Translations under genes and position numbers: made by a program
Shown here: in pieces, positions 1 through 64,000 of the stretch
Layout: each line of letters starts with the position of its first letter
How positions within the stretch are numbered: position 1 is the stretch's first letter
The notes under the pieces: model-generated
The model's database searches: none
Seen by the model: only the letters and a program-made list of their open reading frames with translations
Told to the model about the DNA's origin: nothing
NCBI GenBank assembly: GCA_965261085.1
Contig: OZ253442.1
Coordinates: forward strand, 1,888,001 to 1,952,000
DNA length: 64,000 bases
Direction: 5' to 3'
DNA from: a bacterium
GTDB lineage: Bacteria; UBA8248

Positions 1-1
1 C

Positions 2-1042
2 CGCATCTGGGTGTCGCTGAAAGAGGGAGACCCGCGAGGGTCCGCCGAGATACCCGAGAATGAACGGGATTATTATCTCGAGCGCATGTACCCGAGTTTC
101 GGGAACCTGGCGCCGAGAGACATCGCCTCGCGCGCGGCGAAACGAGCGTGCGACGAGGGTCGCGGCGTCGGGGATACGGGCCTGGGCGTCTATCTCGATT
201 TCACGGACGCCATCAAGCGCCTGGGTCTGGACCTGGTGAAACAGCGCTACGGCAACCTTTTCGACATGTATGAGAAGATCACGGGCGAGAACGCCTATCA
301 GGTGCCCATGCGGATCTACCCGGCCATCCACTACACCATGGGCGGCCTGTGGGTCGACTACAACCTGATGAGCAACATCCCCGGCCTGTTCGTGCTCGGA
401 GAGTCGAATTTCTCCGACCACGGTGCTAACCGCCTGGGCGCGAGCGCCCTCATGCAGGGGCTGGCCGATGGCTACTTCGTCGCTCCCTATACGGTGGGGA
501 ACTATCTGGCGAGCCAGACGCCCGGCGATTATTCCGCCGATTCTTCGGAATTCACGCAAGCCGCCGACGACGTGAAGGACAGAATCCATAGAGTGCTTTC
601 CCTCGACGGCAAGCGCACGGTGTCCTCGTTCCACCGCGAATTGGGCCTCATTTGCTGGGATTATTGCGGAATGGCCCGATCCAATGAGAGCCTGTCGAAA
701 GCCCTGGACTTGATTCCCGCGCTCAGAGAGGAGTTCTGGGAAACCGTAAGCGTGCCCGGAGGAGGGGACGAACTTAACCCTGAGCTCGAAAAAGCGTTGC
801 GCGTGGCCGATTTCCTCGAATTCGCGGAACTGATGTGCTACGACGCGCTCGTGCGGGAAGAATCCTGCGGCGGGCATTTCAGAGAAGAATATCAGACCGA
901 AGAGGGCGAGGCCCTTCGCGATGATGAGAATTTCAGCTACGTGAGCGCATGGGAGGCGCCGAGCAACGGCGGGCGTCCGATATTGCATAAGGAAAATCTC
1001 GAATTCGAAGAGGTTGAATTCAGCGTGAGGAGTTACAAGTAA
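2..1042 (+). CDS. sdhA: Succinate dehydrogenase/fumarate reductase flavoprotein subunit (5' partial)
   Basis: Motifs [40 protein letters not shown]; frame open from the window edge; followed by an Fe-S subunit. Confidence 0.95.
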
Positions 1043-1788
1043 TGGACCTCACCCTCAGGGTATGGCGGCAAAAGGACGGACGGTCCACGGGAAGACTCGA
1101 GACCTATCAGGTGAGCGGCATCATTCCGGACATGTCTTTCTTGGATTTGCTGGACGTGACGAACGAGCGCCTGATTATGGAGGGCAAAGAACCTATCGCC
1201 TTCGATCACGATTGCCGCGAGGGAATCTGCGGCATGTGCTCGCTGGTCATCAACGGCAAGGCGCACGGGGGTTTCAACGGGACGACCACCTGCCAGCTTC
1301 ACATGAGGAAATTCAAGGACGGTGACACCATCACCATCGAGCCCTGGCGGGCGAGCGCCTTTCCAGTGCTCAGGGATCTGGTGGTTGACCGCACCTCGTT
1401 CGACCGCATCATCCAGGCGGGCGGGTTCATCTCCGCGAATACGGGAGGCGCGCCGGACGGCAACGCGGTTCCCATCCCGAAGCCCGACGCGGATGCGGCC
1501 ATGGACGCGGCCGCCTGCATCGGCTGCGGCGCCTGCGCGGCGTCGTGCCCGAACGGCTCGGCCATGCTCTTCGTCGCGGCGAAGGTCTCTCACCTCGCGC
1601 ATCTGCCCCAAGGGGTGCCCGAGCGCGCGCAGAGGGTGCTCGACATGGTCGCCCAGATGGACGAAGAGGGCTTTGGCAACTGCACCAACCACGCCGAGTG
1701 CGAGGCGATGTGCCCCAAGGAGATCAGCATCAGCCACATCGCCAAGATGAACCGCGAGTTCATCCGCGCGACCGTGAGAGGCGAATAG
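1042..1788 (+). CDS. sdhB: Succinate dehydrogenase/fumarate reductase iron-sulfur subunit
   Basis: [24 protein letters not shown] and [12 protein letters not shown] cluster motifs; TAATG overlap with sdhA. Confidence 0.95.
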
Positions 1789-1813
1789 GCTTTATTTTTC
1801 AGCTAGTTATCGG

Positions 1814-1842
1814 AGGATCCCCCGTTCGGGGAGCCTTTTTTG
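1814..1842 (+). terminator. Intrinsic terminator after sdhB
   Basis: AGGATCCCC-CGTTC-GGGGAGCCT hairpin followed by a T-run. Confidence 0.7.
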
Positions 1843-1944
1843 TTGGTGGCGAAAGCCTGGAGGTCAGCAGAAAACATCGGGTCGAGCGCATGGGCGTAGC
1901 AGCCTGGGAGGGGTGGAGAGTAAATGACCGAAACATTTGATAGT

Positions 1945-1972
1945 TTGACAATCAACCGGTTGTTGCTAGAAT
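1945..1972 (+). promoter_or_regulatory. Sigma70-like promoter
   Basis: TTGACA-16 nt-TAGAAT with extended -10 TG; palindrome CAACCGGTTG in the spacer. Confidence 0.5.
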
Positions 1973-2020
1973 TTACCATAAGATGTTGTTGACTATCGGG
2001 GCTCGTTTTTGGTGGTTGTT

Positions 2021-2206
2021 ATGAGAGAACTTGTTCGAAAAACTCAGAGTGACGGCGCTGACAAGGGCGTAGAGGTTCTGATGCGTGCGGCTCAGGAGGG
2101 AATGTCCGAGCAAGATAAGTTCGAGAAACGAAAAGAATATCTTGCTCAAGGATGTTCTCTCGATACCGCCAACAAACTTTTTCCTGACTTGCCCCCGGTT
2201 CAATAG
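2021..2206 (+). CDS. Small hypothetical protein (61 aa)
   Basis: ORF MRELVRKTQ... downstream of the predicted promoter; no motif recognised. Confidence 0.4.
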   Translation: MRELVRKTQSDGADKGVEVLMRAAQEGMSEQDKFEKRKEYLAQGCSLDTANKLFPDLPPVQ

Positions 2207-2461
2207 CTAGCCGTACCTTCCGATTCTTCGCGCTTGTTCGACGAATTCTTCAATGTCCCACCCCATGGCGGGTGCAAATTTCCTTGCCTGTTCCAACAAA
2301 TCATCATCTGAAAAGCAACTGCTCGTAAGATGCCGAATAATATCCCGATCACTTAGCGGCGTACCCTTTCCGCCGAAACCGGTTCTCGCCGCTTGGATAA
2401 TAATTTCTGCTTCGGACATATATCGAATGTCGCGAGGGTCTTCTTGATTACTCCTCCGCAC
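2207..2461 (-). CDS. Small hypothetical protein (alternative ATG start at 2419)
   Basis: Protein-like helical ORF whose stop abuts the stop of the convergent ORF. Confidence 0.4.
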   Translation of the reverse strand: MRRSNQEDPRDIRYMSEAEIIIQAARTGFGGKGTPLSDRDIIRHLTSSCFSDDDLLEQARKFAPAMGWDIEEFVEQARRIGRYG

Positions 2462-2704
2462 TGTTAAACCTGTTCCTTCCCCCCGTGTTGTCGTTTTTAT
2501 ATCGCTGGTCGATTTGGATTACGCGATGCTCCATATTCGATATGCGATAATACTACCGAATAGAAGAGATACCAAGCTAAAAGCCATCGTGTCTCCACTC
2601 CGGTTCGCCCAATCCCCCCTGTTTTCAATCCCGGCGATATGTACTATGCTGGAAAAATCCAGTGGGAGCCTGATCATCTTTTCTCCAAGAAGAGGGGTGA
2701 AGCC

Positions 2705-3442
2705 ATGACTGCGCAACAGGTAGAGATTCTCGATCGCTCGGAAATGACGGATCAATTGAAGGAAATGATAGCGCTCGATCCGAAGGAAACCACCATCGTC
2801 ACCATCGACATGCACCGGGGGCACTTGGACCCCGAAGTCGCCACCATGCCGGCGAGTGACGAGGATTGCGAGAGCGTAATCAGCGCAGCGGGGGAACTCC
2901 TCGGTTTCGCCAGAAGCCACGGAATTCCCGTCGTCCATGTGAAGCTCGTCTTCAGGAAGATTCCCGGCCTCGGAAGCGAGGGCATGAGGGTCCACTTCTG
3001 GAAGGCGCTCCACGACATTCAGGACGATAAGAACCGCTTGACCCTGGGGCGCAAGAGCACGGTGAACGACCACAACATCATGGGCGAGGTGACGACGGAG
3101 ATGATTCCCTCCCTCGTGGAAGAGGGCGATTACGTCATCGACAACAAAAAACGCCTCGACTGCTTCATGGGAACGGACCTCCAGATGCTCCTCGACTCTC
3201 TGGGCACGAAGAACGTGTGCTTGATGGGCATCAACACGAACACCTGCGTCCTGAACACGGCCTTCACCGCCTTCAACTACGACTACCGGGTGGTGATGCT
3301 CTCAGACTGCGTGAAGAGCATGTACGGGCCGGATCTACACGTCTTCGGGATGCAGAACGTCATGCGCTGCCTCGGCTGGGTGTTCGACAACGAGGAGTTC
3401 ATGGACAAGGTGGCCGAGGGCGCCGAGGGCAAGAAGAGCTGA
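2705..3442 (+). CDS. Cysteine hydrolase (isochorismatase family)
   Basis: Asp-Lys-Cys triad context IDMH / KKRLDCF / GINTNTCV; RBS AGAGGGG before the ATG at 2705. Confidence 0.88.
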   Translation: MTAQQVEILDRSEMTDQLKEMIALDPKETTIVTIDMHRGHLDPEVATMPASDEDCESVISAAGELLGFARSHGIPVVHVKLVFRKIPGLGSEGMRVHFWKALHDIQDDKNRLTLGRKSTVNDHNIMGEVTTEMIPSLVEEGDYVIDNKKRLDCFMGTDLQMLLDSLGTKNVCLMGINTNTCVLNTAFTAFNYDYRVVMLSDCVKSMYGPDLHVFGMQNVMRCLGWVFDNEEFMDKVAEGAEGKKS

Positions 3443-3552
3443 TTTCCACACGCTCGATAGAGAGCGATTCATAGGTTTCGCAAGCGGGCAGAATCGGTCG
3501 CGCAAGCGCTCGAAGAGCGGCTTTTTTGACTTAACTAACGAGGATTTCCAAG

Positions 3553-4347
3553 ATGCCGAAGGTTCAGGTGGGTGACGTAGAGCTTTATTACGAGGAATAT
3601 GGAGAAGGCGTGCCGGTCGTTCTCATCCATGGTCTCGCGGGCGATTGCAGCGCGTGGAAGGCGCAAATCGCGAGCATGGAGAAGAACTACCGCGTGCTGG
3701 CCTTCGATAACCGGGGGGCGGGCAGGAGTTCCGCGCCCGATTATCCCTATACGTCCAGCCATTTCGCGGCCGACACCATCGGCCTCATGGACGCGGTGGG
3801 CATCACTGAACCTGCGCACGTCATCGGCCGCTCGATGGGGGGAGCCATCGCCCAGATGATGGCGCTCGACTATCCCGACCGCGTGCGCAGTCTCCTCATC
3901 ACCGCCTCTTTCGGCAAGCTGGACAGGTATGGCTACCAGATTCTCTACAACATCAACGAGGTCGTGAAGGCCCAGGGCTACGGGCCTGCCGCGATGCATC
4001 AATCACTCTTCTTCTTCCCGCCTGGTTATTTCAACGAGAACCAGGAACAGCTCGACGCGTTCGAGGCGGTACTCGCGGACCCGGCTCGCCCCATACCCGG
4101 CTATGTGAATTCCACCCACGCCTGCCTGACGCACGACGCGCTCGACCGGCTGCACGAGGTGAAGTGCCCGACGCTCGTGCTCGCGGGCGGGCAGGACGTG
4201 CTGTGCGCGGCGAGCGCCTCGCGTGAAATCGCCGACCGCGTGCCGGGTTGTGAGATCAAGATTTACGAGGAGGCGAGCCACTTCTTCCTCATCCAGTGCT
4301 TTGAGGAATCCTTGAAGGACATCGAGGATTTTCTGGCGAGAAATTAG
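3553..4347 (+). CDS. Alpha/beta hydrolase (enol-lactonase-like)
   Basis: LIHGL, DNRGAGRS, GRSMGG nucleophile elbow, C-terminal His. Confidence 0.9.
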   Translation: MPKVQVGDVELYYEEYGEGVPVVLIHGLAGDCSAWKAQIASMEKNYRVLAFDNRGAGRSSAPDYPYTSSHFAADTIGLMDAVGITEPAHVIGRSMGGAIAQMMALDYPDRVRSLLITASFGKLDRYGYQILYNINEVVKAQGYGPAAMHQSLFFFPPGYFNENQEQLDAFEAVLADPARPIPGYVNSTHACLTHDALDRLHEVKCPTLVLAGGQDVLCAASASREIADRVPGCEIKIYEEASHFFLIQCFEESLKDIEDFLARN

Positions 4348-4464
4348 AATCAAGCGGAATGTGGGCGCAGTTCCCGCTCTCTAATTGGAAAACGCATCGC
4401 GGCGGGCGCGGCTGTGCTCGCCGCGATGGTCAATTTAGGTTCGATTTTCGGGAGCATTCTCTAC

Positions 4465-5658
4465 ATGGCGAAATTTACGGATCCCATCGAAGTTCGCGGC
4501 CGGCGCATCAAACACCGGGTGCTCATGTCCGCGATGACGACCTCGCGCGCCGAAGAAGACGGCGCGCCCTCCGCCTGGTCGCACGCGCATTATAAGGCCC
4601 GCGCCCGAGGGGGCGCCGCCGTGTGCTTCACCGAGGCGACCTACGTCAACCAGGAAGGGAAGGGCTTTCCCAACCAGCTCAGCACGCACGATGACGCGCA
4701 TGTTCCGGCTCTGCGCGAGTTGATACAGGCGGTCGAGGAGGCGGGCGCGCCGCTCGCGGTCCAGATTTATCACGCGGGCAGAACGGCGCTCAGCGCCATC
4801 ACGGGCATGGAGCCCGTGGGGCCTTCTCCCGTCCCGCACCCCACCGAGGATGAGGTGCCGCGCGAGATGAGCGAGGCGGACATCAATACCGCCGTTAAGG
4901 CTTACGGAGACGCCGCTCGGCGGGTGCGCGAGGCAGGGGGGAAGATGCTCGAGATTCACGGGGCCACCTGGTATCTGTGCCAGCAGTTCTTCTCGCCTGC
5001 TTCGAACCAGCGGACGGACGGCTACGGCGGCTCGCTCGAAAACCGCATGCGCTTTCCGCTCGAGGTGGCGCAGGCCGTGCGCGAAGGCGGGGGCGACGAG
5101 ATGGTGGTGAGCTATCGCCTGGGTCTTCTGGAGCCTTTCGAGAACGGCTTCACGGTGGAGGACACGCTCGCTTTGGCGCCAGCGCTCGTGGAGGCGGGGG
5201 TCGACATTCTCCATTGTTCGAGAAACGCGCGCGTGGGGCTGCCCGTGATGCCCGATTTGTACAACCCCGCGTTCGAAAGGCTGCGCGCGGCGGTGGACAT
5301 CCCCTTAGTCGCGAACGGGGCCGCCTTCGAGCCCAAGCGTATTCAGGCGTATCTCGACTCAGGGGCTGATTTCGTCGGCGTGGGGCGCGCCATGCTCACC
5401 GACCCTGACTATGCGAACAAGGCCGTATCCGCGCGGGACGGGGAGGTCATCCGCTGCATCGAGTGCAAGCCGTGCGCCTACATGACGAACAGCAAGTGTC
5501 CCGACGATGCGTATCCTTCGGGGATGCCCGAAGCGATGGGCGAGATTCTCGAGATAGCCTCCAATATGGCGGGCGGCGGCTACGCGCCCACGGCGAAAAA
5601 GCGCCTGACCACGGATGCGCCGGTAGAAGAGCAGCCCGAAGGCTCATCCATCTCCTAG
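4465..5658 (+). CDS. NADH:flavin oxidoreductase (old yellow enzyme family)
   Basis: QIYHAGR, EIHGA, NQRTDGYGGSLENRMRF, GRAMLTDP and C-terminal CIECKPC. Confidence 0.9.
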   Translation: MAKFTDPIEVRGRRIKHRVLMSAMTTSRAEEDGAPSAWSHAHYKARARGGAAVCFTEATYVNQEGKGFPNQLSTHDDAHVPALRELIQAVEEAGAPLAVQIYHAGRTALSAITGMEPVGPSPVPHPTEDEVPREMSEADINTAVKAYGDAARRVREAGGKMLEIHGATWYLCQQFFSPASNQRTDGYGGSLENRMRFPLEVAQAVREGGGDEMVVSYRLGLLEPFENGFTVEDTLALAPALVEAGVDILHCSRNARVGLPVMPDLYNPAFERLRAAVDIPLVANGAAFEPKRIQAYLDSGADFVGVGRAMLTDPDYANKAVSARDGEVIRCIECKPCAYMTNSKCPDDAYPSGMPEAMGEILEIASNMAGGGYAPTAKKRLTTDAPVEEQPEGSSIS

Positions 5659-5691
5659 CGGCACCTTCTAAAAGGATTATGAGAGGCTCAC

Positions 5692-5862
5692 GTAAGGGCG
5701 GACCTATGTGTCCGCCACCTATGTGTCCGCCCTGTTTTTTCATCTAACGGATGAGCGTAGGGGACGCATATATGCGTCCCGCATGGTTTCATGGCGTGTG
5801 CCGCAGATTCGCGGGCGGGCACAGGGGCCTGTGGGACAGCCCCGAGGAGGGGCTGTCACTAC
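5692..5862. repeat. Cluster of GTAG-type REP-like palindromes
   Basis: GTAA-GGGCGGAC...GTCCGCCC containing a 15-bp tandem duplication; GTAG-GGGACGCATATATGCGTCCC; inverted GACAGCCCC-GAGGA-GGGGCTGTC-ACTAC. Confidence 0.65.
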
Positions 5863-5876
5863 GGGTTCTGGTTGCC

Positions 5877-6599
5877 TCAATCCGCAAACAGCGAGCCTTG
5901 AATTTCTAGCGATTTCTTTTCCTCTGGCCGTCTTTCGAGACAGTCGGCGTCATCGTTTCTCGGGCTGTTGACCCGCTCGCTCACGGGGAAATACGAAAAG
6001 GCGTCTGCGGGATATGGCTTAAGAAGCCCCTGGACGGTCTTTGCGCGGTTCTCGTCCGGGTTCAGCCAGTCCGCATAGGACGCCTCTGGCAGGATAACGG
6101 GCATCCTGTGGTGGAGTTCCGCCAGCTTCTCGTTCGCCTCCGTCGTGAGAATTGTGCAAGTTTCGAGAACGCTGCCGTCCGCATCGGTCCAGCTCTCCCA
6201 AAGACCCGCGAACGCGAAGGGTTTTCTATTTTCCAGATGAATGAAGAAGGGCTGTTTTTTTCTCCCGCTTCCCGACCATTCGTAAAAGCCGTCCGAGGGG
6301 ATGAGGCACCGCCTGTAGCGAAAGGCGGCGCGAAAAGCGGGCTTTTGGGCCGCGGTCTCCGAGCGCGCGTTGATCGTCTTCGCCCCGAAATCGGTGTCCT
6401 TCGCCCAGAAGGGAACCAGGCCCCAGCGGGTGATGCCCAACTCACGCGTCCCCCTCTCTCGGGAGCGGACGATGAGGACGTTCGTCCCCGGCGAGACGTT
6501 GTAGCGGGGCGGAACCTCGCCCACTTTTTCGGGTTTTTTTACGTCCAGAATTTCCGCGAGCCAGGGGATGGGTTTGGTGAGGGTGAAGCGTCCGCACAT
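5877..6599 (-). CDS. SOS response-associated peptidase (SRAP, YedK/HMCES family)
   Basis: N-terminal MCGRF, RYNVSP, WGLVP, INARSET, GFYEW, HHRMPVIL. Confidence 0.95.
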   Translation of the reverse strand: MCGRFTLTKPIPWLAEILDVKKPEKVGEVPPRYNVSPGTNVLIVRSRERGTRELGITRWGLVPFWAKDTDFGAKTINARSETAAQKPAFRAAFRYRRCLIPSDGFYEWSGSGRKKQPFFIHLENRKPFAFAGLWESWTDADGSVLETCTILTTEANEKLAELHHRMPVILPEASYADWLNPDENRAKTVQGLLKPYPADAFSYFPVSERVNSPRNDDADCLERRPEEKKSLEIQGSLFAD

Positions 6600-6602
6600 C
6601 GC

Positions 6603-7649
6603 CTACAAACCCCGCCAGGCGAGGCCGTTCACGACGCCTAAGGGCGCTTGGCCCGCCAGGGCGCGGTGGATGTTCGCGAAGAAAATCTCGATTTCCTTGA
6701 TGATGTTTTCATCGTCTCCGCCCGCGCAGTGCGGCGTGGGGATGACGTTGGGCAGGCGCAGCAGGGGGTGTGATGCCGGAAAGGGTTCCGGGTCGAAAAC
6801 GTCGAGACCGGCTCCGCCGAGGTGGCCGTCTGAGAGCGCGCGATACATGGCTTCCTGATCGATCAAGGCCCCGCGCCCGATGTTCAGCAGGTACGCACCC
6901 TTGGGAAGCGCGCGAATTTCTTTTTCGCCGATGATGCCGCGCGTCTCATCGTTTAAGCCCACGCCGACCAGGAGCGCTTCCGCATTTCGGAACAACTCCT
7001 CACGCGCCACGGGCTTGGCGCCTAGCGCCTCGTCCACGGATTCGGGCAGCGGTGTCCTGTTCCAATACTGAATCTCCATCCCGAACGCCCGGGCGCGGAG
7101 CGCCACGCCGCGGCCGATGTCGCCCATCCCCAAAACCCCCAGGCGCATCCCGCGAAGGGGGGCGATTCCCTGGGTTTGCGTCCAGTTGTACGCGCTGCCG
7201 TCGGCCCGCCTGGGAGACGCGGGGTTGTTCGAACCCTCCCGGGCGGCGCGCACCGCAACTTCGAAATTTCTGGCCAGCGCGAGCAGCATCGTCATGACGT
7301 GATCCGCCACCGAATCGGTGATCGGCATGGGGAAGGTCATTACGGGCACGCCCGCCCCCGTGGCGCGTTCGATTTGCAGTTTTTCAAAAAAATAGCCGCC
7401 CGCCTGGATGAGTTTCAGCTTTTTCGCGCGCTCGTAAAAATCACCGGGAAGCGGATCGTTTTCGCAAAAGAAGAAATCCGCTTCCTCAAGCGCCTCCATC
7501 CGCTTCTCGGCGTCGGGCTCGATGATGAGTTCTATCTTCTCCTCATCCAGCGCGCGGGCCATGCGCTCCTCGATTGCGGGCGAGACGGGCCTGCCGCGCA
7601 AGGCGCGGATGCAGGGCAGCAGACGGGTGACGACGCGGACCCGGCGCAT
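6603..7649 (-). CDS. D-isomer specific 2-hydroxyacid dehydrogenase
   Basis: GMGDIG Rossmann motif, NIGRG, LDVFDPEP, TPHCAG. Confidence 0.9.
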   Translation of the reverse strand: MRRVRVVTRLLPCIRALRGRPVSPAIEERMARALDEEKIELIIEPDAEKRMEALEEADFFFCENDPLPGDFYERAKKLKLIQAGGYFFEKLQIERATGAGVPVMTFPMPITDSVADHVMTMLLALARNFEVAVRAAREGSNNPASPRRADGSAYNWTQTQGIAPLRGMRLGVLGMGDIGRGVALRARAFGMEIQYWNRTPLPESVDEALGAKPVAREELFRNAEALLVGVGLNDETRGIIGEKEIRALPKGAYLLNIGRGALIDQEAMYRALSDGHLGGAGLDVFDPEPFPASHPLLRLPNVIPTPHCAGGDDENIIKEIEIFFANIHRALAGQAPLGVVNGLAWRGL

Positions 7650-7652
7650 GGG

Positions 7653-9346
7653 TTATTCCGTCTTTCTCAGGAAACCGAAATCACAGCCTTGGGGCGCCTG
7701 GAGCACGTTTTCGATGAAGAGCCTGCCGTAGCCCCTCTCATAATGGGGCGACCCCGGCTCCCAGGCGGCGCGGCGGCGTTCGAGTTCTTCTTCCGGGACG
7801 TTCAGATCGATCCTTCGGTTCGGGACGTCCAGGGTGATCATGTCCCCGTCGCGAACCAGGGCGAGGGGGCCTCCAGCGGCCGCCTCGGGCGCAGCGTGGA
7901 GCACAATGGTCCCCGACGCCGTTCCGCTCATGCGCGCGTCCGAGACGCGCACCACGTCGCGCACGCCCGCTTCGAGCAGCTTCTTGGGGAGGGGCAGGGA
8001 GCCTGCCTCCGGGAAGCCGGGCGCGCCGATGGGGCCGGTGTTCTGGAGCACGAAAACGCTCTCCGCCGTCGCGGGAAGGTCGGGGTCGTCGATTCGCTCG
8101 ATCATGTCCTGCTGGGATGAGAAGACCACGGCGGGGCCTGTATGCGTCAGTAAATCGGAACTGGCAGCGAAATCTTGATGACCGCTCCGTCGGGCGCGAG
8201 CGAGCCCTTGACGATGACGAGGCCGCCTTCTTCCGAAATAGGCTTCTCCCGCGTGTAGATGACGTCCTGCCACGGCTGCGCCCCTTGGACTTGTCTGAGG
8301 TTTTCCGTCACGGTCTCGCCCGTCACCGTCAGACAGTCCCCGTGGAGCAGGGGTTCGAGTTCTTTCATCACCACGGGAATGCCGCCCGCCGCCGCGAGAT
8401 CCTCCATGAGGTGCTTTTTGCCCGATGGGCGGATGTTGCCGAGCATGGGCGTTGTGCGCGATATTTCATCGAACAAAGAGAGAGGGAGGTCGATCCCCAG
8501 GCGTCCGGCGATAGCCGGCAGGTGAACGACGGCGTTCGTCGAGCCGCCCACGGCCATGAGCACGCGGATGGCGTTCTCGAACGCCTCGCGCGTGATGATC
8601 TTATCAGGCGTGATGTCCTTCTCGATCAGGTCGACGATGCGCCGCCCGCTTTGCTCCGCCAGACGAATGCGTTGCGAGTTCACCGCCGGAACCGCCGCAA
8701 GGCCGGGGAGCATCATGCCCATCGCCTCGGTGAGGGACGCCATCGTGCTCGCCGTGCCCATCACCATACAGGTTCCCGCTGAGGGGAAGAGCGAACCCTG
8801 GACTTCTTCGAGCCGTTCATCGTCGAAATTGCCCGCCCTGTATTCGGCCCACGTTCCTCGGCAATCCGAACAAGCGCCCAGCACCTTGTCCTCGAAGCGT
8901 CCGCCGATCATCGGCCCCGCCGTCACGCAGATGGCGGGAATCTCCGCGCTGGCCGCGCCCATGAGCTGTGCGGGCAGGGTCTTGTCGCAGCCGCCGAGCA
9001 GCACCACGCCGTCCATGGGCTGTCCCTTTATCATCTCCTCGGTATCCATCGAGAGGAGGTTCCTGAAGAACATGGCCGTGGGGTTCATGTACATCTCGCC
9101 CAGAGAGATGGTGGGAAACTCCAGCGGCAGGCCGCCCGTCTGCCAGACGCCGCGCTTGACGGCCTCGGCGATCTCCCTCAGGTGGCGATGGCAGGGGTTG
9201 AGTTCGCTCCAGGTCTGGGCGATGCCGACGATGGGTTTTTCCAGATCCTCTTTCGTCAGGCCGAACCCCCGCGCGTAAGCGCCTCTCGCGAAAGCGCTGA
9301 AACCCGGATCGCCATAGCTCGTCAGTCCTCTCAGGTGGCCCCGCAT
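7653..9346 (-). pseudogene. IlvD/Edd-family dehydratase interrupted by a single frameshift near 8168 (pseudogene or sequence error)
   Basis: N-terminal part (NPCH, GCDKT, GTCMVMGTAS, GGSTN) shifts frame at GAVIKIS; C-terminal part (AASSDLLTHTGPAVVF, SDARMSGT, HAAPEA) continues in another frame. Confidence 0.85.
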
Positions 9347-9512
9347 CTTGGAATCTTCTCCCCTGGATGTAAATTTTGTGGAATCCACCCACATCATTCC
9401 TCATGGGTGGGGAATGGGCAAGCGCGCTCAGGGTCATCTTTTGCGGCGGCTTTCCCTCATGCGCGAAACAGGGTAAATTTAATGATGGCTCAGGACTCGC
9501 GCGACAGGAGGG

Positions 9513-10103
9513 ATGAGCATGAAGAAGAGACTCTTTGCTTCGTTGCCGCCGCTGAAACGCTCCATACGTTCGATTCTCGTTTTGTTCACGCTTTGCGCCC
9601 TGGCCTCGGGCGCGGGATGCCTGTGGGGAGGGAAACCCGCCGAAGTCCCGCGCAGCGGCAAGGGCGAGATCGTCGTGACGAGCAAGCCCGAGGGCGCCGT
9701 CGTCATCTTTAATGGGAATCCGCGCGGGGAGGCATATTCCCTGAGACCCGTCGAGATCAAGGGCGTGGACTACGGGCGTCATTTGATACGGGCGGAGTTT
9801 CCGGGCTACGTCGGCCAGGTTTTGGAGGTCGACGTGCGCGCGAAGAAGATGCCCATCGAGATACGACTGAAGAAAGACGGAGCCGGGCGTCTGGTCGTCC
9901 GCTCGAACCCGCCGGGTGCGGAAGTCTTCATCGGGAGCCAGTATTACGGCAAAACCGATCCGGCGCTCGAAGTGACGAATCTCGCCCCGGGCGAATATTC
10001 GATGTGGCTGCGGCTGCCGGGGCATGGGATGGAGCGCCGCAAGGTCATCGTCGAGCGCAGGCGGGAGCGCCGCTACATGGTCGTCCTGGACAAAGCGCCC
10101 TGA
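9513..10103 (+). CDS. PEGA domain-containing protein, probable lipoprotein
   Basis: Two PEGA repeats (VTSKPEGAVVIFNG, VRSNPPGAEVFIG); hydrophobic signal ending GAGC. Confidence 0.8.
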   Translation: MSMKKRLFASLPPLKRSIRSILVLFTLCALASGAGCLWGGKPAEVPRSGKGEIVVTSKPEGAVVIFNGNPRGEAYSLRPVEIKGVDYGRHLIRAEFPGYVGQVLEVDVRAKKMPIEIRLKKDGAGRLVVRSNPPGAEVFIGSQYYGKTDPALEVTNLAPGEYSMWLRLPGHGMERRKVIVERRRERRYMVVLDKAP

Positions 10104-10371
10104 ATTCATCGAATCGGTGATCAGCCGGCCCTGATAGATCGGACGCACCTCGGTTTTGGGCGGCTCTTACACTCGCGCGATTCATTCAAGGAAAGTCACT
10201 CCATTTTCGGGAGGATTCAGGTTGAATTTCGCCATCTTTCGGGCTGCCCGAGGGGAGGGCTTGATTCATGATGGCGATGGCTTTATCTTGATGGACGTGA
10301 TCCGATGAAATTTTAGGACTTCTTCCGATGTGCGCGCCCCGTAGGTGTGGGAGGCGCCGAGGAGACGAGAG

Positions 10372-11478
10372 ATGTCCACCGAATACATATGGGCGCTTTG
10401 CTCCCACCGGGCGGGAGACGGGACGCAGGTGAACCAGAAAACGCCCGATCGTCCCGCCACCCTGGATTATCTCGCCGAGGTGACGACGGCGGCCGAAGAG
10501 GCGGGTTTCGCCAACATCCTCGTGCCGTGCGGCACGCACTGCATCGACGCCTGGACGGCCGCGGGCGCGATTTCGAGCCGGACCAAAAAAATCAGGTTCC
10601 TGGTGGCTTTGCGGCCCGGAATCACCGGCCCGGTCTACGCGGCGCAGCAGGCGAACAGCCTCGATTACCTGACCGGTGGGCGCTGCACGCTGAACGTGGT
10701 GACGGGCAGCACGCCCGTGGATCAGAAAAGATACGGAGATTTCATGCCGCATGACGATCGTTATGCGCGCACGGGGGAGTTTCTCGACGTGGTGCGCAAG
10801 CTCTGGAATGCGGACGGGCCGCTGGACTACAAGGGAAAATTCTTTGAAATCGAGAATGCGGGCATCTTTCCCGATCGGGTGACGAAGCCCAACCCCCCGA
10901 TTTTCCTGGCGGGAAGCTCCGAGCCGGGCAAGCGGGTGGCATGGGAGCACGGCGACGTGCACGTCATGTACGCCGCAGAACCCGAAGTCGTTGCGAAGGA
11001 CATCGAGGAGGGCAGGCGCGAGTCTCAGGCCTATGAGCGCGAGCGCCCTCTCAGTTACGGCATCCGTCATCTGGTCTGCGTGCGCGAGACGAGGGAGGAG
11101 GCGGTGCGCGCCGCCGAGGCGCTGATTGACAAGAGCGACATCTCGAACACGGGCGCGTGGGCCGACATGAAGAACAACACCGAATCCACCGGCCAGATGC
11201 GCATCAACGAGATGGGCTCCCGGGGAAATCTCTGGCTCACCGATACCATCTGGATGGGCGTGAACAAGGTGCGCGGCGGTGCGGGGACGATGTTCGTCGG
11301 CACGCCGGAGATGGTCGCGGGCGTGATTCGTGAGTATTACGACGCGGGCGTGCGGCATTTCATCATGAACGGATGGCCCCACAAGGAAGAAGCCGAAATT
11401 TTCGGCAGGGAGGTTCTGCCGCTTCTCAAGGATACCAACCCCATCGTACTGCCCGAGCCCGCCGGCGTCGCCGCGTAA
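10372..11478 (+). CDS. LLM-class flavin-dependent monooxygenase (SsuD-like)
   Basis: AEEAGF, FLVALRPG, LNVVTG, RYARTGEFL, GTPEMVA. Confidence 0.88.
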   Translation: MSTEYIWALCSHRAGDGTQVNQKTPDRPATLDYLAEVTTAAEEAGFANILVPCGTHCIDAWTAAGAISSRTKKIRFLVALRPGITGPVYAAQQANSLDYLTGGRCTLNVVTGSTPVDQKRYGDFMPHDDRYARTGEFLDVVRKLWNADGPLDYKGKFFEIENAGIFPDRVTKPNPPIFLAGSSEPGKRVAWEHGDVHVMYAAEPEVVAKDIEEGRRESQAYERERPLSYGIRHLVCVRETREEAVRAAEALIDKSDISNTGAWADMKNNTESTGQMRINEMGSRGNLWLTDTIWMGVNKVRGGAGTMFVGTPEMVAGVIREYYDAGVRHFIMNGWPHKEEAEIFGREVLPLLKDTNPIVLPEPAGVAA

Positions 11479-11493
11479 TCGAAAAAGCACGGA

Positions 11494-12027
11494 ATGACCC
11501 CCTTTATTCTCGTCTTCGGCGGCAGCCGCAGGCCGCAAAACAATACCGATAAAGCCCTTGCGCTCGCACTCGATGAGTTAGGGAAGGGCGATTTCGAGAT
11601 AAACCGCATCCATCTGGGCGATCTGGACCTGCCCCTGCCCGGGCAGCCGAGCGACTCGAAAGACCCCGATATGCTCAAAGAACTCGTGACGGAGGCGGCG
11701 GGAATCCTCATCGCGACGCCAGAGTATCACGGCAGCATCAGCAGCACCCTCAAGCTGGCGATAGACAACCTGGGCTATCCCTCCACGTTCGAGGGGAAGA
11801 CCATCACCATCCTGGGCGTGGCGATGGGGCCGAGCGCCGACAACGCGCTCGCGCACTTAAGGCACATTCTCACCCACATCGGTGGAGAAGTTCTCCCCGG
11901 CCAGGCCTCCATCGGAAGCGTCCATCATGTATTCGACGAGGATGGGCGCTGCGTGGACGAGGCGGCGGAAGCCGCCGTCCGGGGCGTCGCCGCGCGGTTG
12001 CTCGAATATCTCAAAAATTCATCCTGA
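11494..12027 (+). CDS. NADPH-dependent FMN reductase
   Basis: GGSRR, ATPEYHGSISSTLKLAID; adjacent to the LLM monooxygenase. Confidence 0.88.
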   Translation: MTPFILVFGGSRRPQNNTDKALALALDELGKGDFEINRIHLGDLDLPLPGQPSDSKDPDMLKELVTEAAGILIATPEYHGSISSTLKLAIDNLGYPSTFEGKTITILGVAMGPSADNALAHLRHILTHIGGEVLPGQASIGSVHHVFDEDGRCVDEAAEAAVRGVAARLLEYLKNSS

Positions 12028-12035
12028 AACGAAAA

Positions 12036-12800
12036 ATGTCCGACTCCGGCACGAGTTTTCTGCACAGAGAAAACGGGGCTTCGCTCGCCTATTTTCGTTT
12101 GGAGGGGAAATCACCCGGCCTGATGTTCCTGGGCGGTTTTCGCTCGGACATGAGCGGGACGAAGGCGAGCGCGCTGGAAGCCCATTGCAGAAAGGTGGGG
12201 CGCGCCTACGTTCGCTTCGATTACGGCGGACATGGGGAATCTTCGGGAAAATTCGAGGAAGGAACCATCGGAGAGTGGGCGGGGGACGCCCTCGCCATAC
12301 TGGATGAAGTCGCGCAGGGCCCCCAGGTGCTCATCGGCTCGAGCATGGGCGGGTGGATGATGCTGCTCACCGCGCTGGCCCGGCCCGGTCGCGTGAAGGG
12401 CCTGGTGGGCGTGGCGTCGGCGCCTGATTTCACCGAGGATTTAATACAGGAGGCTCTCGGCGAAGCTACAAGGGAAGAACTCGATGCGCGCGGGTATTTC
12501 ATGCGCGAGTCCGAATACGAGGCGCCATACCCCATCACAAAGAAGCTGCTCGATGAGGGAGCGAACCATCTGCTCCTGCGCAATGATATCCCGCTCACAT
12601 GCCCCGTTCGCCTTATGCACGGGATGTGCGATGAGAGCGTGCCGTGGGAGACTTCCTTACGCCTGGCGCGCGCCCTCAAAAGCGACGACGTGCGCCTGAC
12701 GCTCGTCAAGGACGGCGGCCACCGGCTCTCGCGGGATGAGGACATCGAACTCATCATCCAGACCGCCGAGGAACTGGCGGGGGGGATAGGCGAGGAATAG
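12036..12800 (+). CDS. Alpha/beta hydrolase
   Basis: GGFRSDMSGTKA, FDYGGHGES, GSSMGG, GGHRLS. Confidence 0.9.
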   Translation: MSDSGTSFLHRENGASLAYFRLEGKSPGLMFLGGFRSDMSGTKASALEAHCRKVGRAYVRFDYGGHGESSGKFEEGTIGEWAGDALAILDEVAQGPQVLIGSSMGGWMMLLTALARPGRVKGLVGVASAPDFTEDLIQEALGEATREELDARGYFMRESEYEAPYPITKKLLDEGANHLLLRNDIPLTCPVRLMHGMCDESVPWETSLRLARALKSDDVRLTLVKDGGHRLSRDEDIELIIQTAEELAGGIGEE

Positions 12801-12871
12801 AAGATATCCACTCGGCCATCCTGGGTTTCCCGCATTTTCGGTCATTGAACATACCCATCTGTGCGCGCGAC

Positions 12872-12901
12872 TTGACAGTAAGTCTTTGGAATCGTTAGTC
12901 T
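12872..12901 (+). promoter_or_regulatory. Putative sigma70 promoter
   Basis: TTGACA-18 nt-TAGTCT upstream of the ORF at 12997. Confidence 0.4.
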
Positions 12902-12996
12902 TAATCCGTAACTTTTCTCACCTTCTTAACCGCCCCCTGTAATTTCTCGACGTTCGTTTATTCACGTAATGAGGTTCTGATCTCAAAGAGGGCGGC

Positions 12997-13860
12997 ATGA
13001 ACAACAAGAAAAGTTTTTTGAGTCGTATGACGCGTCGCAAGAATTCCACACCAGCCGAGCCGGAAGAGGGAGCGTATGAGATTCCACCTCCCTCCGCCAT
13101 CGGTCGAATGCCCTCGGATTCATCGCGAAGGGCGGAGTCGATGGAAAGCGGCTACGGCCTCGATCTGGAGCTGCTGGCTTCCGATGAGCCTACGCGCAAG
13201 GATTCGGCGAACGGGGCGGACGCGCAAGAAAGCGGCCCTACCCCCGCCCTGGAATCATCGCTTACACCGATCTCGGATGAGTCGCCGGATGCGCCTGAAC
13301 CGCCTCGTGCGCTCGAAATGCATCAAGAATATGGCTTGGAACTGGAAGTATTGGCGGCGTCGGAATCAGACGAGTCGCCGGATGCGCCTGAACCGCTCGA
13401 TGAACATGAAGAAGCTGGCTCGGGTGTAGCGGAAATCGTCGTGGATGCGGCTGCATCCGAGGCGGAAATCGCTGAGGAGAGCGAACCGGAAACAACGGAC
13501 GAAATCGTTCTGGAGGATGAAGAACCTCTAGCTGTGCCGGAGTCGGACGAGTCACCCGATGAGGCCGAGTCGTTTCAAGAAGATGAGGTCTCCTCGTCCA
13601 TCCCGGTTGCCCCGGGCCTGCCTCTGGAGCAACCGGATGAACCCTCGAAAAGCCCTATCGCGAATATCGGGTATTTCCCTCTCGTAAGAGATGCGCGTGG
13701 AAACTGGCGGCCCGGCAAGGGATTCAGCCGAAGCGAGTTGGAAGCGGCCGGCTTGAGTCTCGCCGAGGCGGCGCGTTTGCGCATCCGAATCGACAAACGC
13801 CGCCGCAATGCGCACCGGATGAACGTCACCACCCTCGAAAAAGCGAAAAACGGCGGCTGA
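12997..13860 (+). CDS. Acidic low-complexity protein with a C-terminal ribosomal protein eL13 (L13e)-like domain
   Basis: C-terminus RPGKGFSRSELEAAGLSLAEAARLRIRIDKRRRNAHRMNVTTL fits the L13e pattern RxGxGFSxxELxxAGL...AxxLxIxxDxRR...HxxNVxxL. Confidence 0.75.
   Translation: MNNKKSFLSRMTRRKNSTPAEPEEGAYEIPPPSAIGRMPSDSSRRAESMESGYGLDLELLASDEPTRKDSANGADAQESGPTPALESSLTPISDESPDAPEPPRALEMHQEYGLELEVLAASESDESPDAPEPLDEHEEAGSGVAEIVVDAAASEAEIAEESEPETTDEIVLEDEEPLAVPESDESPDEAESFQEDEVSSSIPVAPGLPLEQPDEPSKSPIANIGYFPLVRDARGNWRPGKGFSRSELEAAGLSLAEAARLRIRIDKRRRNAHRMNVTTLEKAKNGG
13273..13572 (+). repeat. Intragenic repeats encoding SDESPD(APEP)
   Basis: Copies at about 13273, 13366 and 13543; also YGLDLELLA / YGLELEVLA. 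Confidence 0.7.
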
Positions 13861-14003
13861 AGGTAATCGACCGCTGTATAGGAAATATCCGCTCCTGATG
13901 GGCAGCGCCCTTCGCAGGCATGCGCTCCTCGGGTTCCATCAGGCCCCCGAGGTTTTCTCCGGCGGGGCCGTGGGGATGGGCGATGGATAGCACCGCGATG
14001 TGA

Positions 14004-14282
14004 CTATTTTTCTAGCGAGTCATAAAACTTATCCATGCCAGCGCAAAGTTGCTCTTTAGACGGACTTGCCGATTTCTTCAAGATGCGCTTGCACGCAGAA
14101 TCTAGTGCCGCGTCCAGCGTATTGTGATCCTGTCCCCAACCATCTAGAGACTCTCGATACATATTCGTCGCTTCATGTATCACCACCTTCGCCGTGAAGC
14201 CATTTGCAGAAACCTCCATCACACAATCGTCGGGTTTGCTCACGGTGAATTTCGTGCCTTCGTACAAGTATTCCTTGGTCAT
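14004..14282 (-). CDS. Hypothetical protein (92 aa)
   Basis: ORF MTKEYLYEG... with RBS AAAGGA and an AT-rich upstream region. Confidence 0.6.
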   Translation of the reverse strand: MTKEYLYEGTKFTVSKPDDCVMEVSANGFTAKVVIHEATNMYRESLDGWGQDHNTLDAALDSACKRILKKSASPSKEQLCAGMDKFYDSLEK

Positions 14283-14400
14283 GACAGTTACCTGTCCTTT
14301 TGTGGGCGTGGAGTGGCTTGAACATTCGTGGTACATAGTGTGGTACTTAATTAGATCAGATTTAATAAGTCGTTTATTATCAATATTTTATAATATCTCC

Positions 14401-14475
14401 TGGCTCCGGCGGTAGGATTCGAACCTACAACCCATCGGTTAACAGCCGATTGCTCTTCCGTTGAGCTACGCCGGA
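14401..14475 (-). tRNA. tRNA-Asn(GTT)
   Basis: Reverse complement TCCGGCGTAGCTCAACGG...CTGTTAA...GGTTCGAATCC...GGAGCCA folds as a cloverleaf with encoded CCA. Confidence 0.97.
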
Positions 14476-14585
14476 TCGAGAGGCGTTCTGCTTGAGTCGG
14501 CATTGTACCGGAATTCAGCGCCGGCTCCCAAGCGTAAGGGGTTTATATGGAAGCGGGCGCGGGCTTGTCAAGGCTGCCGCGCGCG

Positions 14586-15950
14586 CTAGTCGAGCAGCAC
14601 CCTCGGCAGCCACATGGCGATGCCGGGAAAGGCCATGACCAGCCCCAGCCCGATGAGCTGCAGAATCACGAAGGGGACGATCCCGCGATATATCTGCGAG
14701 AGGCGCACCTGGGGCGGCGCCACTCCCTTCATATAGAACAGCGCGAACCCGAAAGGCGGGGTCAGGAACGATGTCTGCAGGTTGACCGCCATCAGAATCG
14801 AAAACCAGTAGATGACCTCGCTCTTGGGCAGGTGGTCGCCGAAATCCAGGCTGGCGAGGATCGGCGCGAACACCGGGAGCACGATGAGCGTGATCTCGAT
14901 CCAGTCGAAGAAGAACCCGAGGAAGAACGTCACCGCCATCAGGATCCCCAGGATTCCCCAGGGGTTGACCCCCACGGAGTAGATCACGTCCTTGATGAAG
15001 TCGTCGCCGCCGAGCGAGCGGAAGACGTAGGAGAAGGCGGTCGCCCCGACGAAAATGAAGAACAGCATCGCGTTGGTGAGCGCGGTGCGCTCGACCACGT
15101 CCTTCAGTACCGAGAAGTTCAGCTTGCGGTTGAAGATGGCGAGCAGAGTCGCTCCGGCCGCGCCGACCCCGGCCGCTTCGGTGGGCGTCGCCCAGCCTAG
15201 GATGATCGACCCCAGGACCAGGGCGATCAGGAACACCGCCGGCACTAAGCCCTTGAGCAACATCAGGATCAGTTCGTTTGGCGTCTGTGGACCCATCTCC
15301 TTGGGCAGACGCGGCGCCAGGGAGGGATTAATCGAGCACCGCGTGAAGATGTAGACGAAGTAGAGCCCGGAGAGGATCAGGCCGGGGAAGATGGCCGCGA
15401 CGAACAGGGTTCCCACCGAACGCCCGAGAAGGTCGGCCATGATGACCAGCATGATGCTGGGCGGTATCAGTATCCCGAGCGTTCCCGAGGCGGCGATGGT
15501 GCCGGTCGCGAGTTCCATGTTGTATTTGCGCTCGACCATGACCGGAAGCGCCATCAGGCTGATCATCACGACCGAAGCGCCGATGATGCCGGTCGTCGCC
15601 GCGAGGATCGTCCCCATGACCGTGACCGCGAGCGCCAGCCCGCCCGGCGTGCGGCGCAGCATCACCTGGAGGCAGTTCAGGAGATTGGCGGCGACGCCGG
15701 AGCGTTCCAGCATCGTCCCCATGAAGATGAACATCGGGATCGCCACCAGAACCAGGTTATCGGCGAAACCCCAGATTCGGAGCACGAGGTTGAAGAACTC
15801 GATTTGGGAGAAGACATCGAAATACATGCCGATAAAGCCGAAGGCGAGCCCCACGCCGCCCAGTACGAATCCGACCGGAAAGCCCGAGAACAGGAGAGTC
15901 GCCAAGGTGAGAAACATGAAGGCCGGCAGGTAGTCCTCGATGTAGAACAT
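14586..15950 (-). CDS. dctM: TRAP transporter large permease
   Basis: AIPMFIFMG, SGTLGILIPPS, ATPTEAA, SFLTPPFGFALFY. Confidence 0.95.
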   Translation of the reverse strand: MFYIEDYLPAFMFLTLATLLFSGFPVGFVLGGVGLAFGFIGMYFDVFSQIEFFNLVLRIWGFADNLVLVAIPMFIFMGTMLERSGVAANLLNCLQVMLRRTPGGLALAVTVMGTILAATTGIIGASVVMISLMALPVMVERKYNMELATGTIAASGTLGILIPPSIMLVIMADLLGRSVGTLFVAAIFPGLILSGLYFVYIFTRCSINPSLAPRLPKEMGPQTPNELILMLLKGLVPAVFLIALVLGSIILGWATPTEAAGVGAAGATLLAIFNRKLNFSVLKDVVERTALTNAMLFFIFVGATAFSYVFRSLGGDDFIKDVIYSVGVNPWGILGILMAVTFFLGFFFDWIEITLIVLPVFAPILASLDFGDHLPKSEVIYWFSILMAVNLQTSFLTPPFGFALFYMKGVAPPQVRLSQIYRGIVPFVILQLIGLGLVMAFPGIAMWLPRVLLD

Positions 15951-15962
15951 GCGCAGGGACTC

Positions 15963-16544
15963 CTAGCTCGGACCGATCTGGTCGAGGTGTTCAGCCTTGC
16001 GCTCTTCCTTCTGGGGGATGAGGCGGCGGAGGTCCGGTGGACCGAACAACTCGATGATCTTGCGCAGCAGGACGGTGATCCCCGACAGGAGCAGGACGAA
16101 CAGCCCGATCGGCAGGAACGCCTTAATCGCCCAGCGATAAGGAAGGCCGGTGGCCGAATCGGAGGCCTCGCTGACGGCCCAGGATCTCTCGAGGAAGTCT
16201 TCGGCGAAATAGACGACGATCAGGCAGTAGGGGATCACGAACACGATGCAGCCCACGAGCTCGACCCAATTCTTGGCGCGCGGACTCAGCCGCTCACGGA
16301 TCAGGTCGATCCGCACATGACCGTCGTTGAGATAAGTGAAGCCGATGCACATCAGAAACAGGATCGCATGCAGGTGCCACTCGCCTTCCTGCAGCTTGGT
16401 CGATCCCAGCACCAGGAAACGCCGGGTCACGACGTCGAAGATGATGACGACCATCAGCGGAATCGAGAACCAGGCGCTGACTTTACCGACGCCGATCACG
16501 ATCCGGGCCAGAAACTCTTGCAATCTAAACAGATGCTGCATCAA
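15963..16544 (-). CDS. dctQ: TRAP transporter small permease
   Basis: Four TM segments, GHVRIDL motif, located between dctP and dctM. Confidence 0.93.
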   Translation of the reverse strand: MMQHLFRLQEFLARIVIGVGKVSAWFSIPLMVVIIFDVVTRRFLVLGSTKLQEGEWHLHAILFLMCIGFTYLNDGHVRIDLIRERLSPRAKNWVELVGCIVFVIPYCLIVVYFAEDFLERSWAVSEASDSATGLPYRWAIKAFLPIGLFVLLLSGITVLLRKIIELFGPPDLRRLIPQKEERKAEHLDQIGPS

Positions 16545-16570
16545 TAGGCTTCCCGGTAGCTCAATACACG

Positions 16571-16611
16571 AAAAAGGCGCCGGAACCGTGACCGTTACGG
16601 TTCCGGCGCCT
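16571..16611 (-). terminator. Strong hairpin with U-tract between dctP and dctQ
   Basis: 15-bp stem AGGCGCCGGAACCGT/ACGGTTCCGGCGCCT with a T5 tail on the minus strand. Confidence 0.75.
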
Positions 16612-16654
16612 GTACTGTGGTCAAGCGGGACGGCGGAGCGCCGTCACATCGGTC

Positions 16655-17716
16655 TTACTTGAGGTAGCCGAGGTCCTTCCAGACCGCGTATTCCTTACGG
16701 AAGGCGCTGTAGGATTCCCAGACCTTCTTGAAGGTCGCGTCGCGCGCGACGTCCGCGGCCGCAACTTCGGCCCATTTCTCCTCGAGCGTGTCCAGGATTG
16801 ACTGCGACCAGCGATGGATTTTCACGCCCTTCTTGCGGAGTTCGACCAAAGCCTTACCCTGAATGGCCTCGCCCTCGGCCAGCCCCTCGCGGAACGCGTC
16901 GCCGCACGACACCTCAATCTGCGCCTGCTGGGTATCGTTGAGCGCATCCCAGGCCTTCCTGTTCAGCAACAACTCGAAGACCGTCGACTGCTGGTGCCAG
17001 CCGGGGAAGTAGTAGTGCTTCGCCACCTGATAGAAGCCGAGATTCAGGTCGATTGCCGGCATCGAGTATTCAGTCGCGTCGATCGAACCGCGCTCGAGCG
17101 CCGGGAAGATGTCGCCGCCGGCGATGAGCTGGGTCGAGACGCCCACCTTCTCCATAACCTTGGCGCCCAGACCGAAGAAGCGCATCTTCAGGCCCTTGAG
17201 GTCTTCGATGGACTTTATCTCCTTGCGGAACCAGCCAGACGCTTCGGGCGCGATAACGCCGCAGGGTATCGATTTCAGACCGTGCTTCTTGTATATCGCA
17301 TCCCAGAGTTTGTAGCCGCCGCCGAAGAAGATCCAGCCCATATACTCTCCGGCGCTGGGGCCGAAGGGGACGGCCGCGAACATCGCGAGAGCCGGCTCCT
17401 TACCGTACCAGTAACCGGGCGTCGACCAGCACGCATCGACCGAACCCGCCGCAACGGCGTCGAAGCACTCCTTGGCCGGGATCAGCGCGTTGGGTTCGAA
17501 GAACTTGATTTTGATGTTGCCGCCGGAAACCCGCTCCAGACGGTCGACCATGTTTTTGCCCATCGAGCCGAGCTGGGTCATATTGCTCGGGAACCAACTC
17601 GCCATTTTCCAGCGTATGCGCTTCGCGGCGTCCGCATCGCCGACACCCGACGCCATCAGCGTGACGCTCAACGCACAGATCATAAATCCGATCGTCGTAA
17701 GTTTCCTGATCGCCAT
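16655..17716 (-). CDS. dctP: TRAP transporter substrate-binding protein (TakP-like subgroup)
   Basis: Signal peptide, GWFRKEI, GLKMRFFGLG, YYFPGWHQ. Confidence 0.93.
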   Translation of the reverse strand: MAIRKLTTIGFMICALSVTLMASGVGDADAAKRIRWKMASWFPSNMTQLGSMGKNMVDRLERVSGGNIKIKFFEPNALIPAKECFDAVAAGSVDACWSTPGYWYGKEPALAMFAAVPFGPSAGEYMGWIFFGGGYKLWDAIYKKHGLKSIPCGVIAPEASGWFRKEIKSIEDLKGLKMRFFGLGAKVMEKVGVSTQLIAGGDIFPALERGSIDATEYSMPAIDLNLGFYQVAKHYYFPGWHQQSTVFELLLNRKAWDALNDTQQAQIEVSCGDAFREGLAEGEAIQGKALVELRKKGVKIHRWSQSILDTLEEKWAEVAAADVARDATFKKVWESYSAFRKEYAVWKDLGYLK

Positions 17717-17943
17717 CTACAGTTCCCTCCCTTCGAGTTAGACGCGTTTCAAAAAGGGGCGACTCGTCTCACCACTGAGACGAGGCCCCTACTACCTCCC
17801 ACGCCATATAATCCGCCAATGATGTATTTTATGTGTCAAAAAACATTCTATATATCAATCGGCCGCTGTCAAGCAGGCCGAAATCGAGTATCAGTCATTG
17901 CCGGAGACGCGGGCGCGAGGGCTTCTCAAGGCTCCCGGCGGCG

Positions 17944-18762
17944 TCAGAAGCCGTAATAGCGCGGATAGCCCTGCTTCTCCCAGAACCCGCCCATGTCTTC
18001 GTTCGTGAAAAAGACGTAGCGGATGAATTTGGCGCTTTTCCAGCCGACGTTCGTGGGTGAGGCGAGGCGGATGGGAGCGCCGTGATTCATGGGCAGCGTC
18101 TCGCCGTTGTATTCATAGGCCAGAACGTTTTGCGGGTGCATCGCCTGTTTCAGATCGAACGTCACGCTGTAGCGCTCCATCCCGTTCCGGGTGGCGAGCA
18201 GATCGTCGCACAGGAAGAACACGTAGCGGCTCTCGGGCCTGAGCTTGTGCATCTCGATGAAGCGCGCAAGATGCACCCCCCGCCAGTGGCATATCGCGCT
18301 CCACCCCTCGACGCAAACGTGCTCCACCGTCTGCTCCAGCACGGGCATCTCGCGAAGCTGCGCCAGCGTGTATTCCCGGGCCCAGTGCCTTTTCATCATC
18401 CGGCCCTTTTGTAGATGGGCTTCCCCCACGATGAGCCGCCATTCCTCGGGGGGCGTCTGGATGAGCTGGGAGTTCGGCGAGACGACCGACCCGTTGGGCC
18501 GCATTTGTTCGGGCTGAACGGCGCTCTTGGGGTAAGTGCGCGCAAGCCGGTGGTTGCTGTCCGTCAGGAGGCCCACCTTGTGGTTTAATCGATCGAACCA
18601 GCTCAGCACGGCCTGCACGCCGGGTTCTTCGTTCAGGCGGGAACACCCGGCCATGAAGACGGACGCGAGGCCAAGGAGCATTCTCATGAATCCGCGCCGG
18701 GACGACGTCGATTTATCCCCACCGAGACCCAAGCTTCTCTTTTCGCTTTTTTTCATCTTCAC
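17944..18762 (-). CDS. Molybdopterin-dependent oxidoreductase (sulfite oxidase/MsrP-like), predicted Tat lipoprotein
   Basis: HVCVEGWS Mo-ligand Cys, HGAPIRL, GWKSAKFI, GGFWEKQGY; SRRGF twin-arginine motif and MAGC lipobox. Confidence 0.88.
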   Translation of the reverse strand: MKMKKSEKRSLGLGGDKSTSSRRGFMRMLLGLASVFMAGCSRLNEEPGVQAVLSWFDRLNHKVGLLTDSNHRLARTYPKSAVQPEQMRPNGSVVSPNSQLIQTPPEEWRLIVGEAHLQKGRMMKRHWAREYTLAQLREMPVLEQTVEHVCVEGWSAICHWRGVHLARFIEMHKLRPESRYVFFLCDDLLATRNGMERYSVTFDLKQAMHPQNVLAYEYNGETLPMNHGAPIRLASPTNVGWKSAKFIRYVFFTNEDMGGFWEKQGYPRYYGF

Positions 18763-19043
18763 TCTCCAGAGGTCCCAGGCGGCGGTCTCAGCAGTTTGAT
18801 GACGACGGGAACGATTATCGGGACCGCCAGAACGAGAGAGGTTGGAAACAAAATGCAGGCCCAGGCCAGAAAGCCAAACTCAAACTGCGTTATCCAGTCC
18901 ATCGGCCCGCTCAGGAGATAAGCGGCGACCAGGGCCAGAATGGCGTTGATGCAGACGACGCTCAACACCAGCCTGCCCACGAAAAGCCTGCGCTTCGCCA
19001 GTTTGGTCGGCAATACGAACTCTGTTTTCTCTTCCGTGTTCAT
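18759..19043 (-). CDS. Small membrane protein (2 TM)
   Basis: Two hydrophobic segments; overlaps or abuts both operon neighbours. Confidence 0.7.
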   Translation of the reverse strand: MNTEEKTEFVLPTKLAKRRLFVGRLVLSVVCINAILALVAAYLLSGPMDWITQFEFGFLAWACILFPTSLVLAVPIIVPVVIKLLRPPPGTSGE

Positions 19044-19047
19044 CCGT

Positions 19048-20040
19048 TCAACTCCTGACGCTCCACTTCGGCAAAAAACCTTCGATGCGCCCTCCGCGCA
19101 TGAGGCCTACCCGAACGAAGAGGTAGCCAAAGACGCCGAACCAAGCCCCCGGCGCTTCGCCGCCTAAAGCTGCGTTCATGATATCCGCGATGAGGCTTCC
19201 GAGCCAGAAGGAAACCAGCAGAATCGCCCCCTCCGCGGCGACGCGTCCGAGCTTTCTGGCGAATTGCCTTTGTTTGGCCTGAAAGGCTTCCCGTTCCGCC
19301 TTGAGCCCGACGATCATGGGCGCGAGCCCTCGCCGCCATCCGTGGGATATCACCATGAGGAAATGGCCGATCATGAAAATGACGAGAAACAGCATGACCA
19401 GAAAATGGAGGAACCGGCTCGGCTGGTAGCCCCCGAAAAGCCAGGTCAGCCACTTGAACTGGACGGGTTTGAGGATGGCGAGACCTGTCAAGACGGACAT
19501 CACCCCGGCCAATATGACTGTGTTGTAGGCGAGTTTTTGAATCGGGTTGAATTTCCCCTCTCCGGGAGGATGGTGAAAGGTCTTGATGGGATGCAGCAGC
19601 ATCTCTTTGACGCCGGAGAAATCAGCCCTCCTGATTCGGTAGTGCCTTCCTTCTTCCGTCAAGAGGAGAAGGAGCAGGAAAATCAGGCCGTTGATGGTGT
19701 AAGGCCACATGAGGGCGAAGTGCCAGCGCAGCGCGCCCGCGAGCCATCCCCCGATGCCGAAAGTTTTCGTGAGGCTTTGGAGGAAAACTCTGTAGTCGGC
19801 GCCCAAGTTGATGGCGCGCGGGTCGGCCTGTGTCTCCGTTCCCCGCAACGATTCGTAGATGGCTTCGGGGTTGGGCCTGTCCGGCCCGAACGCGGGGTAT
19901 GCCCACCATATCTGAAACCCGCTCGCCATCATCAGGAGCAGGAGGGGGACGTTCAGCCAGTGGGTGATCCGCAGGAGAGACGAGTAGGGATAGGCGGGGA
20001 CGACCGGGGCGCTTTGCGTCGTATCCTCGGTTTCCATCAT
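19048..20040 (-). CDS. Cytochrome b/b6 domain protein (NiFe-hydrogenase/FdnI-type cytochrome b) with extra C-terminal TMs
   Basis: RITHWLN, LRWHF, KFNPIQKLAY and RFLHF...GH heme-ligand His pattern. Confidence 0.85.
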   Translation of the reverse strand: MMETEDTTQSAPVVPAYPYSSLLRITHWLNVPLLLLMMASGFQIWWAYPAFGPDRPNPEAIYESLRGTETQADPRAINLGADYRVFLQSLTKTFGIGGWLAGALRWHFALMWPYTINGLIFLLLLLLTEEGRHYRIRRADFSGVKEMLLHPIKTFHHPPGEGKFNPIQKLAYNTVILAGVMSVLTGLAILKPVQFKWLTWLFGGYQPSRFLHFLVMLFLVIFMIGHFLMVISHGWRRGLAPMIVGLKAEREAFQAKQRQFARKLGRVAAEGAILLVSFWLGSLIADIMNAALGGEAPGAWFGVFGYLFVRVGLMRGGRIEGFLPKWSVRS

Positions 20041-20561
20041 TTTTCTGCGAGCAGCTTCATGATCATCGCCTCGGTGCGCTCGTGGTTGCCCTCGCCGATC
20101 GTCTTGAAGCGCACGACACCTTTTTTGTCGATCAGGTATTTTGTCGGCCAGAAGCGATTCTGAAAGGCGTCCCAGTTGGTGAATTCATTATCCATCACGA
20201 CGCGGTATTTGATGCCGAGCTTGCCCATGGCTTCTTCCACGTTCGCTTTTTTCCTGTCAAAGTTGAACTCGGGCGCGTGGTTTCCGATGACGACCAGCCC
20301 CTTGTCCTCATAGCGCTCGTGCCACGAACGCAGCGTGGGGATCTCCCGCACGCAATTGATTCAGGCGAACGTCCACATGTCGAGAAGAACGACCTTGCCG
20401 CGCAACTCCTCGAGTTTGAGAGGCTCGCCGCCCAGCCAGGGCCCACCCTTGAGTTCGGGCGCAGGCGAGCCGGGTCCGAGTCCTGACGCGCCTGCCTGGT
20501 AGAACGTCCAGAACACGGCGAGCAGAGCGATAACGATGATATATATGCGGGTTTTCTTCAT
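20037..20561 (-). CDS. Thioredoxin-fold redoxin (DipZ/TlpA-like), probable selenoprotein with UxxC (TGA at 20363-20361)
   Basis: LRGKVVLLDMWTFA-TGA-INCVREIP...HAPEF...WPTKYLIDKKG in a single frame; hairpin GCGTG-C-GGG-AGAT-CCC-CACGC after the TGA. Confidence 0.9.
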
Positions 20562-20695
20562 CTCGATCTCCTAGCGGTAAGACGGCCTCGAAACACTTTA
20601 GGAGAACGATTGAGCGGATGCAAATACTTTTATACGATGAACCGGACGATTCTTGGAGCAGAGCTTAAATTTCCTGTAAAGTTTCATCCGTTCAT

Positions 20696-21052
20696 ATGGA
20701 GAAGAGAGTGAAATACTACCATTTCGAGGAGATGGAAGCGCACGATACCGGCGAGAGAATCCAGCGTGTGGTGGCGGGCGAGCACCTGACTGTGCTGCGT
20801 CAGACGATTCGCGCAGGCGTGGACATGTATAATCCCCATTCGCATCCGAACGAGCAGATGACGATCGTGCTCGAAGGACGCGCGAGGTTCGAGTGCGGCG
20901 GAAAAGAAGTGGTGCTCGGGCCGGGCGGCGCCGTGGTTTTTCCGCCCAACCAGGAGCACTCCACCCGCAACGCGGGCGATGGGCCGCTCGTTCTGGAGGA
21001 AATCTTCACGCCGGGCATGGAGGCGCTGAACAAACTGGCGCCTGGGGATTAA
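20696..21052 (+). CDS. Cupin domain protein
   Basis: PHSHPNEQ and PPNQEH cupin motifs. Confidence 0.88.
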   Translation: MEKRVKYYHFEEMEAHDTGERIQRVVAGEHLTVLRQTIRAGVDMYNPHSHPNEQMTIVLEGRARFECGGKEVVLGPGGAVVFPPNQEHSTRNAGDGPLVLEEIFTPGMEALNKLAPGD

Positions 21053-21069
21053 ATGGGCGGGAGATAGCT

Positions 21070-21876
21070 ATGAGCCGTCTGACGATTACGGGACTCAAGA
21101 AAGATTTCGACGACGTGTGCGCGGTCGATAACCTTTCCCTCGCGCTCGAAGAGGGGGAGTTCATGGTGCTCGTAGGTCCTACGGGCTGCGGCAAGTCGAC
21201 GCTCTTGCGCCTCATCGCCGGCGTGGAGGATGAGGATGCGGGCCATATCTACCTGGACGGCGTGCGTTTGAACGGCATCCAGCCGGGGCGGCGCGGGGTG
21301 CAACTCGTGTTCCAGAGCTACGCCCTCTGGCCTCACATGAAGGTTTTCGATGAGAAAAAATACTCGAACCTGAGCTTCGCGCTCAAAATCAGGCGCTGGC
21401 TGCCGGGCATTCTGAACGAGCGCGCGCAGGACGTGATGCGGCGTCTGGGGATCAGTCAAAAATGGTCCCGACGCCGTCCGGACACACTGAGTGCGGGCCA
21501 GCAACAGAAGGTGGCGATAGGCCGCGCCATCGTCATACCGCCTCGCGTTTTTCTTCTCGATGAACCCTTGGCGAACATCGATCCGGTCGCCAGGATCGAG
21601 GTGCGAAAAGAATTAAGAAGGGTGCACGACGAAATCGGGGCGGTCAGCCTGCTGGTGACGCATGATTTAACGGATGCGTTTCAAATCGCAGACAGAATCG
21701 CCGTGATGCGCGATGGCGCAATTGTTCAGGTCGATACGCCGGAGAACCTCATCAATCATCCTGCGGACTCGTTCGTCGAGAATTTCTTCACGAGCGTGCA
21801 TCATGAGAGGCTGCTGCGGGAGTTTCGCGCGAGACGCAGGGCGAGGAGATCGGAGCCGACATCTGAATCACCTTGA
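21070..21876 (+). CDS. ABC transporter ATP-binding protein (MalK-like)
   Basis: GPTGCGKS Walker A, LSAGQQQ signature, LLDEP, VTHD. Confidence 0.9.
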   Translation: MSRLTITGLKKDFDDVCAVDNLSLALEEGEFMVLVGPTGCGKSTLLRLIAGVEDEDAGHIYLDGVRLNGIQPGRRGVQLVFQSYALWPHMKVFDEKKYSNLSFALKIRRWLPGILNERAQDVMRRLGISQKWSRRRPDTLSAGQQQKVAIGRAIVIPPRVFLLDEPLANIDPVARIEVRKELRRVHDEIGAVSLLVTHDLTDAFQIADRIAVMRDGAIVQVDTPENLINHPADSFVENFFTSVHHERLLREFRARRRARRSEPTSESP

Positions 21877-22704
21877 CTCGGGGTTTTCGAGAAAATCCCG
21901 CCATGCCGCCCAGTAGGCGGCGCCCCCCGCGATGTATGTATCGTTATGGCCCGCCCCCTTGATGGTGAAAAAACGCTTATGCGGCGCGCGCGCCGCCTCG
22001 TAGAGCCGTCTCCCCTGCGCGTGGGGCACGATGCCGTCTTTATCGCCGTGTAAGATGAACAAGGGCATCTCCACTTTCGGGATCATGGCCGCGCTGTCGA
22101 ATTTTGCGGAGATGAGCCAACTGACCGGCAGGAAGGGGAACATCTGCTTCCCCATGGCGAGGGTGCTCTCGAAGGGGCTCTCCAGTATGAGGCCGCGCGC
22201 TTTTTTTCCTTCCACTGCGAGTTTCACCATTACGGCCGCGCCGAGAGAACGTCCGAAAAGAACAATGCGCTCATGCGCTATGCGTTTCACGAGCCAGGCG
22301 TATGCGGCCCTGCCGTCGGCGTAGAGGCCCTCCTCGCTCGGTCTGCCCTCGCTTTTCCCAAAACCCCTGTAGTCGAAGATGAAGACGCCCGCTCCCAGTT
22401 CTTTTTGGAAGAGCGCGACGTTCTCGGCGCGGTGCGAGAGGTTGCCCGCGTTGCCGTGCGCCCACAAGAGAACCGGGCCGTCTGGGTACTCGGGTGCGAC
22501 GTACCAGCCATGCAGGCGCACGCCGTCCTCAGCGGTGAAGTGGACGTTCTCATAAGCGACGCCGTAGGTTCTGGGCGTTTGTTCGATTTCCCGGTAGGGG
22601 TGATAGAGCAGAAAGTTCTCAAGGAGGCCGAAGATCCCCATCACTATCAACGCGCCTGCGCCGAGGAGCAGGTAGCGATGGAATTTCTGAGAAAATTGCA
22701 GCAT
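21868..22704 (-). CDS. Alpha/beta hydrolase (Bem46/ABHD13-like)
   Basis: HGNAGN, DYRGFGKSEG, GRSLG, HGDKD, GAGHND. Confidence 0.9.
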   Translation of the reverse strand: MLQFSQKFHRYLLLGAGALIVMGIFGLLENFLLYHPYREIEQTPRTYGVAYENVHFTAEDGVRLHGWYVAPEYPDGPVLLWAHGNAGNLSHRAENVALFQKELGAGVFIFDYRGFGKSEGRPSEEGLYADGRAAYAWLVKRIAHERIVLFGRSLGAAVMVKLAVEGKKARGLILESPFESTLAMGKQMFPFLPVSWLISAKFDSAAMIPKVEMPLFILHGDKDGIVPHAQGRRLYEAARAPHKRFFTIKGAGHNDTYIAGGAAYWAAWRDFLENPESR

Positions 22705-22711
22705 CCCATTC

Positions 22712-23128
22712 TCATCGAGGGGTTAGGGCGAGTTCCCGGTGAGCGGTCTTGATGCAAAGGTCCTGAATCGTCGTGATGCCCGCATCCTCCAGGCGGTGCG
22801 AAGCGGCGGGATGCGAGATGCCCTTTTGCATCCAGAATGCGCGCGGGCGTTTTTGGATTGTCTCAGCCAACAGGGAGGGGATTTCCTCGGAACGCCTGAA
22901 AGCGTTGACGATGTCGACGCGTTCGGTGACCTCCCCAAGGCTTGGATAGGCCTTTTCTCCCAAGGCGGATTCGATTCTCGGGTTTATTGGAATGACCCGG
23001 TAGCCCGCCTCCTGGAGATAGGCGGCGATGCGGTGGCTCGCGCGCGAGGGATCATCCGAGAGACCGACCACGGCGATGGTTTCGGCGGCCGAGAGGATAT
23101 GGGCGATCATTTGGTTCTCAGGGTTCAT
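22712..23128 (-). CDS. CoA-binding protein (YccU-like)
   Basis: IAVVGLS, GYRVIPINP, VDIVNAFR, WMQKGI; RBS AAGGAG. Confidence 0.88.
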   Translation of the reverse strand: MNPENQMIAHILSAAETIAVVGLSDDPSRASHRIAAYLQEAGYRVIPINPRIESALGEKAYPSLGEVTERVDIVNAFRRSEEIPSLLAETIQKRPRAFWMQKGISHPAASHRLEDAGITTIQDLCIKTAHRELALTPR

Positions 23129-23312
23129 CTCAGCGGTCTCCTTGATTTTCTGGATGATACCATACCTCATATCCGGTGTATGAGGCGGAGGCGGGAGAGA
23201 AACAACTTGCCCTCGATGAAACCGGGGTGTACATCATCGGGAGGGAAGAAATGCTCCCATTACCGATTTCATGGATGAGATATTTTTTATTTTCGAGTGA
23301 GGGCATGTGATG

Positions 23313-23993
23313 ATGGATACGGCGGTTGTCGAGATTTTTCACGAATACCATTGACCCTGGGCATACCTGGCCGCGGCGCGGCTGGACAGGGTGATGCCCG
23401 ATTTCGAGGGCAAGCTGCATCTCAAATGGCGCGCCTTCCCGCTGGAAGTCATCAACGACCGGCCTGCGCCTCGCTATATCGTGGATCAGGAATGGCCCCT
23501 GGTGGCGGTTCAGGAGCCGCTCTCGCCGTGTCGAAGCTGGCCGCACGAGGAATACCTGAGGACCACGATGCTTGCCTTTCAGGCCTACGCGAGCGCCTAT
23601 GCGCAAGACCCGGTAAAGGCGCGCGTCTACGATCTCAAGATCAGGCGCGGCTTCTTCTATGAAGGCAGACGAGTGGATGAGGTTTCGGTTCTTTGCGAGA
23701 TCGCCGAAGAGGCGGGTCTCGATGGCTCCACGGTGGGAGCGGATCTGGAATCGGGCGCATATGAAGAGGGCGTGATGGATGATTACAAAGAAGCCATGCG
23801 CTTAAGGGACGAGGAGGGCCTGCCGATGACGAGTCCCACCCTCATTTTCCCGAGCGGGGAGTCCGTGTTCAATCCATACGCATCGGATAAGACGATAGAG
23901 GGCGGAAAACTCACCGAAGTGCACGCCCCGCCCGCCTACGGGGAGGCGGTGTACCAGGGTTTCCGCGAGATTCTGGCCAGAGCGGCGGGATGA
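23313..23993 (+). CDS. DsbA/FrnE-family protein, probable selenoprotein (TGA at 23352-23354, motif H-U-P-W-A)
   Basis: MDTAVVEIFHEYH-TGA-PWAYLAAARL... is in frame with ORF 23391-23993 (WRAFPL, cis-Pro region TSPT); GC-rich hairpin downstream of the TGA. Confidence 0.8.
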
Positions 23994-24029
23994 GGGGCGA
24001 AGGTTGGAACAATCACCAGGAGTAAGTAC

Positions 24030-24845
24030 ATGAACCAACGCCGTCTCGGCAGAACCGGATTGCAAGTAAGCGAGATTGGTTTAGGCACTTCGCATAATTT
24101 CATGCACATGGCGAGCAGCGACCCCGCCCGGTGCACCGAGATCGTTCGCGAATGCCTGGCGTGCGGAATCAATTTTTTCGATACCGCGCCCATATACGGG
24201 GGATCAGAGCGGGTTCTGGGAGAAGCGCTGGCGGGGAGCAGGGATAAAATCGTCCTGGCGACCAAGGTGTGGGAGTCGAGCGCTTCTGCGGCCCGCGCGA
24301 GCATCGAGCGCTCCTTCAAACGCCTCCGCACGGACGTGATAGACCTCTTGCAGATTCACAACATGGCCGGCTGGCGGGAAGTGACGCCCGCCATGCAGGC
24401 GTTTCAACGAGAGGGCGGAATCCGGTATTTGGGGGTCACCGACAGGAGGCCGGAGAATTTCCCGGAACTCATCGAAGCCATGAAGACGGGCGCGTACGAC
24501 GCAATCCAGATACCGTATTATCTGGGCGAGGTGAGGTGCCGAGAGGAGGTTTTGCCCCTGGCGCGGGAGATGGATCTGGGCGTGATCGTCATGCGGCCCT
24601 TCAGTCACTTAAAGTGTGGCCTGCTCGGTCCGGGAGGCAGCATCGCCCGTATGCCGGAACTGAAAGCCCACCATGACGGGACGCCGGGGCAGGCGCTTTT
24701 GAAATATCTTCTCGCGGACGAGAGCGTCTCCTCCATCATCCCCGCCACCGGTAGAGTGGGCCGCATGAGCGAGAACGCGGCGGCGTCGGGCGACGACGCA
24801 CTCCCCGAAGAAATCCGCGCTCGTCTGGAGGCGCTCGTAAGCTGA
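24030..24845 (+). CDS. Aldo/keto reductase
   Basis: RRLGRTGLQVSEIGLG, FDTAPIYG, LATKV, IDLLQIH. Confidence 0.92.
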   Translation: MNQRRLGRTGLQVSEIGLGTSHNFMHMASSDPARCTEIVRECLACGINFFDTAPIYGGSERVLGEALAGSRDKIVLATKVWESSASAARASIERSFKRLRTDVIDLLQIHNMAGWREVTPAMQAFQREGGIRYLGVTDRRPENFPELIEAMKTGAYDAIQIPYYLGEVRCREEVLPLAREMDLGVIVMRPFSHLKCGLLGPGGSIARMPELKAHHDGTPGQALLKYLLADESVSSIIPATGRVGRMSENAAASGDDALPEEIRARLEALVS

Positions 24846-24887
24846 GTTGAGCGTCCTCCCTATGGCCCCATCAAGCAGGATCGGTGG

Positions 24888-25508
24888 TCATTTCCCCGGT
24901 GGTCCGGAGCCCGGAATAAACCTTGGAAAATAGCGGCCGGCGTGCGAAGCGTATTGTTCGTACATGGCGCCGTGCAGACGATGAAGATGCGGTTCTTCGA
25001 CGAAGCGAACCTGCAATTCGATGCTCGAATAGGCCAGGATAAGAAAAAACAGCATATAGATGTGGGGAAGCAACGCCAGCAGACCGATACAGAACAAGAA
25101 CACGCCGCTGTAGATCGGATTTCTGACGAGAGAATACAAGCCGCTCGTCACCAGATCGGTTCGCTCGGATTTATCGACGCCGAATCTCCATGCAGCCCCC
25201 ATTTGCCATTGGGAGATTACCATGATGGCGATGCCGGCCAGAGAGGCTCCTGCGCCGATGATGTTCCCGGACTCGCCGAGATGAATTTGCGGCCGAATCT
25301 TTCCGGTAGCCTCAATGCAAGAAACAACAAGAATGGCTATGAATGAAGTAATCAGAAGGACGCATGCGCATTTGGCTGTTTTGGGGGCAGTCCGGCTCAC
25401 CCAGCGTATGCCGTGGTCTCCGGTGAGCCCGAACTGAATCGCGATTCTTCCGCCTACACCCAATACCAGAAAGGTGATGTAGAGCGTCAGCGCGTTGGCG
25501 CCGAACAT
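24888..25508 (-). CDS. Isoprenylcysteine carboxylmethyltransferase family membrane protein
   Basis: LVTSGLYSLVRNPIY and EE...YEQY motifs; multiple TMs. Confidence 0.85.
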   Translation of the reverse strand: MFGANALTLYITFLVLGVGGRIAIQFGLTGDHGIRWVSRTAPKTAKCACVLLITSFIAILVVSCIEATGKIRPQIHLGESGNIIGAGASLAGIAIMVISQWQMGAAWRFGVDKSERTDLVTSGLYSLVRNPIYSGVFLFCIGLLALLPHIYMLFFLILAYSSIELQVRFVEEPHLHRLHGAMYEQYASHAGRYFPRFIPGSGPPGK

Positions 25509-25607
25509 ATGACCTCCCGGCTTCTTACATCGGGTGGAGCGAGAACAAACGAACTCCTCCGCTCGCCTGGTTGGTCTCCTCTGATAGCAGCGCGAATCGC
25601 CGGGCGG

Positions 25608-25925
25608 TTAGGACGCGGTGGAAATGGCTCCCACTTCGTTGTCGACGATGACTGGCGATTCGAAGTATTCGATCGTGGGCTCGACTCCCAGGCGCTCGCG
25701 CAGCCCGGCGCGCCAGGCGTCGTCGTAGAGCCGCTCGGCGTCGGCGCGCGACTCGAAGAGATAGACCCCGCCTCCGGTGCGCACGTCGTCTGACACCAGA
25801 TAGTATTTGCGCACCAGCCCCGGAACGTCGCGGTAGAGTGGGGCCGACCTCTCGAAGGCCGCGGCCATCTCCTCATGGGTCTTTCCTTCGGGAAGCGTGA
25901 AGCGAACGATTGCGGTGACGGCCAT
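25608..25925 (-). CDS. YdhR-family (dimeric alpha+beta barrel) protein, copy 2
   Basis: YRDVPGLVRKYYL, GGVYLFESR. Confidence 0.8.
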   Translation of the reverse strand: MAVTAIVRFTLPEGKTHEEMAAAFERSAPLYRDVPGLVRKYYLVSDDVRTGGGVYLFESRADAERLYDDAWRAGLRERLGVEPTIEYFESPVIVDNEVGAISTAS

Positions 25926-25937
25926 AGAGCATCCTCC

Positions 25938-26252
25938 TTATGCGGTGGAAACGGCCTTGGCTTCGTTGTCGACGATGACGGGCGAGTCGAAGTATTGGAC
26001 CTTGGGCTCGACTCCCATGCGCTCGCGCAGCCTGGCGCGCCAGACTTCGTCATGGACCCGCTCGGCGTCGGCGCGCGACTCGAAGATATAGACCCCGCCG
26101 CCTGTCCGCCGGTCTTCGGACAACAGATAGTATTTGCGCAAGAGGCCCGGTACGTCGCGGTAGAGAGCCGAGGAACTCTCGAAAGACGCGATCAACTCCT
26201 CCTCGGTTTTAACTTCGGGAAGCGGGAAACGGACAATTGCGGTGACGGCCAT
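25938..26252 (-). CDS. YdhR-family protein, copy 1
   Basis: YRDVPGLLRKYYL, GGVYIFESR; RBS AGGAGG; paralog of its neighbour. Confidence 0.8.
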   Translation of the reverse strand: MAVTAIVRFPLPEVKTEEELIASFESSSALYRDVPGLLRKYYLLSEDRRTGGGVYIFESRADAERVHDEVWRARLRERMGVEPKVQYFDSPVIVDNEAKAVSTA

Positions 26253-26310
26253 GAAGTATCCTCCTTGTGTGATGGGTTCACTCTTGATGATAACACGAAA
26301 CGGGGCCAAC

Positions 26311-26712
26311 TCAGTTAACCGGATACATCCGCTTGACGCTCAGCCTCGCCACGAGTCGTTTCTCGTTTTTCATCGCCTGTAAGTATTCGTCGAGATCATC
26401 GGGGTTTTTTCCGGTAATGCGCCGATAGAGGTCGAGGTTTTTCGTGCCGTCGGGGTCTTCGACGAGCGTGGCCTCTCCTTCCGCGCAGAGGTAGGGATAG
26501 AAGCTGTCCTGAGGCATCACGCAAAGCGTGGCCCTCGGGTCCCGCTTTAAGTTTTTGGCTTTTACGCGGTTCCACGTCATGGAGAATTCCACGACTCCGT
26601 CTCTGTAATCGAACACGATAGGCGTGGGGTGCGCTCTCCCGTCTTTGAGCAGCGTGCTCAGGACGCCGTGGTGCTGTTCGTTCAGGAAGGCCGGCGCCTC
26701 GTCATGCGTCAT
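26311..26712 (-). CDS. PPOX-class (pyridoxamine 5'-phosphate oxidase-like, putative F420-dependent) protein
   Basis: LSTLLKDGRAHPTP, KAKNLKRDPRATL. Confidence 0.8.
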   Translation of the reverse strand: MTHDEAPAFLNEQHHGVLSTLLKDGRAHPTPIVFDYRDGVVEFSMTWNRVKAKNLKRDPRATLCVMPQDSFYPYLCAEGEATLVEDPDGTKNLDLYRRITGKNPDDLDEYLQAMKNEKRLVARLSVKRMYPVN

Positions 26713-26723
26713 GGGGTATCTCC

Positions 26724-27524
26724 TTATGAATCGGCATCCATTGCGGTATCGACGAAGTCATCGAACGCGGAGGAAAAAGCCTCGGGCGCATCCTGTATCG
26801 GAAAATGCCCGCAGGCGGGAATGATCGTTCTGACGCAATTCGGGATGCGCTCCTCGAACATCTCCCCATATGCCATCGGCCCCGCGTCCTTCTCGCCCAT
26901 ACAAACCCAGGTGGGGGCCTGGATTTCGCCCAGGCGCCCCGTCATGTCCGGCGTTTGGAGGATGGCGTCTGCCGCCGCGACGAAGTCGGTGGGTGTGTTT
27001 TTGAGGAATAGCCTTTTGAATTTATCGGCGCTTGGGCCGTCGATGTAGTCCCGGGGGAGGGTCGCCCGCAAATCCTCGCTTTTAAGGACCGCCGCCATTC
27101 CCTCGTCGAGCGCCAATTTCTTTAAAAATTCGAATCGTTGCCTCATTTCTCCTTCGGGTGCTGCGGCGGATGAAGCGATGAGCATCAGGCTCTCGAGTCT
27201 CTCGGGGTGTTGTAAGGCGAACAGGAGGGCGACACGTCCGCCCATGCTGTGTCCCATGAGGTGGACCCTGTCGAGTCCCCAGAAGTTCAGGAGACCCAGC
27301 AGATCATCGGTGAGGGTTTGAATCTCATAAGGGCTTTGCTTTTTACTCGACCCCCCGTGGCCTCGATGATCGTACGCGAAGGCCTGAAAACGCCCGGAGA
27401 GCGCATCCATCACCGGCTCCCAGGTGTATATGGAGTTGGCGAATCCGTGCATCGCGACGAGGGGCGCTCCCCTGCCTTTCACGACGTACGCGAGGTTCAC
27501 TCCATTCACCGTCGCAGCGGGCAT
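26724..27524 (-). CDS. Alpha/beta hydrolase
   Basis: MHGF, DHRGHGGS, GHSMGG, CGHF. Confidence 0.9.
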   Translation of the reverse strand: MPAATVNGVNLAYVVKGRGAPLVAMHGFANSIYTWEPVMDALSGRFQAFAYDHRGHGGSSKKQSPYEIQTLTDDLLGLLNFWGLDRVHLMGHSMGGRVALLFALQHPERLESLMLIASSAAAPEGEMRQRFEFLKKLALDEGMAAVLKSEDLRATLPRDYIDGPSADKFKRLFLKNTPTDFVAAADAILQTPDMTGRLGEIQAPTWVCMGEKDAGPMAYGEMFEERIPNCVRTIIPACGHFPIQDAPEAFSSAFDDFVDTAMDADS

Positions 27525-27642
27525 CGTCCTCTCCTCCAGGTGAGGGAAATACGCTTTTCACCTTTGCCGAAGCGCTAGAATAACCTATTATGCGTTTTTT
27601 CGCAGAGCGGCTCATCTAACCGGCAGAGGCGGGAGTTCGTAC

Positions 27643-28332
27643 GTGGACGGGAAAAGAGTGGCGGTCGTTCTCCTGAGCGGCGGCATGGATTCCGCCGTCG
27701 TTCTGGCGATAGCGAACGGGCAAGGATTCGCCTGCGAGGCGCTCAGTTTCGACTACGGGCAAAGGCACCGGTGTGAGCTTCTCGCCGCCCAAAGGGTGGC
27801 GAAACAAATCGGCGCATCGGGCCATGCCGTATTGTCCATCGACATGCGCCCCATCGGCGGCAGCGCGCTCACCGACGACATCGCAGTGCCCAAGGAGCGC
27901 ACCGATATCGGAGAGGGCATACCGGTAACGTATGTGCCCGCGCGAAACACTATTTTTCTGAGCTATGCGCTCGCCTTGGCCGAGGTGAAGGGTGCGAGCG
28001 ATATCTTCATCGGGGTGAACGCGCTCGATTATTCCGGGTATCCGGATTGCCGCCCCGAATACATCGAAGCCTTTGAGAACATGGCGCGTCTGGCCACGAA
28101 GTCGGGCGTGGGGGGCGCACCGCTTGCGATCCATACGCCTTTGAGCGCAATGCGAAAATCCGACATCGTGCTGAAAGGTCTGGAACTGGGGGTGGATTTT
28201 TCTCTCACGCATACCTGTTATGACCCGGTGGATGATGGGAAACCCTGTGGTTCGTGTGACGCCTGCATCCTGAGGCGTAAGGGGTTCGAGGAAATCGGTG
28301 AACGGGACCCGCTCCCTTATCCCGATATGTGA
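27643..28332 (+). CDS. queC: 7-cyano-7-deazaguanine synthase
   Basis: SGGMDS, YGQRH, TYVPARN, GYPDCR, CGSCDAC. Confidence 0.97.
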
Positions 28333-30014
28333 TGGTTGGAGAAATCGTGGAAGAAATACGCACGGATGTGTTGGTCGTGGGCGGCGGCCTGGCCGGAACG
28401 CTGGCCGCTCTGGCCGCGCGCGAAGAAGGAGCGGACGTCTGCATCGCCATGAAGGGCGAGGCCGGCCTGACGGGTAATTCCGCGCGCGCAGGCGGTGTGT
28501 TCGCAGCGATATTTGAGGGTTTTTCCCTGCCGGATGATTCCGTGGAAACCATGGTGGCGGATAATTTCCGCAGCGGATGGTTCATGTCCGACCCCGCCCT
28601 GGTTCGCGTGGTCGCATCCGAATCAGGGGCCGCGATAGAACGCCTGCGCGCTCACGTGGTTCCCTTCCTGGAGAAAAACGGACGGATGACACCCACGAAA
28701 CTCCCCGGGCATACCTATCCCCGGGGAGCGCGCGTGCCGGGCGGCGGTCCCCGGATGATGATGGTGCTGGGCGCGCGGCTCGCGCAGAGCGGGGCGCGCG
28801 TTCTGGAGGGGCTATCCTTCGTCGGGTTGCTGCGCGACGGCGGCGGGAGGATCGTGGGAGCCGATTTTCAGGTGGAGGAAAACGGGAATCTGCTTCGGGC
28901 GCATGCGCGCGCCACGATTCTGGCGATGGGTGGTTTGGGGGGAATGTATCCCGTAACGACGAATGCGCCGGGCGTCGCGGGAGTCGGCTACGGGGCTGCG
29001 CTCGACGCCGGGGCGCGATTGCGGGACATGGAGTTCGTGCAGTTCACGCCCACGGCGCTGGCCCATCCGCCGCAGCTCAGGGGCAGAAACTCAGGGGGTA
29101 TGGCGCTCTCCTTCCCTGAAGCGCGGATGAGAAACAGCATCAACGAGCGGTTCATGACCCGCTATGCGCCCGATGATCTGGAGCACGCCAAACGCGACGT
29201 TCTTTCCCGCGCGATGCACCGGGAGATCGTCGAGGGGCGGGGGACCGAAAACGGCGCCGTTTACCTCGATTTGACACAGGTGCCCTACGAGGGGTTAAGG
29301 GATGTGATGGGTGAAATCATCGATGATTTCGAGGCGGCGGGTCTCGACGTGCGGAAAGAGCCGATAGAAATCGCTCCCGCCGCGCATTCGTGCATGGGCG
29401 GCGTCCTCATCGACACGAACGGGCGAACGGACGTGGATGGCCTTTTCGTCGCCGGTGAGAACGGCGGGGGTCTGCACGGAGCTAATCGCCTGGCGAGCGG
29501 GGGCCTCACCGTGTGCGCCGTGATGGGTGATAGGGCGGGCCGGGCCGCCGCCCATGTGGCGGGAGAGGGCGGGCCGCCCGAAAAAAGTGAAATGGGCGCG
29601 GCGGGCGCGGACGTGGTGGATGAGAATCAACTGGATGAAATAGAAGAAAATATACGCGAAATCATGTTTTCCTCCGGCGGCATCGAGCGTGATTTGGCGG
29701 CCTTACAAGAGGGCATCGGGAAAATAACCGCTCATAAAGAGAAAATCATGGGGGAAACGCCCGCCGCTTCGCTCCTCTCGCGCCATGCGCAGTCGAGGTT
29801 CATGTGCCTTACCGCAGAGGCGATGCTGGGCTCGATGGCCATTCGCGCCGAAAGCCGGGGGGCGCATACCCGCTCGGATTATCCCGAGCGTGATGATGAG
29901 AACTGGCTGGCCAACATCCATGTATCGTTGGGGCCTGATGACGCCCCGGCGCACCAGAGGGTGCCGATAGGGGATGAGTTGCGTGAGGCGGCGTCGCGCC
30001 ATACGGGCGCTTGA
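28329..30014 (+). CDS. FAD-dependent oxidoreductase, SdhA/FrdA/NadB family
   Basis: [47 protein letters not shown]. Confidence 0.88.
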
Positions 30015-30123
30015 GGCGCTGAGCGGTATGCCGGATTCATGTTGACACCATGGGCGCGAGAGGATAACCAAGGAATACGCACTTACTTTCGATGAGAATT
30101 CTTCTCAATGATTTGGAGGAGTT

Positions 30124-31308
30124 ATGCAATATCCATTCACTGAAGAGCAGTTGGCGCTGGCGGATCTGACCCGGGAATTCATGGAGCGCGATGTCGCGCC
30201 CGTCGCCGCGGAAATGGACAGGCGGCCCGACCCGAAGGATTGCTATCCGGGCGAGCTCCTCAACAAGGCGTCGCAGCTCGGCCTGCGCACCATGGCGGTT
30301 CCAGAAGAATATGGCGGCATCGGGGCCGATACGACGACGAAGGCTCTCTGTCTCTGGACGGGCGCGCAAATCGAGATCGGCGTCATCAAGTGTCTGAGCC
30401 AGTGCTGGAAGATATCGAACGCGCTCTTCAAATGCGGCACGGATGCGCAGATCGAAAAGTGGGGCAAGATGTTCGTGGAGGATGACGACTGTGTGGGTTC
30501 GTTCGTGATAACGGAGCCGGATTACGGCTCGGACAACATCTACCGCCAGTCCGACCCCAGTCTGGGTCTTAAAACCTCTGCGGTCGAGGATGGTGATTAC
30601 TACGTCATCAACGGTGCGAAAAGGTTCACCTCCCTCACGAGTTGGGCGAAGATTCTGCTGGTCTTTGCGAGAACGGACCCCACTGTTCCGCTTCACCAGG
30701 GGACTACGTGCTTTCTCGTACAAGGGGATCAGGAGGGCGTCACCTACGGCAACGTGCACGACAAGCTCGGCTACAGGCTGTATCCCAATGCCGAGAGCTA
30801 CTACGACAACGTGCGCGTTCATAAGGACGACATCCTGGGCGGGGTGAACAAGGGTTTTCACACCTTCGGCACGGTGTTCCGGGGCAGCGCCGAGCTTCCG
30901 GCTTGTAATACGGGCATTGCGCGCGGTATTTACAATTTCTGTCTCCAGCATGCGAAAGAACGCATACAGGGGGGCAAGCCCATCATCGAGCATCAGACGA
31001 TACAGCACCAACTCGCCGAGATGCTCATGAACATAGAGGTGGCCGAGCAGTTCATGTGGCGCGTCTGCTGGGGTGTGGAGAACGATGAGAGCTACAACAC
31101 GCGCTTCACGCGCTACGGAAAGGTGTTCAGCGATCAGGTGGCGCTCAAGACGATCGCTTTCGCCACGGATATTCTCGGCGGCATCGGCATCATGAAGGAA
31201 ACACCGACGGAGAAGATGATGCGCGACCTGCTCACCTTCCTGCACGGCGACGGGACGGACTCGATGACGCTGCTGCGCGCCGCGCAGACGCTGGATGAAC
31301 CCGCTTAA
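30124..31308 (+). CDS. Acyl-CoA dehydrogenase family protein
   Basis: VPEEYGGIG, TEPDYGSD, YVINGAKRF, RIQGGKPIIEHQ, LGGIG. Confidence 0.92.
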   Translation: MQYPFTEEQLALADLTREFMERDVAPVAAEMDRRPDPKDCYPGELLNKASQLGLRTMAVPEEYGGIGADTTTKALCLWTGAQIEIGVIKCLSQCWKISNALFKCGTDAQIEKWGKMFVEDDDCVGSFVITEPDYGSDNIYRQSDPSLGLKTSAVEDGDYYVINGAKRFTSLTSWAKILLVFARTDPTVPLHQGTTCFLVQGDQEGVTYGNVHDKLGYRLYPNAESYYDNVRVHKDDILGGVNKGFHTFGTVFRGSAELPACNTGIARGIYNFCLQHAKERIQGGKPIIEHQTIQHQLAEMLMNIEVAEQFMWRVCWGVENDESYNTRFTRYGKVFSDQVALKTIAFATDILGGIGIMKETPTEKMMRDLLTFLHGDGTDSMTLLRAAQTLDEPA

Positions 31309-31385
31309 GTTGAAGGACATCATGTGATGCTTCTCGGGGCCGCTCGCCGCGCGCCCCTGGACTCTCCGGCTCGGGAGGAAAAACG

Positions 31386-32159
31386 ATGGATTTGATGCTC
31401 ACCGATAAAGTGGCGATGGTCTCGGGCGCCAGCCGGGGCCTCGGCTTTCATATCGCAAAGGATCTGGTGGGCGAGGGCTGTCACGTGGCGATTAGCGCGC
31501 GGGGAGAGGAGCGCCTGAACCAGGCCGTCGATGAACTGAACGCGCTGGGAGGCGGCCGCGCGGCGGGTTTTGTGGGTGACGTGACGCAAGAAGGAGTACC
31601 CGATGTTTTTTTGCGCAAGGCGCTCGATGAATTCGGCGGCGTCGATATTCTCGTGAACAACGTAGGGGGCAGCAACCCCAAGGCGTTTCTCGACATCACG
31701 GACGCGGAATGGCGCGAAGGATTCGGTTTCAACCTCTATCATGCGGTGACGCTCTCGCGTCTCGTGATACCGGAGATGAAAAAAAGAGGCGGAGGCTCCA
31801 TCCTGAACGTCGCTTCCATCTACGGGCGCGAATCAAAGGGCGCGATGACCTACAACGCCTCCAAGGCGGCTCTCATCAGCTTCTCCAAGGGCCTCGCCCA
31901 GCAGACGTCGAAAGACAACATTCGCGTGAACTCGATTGCGCCCGGCAGCATCCTTTTCCCGGGAGGGGTCTGGGAGCGGCGGATAGGCGAGGCGGCGGAT
32001 GGCTTGAAGGGCTTCATCGACGCGGAAATGCCGCTGGGCCGGTTCGGTCGCCCCGAGGAACTCTCCGCCGTGGCCGTCTTCATGGTGAGCCCGAGAGCGA
32101 GCCTGGTTCACGGTGCCTGCTGGAATGTGGACGGCTCGCAAAGCCGCTCGAATATCTAA
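31386..32159 (+). CDS. SDR family oxidoreductase
   Basis: SGASRGLG, NNVG, YNASK, GRFGRPEE. Confidence 0.93.
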   Translation: MDLMLTDKVAMVSGASRGLGFHIAKDLVGEGCHVAISARGEERLNQAVDELNALGGGRAAGFVGDVTQEGVPDVFLRKALDEFGGVDILVNNVGGSNPKAFLDITDAEWREGFGFNLYHAVTLSRLVIPEMKKRGGGSILNVASIYGRESKGAMTYNASKAALISFSKGLAQQTSKDNIRVNSIAPGSILFPGGVWERRIGEAADGLKGFIDAEMPLGRFGRPEELSAVAVFMVSPRASLVHGACWNVDGSQSRSNI

Positions 32160-32171
32160 TCTGCAAAAAAT

Positions 32172-33143
32172 CTACGAAATTTTCCGGAGAGGTTCCTGTA
32201 CGCGCGTTAGCCACTGCTGTTTCAGCGTGCTTTTGACGACGCGCGGGATGCTGAAGCCTATCGGTATCATCCTCGGCTCGACCAGGGGTTTAGACAGTCT
32301 CGCCTCCTGAAGGGGCAGTCCCACCACGTCGATTTTATTCAGATCCGTCTCGCCGAAACCCGTCACGCGGGCGGCTTCCAAGGTTCTCAGTTTCTCAGGC
32401 GAGAGCCCTGAAACCTCGCAGGCGACGCGGTCGAGCGCCACCGGGTCGGCGCTCGCGATGATGAGGCCCACTTGGCGCGGAGTGCCCTGCGCGGGTCCCT
32501 GGCCTTCCATCGCGTATACGGCGTCCAGAACGGAAAGCCTCGTATTCAACAATCGCGCCGTTTCAATGAGCATGAGCGGAAAATAGTCCTCGAAAGTTCC
32601 CGCCTTGAAATGCCACCACGCCTTTCTTTTTCCCGCCACGCAGCCGAACAGATTCTTGACCGCGCCCGTCATGTAAAGCTGGCAATGGGTCTTGAGCTTC
32701 GGCAGGTTGATGATTCCGTCCGCATCCATGGCCTCTTTCGCCATGGTGAGATGCGCATAAACGACCCCCTCCGGATTGGGGACTTTCACCCCTGCCCGGA
32801 ATTGGGTGAGTGGAAGCTTAAGTTCCTCACATACCCTCGATAAACCGGTCTGCTCGGCGCAACTGGCGAGACTTCCCCAGGCGGGACTGTCGCCCATGGA
32901 TATTTTTCGTGGCGTCGTGGTTGAGTTTTGGAACTGTTCCGCCACCGCCCGGAGTATTTCAGGATGAGTCGTCAGCGCACTCTCTGGCGGCGCGCCTTTG
33001 AGGATGTTGGGTTTCAGGAGAATTTCATCGGTTGTAGAGGCGAATTGCGCAGCGCCGCCCAGCGCTTCAAAGGCCTCGGCAACGGCTTCGCTTACGCGTT
33101 CTCGGTCGTAGTCTCGACAACGGACAATCGCAACACGGCTCAT
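32172..33143 (-). CDS. DUF362 domain-containing protein
   Basis: ILLKPN, TTHP, INLPKLKTH, GAVKNLFG, MEGQGP, DPVALD. Confidence 0.88.
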   Translation of the reverse strand: MSRVAIVRCRDYDRERVSEAVAEAFEALGGAAQFASTTDEILLKPNILKGAPPESALTTHPEILRAVAEQFQNSTTTPRKISMGDSPAWGSLASCAEQTGLSRVCEELKLPLTQFRAGVKVPNPEGVVYAHLTMAKEAMDADGIINLPKLKTHCQLYMTGAVKNLFGCVAGKRKAWWHFKAGTFEDYFPLMLIETARLLNTRLSVLDAVYAMEGQGPAQGTPRQVGLIIASADPVALDRVACEVSGLSPEKLRTLEAARVTGFGETDLNKIDVVGLPLQEARLSKPLVEPRMIPIGFSIPRVVKSTLKQQWLTRVQEPLRKIS

Positions 33144-33150
33144 GGATGGG

Positions 33151-33480
33151 TCAACTTTCTTTTTTGATGGCTTCTATCTTTTCGTCGCGCTCGGCTTCGA
33201 GCGCTTCACGCTCGCCCCTGAATTTTTGGCGGAATGCGCCCAGCGCCTCTCTGGCCTCTGGTTGGAGTCGCGCCTCGATGGCTTCGATGGGAGCGCCGCC
33301 CGTCATTTTCATCAATTCCTGCTGGTGGAGAACGTCTTTTTCGGCAATTTTTCCCTCGTATACCTTTTTGATTTCCTCAATCTTGTCCCTTTGCTCGGGG
33401 GTGAGTTTTTCCAGTTCCTGGCGCGCTTGCTCCCCGATGGCCGAAGTTTTCTCCATCGCTATTTCCAGGGCGCTTTTCAT
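33151..33480 (-). CDS. Hypothetical coiled-coil protein
   Basis: MKSALEIAMEK start, charged helical composition; RBS GGAGG and an upstream promoter. Confidence 0.75.
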   Translation of the reverse strand: MKSALEIAMEKTSAIGEQARQELEKLTPEQRDKIEEIKKVYEGKIAEKDVLHQQELMKMTGGAPIEAIEARLQPEAREALGAFRQKFRGEREALEAERDEKIEAIKKES

Positions 33481-33523
33481 AATAAACCTCCACTGCAATG
33501 TGATCGTTTTTAGGCGCGCAGGC

Positions 33524-33552
33524 ATTTTAGGTCGCGCGACCAAGGGGGTCAA
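33524..33552 (-). promoter_or_regulatory. Sigma70-like promoter
   Basis: TTGACC-17 nt-TAAAAT on the minus strand. Confidence 0.55.
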
Positions 33553-33732
33553 CATCCGCATCTTCGGGCGAAAGCCGCCGGGATGGCCCCTTCTCGATCA
33601 CGGGCGCAACGAGGTGTAATGCTCAAGTTTTCAGGTGGATAGCGAAAACCACCGGTTACTAGCTTTGTGGTGGCTCTCTGAGGCGGAAATTTTGCTATAA
33701 GAGGATGTGATACGCCCACCGTTGGAGGAACC

Positions 33733-34701
33733 ATGCGCGAACCCACTTTCGATGATGTTCTGGAGGCGCAAAAACGCATTGCCGAATACTTACAGCCCAC
33801 ACCCTTTCATGAAATGCCGGTGCTATCGGATCGCTTGGGGTGCCGATATTTTCTGAAATTCGAGTCCATGCAGCCCATCGGCGCGTTCAAGGTGCGCGGT
33901 GGCGCGAATCTCGTCGCCCAGCTAGGGCCGGATGAGAGGAAAGCGGGCCTCATCACGGCGTCTACCGGCAATCACGGGCAGTCCATCGCCTACGCCGCGC
34001 GGATTTTCGGGGTCAAGGCGTTGGTGGCGGCGCCGAATGGGGCCAATCCCGATAAAATCTCGGCTATCGAGAGACTGGGGGCTGAGGTCGCATTTGTGGG
34101 AAAGGATTTCGATGACGCCAGGGTGTGGTGTGAGGAGCAGTGCGAAGCGCTGGGTATGCGCTACGTTCATTCGGCCAACGAGCCGCACCTCATCGCGGGC
34201 GTGGCGACCCAGACGCTTGAAATCATGGAGCGCGAGCCGGAAATCGAGGTGATCATCGTGCCCCTCGGCGGGGGGAGCGGTGTGTGCGGAGCCGGCCTCG
34301 TCGCCAAGCACGTTAACCCCAATGTCCACGTGGTGGGGGTGCAGGCCGAAAACGCTCCGGCGTTTTTCAAGAGCTTTTACGCAGGGGAATTGCTGCCTCA
34401 ACCGTCGGCGGACACCTTTGCGGACGGACTCGCCACCAGGGTGCCTTTTGAGCTGACTTTCTCGATGATCAGACGATACGTGGATGAAATCGTGATGGTG
34501 AGCGAGGAGGAGATGTGTGAGGCGATTCGTCTGCTCGTCTCAGAAGTGCGCCTCATCGCCGAGGGTGCAGGCGCCGCAGCGACGGCGGCCGCCATGAAAA
34601 TGGACTTAAAGGGCAAGCGAGTCGCCGGAATCCTGAGTGGCCGGAATCTAACCAGCGAGCACCTCCATACCATCTTGAACGGCGGGACGCCTCGTCCGTG
34701 A
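33733..34701 (+). CDS. Threonine/serine dehydratase (PLP-dependent)
   Basis: GAFKVRG, ASTGNHG, PLGGGSG, AEGAGA, LSGRN. Confidence 0.92.
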   Translation: MREPTFDDVLEAQKRIAEYLQPTPFHEMPVLSDRLGCRYFLKFESMQPIGAFKVRGGANLVAQLGPDERKAGLITASTGNHGQSIAYAARIFGVKALVAAPNGANPDKISAIERLGAEVAFVGKDFDDARVWCEEQCEALGMRYVHSANEPHLIAGVATQTLEIMEREPEIEVIIVPLGGGSGVCGAGLVAKHVNPNVHVVGVQAENAPAFFKSFYAGELLPQPSADTFADGLATRVPFELTFSMIRRYVDEIVMVSEEEMCEAIRLLVSEVRLIAEGAGAAATAAAMKMDLKGKRVAGILSGRNLTSEHLHTILNGGTPRP

Positions 34702-37262
34702 AATACGTCATCAAAAAAGAGGCCGTGAGAGTGCATGAACCGGGGAGCCTGTATGTCGAGGTTGTACTCAGCGTCCCGCAACTCAAGCCGCTCACCTACC
34801 GGGTGGAAGCTGAATTCGTGGGACGCCTCGCGCCTGGACTGCGCGTGCTCGTGCCGCTCGGAAAGAGGAAGGTGACGGGATACATCGTCCACCCGCCGAG
34901 CGAGAGCCCGCCTCCAGGCGTCGAGCCCACTTCCATAAAGCCTGTTCTGGAGATGATAGACGATGAGCCGTTGCTTACGCCGGAGCTTCTCGAGCTCACC
35001 AGATGGGTAGCGGAATACTATTGCTGTGGCTGGGGGGAGGCGCTCAAATTCGCGTTGCCGTCCCACCAGGAGAAAAAAACCGTAGAGCGTTATCGCCTGA
35101 GTGAATCGGGGAGGCGGGAGGCCGCGGGGGGCCTTGGCTTGCCCGGACTCAAGCCCTCAGAGGGGAAGGGAAGCCACAAGGCGCGCATTCTGGTGGCGCT
35201 TCGCAAGGCTCCTAGAACCATCAACTCCCTTACGGCGTCGTTCGGGCGCGGCACGCGCCCGGAACTCATGCGTCTTGTCGATGCGGGTTTCGTGGAGATA
35301 ATCGTCGATGCCGTGGGTGGTTCGGAACCTAGAAAGGCCAAGTACGCGCGCCTTTGCAAGAAGCCCGATGGGGATGAGTTGAAGAATTTGGGAAAACGCG
35401 CGAGGCGGCAGGCGGAAATCTTGCGTCTTTTGTACCAGGCCGAAGATGGGCGGATGCAAATACAAAAGCTGGAAGCCTTCTCGAAAGGGGCGCGCGCTGC
35501 ATGCGCGGCTTTGGAGAAAAAAGGATGGATCAAGGTGGAGGAATGCCTCCTCCCCGATGAAGCGGATGTTAGCGACCTGAGTCCGAGCCCCGGCGTGCCT
35601 TTTATGGACCTTACGGATGAGCAGGAAGAATCGTTTGAATTGGTGAAAGCGGATATCGAACAAAAGAATTTTTCAGTGACGCTTCTTCACGGCGTCACGG
35701 GAAGCGGGAAGACGGAAGTCTATATCCGACTGGCGCAAAAAGCCCTCGAAAACGAATTGGGTGCGTTGGTTCTGGTGCCGGAGATCGGCTTGACCTCCCA
35801 GCTGTTGGGGCGGTTTCAAGAGCGTTTCGGTCATCAGGTGGCTTGTCTTCATAGCGCGTATCCAGAGAAAAAGCGTAGATCCGAATGGCGGCGCATCAAG
35901 AATGGGGATGCGCCCATCGTTGTGGGCACGAGGTCCGCCGTTTTCGCCCCGATTCCGAACTTAGGGATGATTGCCGTGGACGAGGAGCATGACGGCTCCT
36001 ACAAGCAGGATGAAGCTCCTCGCTACCACGCTCGGGATACCGGAATCGTGCGCGCCAGGAATCTGAGCGTTCCGGTCGTGCTCGGCTCGGCGACGCCCTC
36101 AATTGAGAGCTATACGAGCGCCAGAAGCGGCCGCTTCCGCCTTCTCAAGTTGTCGCATCGACCCACGGGGGGAGCTTTGCCGGAGGTGCGGTTGGTGGAT
36201 TTAAGAAAAGAGGCAGGCTCCGACCCCAAGACGCCCGAACTTCTGACGCGCGATTTGGCGACGGCCATTGGCGAGTGTCTAGAGCGAGGCGAGCAAACGC
36301 TGTTGTTCTTGAACCGGCGCGGGTTTTCCTCGGTTATTTTGTGCCGCGAATGTGGGGAGGCGCTTCAGTGTCCTCATTGCTCCATTGCGCTTACATTTCA
36401 CCGCGAAGGCGGGGGCAGGGTGCAGTGCCATTGGTGTGATTACAGCGCGCATCCACCCAACAGATGCTCTTCCTGCCGCAGTGAGCGCGTGGGTTATTTC
36501 GGCGTAGGGACGGAGCGTGTGGAGGAGGCCGTAAGGGCGCGGTTCCCCGAAGCGCGCGTGCAACGCCTGGATCGCGATACCACCCGTCGGGCAGGCGCGT
36601 ACGAGCGGATATTCGGCGCCATGCGAAACGGAGAAATCGACATATTGATCGGGACGCAAATGGTGGCGAAGGGCCATGATTTTCCGAAATTGACGCTCGT
36701 GGGCGTCGTGGTGGCCGACGTCGGGCTTCATCTGCCGGATTTCAGGGCGAGCGAGCGGACTTTTCAGCTATTGACGCAGGTGGCCGGCCGGGCGGGCCGC
36801 GCCGATTTGCCGGGAGAGGTCCTCATCCAGACGTTCAGGCCGGATCATTTTGCGGTTCAGTGCGCTCGTACGCATGATTACGCCGGGTTTTACAAGAGAG
36901 AAGCCCTCGCGAGAGAGCGGATGGGCTACCCGCCGTATCGACGCCTGGCCAGGCTCCGTTTCGAGTCGAAAAACAAGCACCTTGCGGCGAAAGCCGGTGA
37001 ATGGACGGCCTCTTATTTGAGGAAACGTGGCGCCGTGGCGGCCGGACGCGCTGCCGATACAAGCGTGGTCGAATACCTGGGTCCCGCGCCGGCGCCTCTT
37101 TTGAGAATTCGCGGCGTATGGCGGTATCACATAATCCTGAAGGCCAGGACGTCGAGGCGCTTGGGCGAGGCGCTCAAATCGCTGACGGCGGAATTTGACG
37201 GACAACCGGCCTTTTCTTCCGTTCGCCTGGCGGTGGATGTCGACCCGATAAGTTTGATGTAG
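34698..37262 (+). CDS. priA: Primosomal protein N'
   Basis: GVTGSGKTEVY, DEEHD, GSATPS, NRRG, four CxxC pairs, QVAGRAGR, DVDP. Confidence 0.97.
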   Translation: MKYVIKKEAVRVHEPGSLYVEVVLSVPQLKPLTYRVEAEFVGRLAPGLRVLVPLGKRKVTGYIVHPPSESPPPGVEPTSIKPVLEMIDDEPLLTPELLELTRWVAEYYCCGWGEALKFALPSHQEKKTVERYRLSESGRREAAGGLGLPGLKPSEGKGSHKARILVALRKAPRTINSLTASFGRGTRPELMRLVDAGFVEIIVDAVGGSEPRKAKYARLCKKPDGDELKNLGKRARRQAEILRLLYQAEDGRMQIQKLEAFSKGARAACAALEKKGWIKVEECLLPDEADVSDLSPSPGVPFMDLTDEQEESFELVKADIEQKNFSVTLLHGVTGSGKTEVYIRLAQKALENELGALVLVPEIGLTSQLLGRFQERFGHQVACLHSAYPEKKRRSEWRRIKNGDAPIVVGTRSAVFAPIPNLGMIAVDEEHDGSYKQDEAPRYHARDTGIVRARNLSVPVVLGSATPSIESYTSARSGRFRLLKLSHRPTGGALPEVRLVDLRKEAGSDPKTPELLTRDLATAIGECLERGEQTLLFLNRRGFSSVILCRECGEALQCPHCSIALTFHREGGGRVQCHWCDYSAHPPNRCSSCRSERVGYFGVGTERVEEAVRARFPEARVQRLDRDTTRRAGAYERIFGAMRNGEIDILIGTQMVAKGHDFPKLTLVGVVVADVGLHLPDFRASERTFQLLTQVAGRAGRADLPGEVLIQTFRPDHFAVQCARTHDYAGFYKREALARERMGYPPYRRLARLRFESKNKHLAAKAGEWTASYLRKRGAVAAGRAADTSVVEYLGPAPAPLLRIRGVWRYHIILKARTSRRLGEALKSLTAEFDGQPAFSSVRLAVDVDPISLM

Positions 37263-37325
37263 ACGATTTTCACTTCAAGGGGAAGTCTTTTTCAGGAATC
37301 AGATGCTGAAAACGAGGAGCTTTTC

Positions 37326-38378
37326 ATGTCTCAGGAAAATTTCAGAACGGCTCTCGTGGGTCTTGGATGGTGGGCGACGCCGATAGCCGACGCCCTGCGC
37401 AGAAGCGAAAAGATGGACTTGATTGCCTGCTACACGCGCAACGAAGAAAAACGCGCTTCGTTCGCTCAGGAGCATGGATGCGAGGCAGCGCCGAGCTATG
37501 AGGCGATACTGGAGAATCCCGATGTGGAGGGAGTCCTGCTCACTACACCGAACAAGGTTCATGCGGCCCAGATAATATCCGCGCTCGAAGCGGGCAAGCA
37601 TGTCTGGGTGGAAAAACCGATAACGAACGTGCTCACCGAAGCGCCTGAAGTGCTCAAAGCCTGGAGAGTGTCCGGAAAGACCCTGGCGGTGGGGCATTGC
37701 TACCGGCGCGCGGCGGGACACCGGAAAATCCGTGCGTTAATAGAAGATGGAACTATTGGTACGCCGCTTTGGGCGGAGGCGGTGTTCTCAAACCATATGG
37801 GTCAGTTTTTCACCCCCGATAGGTGGCGTTACTTCCGGGATGAGTGCCCGGGTGGGCCTCTGATGCAGATGGGCATTCACCACTGTGATACGTTGAACTA
37901 CCTATTGGGAGAACCCGTGAGCGTAACGGGGATTCACAAAAAACTGGTCACGCCCGCCGAGATCGATGACGTGACGATGACGATTACCGAGCACGAAGGA
38001 GGCCCCGTCTCGAGCCTGATGACAAGTTTTGTGACGCCGGGCGTATTCACGCTCAAGCTGCACGGCACCCAGGCGGTTGTTTCTCTCGAGATGGTTCGCG
38101 AAAACATCACCCTGGCGCACCGGACCAACGACGAGACGACGCTGGCGATTCAAAAAGCGGGCGAAGCCGGCTGGACGGACGTGCCCGTTCCCGAAATGGC
38201 GGACATGATACTCGACGAGGTGGAGGAATTCGCTGATTGCGCGCGAACGGGGACCCCTCCCGAAACCGGTCCGCGGGAGGCCGTTCATGCCCTCGCATTG
38301 GTGGAAGGTTCGTGCCGCTCGGCGGAAGAGGGAAGAAAAATAGAGATGAAAGCACTGCTGGCCGGTATCGACATCTAG
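37326..38378 (+). CDS. Gfo/Idh/MocA family oxidoreductase
   Basis: GLGWW, AGKHVWVEKP, GGPLMQMGIH. Confidence 0.9.
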   Translation: MSQENFRTALVGLGWWATPIADALRRSEKMDLIACYTRNEEKRASFAQEHGCEAAPSYEAILENPDVEGVLLTTPNKVHAAQIISALEAGKHVWVEKPITNVLTEAPEVLKAWRVSGKTLAVGHCYRRAAGHRKIRALIEDGTIGTPLWAEAVFSNHMGQFFTPDRWRYFRDECPGGPLMQMGIHHCDTLNYLLGEPVSVTGIHKKLVTPAEIDDVTMTITEHEGGPVSSLMTSFVTPGVFTLKLHGTQAVVSLEMVRENITLAHRTNDETTLAIQKAGEAGWTDVPVPEMADMILDEVEEFADCARTGTPPETGPREAVHALALVEGSCRSAEEGRKIEMKALLAGIDI

Positions 38379-38417
38379 GAACTGTCGTTTTCCGTTGAGT
38401 GCTGTACGAAATTAAAA

Positions 38418-38492
38418 TGGTGGGCCGTACTGGATTTGAACCAGTGACTTCTGCCGTGTGAAGGCAGCGCTCTGCCGCTGAGCTAACGGCCC
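38418..38492 (-). tRNA. tRNA-Val(CAC)
   Basis: Reverse complement GGGCCGTTAGCTCAGCGG...TTCACAC...GGTTCAAATCC...CCCACCA. Confidence 0.96.
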
Positions 38493-38727
38493 ATGGTTTT
38501 TGCGTTTATCATAGGCCCCAGGAGGGGTCAAGGCAGATGGGCTCCAGGGGCGAGGTGTTTCATGCCGGACTATCGGGCCTGGCATGTGAGCCAACGAGGC
38601 GTTGATGAAAAATGGCTTTGAGACCGCCCCCCAAACTTTACGGCCATTCATGCCATCCGCTATGATAGGGAGTGTTGAAATCGTCATCGTCGAGTTTTCG
38701 CCAGCGACTTTGAAAGGATAATCCGAG

Positions 38728-38952
38728 ATGAACCAACTGACGAACAATGGGGTGAAATACAACCTCGAAACCCGCGAACACGATCTGTACGGGTTTGGCG
38801 TGGATGTCTTTATGCTCGAGCAGGTTGGGGACCAACCCAGGGAGCCCATCGCATTCATTCCGGGAAAAAATGAGAATGCCGCGACGATACTCACCCAGCA
38901 ATGGCTCAAGATCGCTTTTCCGGCGGAGTTGCCCAAGGGCAAGAAAAAATAG
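38728..38952 (+). CDS. Small hypothetical protein (74 aa)
   Basis: ORF with RBS AAAGGA and protein-like composition. Confidence 0.55.
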   Translation: MNQLTNNGVKYNLETREHDLYGFGVDVFMLEQVGDQPREPIAFIPGKNENAATILTQQWLKIAFPAELPKGKKK

Positions 38953-39010
38953 CGATGCGCTAGAGAGTCCCATCGGGCAGTTTTTCCAGCGCTCAAATCG
39001 GGGGAACGCC

Positions 39011-39412
39011 TTGGAGTCGCCTCAAACCATTCAAACAAACCTTGCGCCTTCACCCACCGGCCCTTTCGTTCAAGCGCGCCGCGTGGGGAATCTACTGTTC
39101 ATCGCCGGTCAACGCGGCATCAACCCCGATTCTGGGAAACTCGTTGAAAGAACCATAGAGGCGCGCGCCAGAAGGACTTTCGAAAACCTGAAAGCCATTG
39201 CCGAGGCGGCGGGAGGGTCGCTTGCGACCTTTGTTTCCACCGTCGTCTACGTGAGGGATATGGATGCCCATCGCCCGGCCATCAACCGGCTGTATGAGGA
39301 ATACTTCGGACCCAATCTACCCACGCGCACCATCGTGGAAGTGAGCGGGCTGAACCAGGACGATATTGTGGAGATAGAGGCGGTGGTGATGATCCCCGAA
39401 ACGCGGACTTAG
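39011..39412 (+). CDS. RidA family protein
   Basis: APSPTGPFVQA, FIAGQ, LPTRTIVEV, VEIEAV; TTG start inferred. Confidence 0.88.
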   Translation: MESPQTIQTNLAPSPTGPFVQARRVGNLLFIAGQRGINPDSGKLVERTIEARARRTFENLKAIAEAAGGSLATFVSTVVYVRDMDAHRPAINRLYEEYFGPNLPTRTIVEVSGLNQDDIVEIEAVVMIPETRT

Positions 39413-41001
39413 CTTGCGGGCGCCGCAGGCGCAGGAAGCGGCTCCCACCATTTCTCGACACCCAGATCATCGGCGATCGCGCCGGCCGCGTTATAGCCGG
39501 GCGCTCCGTTTAAACCACCCCCCTGGCAACTCGAACTGCACAGATAAAACCCTTCCAGCGGCGTCCGCATGCCGGAGAGCAGGGGATGGGGCCTGTTGAT
39601 CCCCAATTGTTCGGGAATGTACGCCCCCATGCGCACGCCGCCCCTGACCATGTTCTTGTTTCCGCGTTCCACGTCGAGCGGGGTGTAGATATCCGCCGCG
39701 CGAACGTTCCCGGGCGTGAGATTCGGAGCATAGCCTCGCCATACGTCCACCAGGCGCTCGGTGTATTCCTCTTTGATTTCATCCCACTTTTGGGGGCCGC
39801 CGTCTTTCAGTTCATAGGGCGCGCCGGGCCACCAGAATGCGACGTGTCCGCCTGGGGGCGCATAGGAGGGGTCGTGCTGGCTGTTGCATGAGCCGTTGCC
39901 CATCGGGCGCGACGGCAGGAGGCCGTTTCTGCGTTCTTCCGTGTTTTCGGCCATCTCCTCGCCGGAGTCCGCACCGAATATGATGTTGTACGCCTTGCCC
40001 ACGTCGGGGTCGAAATCCTCTGCGGTATATCGCGGGATTTCTGCAAGGGCGAGATGCAATGTGCTCAGGGAATGAAAACCCCAGTCCCAGTTTCGCACCT
40101 TATCGTTGACTTCATCGGGAAACGCGTCTTCTCCCGCCATCTTGATGGATGCCGGCGCATTGAGACTCGAGGCGACAAAGTGCGTCGCCATCATCTTTTC
40201 CCCGTTTTCGAGCATGACGCCCGTTGCGCGTCCGTTTTCCCGTATCACTTCCCGCACATGGCTGTTTCTCAAGACAGCGCCTCCGTTTTGGATGACGATG
40301 CGCTCGAGCGCCAAAGTCAGTTGCATCGCGCCCCCCACCGGAAGACCGAGCGTCGTGTGGGTGGAAAACAGACTCGGGAGAAAAATACCCGTGCCCGGCG
40401 CGTTCTCCACCGTGATGGCGTGAGCGAACAGGAAGAACAAGGCCCGCATTTTGGGATGCTCGAAATGTGTTTCGATGGCCTCGAAAATCGACATCTTCGC
40501 AAAGCTCAAAATCTCCCGTCCCGCATCGCTTTCCATCCGGGAGACGATTTCGGCCGGAGGTAAGGGCGGATGGAATAAAAAACTGCGCAGGAGAGGGGCG
40601 AGTTCCACGGCGAATCGCCGGTGAAGATAGGCGTATGAGTCGGCGTCTTTTTGAGAGAATTTAGAGATGGACGCTGCGCTTTTCTCAGGGTCTCTGTGCA
40701 GCAGGATGGCCGTGCCGTCACGATACAGCGTGGCGTGCTGCACGTCGGGCGTGAGCCACTTGAATCCGTATTTGGTCAACTCCAGGTCTTTGACGATGGG
40801 AAAATCATCGAGGCCGATGAAGAAATTCGCGTGCATATTGGATTGGTAGCCGGGCAGCAGGAATTCCTTGGTGCTCGAGCCGCCGCCGATTTCGGGTTCG
40901 CTGTCGAGAACGGCGACTTTGAGCCCCGCCCGGGCGAGATACGCCGCGCACACCAAGCCATTATGTCCCGCCCCGATCACAACCCCATCGAATTGCGCCA
41001 T
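39409..41001 (-). CDS. NAD(P)/FAD-dependent oxidoreductase, phytoene desaturase-like
   Basis: IGAGHNGLVCAAYLA, TPLDVER, RTPLEGFYLC, GAPGYNAA. Confidence 0.88.
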   Translation of the reverse strand: MAQFDGVVIGAGHNGLVCAAYLARAGLKVAVLDSEPEIGGGSSTKEFLLPGYQSNMHANFFIGLDDFPIVKDLELTKYGFKWLTPDVQHATLYRDGTAILLHRDPEKSAASISKFSQKDADSYAYLHRRFAVELAPLLRSFLFHPPLPPAEIVSRMESDAGREILSFAKMSIFEAIETHFEHPKMRALFFLFAHAITVENAPGTGIFLPSLFSTHTTLGLPVGGAMQLTLALERIVIQNGGAVLRNSHVREVIRENGRATGVMLENGEKMMATHFVASSLNAPASIKMAGEDAFPDEVNDKVRNWDWGFHSLSTLHLALAEIPRYTAEDFDPDVGKAYNIIFGADSGEEMAENTEERRNGLLPSRPMGNGSCNSQHDPSYAPPGGHVAFWWPGAPYELKDGGPQKWDEIKEEYTERLVDVWRGYAPNLTPGNVRAADIYTPLDVERGNKNMVRGGVRMGAYIPEQLGINRPHPLLSGMRTPLEGFYLCSSSCQGGGLNGAPGYNAAGAIADDLGVEKWWEPLPAPAAPAS

Positions 41002-41077
41002 CGGATTTTCTCCTCAAATGGTGGATAAAGAACTTCCACCTTATCGAATCGGGAGTGAAAGGGCAAAAAGGCGGAAG

Positions 41078-41110
41078 AAAAAACACCCTGCCACGGTGAC
41101 CAGGGTGTTT
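41078..41110 (-). terminator. Intrinsic terminator
   Basis: 10-bp stem AAACACCCTG/CAGGGTGTTT with a U-tract on the minus strand. Confidence 0.7.
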
Positions 41111-41151
41111 CATTCATTCGTATGGGCGGAGCGGAGCCCCGGGAGTGCGGT

Positions 41152-41784
41152 TTAACTCTCTTCTTTATCCTTTTCGAGCCGTTCCTGCTTCACGCGGGCG
41201 ACCTCGGTCTTGACGTCGTCGATAACGTCTTTGCCCCAGAAGAGCTTTCCCTCCACCACGAACGTGGGGATTCCGAAGATACCCAGACCTTTTCCCTGGG
41301 CGCGCTGGCTGTGCAGTGCGCCGATGTAGCGTCCCTCGGCGATGACGGCTTTGATTTCCTCCCCGTCCAGGCCGACATCCTCACCGAGTTTGGCAATGAC
41401 GTCCAGATCTTCCAGGTTCTGGTCGTCCACCCAGCGGGCCTTGTAGCAGCGGTCCCGAAATTCCTTGAATTTCCCCTTGTCCCGAGCGTAATAGGTAGCC
41501 ATGTGAAGGTTGGTGGTGCGGTAGTCGCCTCCGGCGACCCGGATGGGCACGTCGTACTTATCGGCGAGAGGTTTGTGGTTCGTCTCGTAACTTTCTTTTT
41601 TCCGTTCGGGAGAGTAGCCGGCGAACTCCTGACCGGGGGGTCTTCCCTCCCAGCTGACCCACTCGACGACCACGTCGAGGTCTTCTTCAATCACAGGTAT
41701 GCCACCGACGGTGGCGACGTAGCAAAATGGTCAGGTGTAATCCGAGTATTTCACCACAACAATCGGTTCTTTCAACTCACCCAT
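41152..41784 (-). CDS. DsbA/FrnE-family oxidoreductase, probable selenoprotein with UPFC (TGA at 41733-41731)
   Basis: MGELKEPIVVVKYSDYT-TGA-PFCYVA... in frame through GIFGIPTFVV; RBS GGAGG; hairpin GCCACC-GTC-GGTGGC after the TGA. Confidence 0.9.
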
Positions 41785-41853
41785 GGCGTTGCCTCCGTCT
41801 TGTTTTTAATAGACCTCTTGAATGCCGGTGAATGTATAGCCGCAATTTTCAAT

Positions 41854-43290
41854 TTATACCACTTCGGCGCGGTCGTGGTCGATGGCGTCATGCCCCCCGG
41901 CGCCGATCCAAACTCCCATATTGCGGAGTTCCGTGACAGCTTGTGCGATTTCTTCCTCGTTTCCATTAAACTCGCATACCTGCCACCCGGATTGGGCATC
42001 CAATTCGCTCCGCATGATGTTGATGGAAAACGAATATTTTTTGCCGAGTTCCCACAGAATGGGTTTATCTGCGCAATGACCCGGTATGGAGAGGACGAGC
42101 CGGTTGCATCCCCGGGGTATGGGGGTCGCGTTGATACCGATCGGGCCGCCGTTTTCGAGTCTGGCCAGAAAACCACCGACGATCTCGGTGAGTTTGTCGT
42201 ATTGAACCAGGAAAGCATCGTGCCCATAGGTGGATTCCACCGTATGCAGTTCTACTTCGTAGTCGAGCTTTTGGAGAATCTGAGTGATCTCCATGCTTCT
42301 CTCCGGCGGGAAGAGCCAGTCGGATATGAAGCATACGAGCATACATTTGGTTTTCAGCCGGGATAAGGACGCTTCCAGACTCTCAAAACCCAGGGAGGCG
42401 TCGTATAGGTCCATCATACGAGATATGTATAAATACGAATTAGCGTCGAAACGATCGACGAATTTGTCTCCTTGGTGATCGAGATAGCTTTCCACTTCGA
42501 ACCGCGAGGCGATGTCGTCTAGCATTTTGTCTTTGTCTCTTATCTCACGGCCGAATTTCTCCCACATGATTCCTCGGCTCAGATAGGTGATGTGAGCCAG
42601 CATGCGCGCCGCGCTGAGGCCCTTGCGAGGCCCTTGGCCGGCGTCGTAGTCGCCGTTTTGCCAATCGCCGTCCGCCGTGATGGCCCTGCGGGCGATCTTG
42701 TCCCATGCGATTCCCATCGGGTCCAGGCGCGCGGCTCCCGCGACCGGAATGACAGAATCGCAGAAATCACTGTAGCGCAGGCCCCATTCCAGGGTTTGCA
42801 TCCCGGCGAGCGAGCCGCCGATAACCGTTTTGAGTCGCTTGACGCCCAAGCGATCGAGGAGCAGCTTCTGCACGCGAACTGTGTCCTCTACTGTGATGAC
42901 GGGAAAGCTAGTGTTATAGGCGCTTCCCGTGGCGGGATTGATTGAAGTAGGCCCCGTGGTGCCCGAGCATCCCCCCAAGTTGTTCGAAGAGACGACGAAA
43001 TTTTTCCGGGTATCGATGGCCTTGCCGGGGCCTATCATCGGGTCCCACCAGCCCGGGCGCGGGTCGTCGGGGCTGTGGAAGCCGGCTGCGTGCGCATCGC
43101 CCGTTAGAGCATGGATTACCAGAACGGCATTATCGGCGCTGGGAGAGAGTTTGCCATATGTCTCATATGCAACCTGGATTTCGGGCAATGTTTCGCCAGA
43201 ATCGGTCTGGAACGGCTCGGGAAGGATGATGGTCTGTGTTTTCGTAAGGCCGACTGAAGCGGGGGACTGCGGGAAATTTTTTCGATTCAT
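41854..43290 (-). CDS. metX: Homoserine O-acetyltransferase with a C-terminal NIL-like domain
   Basis: HALTGDAH, GWWDPMIGPGK, NLGGCSGTTGP, GGSLAG, RFDANSY, YGHDAFL; about 80 extra C-terminal residues. Confidence 0.92.
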   Translation of the reverse strand: MNRKNFPQSPASVGLTKTQTIILPEPFQTDSGETLPEIQVAYETYGKLSPSADNAVLVIHALTGDAHAAGFHSPDDPRPGWWDPMIGPGKAIDTRKNFVVSSNNLGGCSGTTGPTSINPATGSAYNTSFPVITVEDTVRVQKLLLDRLGVKRLKTVIGGSLAGMQTLEWGLRYSDFCDSVIPVAGAARLDPMGIAWDKIARRAITADGDWQNGDYDAGQGPRKGLSAARMLAHITYLSRGIMWEKFGREIRDKDKMLDDIASRFEVESYLDHQGDKFVDRFDANSYLYISRMMDLYDASLGFESLEASLSRLKTKCMLVCFISDWLFPPERSMEITQILQKLDYEVELHTVESTYGHDAFLVQYDKLTEIVGGFLARLENGGPIGINATPIPRGCNRLVLSIPGHCADKPILWELGKKYSFSINIMRSELDAQSGWQVCEFNGNEEEIAQAVTELRNMGVWIGAGGHDAIDHDRAEVV

Positions 43291-43508
43291 GATTTAGCGT
43301 GATTTCCTTATTTCTAAGACAAAGCTATATACTGATTTGTAGCAAAATTATGTGTTTTGCACACGCTTGTTCAAGTGGATGTTGCTTTTGCTTGTTTTTT
43401 CTTGTTTGCGCAATGGCGGTTGTTACATTTTTCATCAGCGAAACAAAATGCTTTTTGGGTCACGGACTCAGAAAGTCAACGGATTGAGAATGTATTTTCC
43501 GCCGTTTT

Positions 43509-44318
43509 TTGGTGTCTCAAATGATAGTTAGTCCGCGAGATAACCATGTTCGTCTCATTTGTCAGCACGACCACGCCCGGGCCGCAGGTACGATTGCGCG
43601 AAATTGGATAGGTATTGAGTCGCTTCCCTCACCGCCGGATGAACTCAGGGAGAAAGTTTTGTTCGCCGTCGATAACCATGACGTTGGGTGGTGCCGCTCG
43701 GATGCCACGCCGAAATGGGATGAAATGACGAAACTGCCTTATAGTTTTTTTGGCATAACGGCGGACAAGGCGATAGAAATATGGGCGGAAGGAATTGATT
43801 CTTGCGCGTCTTTTCATCCATTTGCCGGTTATTTGGTCAGCCTCCATTTCTCTTCGCTCGCGGAGGGAGGGAGGAGGGGTGCGCCCGGCGAGGTTTCAAG
43901 AGTGTTGAACGGGTTCATTCATTCTGAAGCGAAACGGCAGAAAAAATTGGACGTCCTCATTGAGCCGAGGCACAAAGATGCGATTGTAAATTCCGTGTCG
44001 CTGCTCAGGGTTTGCGATACGTTATCCCTATTGGCATGCCGAGCGCCCGAAATCACCCCGCCCGATAGAGCCGTCCACCCCTTAACGCAAAGTGGATTGA
44101 AAGTGAAAACGGCAAACATGGATGATTTGGAAATATCCCCGTGGCCGTTCTCAAAGGATTCGCTCAAGCTGCGGATGCCGGGGTTGGTCCTGCCGGGTGA
44201 GTATTTTGCAGATGAAAAGGAACTGGCCGAGGCCTTACCCCAGGCGGAACCGATCGTATTTTTAAGTATCCTTAAGCGGTTATCGGAGTATGCGGAACCT
44301 GAAGCTGCGCGGAATTGA
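43509..44318 (+). CDS. DUF3891-like protein
   Basis: QHDHARAAG, NHDVGW, LVSLH and CDTLSL pattern. Confidence 0.7.
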   Translation: MVSQMIVSPRDNHVRLICQHDHARAAGTIARNWIGIESLPSPPDELREKVLFAVDNHDVGWCRSDATPKWDEMTKLPYSFFGITADKAIEIWAEGIDSCASFHPFAGYLVSLHFSSLAEGGRRGAPGEVSRVLNGFIHSEAKRQKKLDVLIEPRHKDAIVNSVSLLRVCDTLSLLACRAPEITPPDRAVHPLTQSGLKVKTANMDDLEISPWPFSKDSLKLRMPGLVLPGEYFADEKELAEALPQAEPIVFLSILKRLSEYAEPEAARN

Positions 44319-44333
44319 ACTTTTGGAGACGGA

Positions 44334-46493
44334 ATGAAGGACGAAGTTGCCGCTTTAGAGCTAAGTGTCGTCGCCGGAATTGTCTGGCACGAGGGGCGCA
44401 TTCTTATTTGTCAGCGCCCTGCAGGCGGCCACATGCCGGGCTTCTGGGAGTTTCCGGGTGGCAAAATAGAGGGTGGAGAGAACCCCCAGGAAGCCTTGCG
44501 CCGCGAGATTTGTGAGGAACTCGGTATCGAAGTACGCGTTGGACGTCTTCACTGGGAGACCCGACATCGATACCCAGATAGAGATGTACACCTACGCTTT
44601 TATGATTGTGAATGGGAGAGCGGGGTGGTGAAGAATGTAGAGGTGGCCAAGTACGAATGGGCGGATCCTTCCTTATTGGGGTATTTTGATTTCCTGCCGG
44701 CGGATGTGCAGTTGATAGAATCTCTCATGAATGGCGAGAAAATACGAGATTCGGGCAATAGCGCAAAACCCGTTTCAAAGGCTGATTTAAGCGCCGCTTA
44801 TGATACGTGTATGAAAATCGTAGTCGGCCATTACGAGAATTTTCCCGTGGCCTCGAAGTTGCTGCCGGCGAAGATAAGACCGCATGTCGCTGCTGTATAT
44901 GCATTCGCCAGAGGTGCTGATGATATCGCGGATACGGCCAGGCCCGCCCATGAGCGTTTCGCTCGTCTCGATGAATGGGAAGAAAAACTTGTTTTGGCCC
45001 AGAAAGGAGTTGCGGAAACAGACGTTTTCATAGCGCTTTCTCATACGCTTCAGCAATTCGATTTGCCCTTACAACCTTTTCGGGATTTGCTCTCGGCGTT
45101 CAAACAAGACGTCACGGTTCTCCGGTACCCGAACTATGAAACCTTGCTCGATTATTGTCGCCGATCGGCGGATCCCGTCGGGCGAATCGTTCTCATGCTT
45201 CACGGGATCCGTGATGAGGAAGCTTTTCGTGCGTCGGATGCCATATGCACGGCCTTGCAGATTGCGAATCACTTACAGGATGTAAAAGAAGATGCCGAGC
45301 GAGGCATCATCTACATGCCTCAGGACGAGATGAAAAAATTCTCCGTCTCCGAGGATGATTTGCTCGCAGACGTGGCGACACCTCCACTACGCGCATTTCT
45401 GGTTTTTCAGATACAAAGGACGAAGCGCCTCTTCAAGCAGGGCCTGCCTCTTTTGTACCGTACCCGTGGCGCATTGGGCCGTGAGCTTCGTGCGATTTGG
45501 CGCGGAGGCGTCGCGGCGCTGGACTCGATTTCCCGTGAGAATTGGGATGTTTGCGCAGGCTCGCCGCTTTTGAATGGCAGGGATAAGGCCAAGTCGCTGC
45601 TTGCGGCGTTTCGCCCGGTCTATCCACTCGAATCCAATGTGGATCGGCATGCGGAAGAAGAGTTGAACCGTGCCTATTGCCGCTGGTTTATTCGAGCCAG
45701 CAAGTCGAATTTTTATCTGTCTTTTTTTAGCCTGCCCGCGGAGAAAAGGCGCGCCATCACAGCGGTGTATGCGTATTGCCGCATGGCCGACGACATCGCC
45801 GATGAGCCGGGGGAGATATCTGGCAAAAGGACCTTGTTGCGTGAGTGGAAAGAAGCGTTGGCTCAGTTGTGCGAGGAGAGTCCATCCCACCCGATAATCG
45901 GGGAACTCGCGTGGGCGGCGCGAAAATACGACTTGCCGCCGCAGCATTTCCGGGCGATTTGTGATGGGGTGGCGATGGATTTAGAGGAAAGTCGATTTGA
46001 AAATTTCTCAGATCTTGAAAATTATTGCGACAAGGTGGCTTCTGCAGTAGGGCTGGCGTGTCTGGGTATTTTCGGCGCAAAATCGGAGTTTGCGAAAGAA
46101 TATGCCGTTTGTTTGGGAAGAGCGCTTCAGATGACGAACATTTTAAGAGACGTTTGGGAGGATGCGCAGCAAGAGCGCTTTTATATTCCGAGAAGCGAAA
46201 TGCAGAATTATGGTGTAACGGTCTCCGATTTGAGAGACAAAAAAGATACTTCTCAGGTCTTGAGTCTTCTCCAGTTTCTGGCGCATCAGGCGCGTGGATA
46301 TTACGAGCGGGCGAACGAGGCCTTGCGCCACGAGAAAAAAGAGAACCTTCTTCCTGCGAGAATCATGGGCCGAATTTATCGGAGACTTCTAAGTGAAATG
46401 GAGGAGAATCATTTTCGGCACATGGATTATCGCCCCTCATTGAAGTCCAGGGAAAAACTACAAGAAGCGCTTCGCTGTTTTCTGGAATCATAA
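44334..46493 (+). CDS. Fusion of a MutT-like Nudix hydrolase, squalene synthase HpnC and presqualene diphosphate synthase HpnD
   Basis: WEFPGGK...ALRREICEELG Nudix box; HYENFPVAS / ADDIAD / NHLQDVKED (HpnC); SNFYLSF / ADDIADE / TNILRDVWED (HpnD); one uninterrupted ORF. Confidence 0.88.
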   Translation: MKDEVAALELSVVAGIVWHEGRILICQRPAGGHMPGFWEFPGGKIEGGENPQEALRREICEELGIEVRVGRLHWETRHRYPDRDVHLRFYDCEWESGVVKNVEVAKYEWADPSLLGYFDFLPADVQLIESLMNGEKIRDSGNSAKPVSKADLSAAYDTCMKIVVGHYENFPVASKLLPAKIRPHVAAVYAFARGADDIADTARPAHERFARLDEWEEKLVLAQKGVAETDVFIALSHTLQQFDLPLQPFRDLLSAFKQDVTVLRYPNYETLLDYCRRSADPVGRIVLMLHGIRDEEAFRASDAICTALQIANHLQDVKEDAERGIIYMPQDEMKKFSVSEDDLLADVATPPLRAFLVFQIQRTKRLFKQGLPLLYRTRGALGRELRAIWRGGVAALDSISRENWDVCAGSPLLNGRDKAKSLLAAFRPVYPLESNVDRHAEEELNRAYCRWFIRASKSNFYLSFFSLPAEKRRAITAVYAYCRMADDIADEPGEISGKRTLLREWKEALAQLCEESPSHPIIGELAWAARKYDLPPQHFRAICDGVAMDLEESRFENFSDLENYCDKVASAVGLACLGIFGAKSEFAKEYAVCLGRALQMTNILRDVWEDAQQERFYIPRSEMQNYGVTVSDLRDKKDTSQVLSLLQFLAHQARGYYERANEALRHEKKENLLPARIMGRIYRRLLSEMEENHFRHMDYRPSLKSREKLQEALRCFLES

Positions 46494-47849
46494 ATGTCTG
46501 AGCCTGTCGGATTCGAACGACCGGTTATCATCATCGGAGCCGGCGCAGCGGGATTGTCCGCTGCTTTGCGCCTTGCCGAGTCGGGTACCAAAGTTCTGGT
46601 GCTTGAGGCGGGGAAGCTTCTCGGCGGCCGGGCGCGTAGTTTCATGCATTCGTCCACGGGTTTGGAGTTGGACTGGGGTCCGCATTTGTTTATGGCGGCA
46701 AACCCGGCATTGCGCTCTTTGTTGGAAAGGGTGGGTGCTGCCGATGATGTTTTTTACTCTCCCTCTTTAGAGGTGAGCTACCGTATTTGGGAATCGGAGT
46801 TGGCCAGACGGACGCAATTGTCATTTCCAGAGGGCGGAGGGATTTTTGCGCAACTCCGAGGCTTGCTCAAATGGCGTGGCCCCCGTTTTTGGGAGAAAGT
46901 GAATCTTCTGAAAGGACTTTCGAAGATTATTTCGAAATCGAGTGATGAGATTCCGAATGAATCCATGGGTGAAATGCTCGAGCGTTTTGGCCAGAAAGAT
47001 GAAGCGGTGCGCTGGTTTTGGGAGCCGTTTGCGCGCGCGGTATTGAATTTGCCCTTAGAGCAGGGAAGTGCGGAATTGTTCAAGGCGGTGATCCGCGAGG
47101 CCTTCGCCCATGGCCCGAAAGGGGCCGCCTTAGGAGTGCCGATGAAGGCCCTGAGTGCTTTATGGGCTAACAGAGCCGCGCAAAGCATCCGGCGCCTGGG
47201 AGGAGATGTTAGGCTTCAGCAACCCGCACTCGGTTTTGACGTCAAAAATTCAAAAATGAGCGGTGTGATCCTGAAAGAGCGCGAGATCTTGTATGCAGCC
47301 GCAGTCATTTCCGCCGTGCCGCCGGACGTCCTTGGGAGATTGTTGGGTAACGAACTCAGGGAGCAAACACCTTTTTCGAATCTGGGGAAACTATGTCCGG
47401 GGCCTATCGCCAGTGCATATTGCTGGCTTGAAAAACCGGATGAAGGTCCTCCCTTTGAAGCCATTTTGGATGAGGACTGGGATTGGCTGTTTCGTCCTGA
47501 GGGAAGTGGAGGAAATGCGGGAAATCTGGTGTGCCTGTTGGCCGGTGCGGAGGATTCCATCGCATCTGAGGAACGGTCGATCATTGAGTCGTCTGCGAGA
47601 GATTGCCTTAATCGATTGATGCCCCGTAACCGTACTCGAAGTATTTTGGTGGTGCGAGAGCGTGCCGCTACCTGGGCGAACGGGGTGGCCGAACAAAGCT
47701 CCCGGATGGACACCCAAACGCCTGTAAAGGGTTTCTTTTTGGCTGGAGACTGGACGCGCACAGGTCTGCCGGCCACCGTGGAGGGTGCGGTGAGAAGTGG
47801 AGACAAAGCTGCAGAGACGGTCCTGGAGTATATCAGGGCCGGCACGTAG
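46494..47849 (+). CDS. hpnE: Hydroxysqualene dehydroxylase
   Basis: IGAGAAGLSAA, GGRARSF, ERAAT, LAGDWTRTGLPATVEGAVRSG; directly downstream of hpnCD. Confidence 0.88.
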   Translation: MSEPVGFERPVIIIGAGAAGLSAALRLAESGTKVLVLEAGKLLGGRARSFMHSSTGLELDWGPHLFMAANPALRSLLERVGAADDVFYSPSLEVSYRIWESELARRTQLSFPEGGGIFAQLRGLLKWRGPRFWEKVNLLKGLSKIISKSSDEIPNESMGEMLERFGQKDEAVRWFWEPFARAVLNLPLEQGSAELFKAVIREAFAHGPKGAALGVPMKALSALWANRAAQSIRRLGGDVRLQQPALGFDVKNSKMSGVILKEREILYAAAVISAVPPDVLGRLLGNELREQTPFSNLGKLCPGPIASAYCWLEKPDEGPPFEAILDEDWDWLFRPEGSGGNAGNLVCLLAGAEDSIASEERSIIESSARDCLNRLMPRNRTRSILVVRERAATWANGVAEQSSRMDTQTPVKGFFLAGDWTRTGLPATVEGAVRSGDKAAETVLEYIRAGT

Positions 47850-47886
47850 CTTGCCCCCGATAAAAGATACGATAGCGGGAGGGAAA

Positions 47887-48093
47887 TTACTCTTCTTGTT
47901 TCGCTACATTCGCCGCCTGAAGTCCTTTGGGACCTTGTGTGATTTCGAATGTAACCTTTTCACCTTCTTTCAGAGATTTAAATCCATCTGCAACGATCGC
48001 TGAAAAGTGAACGAAGATGTCGTCGCCATCTTCCCGTGAAATGAAACCATATCCCTTTTTGTCACTGAACCACTTTACTGTTCCCTCTGGCAC
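47887..48093 (-). CDS. Cold-shock protein
   Basis: [30 protein letters not shown]. Confidence 0.97.
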
Positions 48094-48257
48094 CTACAAT
48101 CCTCCCGCGCGAGACCCCTCATGAGGTCGAGGACATTATGCCCAGCCCCAACCTGGACATCTGATTCACAGAGAAATGCAAATTTTCCCCATCTAAGCAA
48201 AAGAGATACCGTATAAGATGCGTTGTTGAAAGGTTTGTGTCAAGCAAATAATTTTCA

Positions 48258-49883
48258 TTATTCCGCTCGAACATCTTTTGAGCCCACATAACCATCGGGA
48301 TTGATGACGGCGTCGATGACCCATGGCTTATCGGACGAAAATGCCCGCTTGAGCGCATCTTTCAACTCTTCTTCGGTGGAAACTCTCTCTCCCTCACAGC
48401 CCAATCCTCTCGCCACAGACGCATAATCGGAATCACGGAACTCAGTGCCAAGGCGAGGGAAAGAGCGATTGTCCTGTTTGATTTTTATCAGGTTCAGATA
48501 GCGATCGTTAAATACGACAGTGACGAAGGGGATGTTTTCGCGCACGGCGACTTCCATGTCGCCGATTCGCATGAGAAACCCACCATCCCCGGTAAGGCAG
48601 ACAACAGGCGTATCCGGTTCGGTTAATTTGGCGGCCATGGCAGCCGGCGTGGCGACGGCCATCGAACCCAGCCCGCTGGAGGTCAGGTAACCCAGAGGAC
48701 GCCTCGTCTCCCAAATGTCGTTGGCTAAGACTTTATGGCTTCCTGCATCGGCGGTCATGATGCCGTTGTCGGGGAGACATTCTCTGGCAACCCGGATGAC
48801 GGCGCCGGGCATCAAGCCTTCTCCGGTGGGAAATAACGCGGATTGCCTCATTTTCTTATAGGAATCCATCTCCTCGGTGTTCCAGGCATGGTTGGAGGAG
48901 ACGGAGGCGCTTAATTCTCTGAGGATATCGGCGAGATGGGCGACGACTTCTATTTCAGGTCGAATCAAATCATCGAGATGCGGTACTTCATCCAAATTGA
49001 TCACCTTTTGGGGATAGTCCCAATACCCGGGGGCGAATACTTCCACAGTATCGAAACCCACCAGGATGAATAAGTCCGACTTGTCTATCAATTCCCGCTC
49101 GGAAGGCGCGCCTCTGAAGGTTCCCATGGCGAGGGGGTGGTGCTCCGGCAAGACGCCCTTCGCTGAGGGTGCGGCAAGAACGGGCGCTCCGAGTTTCTCG
49201 GCGAAAGAGACGAACTCCTTTTCCGCTTCTCGTCCCGAGCGATTTACCTGAAGTCCTGCTATTACTATCGGGTTTTTTGACTCTGAGATAGCGGCGAGAG
49301 TGGCGCCAATACCTGGATGGGCCGATCCGATGCGGCCAATATATTTTTTGGGGTTCTCCTTGGGTGGGAAATCGTTTGCTCCGGCATTCGCCAGTATGAC
49401 GTCGTACGGGAGGTCCACATGCACGGGACCCGGCCTTCCTTCCGTGGCCAGAGCCAGTGCCCGCCTGATGGCCACCGCAGCATTGTCTTTCGCGAGCTTG
49501 AAAGTCCCTTTCGTGATGGGGCGCAGCAAACGATCCTGGTCGAGTCTTTGCCGGCCCTGACGGCGAAACTGCTCATCGGAAAAGCGGTCGGTCAAGATGA
49601 GGCATGGTGCACGCTCTAGATAATTGTTTGCCACGCCATGGAGGACAGCCGCTGCCCCCGGACCGACGCCCGTGCTCACGACCCCTGGTCGTCCCGTCAA
49701 GATGCCATACGTCCCCGCCTTCACGGCCGCGCTGCTCTCGTTGCTGCAAAGGATATAGCGAATGTCGCGCTTACTGGCGGCTTCGATGAGTTCGACGGAA
49801 CTCAAGCTTCCCGGAACGCCGAAAATAAATTCGATGCCCGCATTTTGAAGTACGTCCGCAACCACATCGGCATACGTGGACAT
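48258..49883 (-). CDS. Thiamine pyrophosphate-binding protein (acetolactate synthase-like)
   Basis: IFGVPG, GPG, GPVHVDLP and GDGG...NDRY TPP motif. Confidence 0.9.
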   Translation of the reverse strand: MSTYADVVADVLQNAGIEFIFGVPGSLSSVELIEAASKRDIRYILCSNESSAAVKAGTYGILTGRPGVVSTGVGPGAAAVLHGVANNYLERAPCLILTDRFSDEQFRRQGRQRLDQDRLLRPITKGTFKLAKDNAAVAIRRALALATEGRPGPVHVDLPYDVILANAGANDFPPKENPKKYIGRIGSAHPGIGATLAAISESKNPIVIAGLQVNRSGREAEKEFVSFAEKLGAPVLAAPSAKGVLPEHHPLAMGTFRGAPSERELIDKSDLFILVGFDTVEVFAPGYWDYPQKVINLDEVPHLDDLIRPEIEVVAHLADILRELSASVSSNHAWNTEEMDSYKKMRQSALFPTGEGLMPGAVIRVARECLPDNGIMTADAGSHKVLANDIWETRRPLGYLTSSGLGSMAVATPAAMAAKLTEPDTPVVCLTGDGGFLMRIGDMEVAVRENIPFVTVVFNDRYLNLIKIKQDNRSFPRLGTEFRDSDYASVARGLGCEGERVSTEEELKDALKRAFSSDKPWVIDAVINPDGYVGSKDVRAE

Positions 49884-49988
49884 GCGATCCCTCCCGTCGA
49901 ACGCAAATTGTGTATGAGTCCGAATGATAATACCATATTTAAAAGGCAGTGGTAGGGAAGAGACGACTACGAACCGGGGAGTGACATT

Positions 49989-50831
49989 TTGTCGTTGAGT
50001 GACTCGCAATTAGAGGCTGTGTGTCATTTGTTGAATGATGGTTCACCGAGGGTGACGGCGGTTTTGGACCGCCAGGTTTCCGAATTCTCAATCGAGGAGC
50101 AGCAAAGACTCCTGAGCATATTGAAAAAGCGTGAGGTGAGCGATGTGAAACTGCCGCCATCGCTGAGGGAATTCCATTATAGGCAAATCGAAATTGCTTT
50201 TTCGGACTGGTCTCTTTCTTCGGTTGAAGATGTGGCTCTGGAAGATGCGTGCTTCTTGTTGGCGTCTATTGGCCATCCGCTCGAAAACATGGAAACGAAA
50301 AAAGACGAATTGCTGAGCATGGAAAATCATTTACGTAAACGTTTGGAGGGTATAAGTAAAGCCGAAGCTATTGTCGACGAAGTCGTGGAATATCTACACG
50401 GAGAGCTTCGCTTCGATGGCGATCGGGAGAATTATTATGATGCGCAGAATAGTTTCATGAGTCGCGTGCTGGAGCGCAGACGCGGCATTCCCATATCACT
50501 TTCCGCGTTGTATTTGATTCTCACCGCGCGATTGGGGCTTCCTTTTCACGGAGTCGGGATGCCGGGGCATTTTATCGTAAAATACCAAGCTGATGAGGAC
50601 CCCATATTTCTGTATCCCTTCGATAGGGGAAAACGCTTGAGTGTTGGAGATTGCGCGGCGATCGTACGAGGACTCGGGTATCATTTCGACATGCGGTTTT
50701 TACAGGAAACCCCTCCTCGCCGTATCGTGGAGAGAATGCTCAACAATTTGCTTGGAATTTATAAGCGTGATGGGGAAGATGAAATGGTGACCTGCCTGCT
50801 TCGCTGTCGAGAGCTGGTGCAGCGGGTATAG
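49989..50831 (+). CDS. SirB1/transglutaminase-like domain protein
   Basis: NSFMSRVLERRRGIPISLS, GVGMPGHF, RMLNNL. Confidence 0.85.
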   Translation: MSLSDSQLEAVCHLLNDGSPRVTAVLDRQVSEFSIEEQQRLLSILKKREVSDVKLPPSLREFHYRQIEIAFSDWSLSSVEDVALEDACFLLASIGHPLENMETKKDELLSMENHLRKRLEGISKAEAIVDEVVEYLHGELRFDGDRENYYDAQNSFMSRVLERRRGIPISLSALYLILTARLGLPFHGVGMPGHFIVKYQADEDPIFLYPFDRGKRLSVGDCAAIVRGLGYHFDMRFLQETPPRRIVERMLNNLLGIYKRDGEDEMVTCLLRCRELVQRV

Positions 50832-50855
50832 CACCTTCATAAGAGGAAAAACGGT

Positions 50856-51320
50856 ATGCACTACTTCGAGTTGGCTGAAAATCTGGCTTTCGGGAGCCAA
50901 CCGGGTCGGAAGGATTTGGAATCCCTGGCGAACAAGGGAATAATAACCTTGGTGAATTTGCGTTTTGCCGATGAGGAAGAGCCTGAGCTACCACCCGAGG
51001 CGGAGAGAAAAGCGGCGCAAGAGTTAGGGATGAACTTCGTCCATATTCCCGTAAGCGCCGCGAATATGGACGATGCGTTATCGGGAGAAATCCATGAAGC
51101 ACTCCATGAGACCAGAAAAGATGGCCCGGTATTCGTCCACTGAAAAGGTGTGGGGCGAGCCGGGATTTGCTCGCTGATTCATGTGGCGGAAGAAAATGAT
51201 ATGGGTGGAGACGAGGTGCTGCAAAAGGCGGACGAAATAGGGCTTGACTGGGCAGTTTCCTCCATTGGGGGATATTTTGAAAAATTCGCCAACCAAAGGA
51301 AAAGAACTGGCACATCGTAG
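50856..51320 (+). CDS. DUF442/BLH-type phosphatase-fold sulfurtransferase-like protein, probable selenoprotein (TGA at 51141-51143)
   Basis: SQP, VNLR, HIPV, GPVFVH-TGA-KGVGRAG matching the HCxxGxR-type loop; frame continues 58 codons to TAG; hairpin GCGAGC-N8-GCTCGC 11 nt after the TGA. Confidence 0.8.
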
Positions 51321-51338
51321 AAAAGTATTATAGCCATG

Positions 51339-51373
51339 AAAAAAGAGGGGAGTAAGTAACTCCCCTCTTTTTT
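51339..51373. terminator. Bidirectional intrinsic terminator
   Basis: AAAAAAGAGGGGAGT-AAGTA-ACTCCCCTCTTTTTT between convergent genes. Confidence 0.85.
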
Positions 51374-51384
51374 GTGGTCAACCT

Positions 51385-53076
51385 CTATTCGTCCGTCACG
51401 CATCCCTCGGATGCCGAAGATACGCACTTGGCGTACTTGTAGAGCGTGCCCTTAGTGAATTTAAGCGGTGGCGCGCTCCAATTCTCGCGGCGCCTCTCTA
51501 TCTCTGCCTCGGGCACTTTTAGTTCCGTGACGCGTTTTTGGGCGTCGATCAAAACGATGTCGTCGTCTTCGATGAGAGCGAGCAGGCCGCCGGTTTGGGC
51601 TTCGGGCGTGACGTGTCCGACGACAAAACCATGGGTGCCGCCCGAGAATCTGCCATCCGTGATGAGGGCCAGGTCGTTCCCGAGGCCAGCCCCCATGATA
51701 GCGGACGTGACTGTCAGCATCTCCCGCATACCGGGGCCGCCCTTTGGGCCTTCATACCGAATGATGACGACATCCCCTTTTTGAATTTTCTTTTCTTCCA
51801 AACCTTTGAGGGCGTCTTCCTCGGAGTCGAAACAACGTGCGGGACCCTCGAAACGCTCTCCTTCTTTTCCTGTGAGCTTGGCGACGGCGCCCTCGCTCGC
51901 GAGATTTCCATATAGGATTTGGAGGTGCCCCGTTTTCTTAATGGGAGATGCAAGCGGCACGATGACTTTCTGGCCGGAATGAAGGTCCGACAAGGCCTCG
52001 ATGTTCTCTCCGAGTGTTTTACCCGTGACGGTAAGGCAATCGCCTTGGAGCAGGCCTTCTTTTAAGAGTAGTTTTTGGACGGCTGGCACACCTCCCACGT
52101 TGTGTAAGTCTTCCATGACGAATTGTCCACTGGGCTTCAAATCCGCGATGTAGGGTGTTCTGTCGCTGATTTCCTGAAAATCGTCAATGGTGAGTTCGAC
52201 CCCGACGGCCTTGGCGATGGCGATGTAGTGCATGACGGCGTTGGTTGAGCCACCGAGCGCCATGATGATGGTAATCGCATTCTCAATTGCTTCTCTCGTC
52301 ATGATGTCACTGGGCTTGATGTCGTTCTCGAGCAAATGATAAATGGCTTTTCCCACATTGAGACACTCGTTTTTCTTGGCCTCGCTCATAGCGGGATTCG
52401 ATGCGCTGTATGGCAGGCTCATGCCCAGCGTTTCGATTGATGAAGACATCGTGTTCGCCGTGTACATGCCCCCGCAAGCGCCGCCGCTCGGGCAGGCATG
52501 CCGGATAATCGACTGAAAACGCTCTTCGTCAATTTTATCGGAGAAATATTCCCCGTAGGCCTGGAAGGCGGAAACCACATCCAACTTGTCCCCATTGAGA
52601 AACCCAGGGCTGATGGTGCCGCCATAGACCATCAGGCTGGGCCGATCGAGTCGCGCCATAGCGATGATGGAGCCGGGCATATTCTTGTCGCATCCGGGAA
52701 GCGTGACCAGGGCGTCGTACCATTGTGCGCCAACGACGGTTTCAATCGAATCGGCGATGAGGTCCCGGGATTGCAAGGAGTATTTCATGCCCTCCGTGCC
52801 CATGGAGATGCCGTCGCTTACCCCGATGGTATTGAAAATGAGACCGACCATTTTTTTGTCGGCATTCACGCTTTGCTTGATGTATTCGGCGAGCTTGTTG
52901 AGATGAAAATTGCAAGAATTTCCCTCCCACCACATGCTGGCGATCCCAATTTGGGGATTGTTCATGTCTATTTCATCCAGCCCCGCACCATAGAGCATTG
53001 CCTGAGAAGCGGCTTGTGATGGAGGCTGGGTGATGCGTCGGCTAAATCGGTTCAACGCTGTTTTCTGCTCCGTCAT
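51385..53076 (-). CDS. ilvD: Dihydroxy-acid dehydratase
   Basis: [52 protein letters not shown]. Confidence 0.96.
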
Positions 53077-53227
53077 CTTCTTTTCTCCTTATTTACTCGT
53101 TGCCTTGCCGATACAACGATTCAAATCGCGATACGATGATTTTTCGTGTTTGAGACGAACATATTTTCATCAAATGGTAGCGTAGTCTCCAGCATATCTG
53201 AACAATACGACGACATCATGAATGACT

Positions 53228-54496
53228 CTACCATAACCTCAGGAAAATCGTGGATGGGAAGTCCTGAGTAGTATGGGGAGAAGACTTTTTCTTTGAAGGT
53301 TGTGATGACTTGGTTTCGGGAGGCACTACGGGGGGGCTTTCTATTTTTTCGGGGTTTTCCAATAACGAAGCGGCCATGGGTGTGTGAATTGGTGATTCTT
53401 CGGGGCTCGTCTTTGTTTGTTTCTCCTCATGATTCATTTTTTTTGCCAAGCGTTGATTCGTTTGGGTCCGTGTTGTGGTGAGGGCATTTTGTTTCTCGTG
53501 GGTGATTTCCATTTGGGGTTCTTGGCCTGACGAAATAGCCGCATCCGCCCGTCGGGTTTGGGTCGCCTGCACCTTTTGTTCAGGATGCGAACCATTGTGA
53601 TTAGGCGTCTGTTTCGGTTTTTTCTCGTTGAAATTCGCTTTTTTGATGTTTGGGGCCCATCTTTCTGCAGACTTGGAAGAGGGTGCCATTTTTGGTTCTT
53701 GGGCTTTGAATCTTCTTTTTTTCTTTGGGCTTTGTTTTGCTTTAGGTGTGGGTTTGGGAGTTTGTTTTTGGGGTGTTTGAACCCGATTTCTTTTGATGTG
53801 AATCTTTTTCCCTCTGCATTCGCGGAGACGGTCCAGACGTTGGGCATCCAGGGGTTGAGAACAGGCATCGCGCGCATTCGAATTATGCGCGATTTCTATC
53901 CCATCAATGAATCCATCCCCATCGCTATCGGCGAGTAATGGGTTCAAGCCGCGTGATATTTCATCTCCATCGTCAAGAAGGTCACCATCCGTATCCGCTT
54001 TGAGCGGGTTGGTTCGGTACCGGCGTACTTCCAGGGAATCGGAAACTTTATCCCCATCTGTATCTGCATTGTCAGGTTTCGTTTTATATTTACGATATTC
54101 CGTGAGATCGGTGAGTCCATCGCCATCCGTATCGACACATTGTTTTTTTTGTATCTTCTCTTCCGCTCGCTTGATGGCCGCACGCGCCCGCATGATGAAC
54201 CGGGTTAGTTGCGCCATGGTGGCGGTTCTTTTCTCCTCCACCGCCTGATAAACAGCGAAACGCGCTACTCCGAAGAGCACGGGGTCGCAAAGTCCCAAGT
54301 CGCCTTTTAGGTCGAGTTGGCCGAACTCACGGGTCAATTGGGTAAACTCCACTTCAATGGCGTTTTTCAGAATTTTGACGGAACCCGTTTTCACCTTGGG
54401 AAGGAAAGCGTCACTACAGCCGGACAGGCTTATCCCGATGGCGAATATGGTGAAGAGCGGTATCAATCTGAACAAATGCTTTTTCGCGTCATACAA
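53228..54496 (-). CDS. Putative lipoprotein with Ca-binding thrombospondin type 3-like repeats and a basic low-complexity tail
   Basis: LSGC lipobox; DTDGDGLTD, DTDGDKVSD, DTDGDLLDD, DSDGDGFID; K/P/Q/T-rich C-terminus. Confidence 0.75.
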   Translation of the reverse strand: MYDAKKHLFRLIPLFTIFAIGISLSGCSDAFLPKVKTGSVKILKNAIEVEFTQLTREFGQLDLKGDLGLCDPVLFGVARFAVYQAVEEKRTATMAQLTRFIMRARAAIKRAEEKIQKKQCVDTDGDGLTDLTEYRKYKTKPDNADTDGDKVSDSLEVRRYRTNPLKADTDGDLLDDGDEISRGLNPLLADSDGDGFIDGIEIAHNSNARDACSQPLDAQRLDRLRECRGKKIHIKRNRVQTPQKQTPKPTPKAKQSPKKKRRFKAQEPKMAPSSKSAERWAPNIKKANFNEKKPKQTPNHNGSHPEQKVQATQTRRADAAISSGQEPQMEITHEKQNALTTTRTQTNQRLAKKMNHEEKQTKTSPEESPIHTPMAASLLENPEKIESPPVVPPETKSSQPSKKKSSPHTTQDFPSTIFLRLW

Positions 54497-54631
54497 TTTT
54501 CAGTATCCCCACGATTCATCACTTTTGATTTGCATGCGCTCTATACTTGCGTACCATACATCAATTGTCGGCTGCATTTCACATCTCATTGTTGTTATTG
54601 CCATTATTTATTTCAACCCGGGGAAGAAGCA

Positions 54632-55405
54632 TTGAACAATTCCCAAATAAAACTCACCGAGAAAGCAGCGGAATGGGTTTTGGAATCTAACTCAACGGTG
54701 TGTCTTACCGGAGCCGGCATAAGTACTGAAAGCGGCATTCCCGATTTCAGGTCCAAAGGAGGGATTTGGGATCGATTTGACCCCAAAGATTTCGATATTC
54801 GCCGATGGCTGGCTTCTGGCGACATACAAAAACGCTACTGGGAAGTCGCTCAAGATGGGTACAACTTGGTCCGAAATGCACTACCCTCTGATGGACATAT
54901 CGCCTTGGCGAGATTATCCCGGCACGGTCGCTTGAAATTACTGGTGACGCAAAATACGGATGGCCTTCACCAGAAAGCGGGCCATGACCCGGAGAAGATT
55001 GTGGAGTTGCACGGGACGAGTCATCTGTGTGTTTGTGTGGGGTGTGGGGCTAAATTGCCTCGCCCCGAGGTGCACGTGCGGGTTCAGGGCGGTGAAACAA
55101 TACCAAAGTGCAAGGACTGTGGATGCCTGCTGAAGCCGGATGCCGTTTTCTTTGGAGAGGGGTTGTCCCCGGAAAAGTTGTCCCGGGCCGTTGATGCTTC
55201 TAAAGAGGCCGATGTTTTCCTGGTCGCCGGTTCCTCATTGTCGGTGAGGCCGGCGGGCGGCTTGCCCGAGCGCGCCCGCAAAGCTGGCGCGCGCCTCATC
55301 ATCATAAACGAAGGCCCCACTCGTTTTGACGCCAAAGCGGACATACGGATTCAGGGAAAAACGGGTGATGTTCTACCTGCGCTCGTAGATGCGGTTCTTG
55401 CCTGA
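54632..55405 (+). CDS. cobB: NAD-dependent protein deacylase (Sir2 family)
   Basis: TGAGISTESGIPDFR, TQNTDGLHQKAG, ELHG, CxxC...CxxC, GSSL; TTG start inferred. Confidence 0.93.
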   Translation: MNNSQIKLTEKAAEWVLESNSTVCLTGAGISTESGIPDFRSKGGIWDRFDPKDFDIRRWLASGDIQKRYWEVAQDGYNLVRNALPSDGHIALARLSRHGRLKLLVTQNTDGLHQKAGHDPEKIVELHGTSHLCVCVGCGAKLPRPEVHVRVQGGETIPKCKDCGCLLKPDAVFFGEGLSPEKLSRAVDASKEADVFLVAGSSLSVRPAGGLPERARKAGARLIIINEGPTRFDAKADIRIQGKTGDVLPALVDAVLA

Positions 55406-55570
55406 ACAGGTTCAGACGATGGATTTTTGATCTTCAATTCCCTGGATGATAGAGTCGGTGGCGAATCCTGGGGATATCCCCAGATTTGTATCGCCCGGGG
55501 ATTCAACAGATGTCCGATGACATCCTCTGGGATGTTCTTTGCGCTACAATTCTAAGAAGGAGGAGCGCTT

Positions 55571-56506
55571 GTGGCCACGCATGAACTGGATACCACTGTC
55601 GATACCTGCCATTGGGGGTTTTATGATTCCGCCCTCGCTCCCGTCATGACAATCGCCTCTGGCGATACGCTCGTCGTGAAAACCGAATCGGGGCGGAAAG
55701 ATTTTTTAAAAAAATATCCAGAGAGACTTTCTGAAAATCTCAGAAAAATTTTGGAGACCATGGAGCCGGGCCCGGGGGCGCATATCATGACGGGCCCCGT
55801 GGCCATCGAGGGCGCCGAGCCCGGCGACGTGTTGGAAATCAAGATTCATGAGGTCAAACCCCGCTATGATTGGGGCTACAACGGATTCAGACCCTTGGTG
55901 GGCGGTCTGCCGGAGGATTTTCCTTATACGAGAATGGTGATTGTCGAGGTTGACGAAGAGAACGGAACGGGTGACTGGGGCGCGGGGGTCAAGGTGCCGC
56001 TCGGGCCTTTTTTCGGGAATTTCGGGGTGGCGCCGTCTTCAGCGCTTGGGCGTGTGCCCACGATTCCGCCCGGGGAGTGGGGAGGAAACACGGATTGTAA
56101 GGAATTTACGGCCGGCTCGACGATTTATTTGCCGATTTTCAACGAAAGCGCTTTATTCTCCGCGGGAGACGGGCATGGCTGCCAGGGGGACGGTGAGGCG
56201 AATATCAACGGGATAGAGATGGGCCTCATCGGTACTTTCGTGATGAACGTTCGCAAGGACATGAACATCAAAACGCCGCGCGCGGAAACGAAATCTCACT
56301 ACATTTTGATGGGTTTTGATCCGATTTTGGATAATGCGGCGAAGATGGCTTTACGGGAGACGATTCAATTCCTGGGTGAGCTTCGCGGCATGAGCCCCGA
56401 TGATGCGTATAGGCTATGCAGCTTGGCGGTCGACCTGCGCGTCACCCAAATCGTGAACGGAACCAAGGGCGTTCACGCGATGGTGCCCAAATCTTTGTTT
56501 GAATGA
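55571..56506 (+). CDS. Acetamidase/formamidase family protein 1
   Basis: HIMTGPVAIEGAEPGD, GGNTD, GDGHGCQGDGE, SLAVDLRVTQIVNG. Confidence 0.9.
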   Translation: MATHELDTTVDTCHWGFYDSALAPVMTIASGDTLVVKTESGRKDFLKKYPERLSENLRKILETMEPGPGAHIMTGPVAIEGAEPGDVLEIKIHEVKPRYDWGYNGFRPLVGGLPEDFPYTRMVIVEVDEENGTGDWGAGVKVPLGPFFGNFGVAPSSALGRVPTIPPGEWGGNTDCKEFTAGSTIYLPIFNESALFSAGDGHGCQGDGEANINGIEMGLIGTFVMNVRKDMNIKTPRAETKSHYILMGFDPILDNAAKMALRETIQFLGELRGMSPDDAYRLCSLAVDLRVTQIVNGTKGVHAMVPKSLFE

Positions 56507-56531
56507 GTTTCATTTTTAGAAGGGGCCATCG

Positions 56532-57479
56532 TTGCCCGAGCACGTGATTACGCAAAACCCCGACAACATTCAGTGGGGTTATTATGACGCCGTACTTTCT
56601 CCGGTTCTCACCGTGGTTTCGGGCGATGTGATCGAAATTCACACGGAACCGGGAATCAGGACCCTTGAGTCTCCGATTCGAGAAAGAGCGTCTGAAAACC
56701 TGCGTCATATAGCCGAGCGCGGAAAGAGGGATCTGGGCGGCCATATCCTCACGGGACCCATCGCGGTGGAAGGGGCCGTGGCGGGAGATGTCCTGGAGGT
56801 GAGATTTCTGGATATCTGGCCGCGCTATGATTGGGGCTTTAACGTCATCCGGCCCCTAGCGGGAGGTTTACCCGAGGATTTCCCGTATTCGAGAACAGTG
56901 ATCGTGGAAATCGACGAAGAGACGAATACAGGTGACTGGGGAGCAGGCGTGAAAGTGCCGCTTAGTCCTTATTTCGGTAATTTCGGTGTGGCGCCGCCCA
57001 GCGATTTTGGTCGTGTTCCATCCACTCCTCCGGGAATCTGGGGAGGAAACATGGACAACAAGGAACTCATCGCGGGTTCTCGCGCTTATCTTCCCGTATT
57101 CCACGATGGCGCTTTGTTCGCAATAGGTGACGGACACGGCTGCCAAGGGGATGGAGAGAGCTGTCTGTCGGCCTTGGAATGCGGTATGTCCGCGAAAATC
57201 GAACTCATTGTCCGAAAAGATTTGAATTTGGAAATGCCCCGCGCGGAGACGACCACGCATCATGTTCTCATGGGATTCGACCCTATTCTCGATAACGCAG
57301 CCAAAATGGCTCTCAGGGAGACAATCAAGTTTTTGGGGAAATTGTGTGGCATGAGCAAAGATGATGCGTATACGTTGTGCAGCCTGGCCGTGGATCTGCG
57401 CATTACGCAGATTGTGAATGGGGTCAAAGGCGTTCACGCGATGCTGCCGAAAGAAATTCTTGATGAAGGAGTGTGTTGA
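56532..57479 (+). CDS. Acetamidase/formamidase family protein 2
   Basis: HILTGPIAVEGA, GGNMD, GDGHGCQGDGE. Confidence 0.9.
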   Translation: MPEHVITQNPDNIQWGYYDAVLSPVLTVVSGDVIEIHTEPGIRTLESPIRERASENLRHIAERGKRDLGGHILTGPIAVEGAVAGDVLEVRFLDIWPRYDWGFNVIRPLAGGLPEDFPYSRTVIVEIDEETNTGDWGAGVKVPLSPYFGNFGVAPPSDFGRVPSTPPGIWGGNMDNKELIAGSRAYLPVFHDGALFAIGDGHGCQGDGESCLSALECGMSAKIELIVRKDLNLEMPRAETTTHHVLMGFDPILDNAAKMALRETIKFLGKLCGMSKDDAYTLCSLAVDLRITQIVNGVKGVHAMLPKEILDEGVC

Positions 57480-58414
57480 TGGCGACTCATGAATTGGTTG
57501 CGAATCCGGATACCGTTCATTGGGGTCATTATGACGCCTCACTGGAGCCTGTGATGCGGATTCGCTCCGGCGATACGCTGGAGGTTCATACGGAATCCGG
57601 CAGAGAAGAATATCTGGCGGAACTCGGAGAACGGGCATCCCGGAATTTGCGGGATATTGTTTCGCAAGTCCCCCAAGAACTTGGTCCCCATATCATGACG
57701 GGCCCTGTCTCTATAGAAGATGCTCGGCCTGGAGACGTGCTGGAAGTTCGTATCCACGAGGTCAAGACGCGCTATGACTGGGGATATAACTCCATCCGGC
57801 CGATGATGGGAGGATTACCGGAAGATTTTCCGTATACGCGCACCGTCATAGTGGATCTCGATTTGGAAGCGCAAACAGGAGACTGGGGCGCGGGCGTCAA
57901 GGTGCCTCTGCGGCCGTATTTCGGGAATTTTGGTGTGGCGCCCCCGCCTTCCGTAGGCCGGGTGGGGAGCTATCCTCCGGGCGCCTGGGGCGGGAATTTG
58001 GATAACAAAGAACTCATTTCGGGTTCTATCGCCTATTTCCCTATTTTCAATGAGGGCGCGTTGTTTTCCGTAGGCGATGGGCATGGCTGCCAGGGAGATG
58101 GGGAGGCTTGCTTGACGGCCATTGAAACGGGCCTCTCGGGGACGATGGAAATTATCGTCCGAAAGGATTTGCACTTGGAAAATCCCCGTGCGGAAACCGA
58201 TACGCATTATATCTTGATGGGGTTTGACCCCATCCTTGATAACGCGGCCAAAATGGCGCTCCGGGAGACGATTCAGTTTCTCGGAGAGTTGCGAGGCATG
58301 AGCAGAGATGACGCCTATACGCTTTGCAGCCTCGCTGTGGACTTGCGGGTCACGCAAATCGTGAATGGCGTGAAAGGGGTTCACGCCATGCTGCCGAAAT
58401 CATTATTCACATAA
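57479..58414 (+). CDS. Acetamidase/formamidase family protein 3
   Basis: HIMTGPVSIEDA, GGNLD, GDGHGCQGDGE. Confidence 0.9.
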   Translation: MATHELVANPDTVHWGHYDASLEPVMRIRSGDTLEVHTESGREEYLAELGERASRNLRDIVSQVPQELGPHIMTGPVSIEDARPGDVLEVRIHEVKTRYDWGYNSIRPMMGGLPEDFPYTRTVIVDLDLEAQTGDWGAGVKVPLRPYFGNFGVAPPPSVGRVGSYPPGAWGGNLDNKELISGSIAYFPIFNEGALFSVGDGHGCQGDGEACLTAIETGLSGTMEIIVRKDLHLENPRAETDTHYILMGFDPILDNAAKMALRETIQFLGELRGMSRDDAYTLCSLAVDLRVTQIVNGVKGVHAMLPKSLFT

Positions 58415-58448
58415 TCGGCGTGCTTAGATTTTATAGGAGGGATAAAAA

Positions 58449-58811
58449 TTGAGCCAGAATGTTGCGCCGAAGCGGCCAGAGTATATTCCCGGAACGCCCG
58501 AGGAACTGGATGCCGTAATCGCGGCTCCTGATAATCACGAAATTATTTTCGAGAACGAGCGGGTCCGTGTTTTACGAGTGACGATCCAACCCGGCGAACT
58601 GGAAAGCGAGCATACGCATAAATGGGAGAGTGTTTTTACGATCGTGAATTTTCCGAAAATCAGCTATTGCAATGAAAAGGGCGAGGCTTGCGCCATCAGC
58701 GAAGATCGCAAAGAAGGCATTCCTTTCTGGCTGGGTAGAGAGGGTTTGCACGCTGTAGAGAATCATGGAGATAAACCTCTTGAAGCGATTCGCGTCGAAC
58801 TCAAAGACTAA
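58449..58811 (+). CDS. Cupin-fold protein
   Basis: AAPDNHEIIFENERVRVL, HTH, HAVEN, VELK. Confidence 0.8.
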   Translation: MSQNVAPKRPEYIPGTPEELDAVIAAPDNHEIIFENERVRVLRVTIQPGELESEHTHKWESVFTIVNFPKISYCNEKGEACAISEDRKEGIPFWLGREGLHAVENHGDKPLEAIRVELKD

Positions 58812-58922
58812 TTTCTAAGGTGTTGGAATTCTGCGCGCTCTCGCATGATTTCCCGCTGAAAAGGGAAGTCAGCCCAGTGCGCGTCTCATCGGAATTTTAT
58901 CGTACATATCAGGGAGTAGTGA

Positions 58923-60044
58923 ATGAACACTGAAAATAGAAAAAGAGCGCCCATCGGCTTGGCCATCGTCGGTTGCGGGACAATCGGTAGAGTCCGTGCT
59001 GAATTCGCCCGAGACTATCCGGGCGTCGAGTGGCTGGGCCTTTGTGACATCAACGAGAAAGTGGGGAGGAAACTCGCCGAGGAAACGAAAGCCGATTTTT
59101 TCACCACGGACTACAAAGAGCTTTTGGCCCGACCGGAGGTGACGGCTTCCATTATCGCCACGGAGGAAAACGAGCACGTAGATCCCATATTGGCTTCGGT
59201 GGATGGGGGCCATGCCTTGTTTATCGAGAAACCCCTGGCCACGAATGCGGCGGATTCCGCCCGGGTTCTCAAAGCCATCGAAGACGCAGGCCTGGATGCG
59301 GTTGTCGGCTATACCCAGCGTTTCAGAAGACGATTTTTGGTCGCCAAGGAAAAGATTCGCACCGGTCAATTGGGAGACGTCACCACGGTTGTCACGAGAG
59401 CGTTCATGAACCGCCTGGTGCCCATCGCCACAGTAACGAAAACTGAATACCGGGGCATCCTCACGCCGATGGTCGTCTCGGGGACGCACAGCCTCGATAT
59501 CTGTATGTGGCTGATGGACGGGAAAACGCCTGTCGAAGTCTATGCGCGTTCGATGGATAAGGCGCTCGGCGCTACTTATGGCACCAAGGACGCGACTTTA
59601 GGCATCTTCACCTTTGATGATGGCACGATATGGAGCATGAATATCTCATGGGCGTTGCCGACGGTTTGGCCCGGCTCCGTCTATAGCCTGGAAATCGGCA
59701 TCGTAGGCACCGAGGGTGTTCTCACCATCGACGACACGCATAGAGATTTAGTGCTCGCAAGCGAAAATGCGCAACCGGCGGGTTATACGCCCGATGTGAA
59801 GCGAAACGTCGATTTTCTGACGAGTTATCCACCTGGAGACATCGCATTCGGTCAACTCTGGGGTCCGATGCGAGAAGAAACCAACGCGTGGTTCGGGCGT
59901 GTGCATACAGGCCTGAAAACACCACATGCCACCGTACAAGACGGACACAGAAATCTGCTGCTCACCATGGCGATGGATGTTTCCGCAAACCGAAAAGCGC
60001 CTGTTCAACTTCCCATGGCCATCGACGAGTATGCGGAATTGTAG
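58923..60044 (+). CDS. Gfo/Idh/MocA family oxidoreductase
   Basis: VGCGTIG, FIEKPLA, VGYTQRF, GTHSLD. Confidence 0.9.
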   Translation: MNTENRKRAPIGLAIVGCGTIGRVRAEFARDYPGVEWLGLCDINEKVGRKLAEETKADFFTTDYKELLARPEVTASIIATEENEHVDPILASVDGGHALFIEKPLATNAADSARVLKAIEDAGLDAVVGYTQRFRRRFLVAKEKIRTGQLGDVTTVVTRAFMNRLVPIATVTKTEYRGILTPMVVSGTHSLDICMWLMDGKTPVEVYARSMDKALGATYGTKDATLGIFTFDDGTIWSMNISWALPTVWPGSVYSLEIGIVGTEGVLTIDDTHRDLVLASENAQPAGYTPDVKRNVDFLTSYPPGDIAFGQLWGPMREETNAWFGRVHTGLKTPHATVQDGHRNLLLTMAMDVSANRKAPVQLPMAIDEYAEL

Positions 60045-60072
60045 ATACTTCAAATGATAGAGAGGAAAATGG

Positions 60073-60471
60073 ATGCCTTTTTATGAAATCGAGGGAATGA
60101 AGGAAAACAACAGCAAAACGAATCCCAAAGTCAGGGCGAAAAGCGTTGTGGGCGAATTCATGAAAGTGGGTATCGTGACGAAGCCGGAGGGTGAAGGTCC
60201 TCCGCTGCACATGCACCCGAATGAAGAGCAGTTCACACTTATTCTGGATGGCAAGCTGCACTATATACTGGGAGAGGAAGACAAGATTGTAGAGCATGGG
60301 GATTTGATTCACATTCCCAGGCACACGAATCACAGAAGCCGGGCTGTTGATGGAGAAGCCACCTTTTTCACCGTCAAGTTCCCTGCCGGAACGGGGGAAC
60401 TCGATGAGGATTACAACATGGCGCAAGGAGCCGAGGAAGCAGAAAAGAAATATCCCGGAACCTCGGCATAA
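60073..60471 (+). CDS. Cupin domain protein
   Basis: PLHMHPNEEQ, HIPRHTNH. Confidence 0.88.
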   Translation: MPFYEIEGMKENNSKTNPKVRAKSVVGEFMKVGIVTKPEGEGPPLHMHPNEEQFTLILDGKLHYILGEEDKIVEHGDLIHIPRHTNHRSRAVDGEATFFTVKFPAGTGELDEDYNMAQGAEEAEKKYPGTSA

Positions 60472-60495
60472 CATGAGATTGCATGGTTATTTCCG

Positions 60496-60954
60496 ATGAA
60501 AGAAAAGTATTTTGAGGATTTCAAGGTCGGCGAGAAGTTCCATACGGCAGAAAAAACACTCTCCACGGAAGAAATCATAGAGTTTGCCAAGTTATATGAC
60601 CCGCAGCCATTCCATATCGATGAGGAAGCAGCGGCCGCGTCTCCATATGGCGGCATCATCGCCAGTGGGTTTCATACGATAGGCACGTCGTTTCGTCTGT
60701 TTATCGATACGGGTGTTATCGGGACCACGGGGATGGGTTCACCCGGCATGGATTCCGTCCGCTGGATAAAACCCGTTCGTCCTGGAGACACCTTGCGTGT
60801 CGAGGCGGAAGTCCTTGAGGCGAGAGCGTCCCGTTCGACTTCTGGCCGCGGGATCATCCTCATGGATTTCAGGACGTTCAACCAGGAAAACGAACTGGTG
60901 CTCTCATTGCGGGGCGTGCATTTGGTGCGCAGACGAGATGACGGAAATATATAG
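60496..60954 (+). CDS. MaoC family dehydratase
   Basis: YFEDF, YDPQPFHID, IASGFHT, PVRPGDTL. Confidence 0.92.
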   Translation: MKEKYFEDFKVGEKFHTAEKTLSTEEIIEFAKLYDPQPFHIDEEAAAASPYGGIIASGFHTIGTSFRLFIDTGVIGTTGMGSPGMDSVRWIKPVRPGDTLRVEAEVLEARASRSTSGRGIILMDFRTFNQENELVLSLRGVHLVRRRDDGNI

Positions 60955-61086
60955 GCAAGGCGTATGTGATACGTTTGCGCCCGACTCTTCTGGTTTCAGC
61001 CAGTGAGGATAGGCTCCTCCTCGACTGTCTATGAATCGAAAATGCTGTCGCCCGTCGTTTCAGGAAATGTGCAAAATCCCCGATTT

Positions 61087-61740
61087 TCAGTGGTGGGCAT
61101 GCGTCATCGCCGCCATGATCGCTTGTTCTATTTCCATAATCGCCCCACTGACTTCACGGCCGATGAGATCCAACTTGCGAATCTGATCGATACGAGGACG
61201 GATCCGATGAATCTCCTTGCCGGAAAACACGTCACGCAGAATGTTGCATGCATCAGCAAGGCAGATAATAGCGACATCTTTTGGATCTGGAGTTTCATCC
61301 GATAGTAATACGCCGGTGATGCGCAGCTTCACTTCACGCTCGGCGCGGCCATCGATCATCGGATATCTCCGCGCCCGGAAGACCCAAAGGAACTTTTCCT
61401 CCTGGGATTCCAGAATGCCGTTGTCGATCAGGCTGGACAATGACTGATTGCGGATTTCTGTAGCCTCCCGGGAAATTGTTTCAATCCAGGCCTTTGTATC
61501 CCTGGTTTCGGTGGAACCCGCAATGCTGTCGAGAATCCGGTCATGCACCGGGTGGCCGATCGGGTTTTTATCCAGAACCATCAACTGGTTGGGGTCGGTG
61601 TCGATGCGGTTTGCAAATGCCAGATCCATTAGCACCGCGCCCGCGAGCACATATCCCATCGTGCTTTCGCGAATGGGTAGGAACGAACCTTTCTCGTCAT
61701 CCAACATCAGCAACAGGATTTCATCGACAAATGTCAGCAT
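61087..61740 (-). CDS. GPP34 (GOLPH3/Vps74-like) family protein
   Basis: EILLLMLDDEKG, LAGAVLMDLA, LIDNGIL, FLWVF...RYP. Confidence 0.75.
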   Translation of the reverse strand: MLTFVDEILLLMLDDEKGSFLPIRESTMGYVLAGAVLMDLAFANRIDTDPNQLMVLDKNPIGHPVHDRILDSIAGSTETRDTKAWIETISREATEIRNQSLSSLIDNGILESQEEKFLWVFRARRYPMIDGRAEREVKLRITGVLLSDETPDPKDVAIICLADACNILRDVFSGKEIHRIRPRIDQIRKLDLIGREVSGAIMEIEQAIMAAMTHAHH

Positions 61741-61751
61741 GGAGTGCTCCT

Positions 61752-62090
61752 TTATGAAACCGCCGCGAGGGCTGCCTCACGGGTGTCGTGGCAATCGATT
61801 ACGGTATGGAAACCGCTGGTTTCTATCACTGACTTGCAATCGGGCTGTAGCGAGCAGATCATCAATTTGCCGCCGTTTTGCTGGCATTTTCTGGCGCCTG
61901 TGAGAAATATGCGCAGCCCGGCGCTGCTGACGTATGTCATTCCTCCGCAATCAAGCAGGACATGCACATCACCACGATCGACGATTTCCGAAATCCGGTT
62001 TTCCAGTTCCGGTGCGGTGGTGCCGTCGACACGCCCTTCAATGTTAATGACGATCACAGAATCCGCTTTTTCTTCCCCGATATTCATCAT
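61752..62090 (-). CDS. STAS domain anti-sigma factor antagonist
   Basis: GRVDGTTAPEL; YVSSAGLR phosphorylatable Ser motif. Confidence 0.92.
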   Translation of the reverse strand: MMNIGEEKADSVIVINIEGRVDGTTAPELENRISEIVDRGDVHVLLDCGGMTYVSSAGLRIFLTGARKCQQNGGKLMICSLQPDCKSVIETSGFHTVIDCHDTREAALAAVS

Positions 62091-62264
62091 GGCGTGATGT
62101 TCTCCTGAATGGCTAGCGCAATTTAGTGTTCATTTCAAATGTAGTCCAACGTCTAGTTGCTTGCAACTCATTTTTTTTCCCGCGAGGACACTCTCACAAT
62201 TATTGATTCCAGAATGAAGGGCCGACTATTTTGTCAATTTTCCCTCACAAAATGTCAAAATGTT

Positions 62265-63161
62265 TTACTCGTTGAAAACCAGAATAATCGTACCCAGAAA
62301 GATGGTAAGCGCACCTGCAAAGACGCGCCAGTTCATTTTCTCTTCTGACTGGAGAAAAACCCACGATATCGCGATAACGAACAAAGGCCTTGATTGTGAG
62401 ATGGGGAAAGCATAGACAACGGGTGCATGTGCCAGCGCGAGATATAAAAACGTGACGCCGAGGCTTGCCGACAGACCGGCCAAAAGTAGAAATTTCCAGT
62501 TGCTTGGGGTCCAGTTTTTGATTTCGCTTATTTTTCCTTTGCGGAAGAGGAAAGGCAAAAAAGCTGCTACCGCAAAAATGTTGGAATAAAAGTTCGCCTC
62601 GTTGGCGGAGGTGAAGAACCTCACCGATGGCCGCACAAGCACCGCGGCCGCTCCAAAGGCCAGTGCGCAACCGAGAGCCAATCCCATTCCGATGTACGGG
62701 TTTCTCGGGGATTCCCCCCCTTGATGATTGGCATGACTCCTGGCAATGAAAATGTATCCACCAAACACCAGGAGGGCGCCCAGTCCGATGGTTGATGTAA
62801 GCGCTTCTCCCAGCAAGGTGACGCCAAGGAAAACGGCGAATATCAGATTCGTCGCGACGATGGCGCTCGTACGTGCGGACCCGATGTGTTGCGTGGCTGC
62901 GAAGAGCATAGTACGCGCAACGCAGACTCTGAAAATCCCCGCGATGGCGATGAAAAGAAGAGGCCAGCCGAAACCCGGCCAAGGGTCAAAAAAATCTCCT
63001 CTCAAAACGGAGACAGTCCAGAGAATGGGGAGACCGATGACAGCGGTGAAGGCTGTCCCCGTGATGGGATTTATGCCACGAACCGCGAAGCGTCCGAAGA
63101 TATCCCTTAGCGCAAGCAGAATTGCTGATATGAGGGCGTATACGGCGGCTGTCTCAAACAC
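62265..63161 (-). CDS. DMT/EamA family transporter
   Basis: About ten TM segments in two repeats; LLGE and SEEK loop motifs. Confidence 0.88.
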   Translation of the reverse strand: MFETAAVYALISAILLALRDIFGRFAVRGINPITGTAFTAVIGLPILWTVSVLRGDFFDPWPGFGWPLLFIAIAGIFRVCVARTMLFAATQHIGSARTSAIVATNLIFAVFLGVTLLGEALTSTIGLGALLVFGGYIFIARSHANHQGGESPRNPYIGMGLALGCALAFGAAAVLVRPSVRFFTSANEANFYSNIFAVAAFLPFLFRKGKISEIKNWTPSNWKFLLLAGLSASLGVTFLYLALAHAPVVYAFPISQSRPLFVIAISWVFLQSEEKMNWRVFAGALTIFLGTIILVFNE

Positions 63162-63214
63162 CCCCGCATTATAGAAAAGTGTACGTGCGCATCAAAGCGC
63201 TTTTGGTCTGTTCG

Positions 63215-64000
63215 TTAAACTCTCAGTACGGAAGCTGGGTGTTGCGCGCGTTCGAGGACGAAGTCGGCCATCAGCGGCCAGGGATCGAAGCCGATGACAT
63301 TTTGCGCATCGTCCACGAAATTGGAGAGTGCGTTGATGTCGTAATAATATATTTCCCCATCTTTATCATTGACCAAATACTCGACGCCGCCGACTTCTAT
63401 GCCGGCTTTCCGCATGATTTTCTCGACCGTATTTATTACTTGTTGCGGGGGTGTGATTTTCTCAACCAAAGCATTCCTACCGTTCACGCCACACGCAATT
63501 TCTTCGTTTCGGCGGCAATAACTGCCCGGGCAGAGATTAAAGGAGTTCGGGTCCACCAATGCCAGTTGAATCGCATAAAGAAACTCACCATTTAGAATTT
63601 CGACTCGGATAATTTGCTCTCCACGCGGCGGAATGTATTCCTGAACGAGAGCCACATTGTCGATGCCAAAATCGATGCTCGCTTCATCCGCCGCCTTTTG
63701 GAGTTCTTGGGGCGTATCATATTTTTGTATCCCGGCGCCGCTTCCGCCAATGTTCGCCTTCGTGATGATAGGGAAGCTGAATCCCTCGGCCGCCGAAGGG
63801 GCCTGCGAGGGATGGTTTATCACCCGTGACTTCGGGTGATTGACGCCCAGGTTCTTGAGTAGACGGGTTTGCCGCACTTTTGAGAATTCATGGAGATAGG
63901 CCTCATAGCCGTTGATCACGTTGGCGCCAATCGCTTGGAGATGCGCGCAATATTCGAGCGTGTAGGGAATCGCATGTGTATGCCCGCGCGCCCATGCAGA
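63215..64000 (-). CDS. ATP-grasp domain protein (RimK/glutathione synthetase-like), 5' partial
   Basis: KANIGGSGAGI, LVQEYIP, GGVEY, YDINALSNF; frame open to the window edge. Confidence 0.85.
   Translation of the reverse strand, partial: SAWARGHTHAIPYTLEYCAHLQAIGANVINGYEAYLHEFSKVRQTRLLKNLGVNHPKSRVINHPSQAPSAAEGFSFPIITKANIGGSGAGIQKYDTPQELQKAADEASIDFGIDNVALVQEYIPPRGEQIIRVEILNGEFLYAIQLALVDPNSFNLCPGSYCRRNEEIACGVNGRNALVEKITPPQQVINTVEKIMRKAGIEVGGVEYLVNDKDGEIYYYDINALSNFVDDAQNVIGFDPWPLMADFVLERAQHPASVLRV

Follow-up and report, generated by a model that had tools for sequence, protein, structure and literature searches.

Gene content and layout of the locus

The window (the whole stretch of DNA that was analysed, 64,000 nucleotides) had been proposed to carry a run of four genes on the minus strand that links a selenocysteine (Sec) redoxin with a molybdenum (Mo) enzyme. 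Coordinates and junctions were checked and all four genes were found where the original prediction had placed them, in the following order of reading.

20037-20561, minus strand: redoxin gene, 174 amino acids (aa) on readthrough of an in-frame TGA
19048-20040, minus strand: cytochrome b gene, 330 aa, PF01292
18759-19043, minus strand: small protein gene, 94 aa, two transmembrane (TM) segments
17944-18762, minus strand: molybdoenzyme gene, Tat/lipobox SUOX-fold enzyme with the motif CVEGWS
17845..17872, minus strand: promoter-like site TTGACA-16-TAGAAT (11/12), in the 227-nt gap before TRAP transporter genes

Pfam matches, motifs and hydropathy also agree with the identities first given to the genes, namely a DipZ/TlpA-type Sec redoxin, a b-type cytochrome, a two-TM protein and an MsrP-like Tat lipoprotein. 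Read from the sequence, the redoxin and cytochrome b genes overlap in an ATGA, the cytochrome b and small protein genes are separated by a gap of 4 nt, and the small protein and molybdoenzyme genes overlap in a GTGA, with an alternative ATG two codons downstream. Since the ATGA joins the stop of the redoxin gene to the start of the cytochrome gene, coupled translation of these two genes is implied.

The order of the four genes is identical in the two close loci that were found in other genomes, L001 and L002. As the flanks of both loci are syntenic with the window, common descent and not selection may account for the order found in all three. The promoter-like site at 17845..17872 weakly points to a likely 3' boundary of the operon; one such site was found, against 1.1 expected in shuffled sequences.

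The redoxin gene contains a conserved in-frame TGA

Under translation table 11 the redoxin gene appears as two open reading frames (ORFs) of 66 and 104 aa, split at the following codon.

20361-20363, minus strand: in-frame TGA, read as selenocysteine (residue U67, motif WTFA-U-INC)

The readthrough product begins with an N-terminal hydrophobic segment (hydropathy) and matches the Pfam families AhpC-TSA (1.8e-12) and Redoxin (5.9e-11), as well as the ResA subfamily model (1.3e-19). The DipZ structure (PDB 2hyx) aligns with it over 149 residues (E 3.8e-41), with U67 opposite the first cysteine of CINC. The first active-site cysteine stands at the TGA position in 32 Cys homologues, and the active site of the Cys forms reads WTFGCINC. 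The predicted protein is an N-terminal signal or anchor segment followed by a DipZ-type thioredoxin fold with U67-x-x-C70.

Both close loci retain the TGA, in an active site that reads WTFA*INC (L001) and WTFG*SNC (L002) and with conserved coding on either side, and a read error, raised earlier as a possible explanation of the codon, is thereby ruled out. The four closest database relatives are ORFs of 103-104 aa with 77-95% identity to the redoxin, and all of them start with MREIP right after the TGA site. This truncation at the same residue implies a TGA in these four clusters too, and it bears out the suspicion that ORF callers split the gene.

In the window a TGA also interrupts two genes of the DsbA-like kind, and readthrough restores the full DSBA domain in them. 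Their presence may be taken as indirect support for Sec machinery in the genome; a search for selA, selB, selD and tRNA-Sec (selC) within the 64-kb window found none of them. Public gene calls truncate the redoxin and both DsbA-like genes of the window at the TGA. Because these calls stop at TGA, the selenoproteome of these metagenome-assembled genomes (MAGs) is under-annotated.

A candidate SECIS hairpin follows the TGA

SECIS candidates are judged by their distance from the TGA and by a G in the loop. RNA folding placed two hairpins downstream of the redoxin TGA.

20313..20353, minus strand: two hairpins, starting 10 nt past the TGA
20333-20353, minus strand: first hairpin, SECIS candidate with apical loop AGAU (+11..+31 from the TGA)

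The hairpin region folds at -24.5 kcal/mol (z -2.61), and 5 of 200 shuffled sequences fold as favourably. When an alignment of only three sequences was folded, compensatory changes were seen in 2 of 16 pairs, one of them in the first hairpin. Rfam gave no SECIS match over the window at gathering thresholds, and no match at E up to 10 when positions 20200-20420 were searched.

The cytochrome b and the 94-aa membrane protein

The cytochrome b matches Pfam Ni_hydr_CYTB (PF01292) at 3e-17. Four histidines are conserved in its alignment, H27 and H107 in 55/55 sequences, H212 in 54/55 and H226 in 53/55, and these we take, from knowledge of the family, to be the haem ligands. The protein is predicted to be a cytochrome b of the di-haem type. 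Its C-terminal extension (approximately residues 250-330), with one or more extra hydrophobic segments at 267-291 (hydropathy), is matched only in L001 and L002, and an ESM Atlas search with the extension returned no usable match.

The 94-aa protein has two TM segments by hydropathy and no match in Pfam or NCBIfam, but its sequence is strongly conserved in the clade. Its relatives comprise 46 clusters at 74-97% identity, two of which are named as a hypothetical protein of 'Nitrospinae bacterium'; a search of the ESM Atlas gave a best score of 0.87, to unnamed clusters and below the level that counts. In P0004 the protein is fused in frame to the molybdoenzyme. A complex of the cytochrome b and the 94-aa protein, predicted from the window sequences without alignments, scored 0.00 against a mark of 0.34, a value that gives no answer either way.

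The molybdoenzyme resembles YedY and lies outside the MsrP model

The fourth gene encodes a protein that matches Pfam Oxidored_molyb (PF00174) at 2.2e-27. An SRRGF Tat motif, an MAGC lipobox and the CVEGWS motif are present and are all kept in its relatives, and the Mo-ligand Cys150 of CVEGWS is invariant in 26 sequences. YedY (PDB 1xdq) is the best solved relative by sequence (5.9e-30) and is also the top Foldseek match (E 8e-12, TM about 0.5) of the AF2 model, which has a pLDDT of 83.3. The NCBIfam MsrP model reaches 72.6 bits, below its cut-off of 207 bits. In a quick tree of 88 rows, the clade of the window (13 rows, SH-aLRT 100) lies on a long stem (0.87) inside an ingroup of 87 rows, with MsrP as the outgroup on a very long branch.

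Relatives of the enzyme carry the JGI name 'DMSO/TMAO reductase YedYZ catalytic subunit'. Two cysteines, Cys158 and Cys184, are specific to the clade, the former eight residues past the Mo ligand; a possible disulfide that might serve as a redoxin target is a lead only.

The cytochrome b and molybdoenzyme genes form a widespread pair

The gene neighbourhoods of relatives were surveyed by tblastn and regex scans, with Pfam checks, in 80 loci (L001, L002 and 78 distant ones) taken from the 600 candidate stretches listed in a genome scan. In 79 of the 80 loci listed the Mo gene is preceded on its own strand by a cytochrome b match, which in 77 lies within 400 nt of it. A cytochrome b followed by a short SUOX-fold enzyme is a widespread two-gene unit. 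The four-gene arrangement that includes the redoxin was seen in only two of the 80 loci listed, L001 and L002, and persists down to 71% protein identity (L002).

The 78 distant loci listed include 18 with a Met-rich MXKDX peptide, 15 with an ECF sigma factor, 10 with NrsF, 7 with a periplasmic MsrA, 3 with CcdA and 2 with a thioredoxin. In three of these 78 (L037, L045 and L057) the pair has thioredoxin-fold genes next to it, of three kinds in all and each time with CcdA: in L057 a DipZ-type Cys redoxin comes after the cytochrome b, Mo enzyme and Met-rich peptide genes, and in L045, where no MsrA was found, a thioredoxin gene and the end of the Mo gene overlap. The association of thioredoxin-fold genes with the cytochrome b-Mo pair thus recurs.

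No Met-rich peptide, MsrA, CcdA, ECF sigma factor or two-component regulator was found in the window, L001 or L002, the search for CcdA being by tblastn, and no DsbD_TM domain was present among the 59 window ORFs scanned. Because the window and the two close loci have no repair neighbours, the stress context used below is borrowed from relatives at 30-40% identity.

Proposed function of the operon

Our best explanation of the locus as a whole, which we hold with about even confidence, is a four-gene, translationally coupled operon for defence of the cell envelope against oxidative damage. Most likely it provides a periplasmic sulfoxide reductase driven by quinol and, expressed together with it, a Sec thiol-disulfide reductase. 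This reading starts from observations, namely the identities of the genes, the conservation of the TGA and of the four histidines, the homology to the uropathogenic Escherichia coli (UPEC) protein C3567 described below and the neighbourhood patterns.

From these we infer which way electrons flow. They would leave the quinol pool through two bis-His haems of the cytochrome b and pass to the Tat-exported, lipid-anchored molybdoenzyme at the periplasmic face of the membrane. The molybdoenzyme would take the oxygen off sulfoxides, with the methionine sulfoxide of envelope proteins as its most likely substrate; this role is modelled on the proposal made for UPEC C3566/C3567 and, more distantly, on MsrPQ. 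In the exported or anchored DipZ/TlpA-type redoxin, the selenocysteine of UxxC would be the attacking residue, and the protein would work alongside the Mo enzyme on the thiol part of the same damage, dealing with disulfides, sulfenic acids and perhaps peroxides. Its own reductant would probably be a membrane reductase of the CcdA/DsbD type whose gene lies in another part of the genome. As membrane parts peculiar to this lineage, the 94-aa protein and the C-terminal extension of the cytochrome may serve to dock the lipoprotein or to assemble it.

The idea with which the analysis began, a redox or repair module of the envelope, is right in our reading. The further proposal that the module joins Mo-dependent and Se-dependent chemistry goes beyond the evidence, which speaks for co-expression and for a recurring link between thioredoxin-fold genes and the pair and falls short of a shared electron path.

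Alternative readings of the locus

The molybdoenzyme could act on small molecules instead, either as a respiratory or detoxifying S- or N-oxide reductase or as a dehydrogenase of sulfite or another oxyanion that feeds the quinone pool, while the redoxin serves an unrelated thiol function in the envelope. PF01292 cytochromes are able to work in either direction, the clade of the window has no stress-repair neighbours of any kind, and the JGI name of the relatives fits a reductase of this sort. Sulfite dehydrogenases, too, match the SUOX fold (E about 1e-11), but the SorA, SorT and SoxC models score only 32-43 bits against cut-offs of 420-600, and the motif CVEGWS is closer to the CVEAWS of YedY than to the motif of the aligned sulfite oxidase. 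As YedY matches best in sequence and fold alike, and as the neighbourhoods of relatives point to methionine oxidation, we consider a small-molecule substrate unlikely.

A tighter coupling of redoxin and molybdoenzyme is very improbable in our estimate. Here the Sec redoxin would stand in for the Met-rich sacrificial peptide of proteobacterial systems, as a partner or substrate dedicated to the Mo enzyme, scavenging peroxide or hypochlorite at its selenium and being regenerated through the quinol-cytochrome b-Mo path without CcdA or DsbD. The redoxin does occur where many relatives carry the Met-rich peptide (18 of the 80 loci listed), which the clade of the window lacks, and it is the first, translationally coupled gene of an operon that, like L001 and L002, has no CcdA nearby. 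The thioredoxin gene that overlaps the Mo gene end in L045 without an MsrA there, and the clade-specific Cys158 close to the Mo ligand, are in line with such a chain as well. However, CcdA accompanies the thioredoxin-fold genes of L037, L045 and L057, which speaks for the usual thiol pathway. Going by textbook potentials, thioredoxin-type disulfides are beyond the reducing power of quinol, and we know of no precedent for a SUOX-fold enzyme that reduces a selenenic acid or a selenenylsulfide.

We regard it as very improbable that redoxin and molybdoenzyme together make up a periplasmic selenoperoxidase, or oxidant sink, powered by the respiratory chain, in which the selenol would react with peroxide or hypochlorite and quinol electrons would restore the selenium (or oxidised residues of the redoxin) by way of the cytochrome b and the Mo centre, with the two-TM protein and the cytochrome extension serving to tie the complex together. 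If this were true, no import of thiols across the membrane would be needed.

That the redoxin is a mere neighbour, a separately useful periplasmic selenoprotein placed upstream by descent in one lineage and functionally unconnected with the other three, would fit its presence in only two of the 80 loci listed, both with flanks syntenic with the window, and the single DipZ-type match in the 78 distant loci (L057), which by a rough estimate is near chance, but is very unlikely given the ATGA overlap with its implied coupled translation, the arrangement kept down to 71% protein identity in L002 and the three kinds of thioredoxin-fold gene that adjoin the pair in L037, L045 and L057.

By adding a Sec redoxin, a conserved small membrane protein and a cytochrome extension to the pair, this lineage provides a natural experiment in how envelope repair at methionine is coordinated with that at cysteine. 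To our knowledge, MsrPQ-type systems are the only known case of envelope proteins being repaired with electrons of the respiratory chain. The locus also raises the question of whether a selenoprotein in the periplasm can be maintained in the absence of a CcdA/DsbD relay.

Comparison with known systems

The closest studied counterpart is the C3566/C3567(/C3568) system of UPEC CFT073, which stands under OrhK/OrhR and which the available part of its description presents as a genetically studied putative methionine sulfoxide reductase (PMC8550376). According to the same text, bacteria that have lost C3566/C3567 are less resistant to peroxide and survive less well in macrophages, and the Msr role of C3567 was inferred from 27.6% identity to MsrP together with the phenotypes (PMC8550376). 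We located the pair by reading the CFT073 annotation; a blastn comparison of a cytochrome b-Mo stretch from Salinicola with E. coli genomes gave no match. As in the window, a PF01292 cytochrome gene immediately precedes the gene of a Tat-exported PF00174 enzyme that is short, at about 250 aa. The Mo enzyme of the window is 26% identical to C3567 over 242 residues (E 5e-30), and the two belong to one family in the tree, both below the MsrP cut-off. In contrast to C3566/C3567, the clade of the window has neither a Met-rich peptide nor an adjacent regulator, and it adds the Sec redoxin, the 94-aa two-TM protein, the cytochrome extension, the lipobox and, within the Mo enzyme, an inserted segment.

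Brucella bcrXQP and Azospira yedY1Z1-mrpX are probably also of this type, judged from gene order alone as given in the accessible portions of their descriptions (PMC8315932, PMC4436054). Genetic work on the PF01292-partnered family has been done in pathogens, and the literature available in part on it reports no biochemical substrate for any member. The EcfF regulon of B. japonicum was considered and set aside as having no bearing on the family; the portion of its description at hand mentions no cytochrome b or molybdopterin gene (PMC3420878).

In E. coli MsrPQ (YedYZ), as in the window, a haem protein of the membrane feeds a SUOX-fold Mo enzyme that Tat exports to the periplasm, and the Mo-ligand motif CVE(G/A)WS is found in both. 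The partner in the window is of the PF01292 type and not of the MsrQ type, and its gene comes first, whereas the order in E. coli is msrP and then msrQ. MsrQ belongs to a different Pfam family from PF01292.

The redoxin of the window has the motif W-x-x-x-[C/U]-I-N-C in common with the C-terminal thioredoxin domain of M. tuberculosis DipZ (PDB 2hyx/5cyy) and with TlpA/ResA redoxins. It differs from DipZ in having Sec for the first cysteine, in lacking the fused CcdA and the C-terminal extra domain, and in being a stand-alone protein with its own signal or anchor. A selenoprotein catalogue includes, in the part available, a 'Redoxin family protein (PF08534, UxxC)' and a 'DsbA-like protein form 1 (UxxC)' (PMC13188914). 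By its thioredoxin fold, UxxC and PF08534 match the redoxin fits the description of the former class, and the two DsbA-like genes of the window fit the latter (PMC13188914). On the gene context of Sec redoxins the same part of the catalogue is silent (PMC13188914).

The arrangement had at first not been recognised as described. Its cytochrome b-Mo pair proves to be widespread (79/80 loci) and homologous to C3566/C3567, and Sec redoxins are catalogued, but the four-gene, Sec-bearing form was not found in the literature searched. The part that looks undescribed is this lineage-specific four-gene form, carried by MAGs labelled Nitrospinae or Tectomicrobia.

Organization of the operon

Four minus-strand genes follow one another nearly without spacing from 20561 to 17944 in the window:

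Redoxin (Pfam AhpC-TSA/Redoxin): 174 aa with the TGA at 20361–20363 read through as selenocysteine (Sec, U); hydrophobic segment at the N-terminus; motif WTFA-U-INC
Cytochrome b (Ni_hydr_CYTB, PF01292): 330 aa; its start overlaps the redoxin stop (ATGA)
94-aa protein (no Pfam family assigned): begins 4 bases past the cytochrome b gene
Molybdenum (Mo) enzyme (Oxidored_molyb, PF00174): 272 aa; GTG start overlapping the stop of the 94-aa protein gene, with an alternative ATG start two codons downstream

The N-terminus of the Mo enzyme carries SRRGF and then MAGC, a Tat motif and a lipobox, and the protein also contains CVEGWS; relatives retain all three, and C150 does not vary across 26 sequences. 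The original prediction, made from the sequence alone, described the layout, protein types, Tat motif, lipobox and CVEGWS accurately. It also held that ORF callers split the redoxin gene, which under table 11 indeed appears as two ORFs of 66 and 104 aa, broken at the TGA.

A 227-nt gap holding a near-consensus promoter-like site separates the operon from the TRAP transporter genes DctP, DctQ and DctM (14586–17716, −), and a tRNA-Asn gene is located at 14401–14475. The same transporter genes also come after the Mo gene in L001, one of two closely related loci (L001 and L002).

The in-frame TGA of the redoxin gene

Alignment to the thioredoxin domain of M. tuberculosis DipZ (2hyx; 149 residues, E 3.8e-41) places the TGA at the first Cys of CINC, and all 32 Cys-type rows of a 35-sequence alignment have Cys at this position (consensus WTFGCINC). 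A read error had been named as a possible explanation of the TGA; the same codon was found within conserved coding sequence in both close loci, as WTFA*INC in L001 (91% identity) and WTFG*SNC in L002 (71% identity). In a large protein database, the four closest relatives are ORFs of 103–104 aa (95, 83, 78 and 77% identity) that all begin with MREIP, the first possible start past the TGA, and full-length Cys-form redoxins are each at most 60% identical to the window protein. Two of the truncated ORFs are on contigs of 2,934,324 and 2,917,376 bases, and Mo-enzyme relatives were found on identically sized contigs.

Ten bases past the TGA there is a hairpin with loop AGAU, followed by a second hairpin, and the 60-nt stretch after the TGA folds with −24.5 kcal/mol (z −2.61). 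These hairpins were judged by general bacterial SECIS criteria. Changes on both sides with pairing retained occur in 2 of 16 predicted pairs, in a thin sample of only three sequences. No Rfam family matches the hairpin region, no Rfam SECIS match was found across the window, and neither sel genes nor tRNA-Sec are encoded within these 64 kb. MAGs labelled Nitrospinota/Nitrospinae (GTDB UBA8248) are among the selenoprotein-richest bacteria, with 48–54 genes, according to a database paper (PMC13326102). Sec decoding of the redoxin TGA is very likely.

Two further thioredoxin-fold genes in the window are interrupted by TGA:

41155–41787 (−): DsbA-like, TGA at the active site, SDYT-U-PFC
23310–23993 (+): DsbA-like, TGA in HEYH-U-PWA, the resolving position being Ala, not Cys

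Reading through regains DSBA profile positions 2–189 of 191 in the former, where a GC hairpin (loop GUC) begins some 18 nt past the TGA, and positions 1–162 in the latter, where a strong hairpin follows. They are the probable second and third selenoproteins, the third with an unusual UxxA motif.

Other features of the window were also recorded:

55571–58414 (+): three tandem acetamidase/formamidase (FmdA_AmdA) paralogues of about 311–315 aa each
44334–47849 (+): 719-aa protein with NUDIX and two squalene/phytoene synthase stretches, then a flavin amine-oxidase-type gene; apparently a cluster for squalene or a hopanoid precursor
8817–11538 (−): two neighbouring ORFs (443 and 450 aa) without a Pfam family at E 1e-5

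Distribution of the cytochrome b–Mo enzyme pair

Profile scanning, with each species represented by one genome, yielded at least 595 Mo-enzyme relatives among at least 600 candidate stretches, and the best 80 loci were kept. A homologue of the window cytochrome is encoded upstream, in the same orientation, in 79 of these best 80 of at least 595, and no more than 400 nt from the Mo gene in 77. It is 428 nt away with an intervening small gene in L002 and 1.8 kb upstream in L067; L080 is the only locus of this set with no such homologue upstream. H27, H107, H212 and H226 are conserved in 53–55 of 55 cytochromes, a pattern that fits two bis-His haems, as expected for such cytochromes.

Among solved structures, E. 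coli YedY/MsrP comes closest to the Mo enzyme in the profile comparison (5.9e-30) as well as in the fold comparison made with a pLDDT-83 model (E 8e-12, TM about 0.5). Assignment as an MsrP equivalog was rejected, as the enzyme scores 72.6 bits against that model (cut-off 207); five relatives score 63–98 bits. UPEC C3567 is 26% identical to the window's Mo enzyme (E 5e-30). The CFT073 annotation shows, just upstream of hlyC, a sensor kinase, a response regulator, a cytochrome b/b6 protein, a molybdopterin-dependent oxidoreductase and an 80-aa Met-rich ORF. In PMC8550376 this cluster is C3564–C3568, and the cytochrome b–Mo enzyme pair C3566/C3567 is termed a putative Msr system whose loss lowered peroxide resistance and survival inside macrophages. 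RefSeq flags the cytochrome b gene of the reference strain as frameshifted (35552–36150 of the fetched CFT073 locus, L081); according to the same paper, its deletion nonetheless gave phenotypes.

In a quick tree (88 sequences, LG+G4, SH-aLRT support only), the 13 rows of the window clade group together (support 100, stem 0.87) inside the cytochrome-partnered family, C3567 belongs to a mostly betaproteobacterial subfamily of 16 rows (support 99), and E. coli MsrP branches very far away as the outgroup. The pair is an already known, widespread unit. Its neighbours were counted by tblastn and a repeat pattern, with Pfam checks; the window, L001 and L002 contain none of the neighbours listed here.

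Neighbours of the pair, in number of loci among the best 80 of at least 595
Met-rich MXKDX-type peptide: 18
ECF sigma factor: 15
Secreted protein without family: 13
Sensor kinase: 11
NrsF anti-sigma: 10
Response regulator: 8
Periplasmic MsrA: 7
CcdA: 3
Classical thioredoxin: 2

The secreted protein (about 210 aa, no Pfam family) is encoded about 600–1600 nt upstream of the cytochrome gene in 13 loci within L003–L076, downstream in L004; hosts include Rhizobium and Salinicola.

Other parts are specific to the window's lineage. Among the best 80 of at least 595 loci, just L001 and L002 match the C-terminal ~80 residues of the cytochrome. The clade's Mo enzyme has an inserted segment and, eight residues past the Mo ligand, C158, which distant relatives lack. 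The 94-aa protein, with two predicted TM segments and a basic N-terminus, matched no family; it has 46 database clusters (74–97% identity), two of which are labelled hypothetical protein from 'Nitrospinae bacterium' MAGs. In one Mo-enzyme relative (P0004; 362 aa, 2.93-Mb contig) both proteins share a reading frame. Topology would allow such a fusion, which hints at joint action of the two but may also be an artefact of assembly or gene calling.

A proposed role for the redoxin

We propose that quinol would reduce the two haems of cytochrome b, from which electrons would pass to the lipid-anchored periplasmic Mo enzyme; this would act as a sulfoxide reductase, most probably on Met-O in envelope proteins. 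The Sec redoxin, on the same message, would reduce oxidised cysteines (or peroxide) in the periplasm and be recharged by CcdA/DsbD encoded elsewhere in the genome. We give this quinol-driven sulfoxide reductase with a co-expressed Sec redoxin, taken as a whole, about an even chance: the gene identities, conservation and homology are shown by the sequences, and from them we infer which way electrons run, the substrates and what the redoxin and the small protein do. That the Mo enzyme acts instead on a small-molecule substrate appears unlikely.

Thioredoxin-fold genes adjoin the pair in three different forms in a few distant loci (3 of 78, within the best 80 of at least 595). In L057 (Rubrivivax sp. 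RP6-9), cytochrome b, Mo enzyme and Met-rich peptide are directly followed by a CcdA-like region running into a DipZ-type domain (7111–8364; WTFGCVNC, 49% identity). An in-frame TAA (7429–7431) between its two CcdA Cys motifs could reflect a pseudogene, a sequencing error or a split gene. In L045, a signal-bearing thioredoxin (WCPTC) overlaps the Mo gene end and CcdA follows, and in L037 thioredoxin-CcdA, an ECF sigma factor and MsrA lie beside cytochrome b, Mo enzyme and Met-rich peptide. Since CcdA is supplied in all three, an ordinary thiol relay is favoured as the redoxin reductant; in the window clade it would have to be encoded elsewhere in the genome. An integrated chain, with the oxidised selenoprotein regenerated by the Mo system, seems quite improbable.

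The original prediction called for a neighbourhood search combining redoxin, cytochrome b and Mo gene. The DipZ-type redoxin together with the small protein accompanies the pair in L001 and L002, and in none of the rest of the best 80 of at least 595 loci. Both loci share with the window, on one flank, a CoA-binding protein, a hydrolase and an ABC ATPase, and L001 also the TRAP transporter genes; because the flanks are shared too, the conserved gene order may be inheritance. The associations in L037, L045 and L057 are independent events in different tree subfamilies, which argues for a periplasmic thiol reductase as a useful companion to the Mo system. Mere adjacency of the redoxin to the other genes seems about as improbable as the integrated chain.

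Comparison with known systems

The module had been described as unrecognised. This does not hold for its parts: a 2026 prokaryotic selenoprotein review (PMC13188914) lists a Sec-containing 'Redoxin family protein (PF08534, UxxC)' and a 'DsbA-like (UxxC)' protein, and the cytochrome–Mo pair has been studied genetically in UPEC. The combination itself looks undescribed: no description of a redoxin or selenoprotein inside a cytochrome–Mo operon was found in a full-text collection with few subscription journals. Two hypochlorite/peroxide defence islands, yedY1Z1-mrpX with SigF/NrsF in Azospira (PMC4436054) and bcrXQP with BcrS/AbcS in Brucella (PMC8315932), can be equated with the PF01292-partnered family by gene order alone, and the neighbour parts in the relatives' loci match those of these islands.

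What the first reader, a model, noticed from the sequence alone, without database searches (positions are those of the whole stretch)
50856..51320. Selenocysteine in the active-site loop of a DUF442-like (phosphatase-fold) protein
Seen: the track ORF stops at GPVFVH, but the next codons read TGA-AAA-GGT-GTG-GGG-CGA-GCC (U-K-G-V-G-R-A), equivalent to the H-C-x-x-G-x-R loop of DUF442/BLH domains. The frame continues to TAG at 51320, just before a strong terminator. A 6-bp hairpin GCGAGC/GCTCGC starts 11 nt after the TGA, the classic bacterial SECIS spacing. Known: DUF442 domains act as rhodanese-like sulfurtransferases through this Cys. Inference: a Sec-dependent sulfur or selenium transferase outside the thioredoxin fold, and a candidate rare or new selenoprotein family.
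Basis: partly seen in the sequence, partly recalled or inferred. Interest (0 to 1): 0.75.

Follow-up and report, generated by a model that had tools for sequence, protein, structure and literature searches.

The report
Selenocysteine in a phosphatase-fold enzyme
A small bacterial enzyme with a protein-phosphatase shape, cut short at a 'stop' codon in the database records seen here, almost certainly carries selenocysteine at its catalytic site, making it a selenoprotein family missing from the catalogue we checked and most likely a sulfur or selenium transferase.

Summary
Observation confirmed. TGA 51141-51143 sits at the catalytic-Cys position of a DUF442/BLH (PF04273, phosphatase-fold) protein; read through, the gene gives 154 aa (50856-51320). 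In a GTDB scan, 28 of the 80 loci kept (22 genomes, 34-96% identical genes, mostly titled Nitrospinota or 'bacterium') have TGA at this position; 50 of the other 52 have Cys. The downstream frame is conserved (dN/dS about 0.2 in the two large groups). A 7-bp hairpin 17 nt after the TGA meets the published bacterial SECIS rules in 29 of 29 genes (3 of 32 Cys genes, 125 of 2029 random TGAs), and its synonymous sites are frozen. A paralog follows an OsmC-like selenoprotein gene in 6 of 6 loci. The family is absent from a 2026 table of 119 prokaryotic selenoprotein families and matches no NCBIfam selenoprotein model. Recoding is near certain (about 0.95), though not shown by experiment. Activity is inferred: a Sec-dependent sulfur/selenium transferase like the Blh domain (about 0.6); rivals are a redox enzyme using the invariant Cys105, or an NMA1982-like phosphatase. 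Verdict: an apparently unlisted selenoprotein family, and none in that table has this fold.

The parts
50842..50847 (+). Shine-Dalgarno-like AGAGGA, 8 nt before the ATG
   Evidence: sequence; similar purine-rich motifs upstream of homologs
50856..51320 (+). Full selenoprotein gene, 154 aa, DUF442/BLH phosphatase-like domain (PF04273)
   Evidence: Pfam 34 bits vs cut-off 26.1; AlphaFold pLDDT 95.3; closest solved folds 3gxg/3gxh and 2f46
50973..50975 (+). Glu40, the E-loop residue that holds the active-site Arg in NMA1982
   Evidence: 29 of 29 Sec genes; 104 of 106 Cys-type homologs; aligned to NMA1982 E53
51141..51143 (+). In-frame TGA = Sec96 at the catalytic Cys position
   Evidence: TGA in 29 of 29 clade genes, TGC/TGT in 32 of 32 distant loci read by coordinate; Cys in 96 of 106 aligned homologs
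51144..51158 (+). Active-site loop K-G-V-G-R (U-x4-R); Arg101 invariant, Lys/Arg at +1
51154..51175 (+). Bacterial SECIS-type hairpin: 7-bp stem, 8-nt loop starting CG, loop 17 nt after the TGA
   Evidence: rules from PMC13188914 Fig. 2 legend; zero synonymous variation at codons 100, 102, 103, 105, 106
51168..51170 (+). Cys105, invariant in the clade; its codon overlaps the SECIS 3' arm (second catalytic thiol, or by-product of the RNA constraint)
   Evidence: 29 of 29 Sec genes vs 2 of 106 Cys-type homologs
51339..51373 (.). Bidirectional intrinsic-terminator-like hairpin between this gene and the convergent ilvD
   Evidence: z -7.7; not listed
49989..50831 (+). Upstream SirB1/transglutaminase-like gene, same strand, 24-nt gap; conserved neighbour, no functional link shown
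   Evidence: directly upstream in 21 of 28 TGA loci

Best explanation
A genuine selenoprotein. A UGA in the coding frame is read as selenocysteine through a SECIS hairpin directly downstream (standard SelB mechanism, established knowledge). The product is a single-domain DUF442/BLH protein with the cysteine-phosphatase fold and Sec as the nucleophile of a shortened U-x4-R loop. Most likely chemistry (inferred): rhodanese-like chalcogen transfer. The selenolate attacks the sulfane sulfur of thiosulfate or a persulfide (or a selenium donor), held by Arg101 (positioned by Glu40) and Lys97. This forms an enzyme-Se-S(-) intermediate, releases sulfite, and passes the sulfur to a thiol such as glutathione or a partner protein. 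Shown by comparison: TGA/Cys correspondence, open conserved frame, RNA-level constraint, fold, conserved Arg/Glu. Inferred: actual Sec insertion (about 0.95) and the transferase activity (about 0.6).
For: Recoding: 28 of 80 GTDB loci kept (22 genomes; six carry two paralogs) have TGA at the Cys position. 27 of these have a frame open 52-58 codons that aligns with Cys homologs. Pairwise identity among the 29 genes is 34-96%. dN/dS downstream of the SECIS is 0.19 (group A, 126 of 171 pairs kept) and 0.24 (group B, 15 of 15) against 0.11 and 0.17 upstream. The five lowest synonymous-diversity columns of 109 are codons 100, 102, 103, 105, 106, all zero against a mean of 0.43 elsewhere. All 175 of 175 stem cells pair, and the three variable pairs change only to G-U/A-U. 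Arg101 uses only CGA/CGG, the two codons that keep the pair. My script version of the published SECIS rules passes 29 of 29 TGA genes, 3 of 32 Cys genes and 125 of 2029 window TGAs. TGA is an ordinary stop in this lineage: 7 homologs end in TGA where others end in TAA/TAG, and neighbours use TGG for Trp. The window holds two more UxxC selenoprotein candidates; the DsbA-like one has TGA in 19 of 19 loci where it was found. The group-B paralog follows an OsmC-like selenoprotein gene (NF041052, 163 bits over cut-off 95) in 6 of 6 loci. Function: best NCBIfam hits are Blh sulfur transferase/dioxygenase (E 1.5e-17) and TIGR01244 sulfur transferase. The Blh DUF442 domain alone transfers sulfur from thiosulfate to cyanide or GSH (PMC5823870, passages). 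The NMA1982 general-acid Asp position (N70 here) is mostly N/E/T in the clade, and NMA1982 kcat is only 4.4e-5 per s. Sec rhodanese forms are known, while no phosphatase appears in the 119-family table.
Against: No experiment. No two-sided compensatory change in the stem (0 of 7 pairs; the shuffle control is uninformative), and the hairpin is not significantly stable in isolation. selA/selB/selD were not searched for; no tRNA-Sec was found in the window or in the 28 flanks. Group C downstream dN/dS is 0.67 (3 pairs only). L016 has G100R and a second TGA at Trp132 and looks decayed. Scores against TIGR01244 (48 vs 85.9) and Blh (64 vs 625) are below their cut-offs. The main locus has no sulfur-metabolism neighbours (SirB1-like gene, ilvD, TPP enzyme), and the gene has no fused dioxygenase. 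The loop differs from the DUF442 consensus (Gly at +4, not +3). The OsmC-like control gene failed my SECIS test, so the test is not fully sensitive.
Confidence: 0.6

Rival explanations
1. Selenoprotein, but a redox enzyme (oxyanion/arsenate reductase, peroxide or persulfide reductase) cycling through a Sec96-Cys105 selenenylsulfide, by analogy with phosphatase-fold arsenate reductases (analogy recalled, not tested).
For: Cys105 is invariant in 29 of 29 Sec genes but found in 2 of 106 Cys-type homologs, and it is kept in the Cys form P0030. The paralog is coupled to an OsmC-like selenoprotein gene. Most listed selenoproteins are redox enzymes.
Against: Cys105 occupies a position that is F/L/M in homologs, so it is probably buried in helix 100-113. 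Its codon supplies the G and C of the SECIS 3' arm, which leaves only Cys, Arg, Ser or Gly possible, so Cys may be the least harmful choice (inference). The Se-S distance could not be measured because model coordinates were not on the script machine (file list).
Confidence: 0.2
2. Selenoprotein acting as an atypical C-x4-R phosphatase like NMA1982, through a phospho-selenocysteine intermediate.
For: PTP/DSP fold with Z 15-18 to many phosphatases. Catalytic position, Arg and E-loop Glu are conserved. NMA1982, with the same loop length, hydrolyses DiFMUP in a Cys95/Arg100-dependent way (PMC10716126, abstract and passages).
Against: No C-x5-R motif. No conserved Asp at the NMA1982 D71 position. 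NMA1982 turnover is at least 100-fold below human PTPs. No phosphatase among 119 listed selenoprotein families.
Confidence: 0.13
3. The TGA is not read as Sec: a nonsense pseudogene, a sequencing error, a functional 95-aa product, a reassigned genetic code, or SECIS-directed insertion of another residue such as Cys.
For: Databases hold only the 95-aa forms, two of them named 'sulfur transferase domain-containing protein'. One homolog (L016) looks decayed. The Sec machinery was not seen directly.
Against: Same TGA in 29 of 29 genes down to 34% identity, purifying selection downstream, frozen SECIS codons, TGA used as a stop in the same genomes. The 95-aa piece would lack the nucleophile, Arg101 and three helices.
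Confidence: 0.05

Closest known systems
Blh DUF442 sulfur-transferase domain (Xylella/Agrobacterium; NF040641, PF04273, TIGR01244)
   Same: Same domain family and C/U-x4-R loop length; best NCBIfam matches; the domain is a proven thiosulfate sulfurtransferase (PMC5823870)
   Different: Sec instead of Cys; stand-alone gene without the ETHE1 dioxygenase or a bigR/TauE operon; loop Gly shifted to +4; extra invariant Cys105; below both NCBIfam cut-offs
NMA1982 (PDB 2f46) and Shewanella DUF442 protein (PDB 3gxg/3gxh)
   Same: Closest solved structures: 3gxg Z 18.4, rmsd 2.4 A over 140 residues; 2f46 Z 16.1, rmsd 2.5 A over 140; top hits for the family profile; C-x4-R loop and E-loop Glu
   Different: 18-25% identity; Cys enzymes; NMA1982 has a general-acid Asp71 that this clade lacks
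Rhodanese-like selenoproteins, forms 1-5 (PF00581, NF041203, NF045694)
   Same: Sec at the nucleophile of a short active-site loop ending in Arg; the presumed sulfur-transfer chemistry
   Different: Different fold: no PF00581 or NF041203/NF045694 match at E up to 0.1, and the top fold matches are PTP/DSP proteins. Convergent if the function is the same
Classical C-x5-R protein tyrosine / dual-specificity phosphatases (Tk-PTP, TpbA, KAP)
   Same: Fold (Z 15-17.5); local similarity HCSAGVGR vs HUKGVGR
   Different: Loop one residue shorter, no conserved general acid, Sec nucleophile

Membership tests
Bacterial selenoproteins | In-frame UGA aligned with a conserved Cys of homologs | tested here: met
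Bacterial selenoproteins | UGA conserved in other genomes with a conserved, selected downstream frame | tested here: met
   28 loci in 22 genomes; dN/dS 0.19 and 0.24 in the two larger groups, 0.67 in the 3-gene group
Bacterial selenoproteins | SECIS: 3-9 nt loop, 4-16 bp stem, G in the first two loop positions, 16-37 nt spacing, energy at most -7.5 kcal/mol | tested here: met
   29 of 29 by my script, rules; bSECISearch itself not run
Bacterial selenoproteins | Host encodes SelA, SelB, SelD and tRNA-Sec | tested here: inconclusive
   No tRNA-Sec in the window or flanks; whole genomes not available; indirect support from other selenoprotein-type genes
Bacterial selenoproteins | Selenium detected in the protein | not testable with these tools
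   needs labelling or mass spectrometry
DUF442/BLH phosphatase-like domain (PF04273) | Pfam gathering score | tested here: met
   34 vs 26.1 bits; three related DSP-PTP models also pass
DUF442/BLH phosphatase-like domain (PF04273) | PTP fold with a C-x4-R loop | tested here: met
   (U-x4-R)
TIGR01244 family sulfur transferase | Curated cut-off 85.85 bits | tested here: not met
   48.3 bits; paralogs 48-51
Blh bifunctional ST/SDO (NF040641) | Fused ETHE1 dioxygenase domain; cut-off 625 bits | tested here: not met
   154-aa single domain, 63.6 bits
Sulfurtransferases (activity class) | Thiosulfate:cyanide or thiosulfate:thiol transfer | not testable with these tools
   bench assay needed
Classical PTP/DSP phosphatases | C-x5-R signature | tested here: not met
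   one-residue gap against HCSAGVGR
NMA1982-type C-x4-R phosphatase | General-acid Asp five residues after the conserved Pro (D71) | tested here: not met
   position 70 is N 14, E 7, T 4, S 2, A 1 of 29, one row not printed (register)
Listed selenoprotein families (119 in PMC13188914; NCBIfam selenoprotein models incl. TsoY NF047643, UxxV) | Match to a listed family or model | tested here: not met
   table read in full, no PF04273/TIGR01244/phosphatase row; no such NCBIfam hit at E up to 0.1 or 0.01

The most novel reading that the evidence does not exclude
The first natural selenocysteine enzyme of the cysteine-phosphatase (PTP/DSP) superfamily: an unlisted selenoprotein family, duplicated and kept in a Sec-rich lineage, that independently reached rhodanese-like Se-S transfer chemistry. 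Bolder still, it may be a selenium carrier handing selenium or persulfide to the co-encoded OsmC-like selenoprotein, or it may form a natural phospho-selenocysteine intermediate.
Probability: 0.75. Interest if true: 0.7.

Novelty: new variant of a known kind. Interest (0 to 1): 0.62.

Why it matters
It adds a family and a fold to the bacterial selenoproteome and corrects truncated database entries (49 of the 198 protein hits end at the His before the catalytic position; one of them, P0158, is probably unrelated). It also bears on an open question: DUF442 proteins are published both as sulfurtransferases (Blh) and as phosphatases (NMA1982). Nature usually spends selenium on redox or chalcogen chemistry (established knowledge), so a Sec form favours sulfur chemistry as the family's real job. 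The clade also offers a natural Sec/Cys pair (this protein and P0030, 46% identical) to test that directly.

Tried and rejected
Pseudogene, read error and alternative genetic code were rejected. Compensatory base-pair changes in the SECIS: none found. Folding z-scores of the SECIS alone are not significant. Rfam gave only two tRNAs in the window at gathering score, and 14 sub-threshold chance hits around the terminator. ARAGORN found no tRNA-Sec in the window or in 28 loci. Identity with TsoY (motif UxxV) was considered and is unsupported: no NF047643 hit. The neighbourhood of the main locus gave no functional clue. L024 lies convergent to a molybdopterin-oxidoreductase operon, a single case given no weight. 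The two MBL-fold genes near group B score weakly as ODP/Lactamase_B and were not shown to be persulfide dioxygenases. A search with P0086 returned only itself. The BSepDB supplement is a truncated genome list and gave no hits for family, lineage or isolate names. Paper searches for prior description: 0 papers; nothing relevant in the listings. Cluster membership of the hits and the ESM Atlas look-alikes could not be obtained.

Full report
Observation. The table-11 ORF at 50856-51143 stops after GPVFVH. Reading TGA 51141-51143 as U gives a 154-aa protein ending at TAG 51320. It passes Pfam BLH_phosphatase (PF04273, formerly DUF442 by recall; 34 vs 26.1 bits), and its best NCBIfam matches, both below cut-off, are Blh and TIGR01244 sulfur transferases. 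It is not remarkable by energy alone (z -0.9 to -1.65). A very stable terminator-like hairpin follows (z -7.7; missed). The loop is U-K-G-V-G-R, which is C-x4-R like DUF442 but with the Gly moved from +3 to +4.

The TGA is conserved. A protein search gave 28 hits. I fetched 27: 26 end at the His before the TGA position, and one (P0015) is an internal-deletion form that carries the C-terminal tail. A GTDB scan confirmed 419 stretches and returned the best 80. The 28 closest (39-97% over the first 95 residues) all have TGA at this codon. 27 have a frame open for 52-58 codons; L016 has a second TGA at a Trp and G100R and looks decayed. Of the other 52 loci, 32 read by coordinate have TGC/TGT, 18 more show a Cys motif and 2 could not be read. 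The 28 loci come from 22 genomes, by accession, and six of these carry two paralogs. Record titles say Nitrospinota, Nitrospinaceae, 'bacterium' or Ca. Tectomicrobia. That these belong to GTDB phylum UBA8248 is my recall and inference. BSepDB lists three UBA8248 genomes with such NCBI names among its ten most selenoprotein-rich organisms (48-54 genes; PMC13326102, section 11).

Selection on protein and RNA. Among the 29 genes (34-96% identical), dN/dS after the SECIS is 0.19 in group A (126 of 171 pairs kept after a dS<2 filter), 0.24 in group B (15 of 15) and 0.67 in group C (3 pairs, noisy), against 0.11-0.17 before the TGA. Synonymous diversity is zero at codons 100, 102, 103, 105 and 106, the five lowest of 109 columns, against a mean of 0.43 elsewhere; Arg101 uses only CGA or CGG. 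All 175 stem cells pair and three pairs vary on one side only. None varies on both sides, so covariation proof is lacking. A script applying the published bacterial SECIS rules passes 29 of 29 TGA genes, 3 of 32 Cys genes and 125 of 2029 TGA triplets in the window. It passes the two other window candidates and fails the OsmC-like control. The 29 genes are related, so these are not independent trials.

The host uses TGA as a stop, and probably as Sec. Seven homologs end in TGA where others end in TAA/TAG, and three neighbouring genes use TGG for Trp with no internal TGA. The window has two further UxxC candidates, a DsbA-like and a redoxin-like gene; the first has TGA in all 19 loci where my pattern found it. 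The group-B paralog lies just behind an OsmC-related selenoprotein gene (NF041052, above cut-off) in 6 of 6 loci. No tRNA-Sec was found in the window or flanks, and sel genes were not searched for.

Structure and evolution. AlphaFold on a 107-sequence alignment gives pLDDT 95.3. The closest solved structures are the DUF442 proteins 3gxg (Z 18.4, rmsd 2.4 A, 140 aligned) and 2f46 (Z 16.1, 2.5 A, 140), among many PTP/DSP phosphatases at Z 15-17.5. A FastTree tree of 65 sequences (29 Sec, 34 of the Cys hits, 2 truncated; midpoint-rooted) groups the Sec genes with P0086 and P0030 (support 0.925). The Cys form P0030 sits inside, next to group A (0.81), which suggests one gain of Sec and one return to Cys; support is modest and no clade test was run. 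Groups A and C share the SirB1-like/ilvD neighbourhood (21 loci), although the tree does not join them (support 0.46).

Mechanism. The best reading is a Sec-dependent sulfur or selenium transferase. The Blh DUF442 domain is a proven thiosulfate sulfurtransferase (PMC5823870, passages). Arg101 and the E-loop Glu40 are invariant and Lys/Arg97 adds positive charge. Five rhodanese-type selenoprotein forms are a chemical precedent. From memory, in the rhodanese/Cdc25 superfamily the shorter loop goes with sulfur transfer and the longer one with phosphatase activity, which fits. Against: no sulfur genes at the main locus, sub-cut-off family scores, and the published phosphatase activity of NMA1982. 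That activity is very slow (kcat 4.4e-5 per s) and partly depends on Asp71 (PMC10716126, abstract and passages; preprint results part 1), and Asp71 is not conserved here. The invariant Cys105 allows a redox rival, but it sits at a normally hydrophobic position and its codon is part of the SECIS arm. Estimates: transferase 0.6, redox enzyme 0.2, phosphatase 0.13, not Sec 0.05.

Novelty. Table 1 of PMC13188914 (119 families, read in full) has no DUF442, PF04273, TIGR01244 or phosphatase entry. The deep-Sep paper (passages and four supplements), the BSepDB text and SelCysML (passages) do not mention one. NCBIfam 20.0 has no matching selenoprotein model. Searches found no description (listings only). 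Not seen: the BSepDB family list, most subscription literature, bioRxiv supplements, and the selenoprotein-neighbourhood paper cited by the review. New bacterial selenoprotein families appear regularly and this one is narrow in range, so this is a new variant of a known kind. It is well supported, and it puts Sec into a fold with no entry in that table.

Noticed in passing
window 41784-41152, minus strand; TGA at 41733-41731: DsbA-like selenoprotein candidate (U-P-F-C, PF01323) whose table-11 ORF starts after the TGA; TGA conserved in 19 of 19 loci where found; known family type
   Followed up: partly
window about 20561-20040, minus strand; TGA at 20363-20361: TlpA/redoxin-like selenoprotein candidate (U-I-N-C, AhpC-TSA/Redoxin) with an N-terminal signal-like segment; homologs not checked
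   Followed up: partly
L028 about 9400-9979, and L019-L022, L025: OsmC-related selenoprotein gene (NF041052) directly upstream of the group-B paralog: a two-selenoprotein gene pair, preceded by a glyoxalase-family gene and two MBL-fold genes
   Followed up: partly
L016 10001-10465: Homolog with G100R and a second in-frame TGA at Trp132; probably a decaying copy or an assembly error
   Followed up: no
proteins P0030, P0086, P0015: P0030 is a Cys form nested in the Sec clade that keeps the SECIS-region residues; P0086 is a basal protein also cut at the His (possible further Sec lineage); P0015 lacks the whole active-site segment in frame
   Followed up: partly
window 44334-47849, plus strand: NUDIX domain fused to two squalene/phytoene synthase domains (719 aa), followed by a flavin amine-oxidase-family gene; resembles hopanoid hpnCDE (name recalled) with an unusual fusion
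   Followed up: no
window 55571-58414, plus strand: Three tandem, similar 311-315 aa genes that look like acetamidase/formamidase paralogs (label recalled, not scanned)
   Followed up: no
window about 40000 onward: GC falls from about 0.59 (1-40 kb) to about 0.52 (42-64 kb), shortly after tRNA-Val at 38418-38492; the lower-GC block is syntenic in relatives
   Followed up: no
L024 6791-10628, minus strand: TAT-exported molybdopterin oxidoreductase operon with chaperone, Fe-S subunit and a regulator, convergent to the Sec gene in the Ca. Tectomicrobia genome
   Followed up: no
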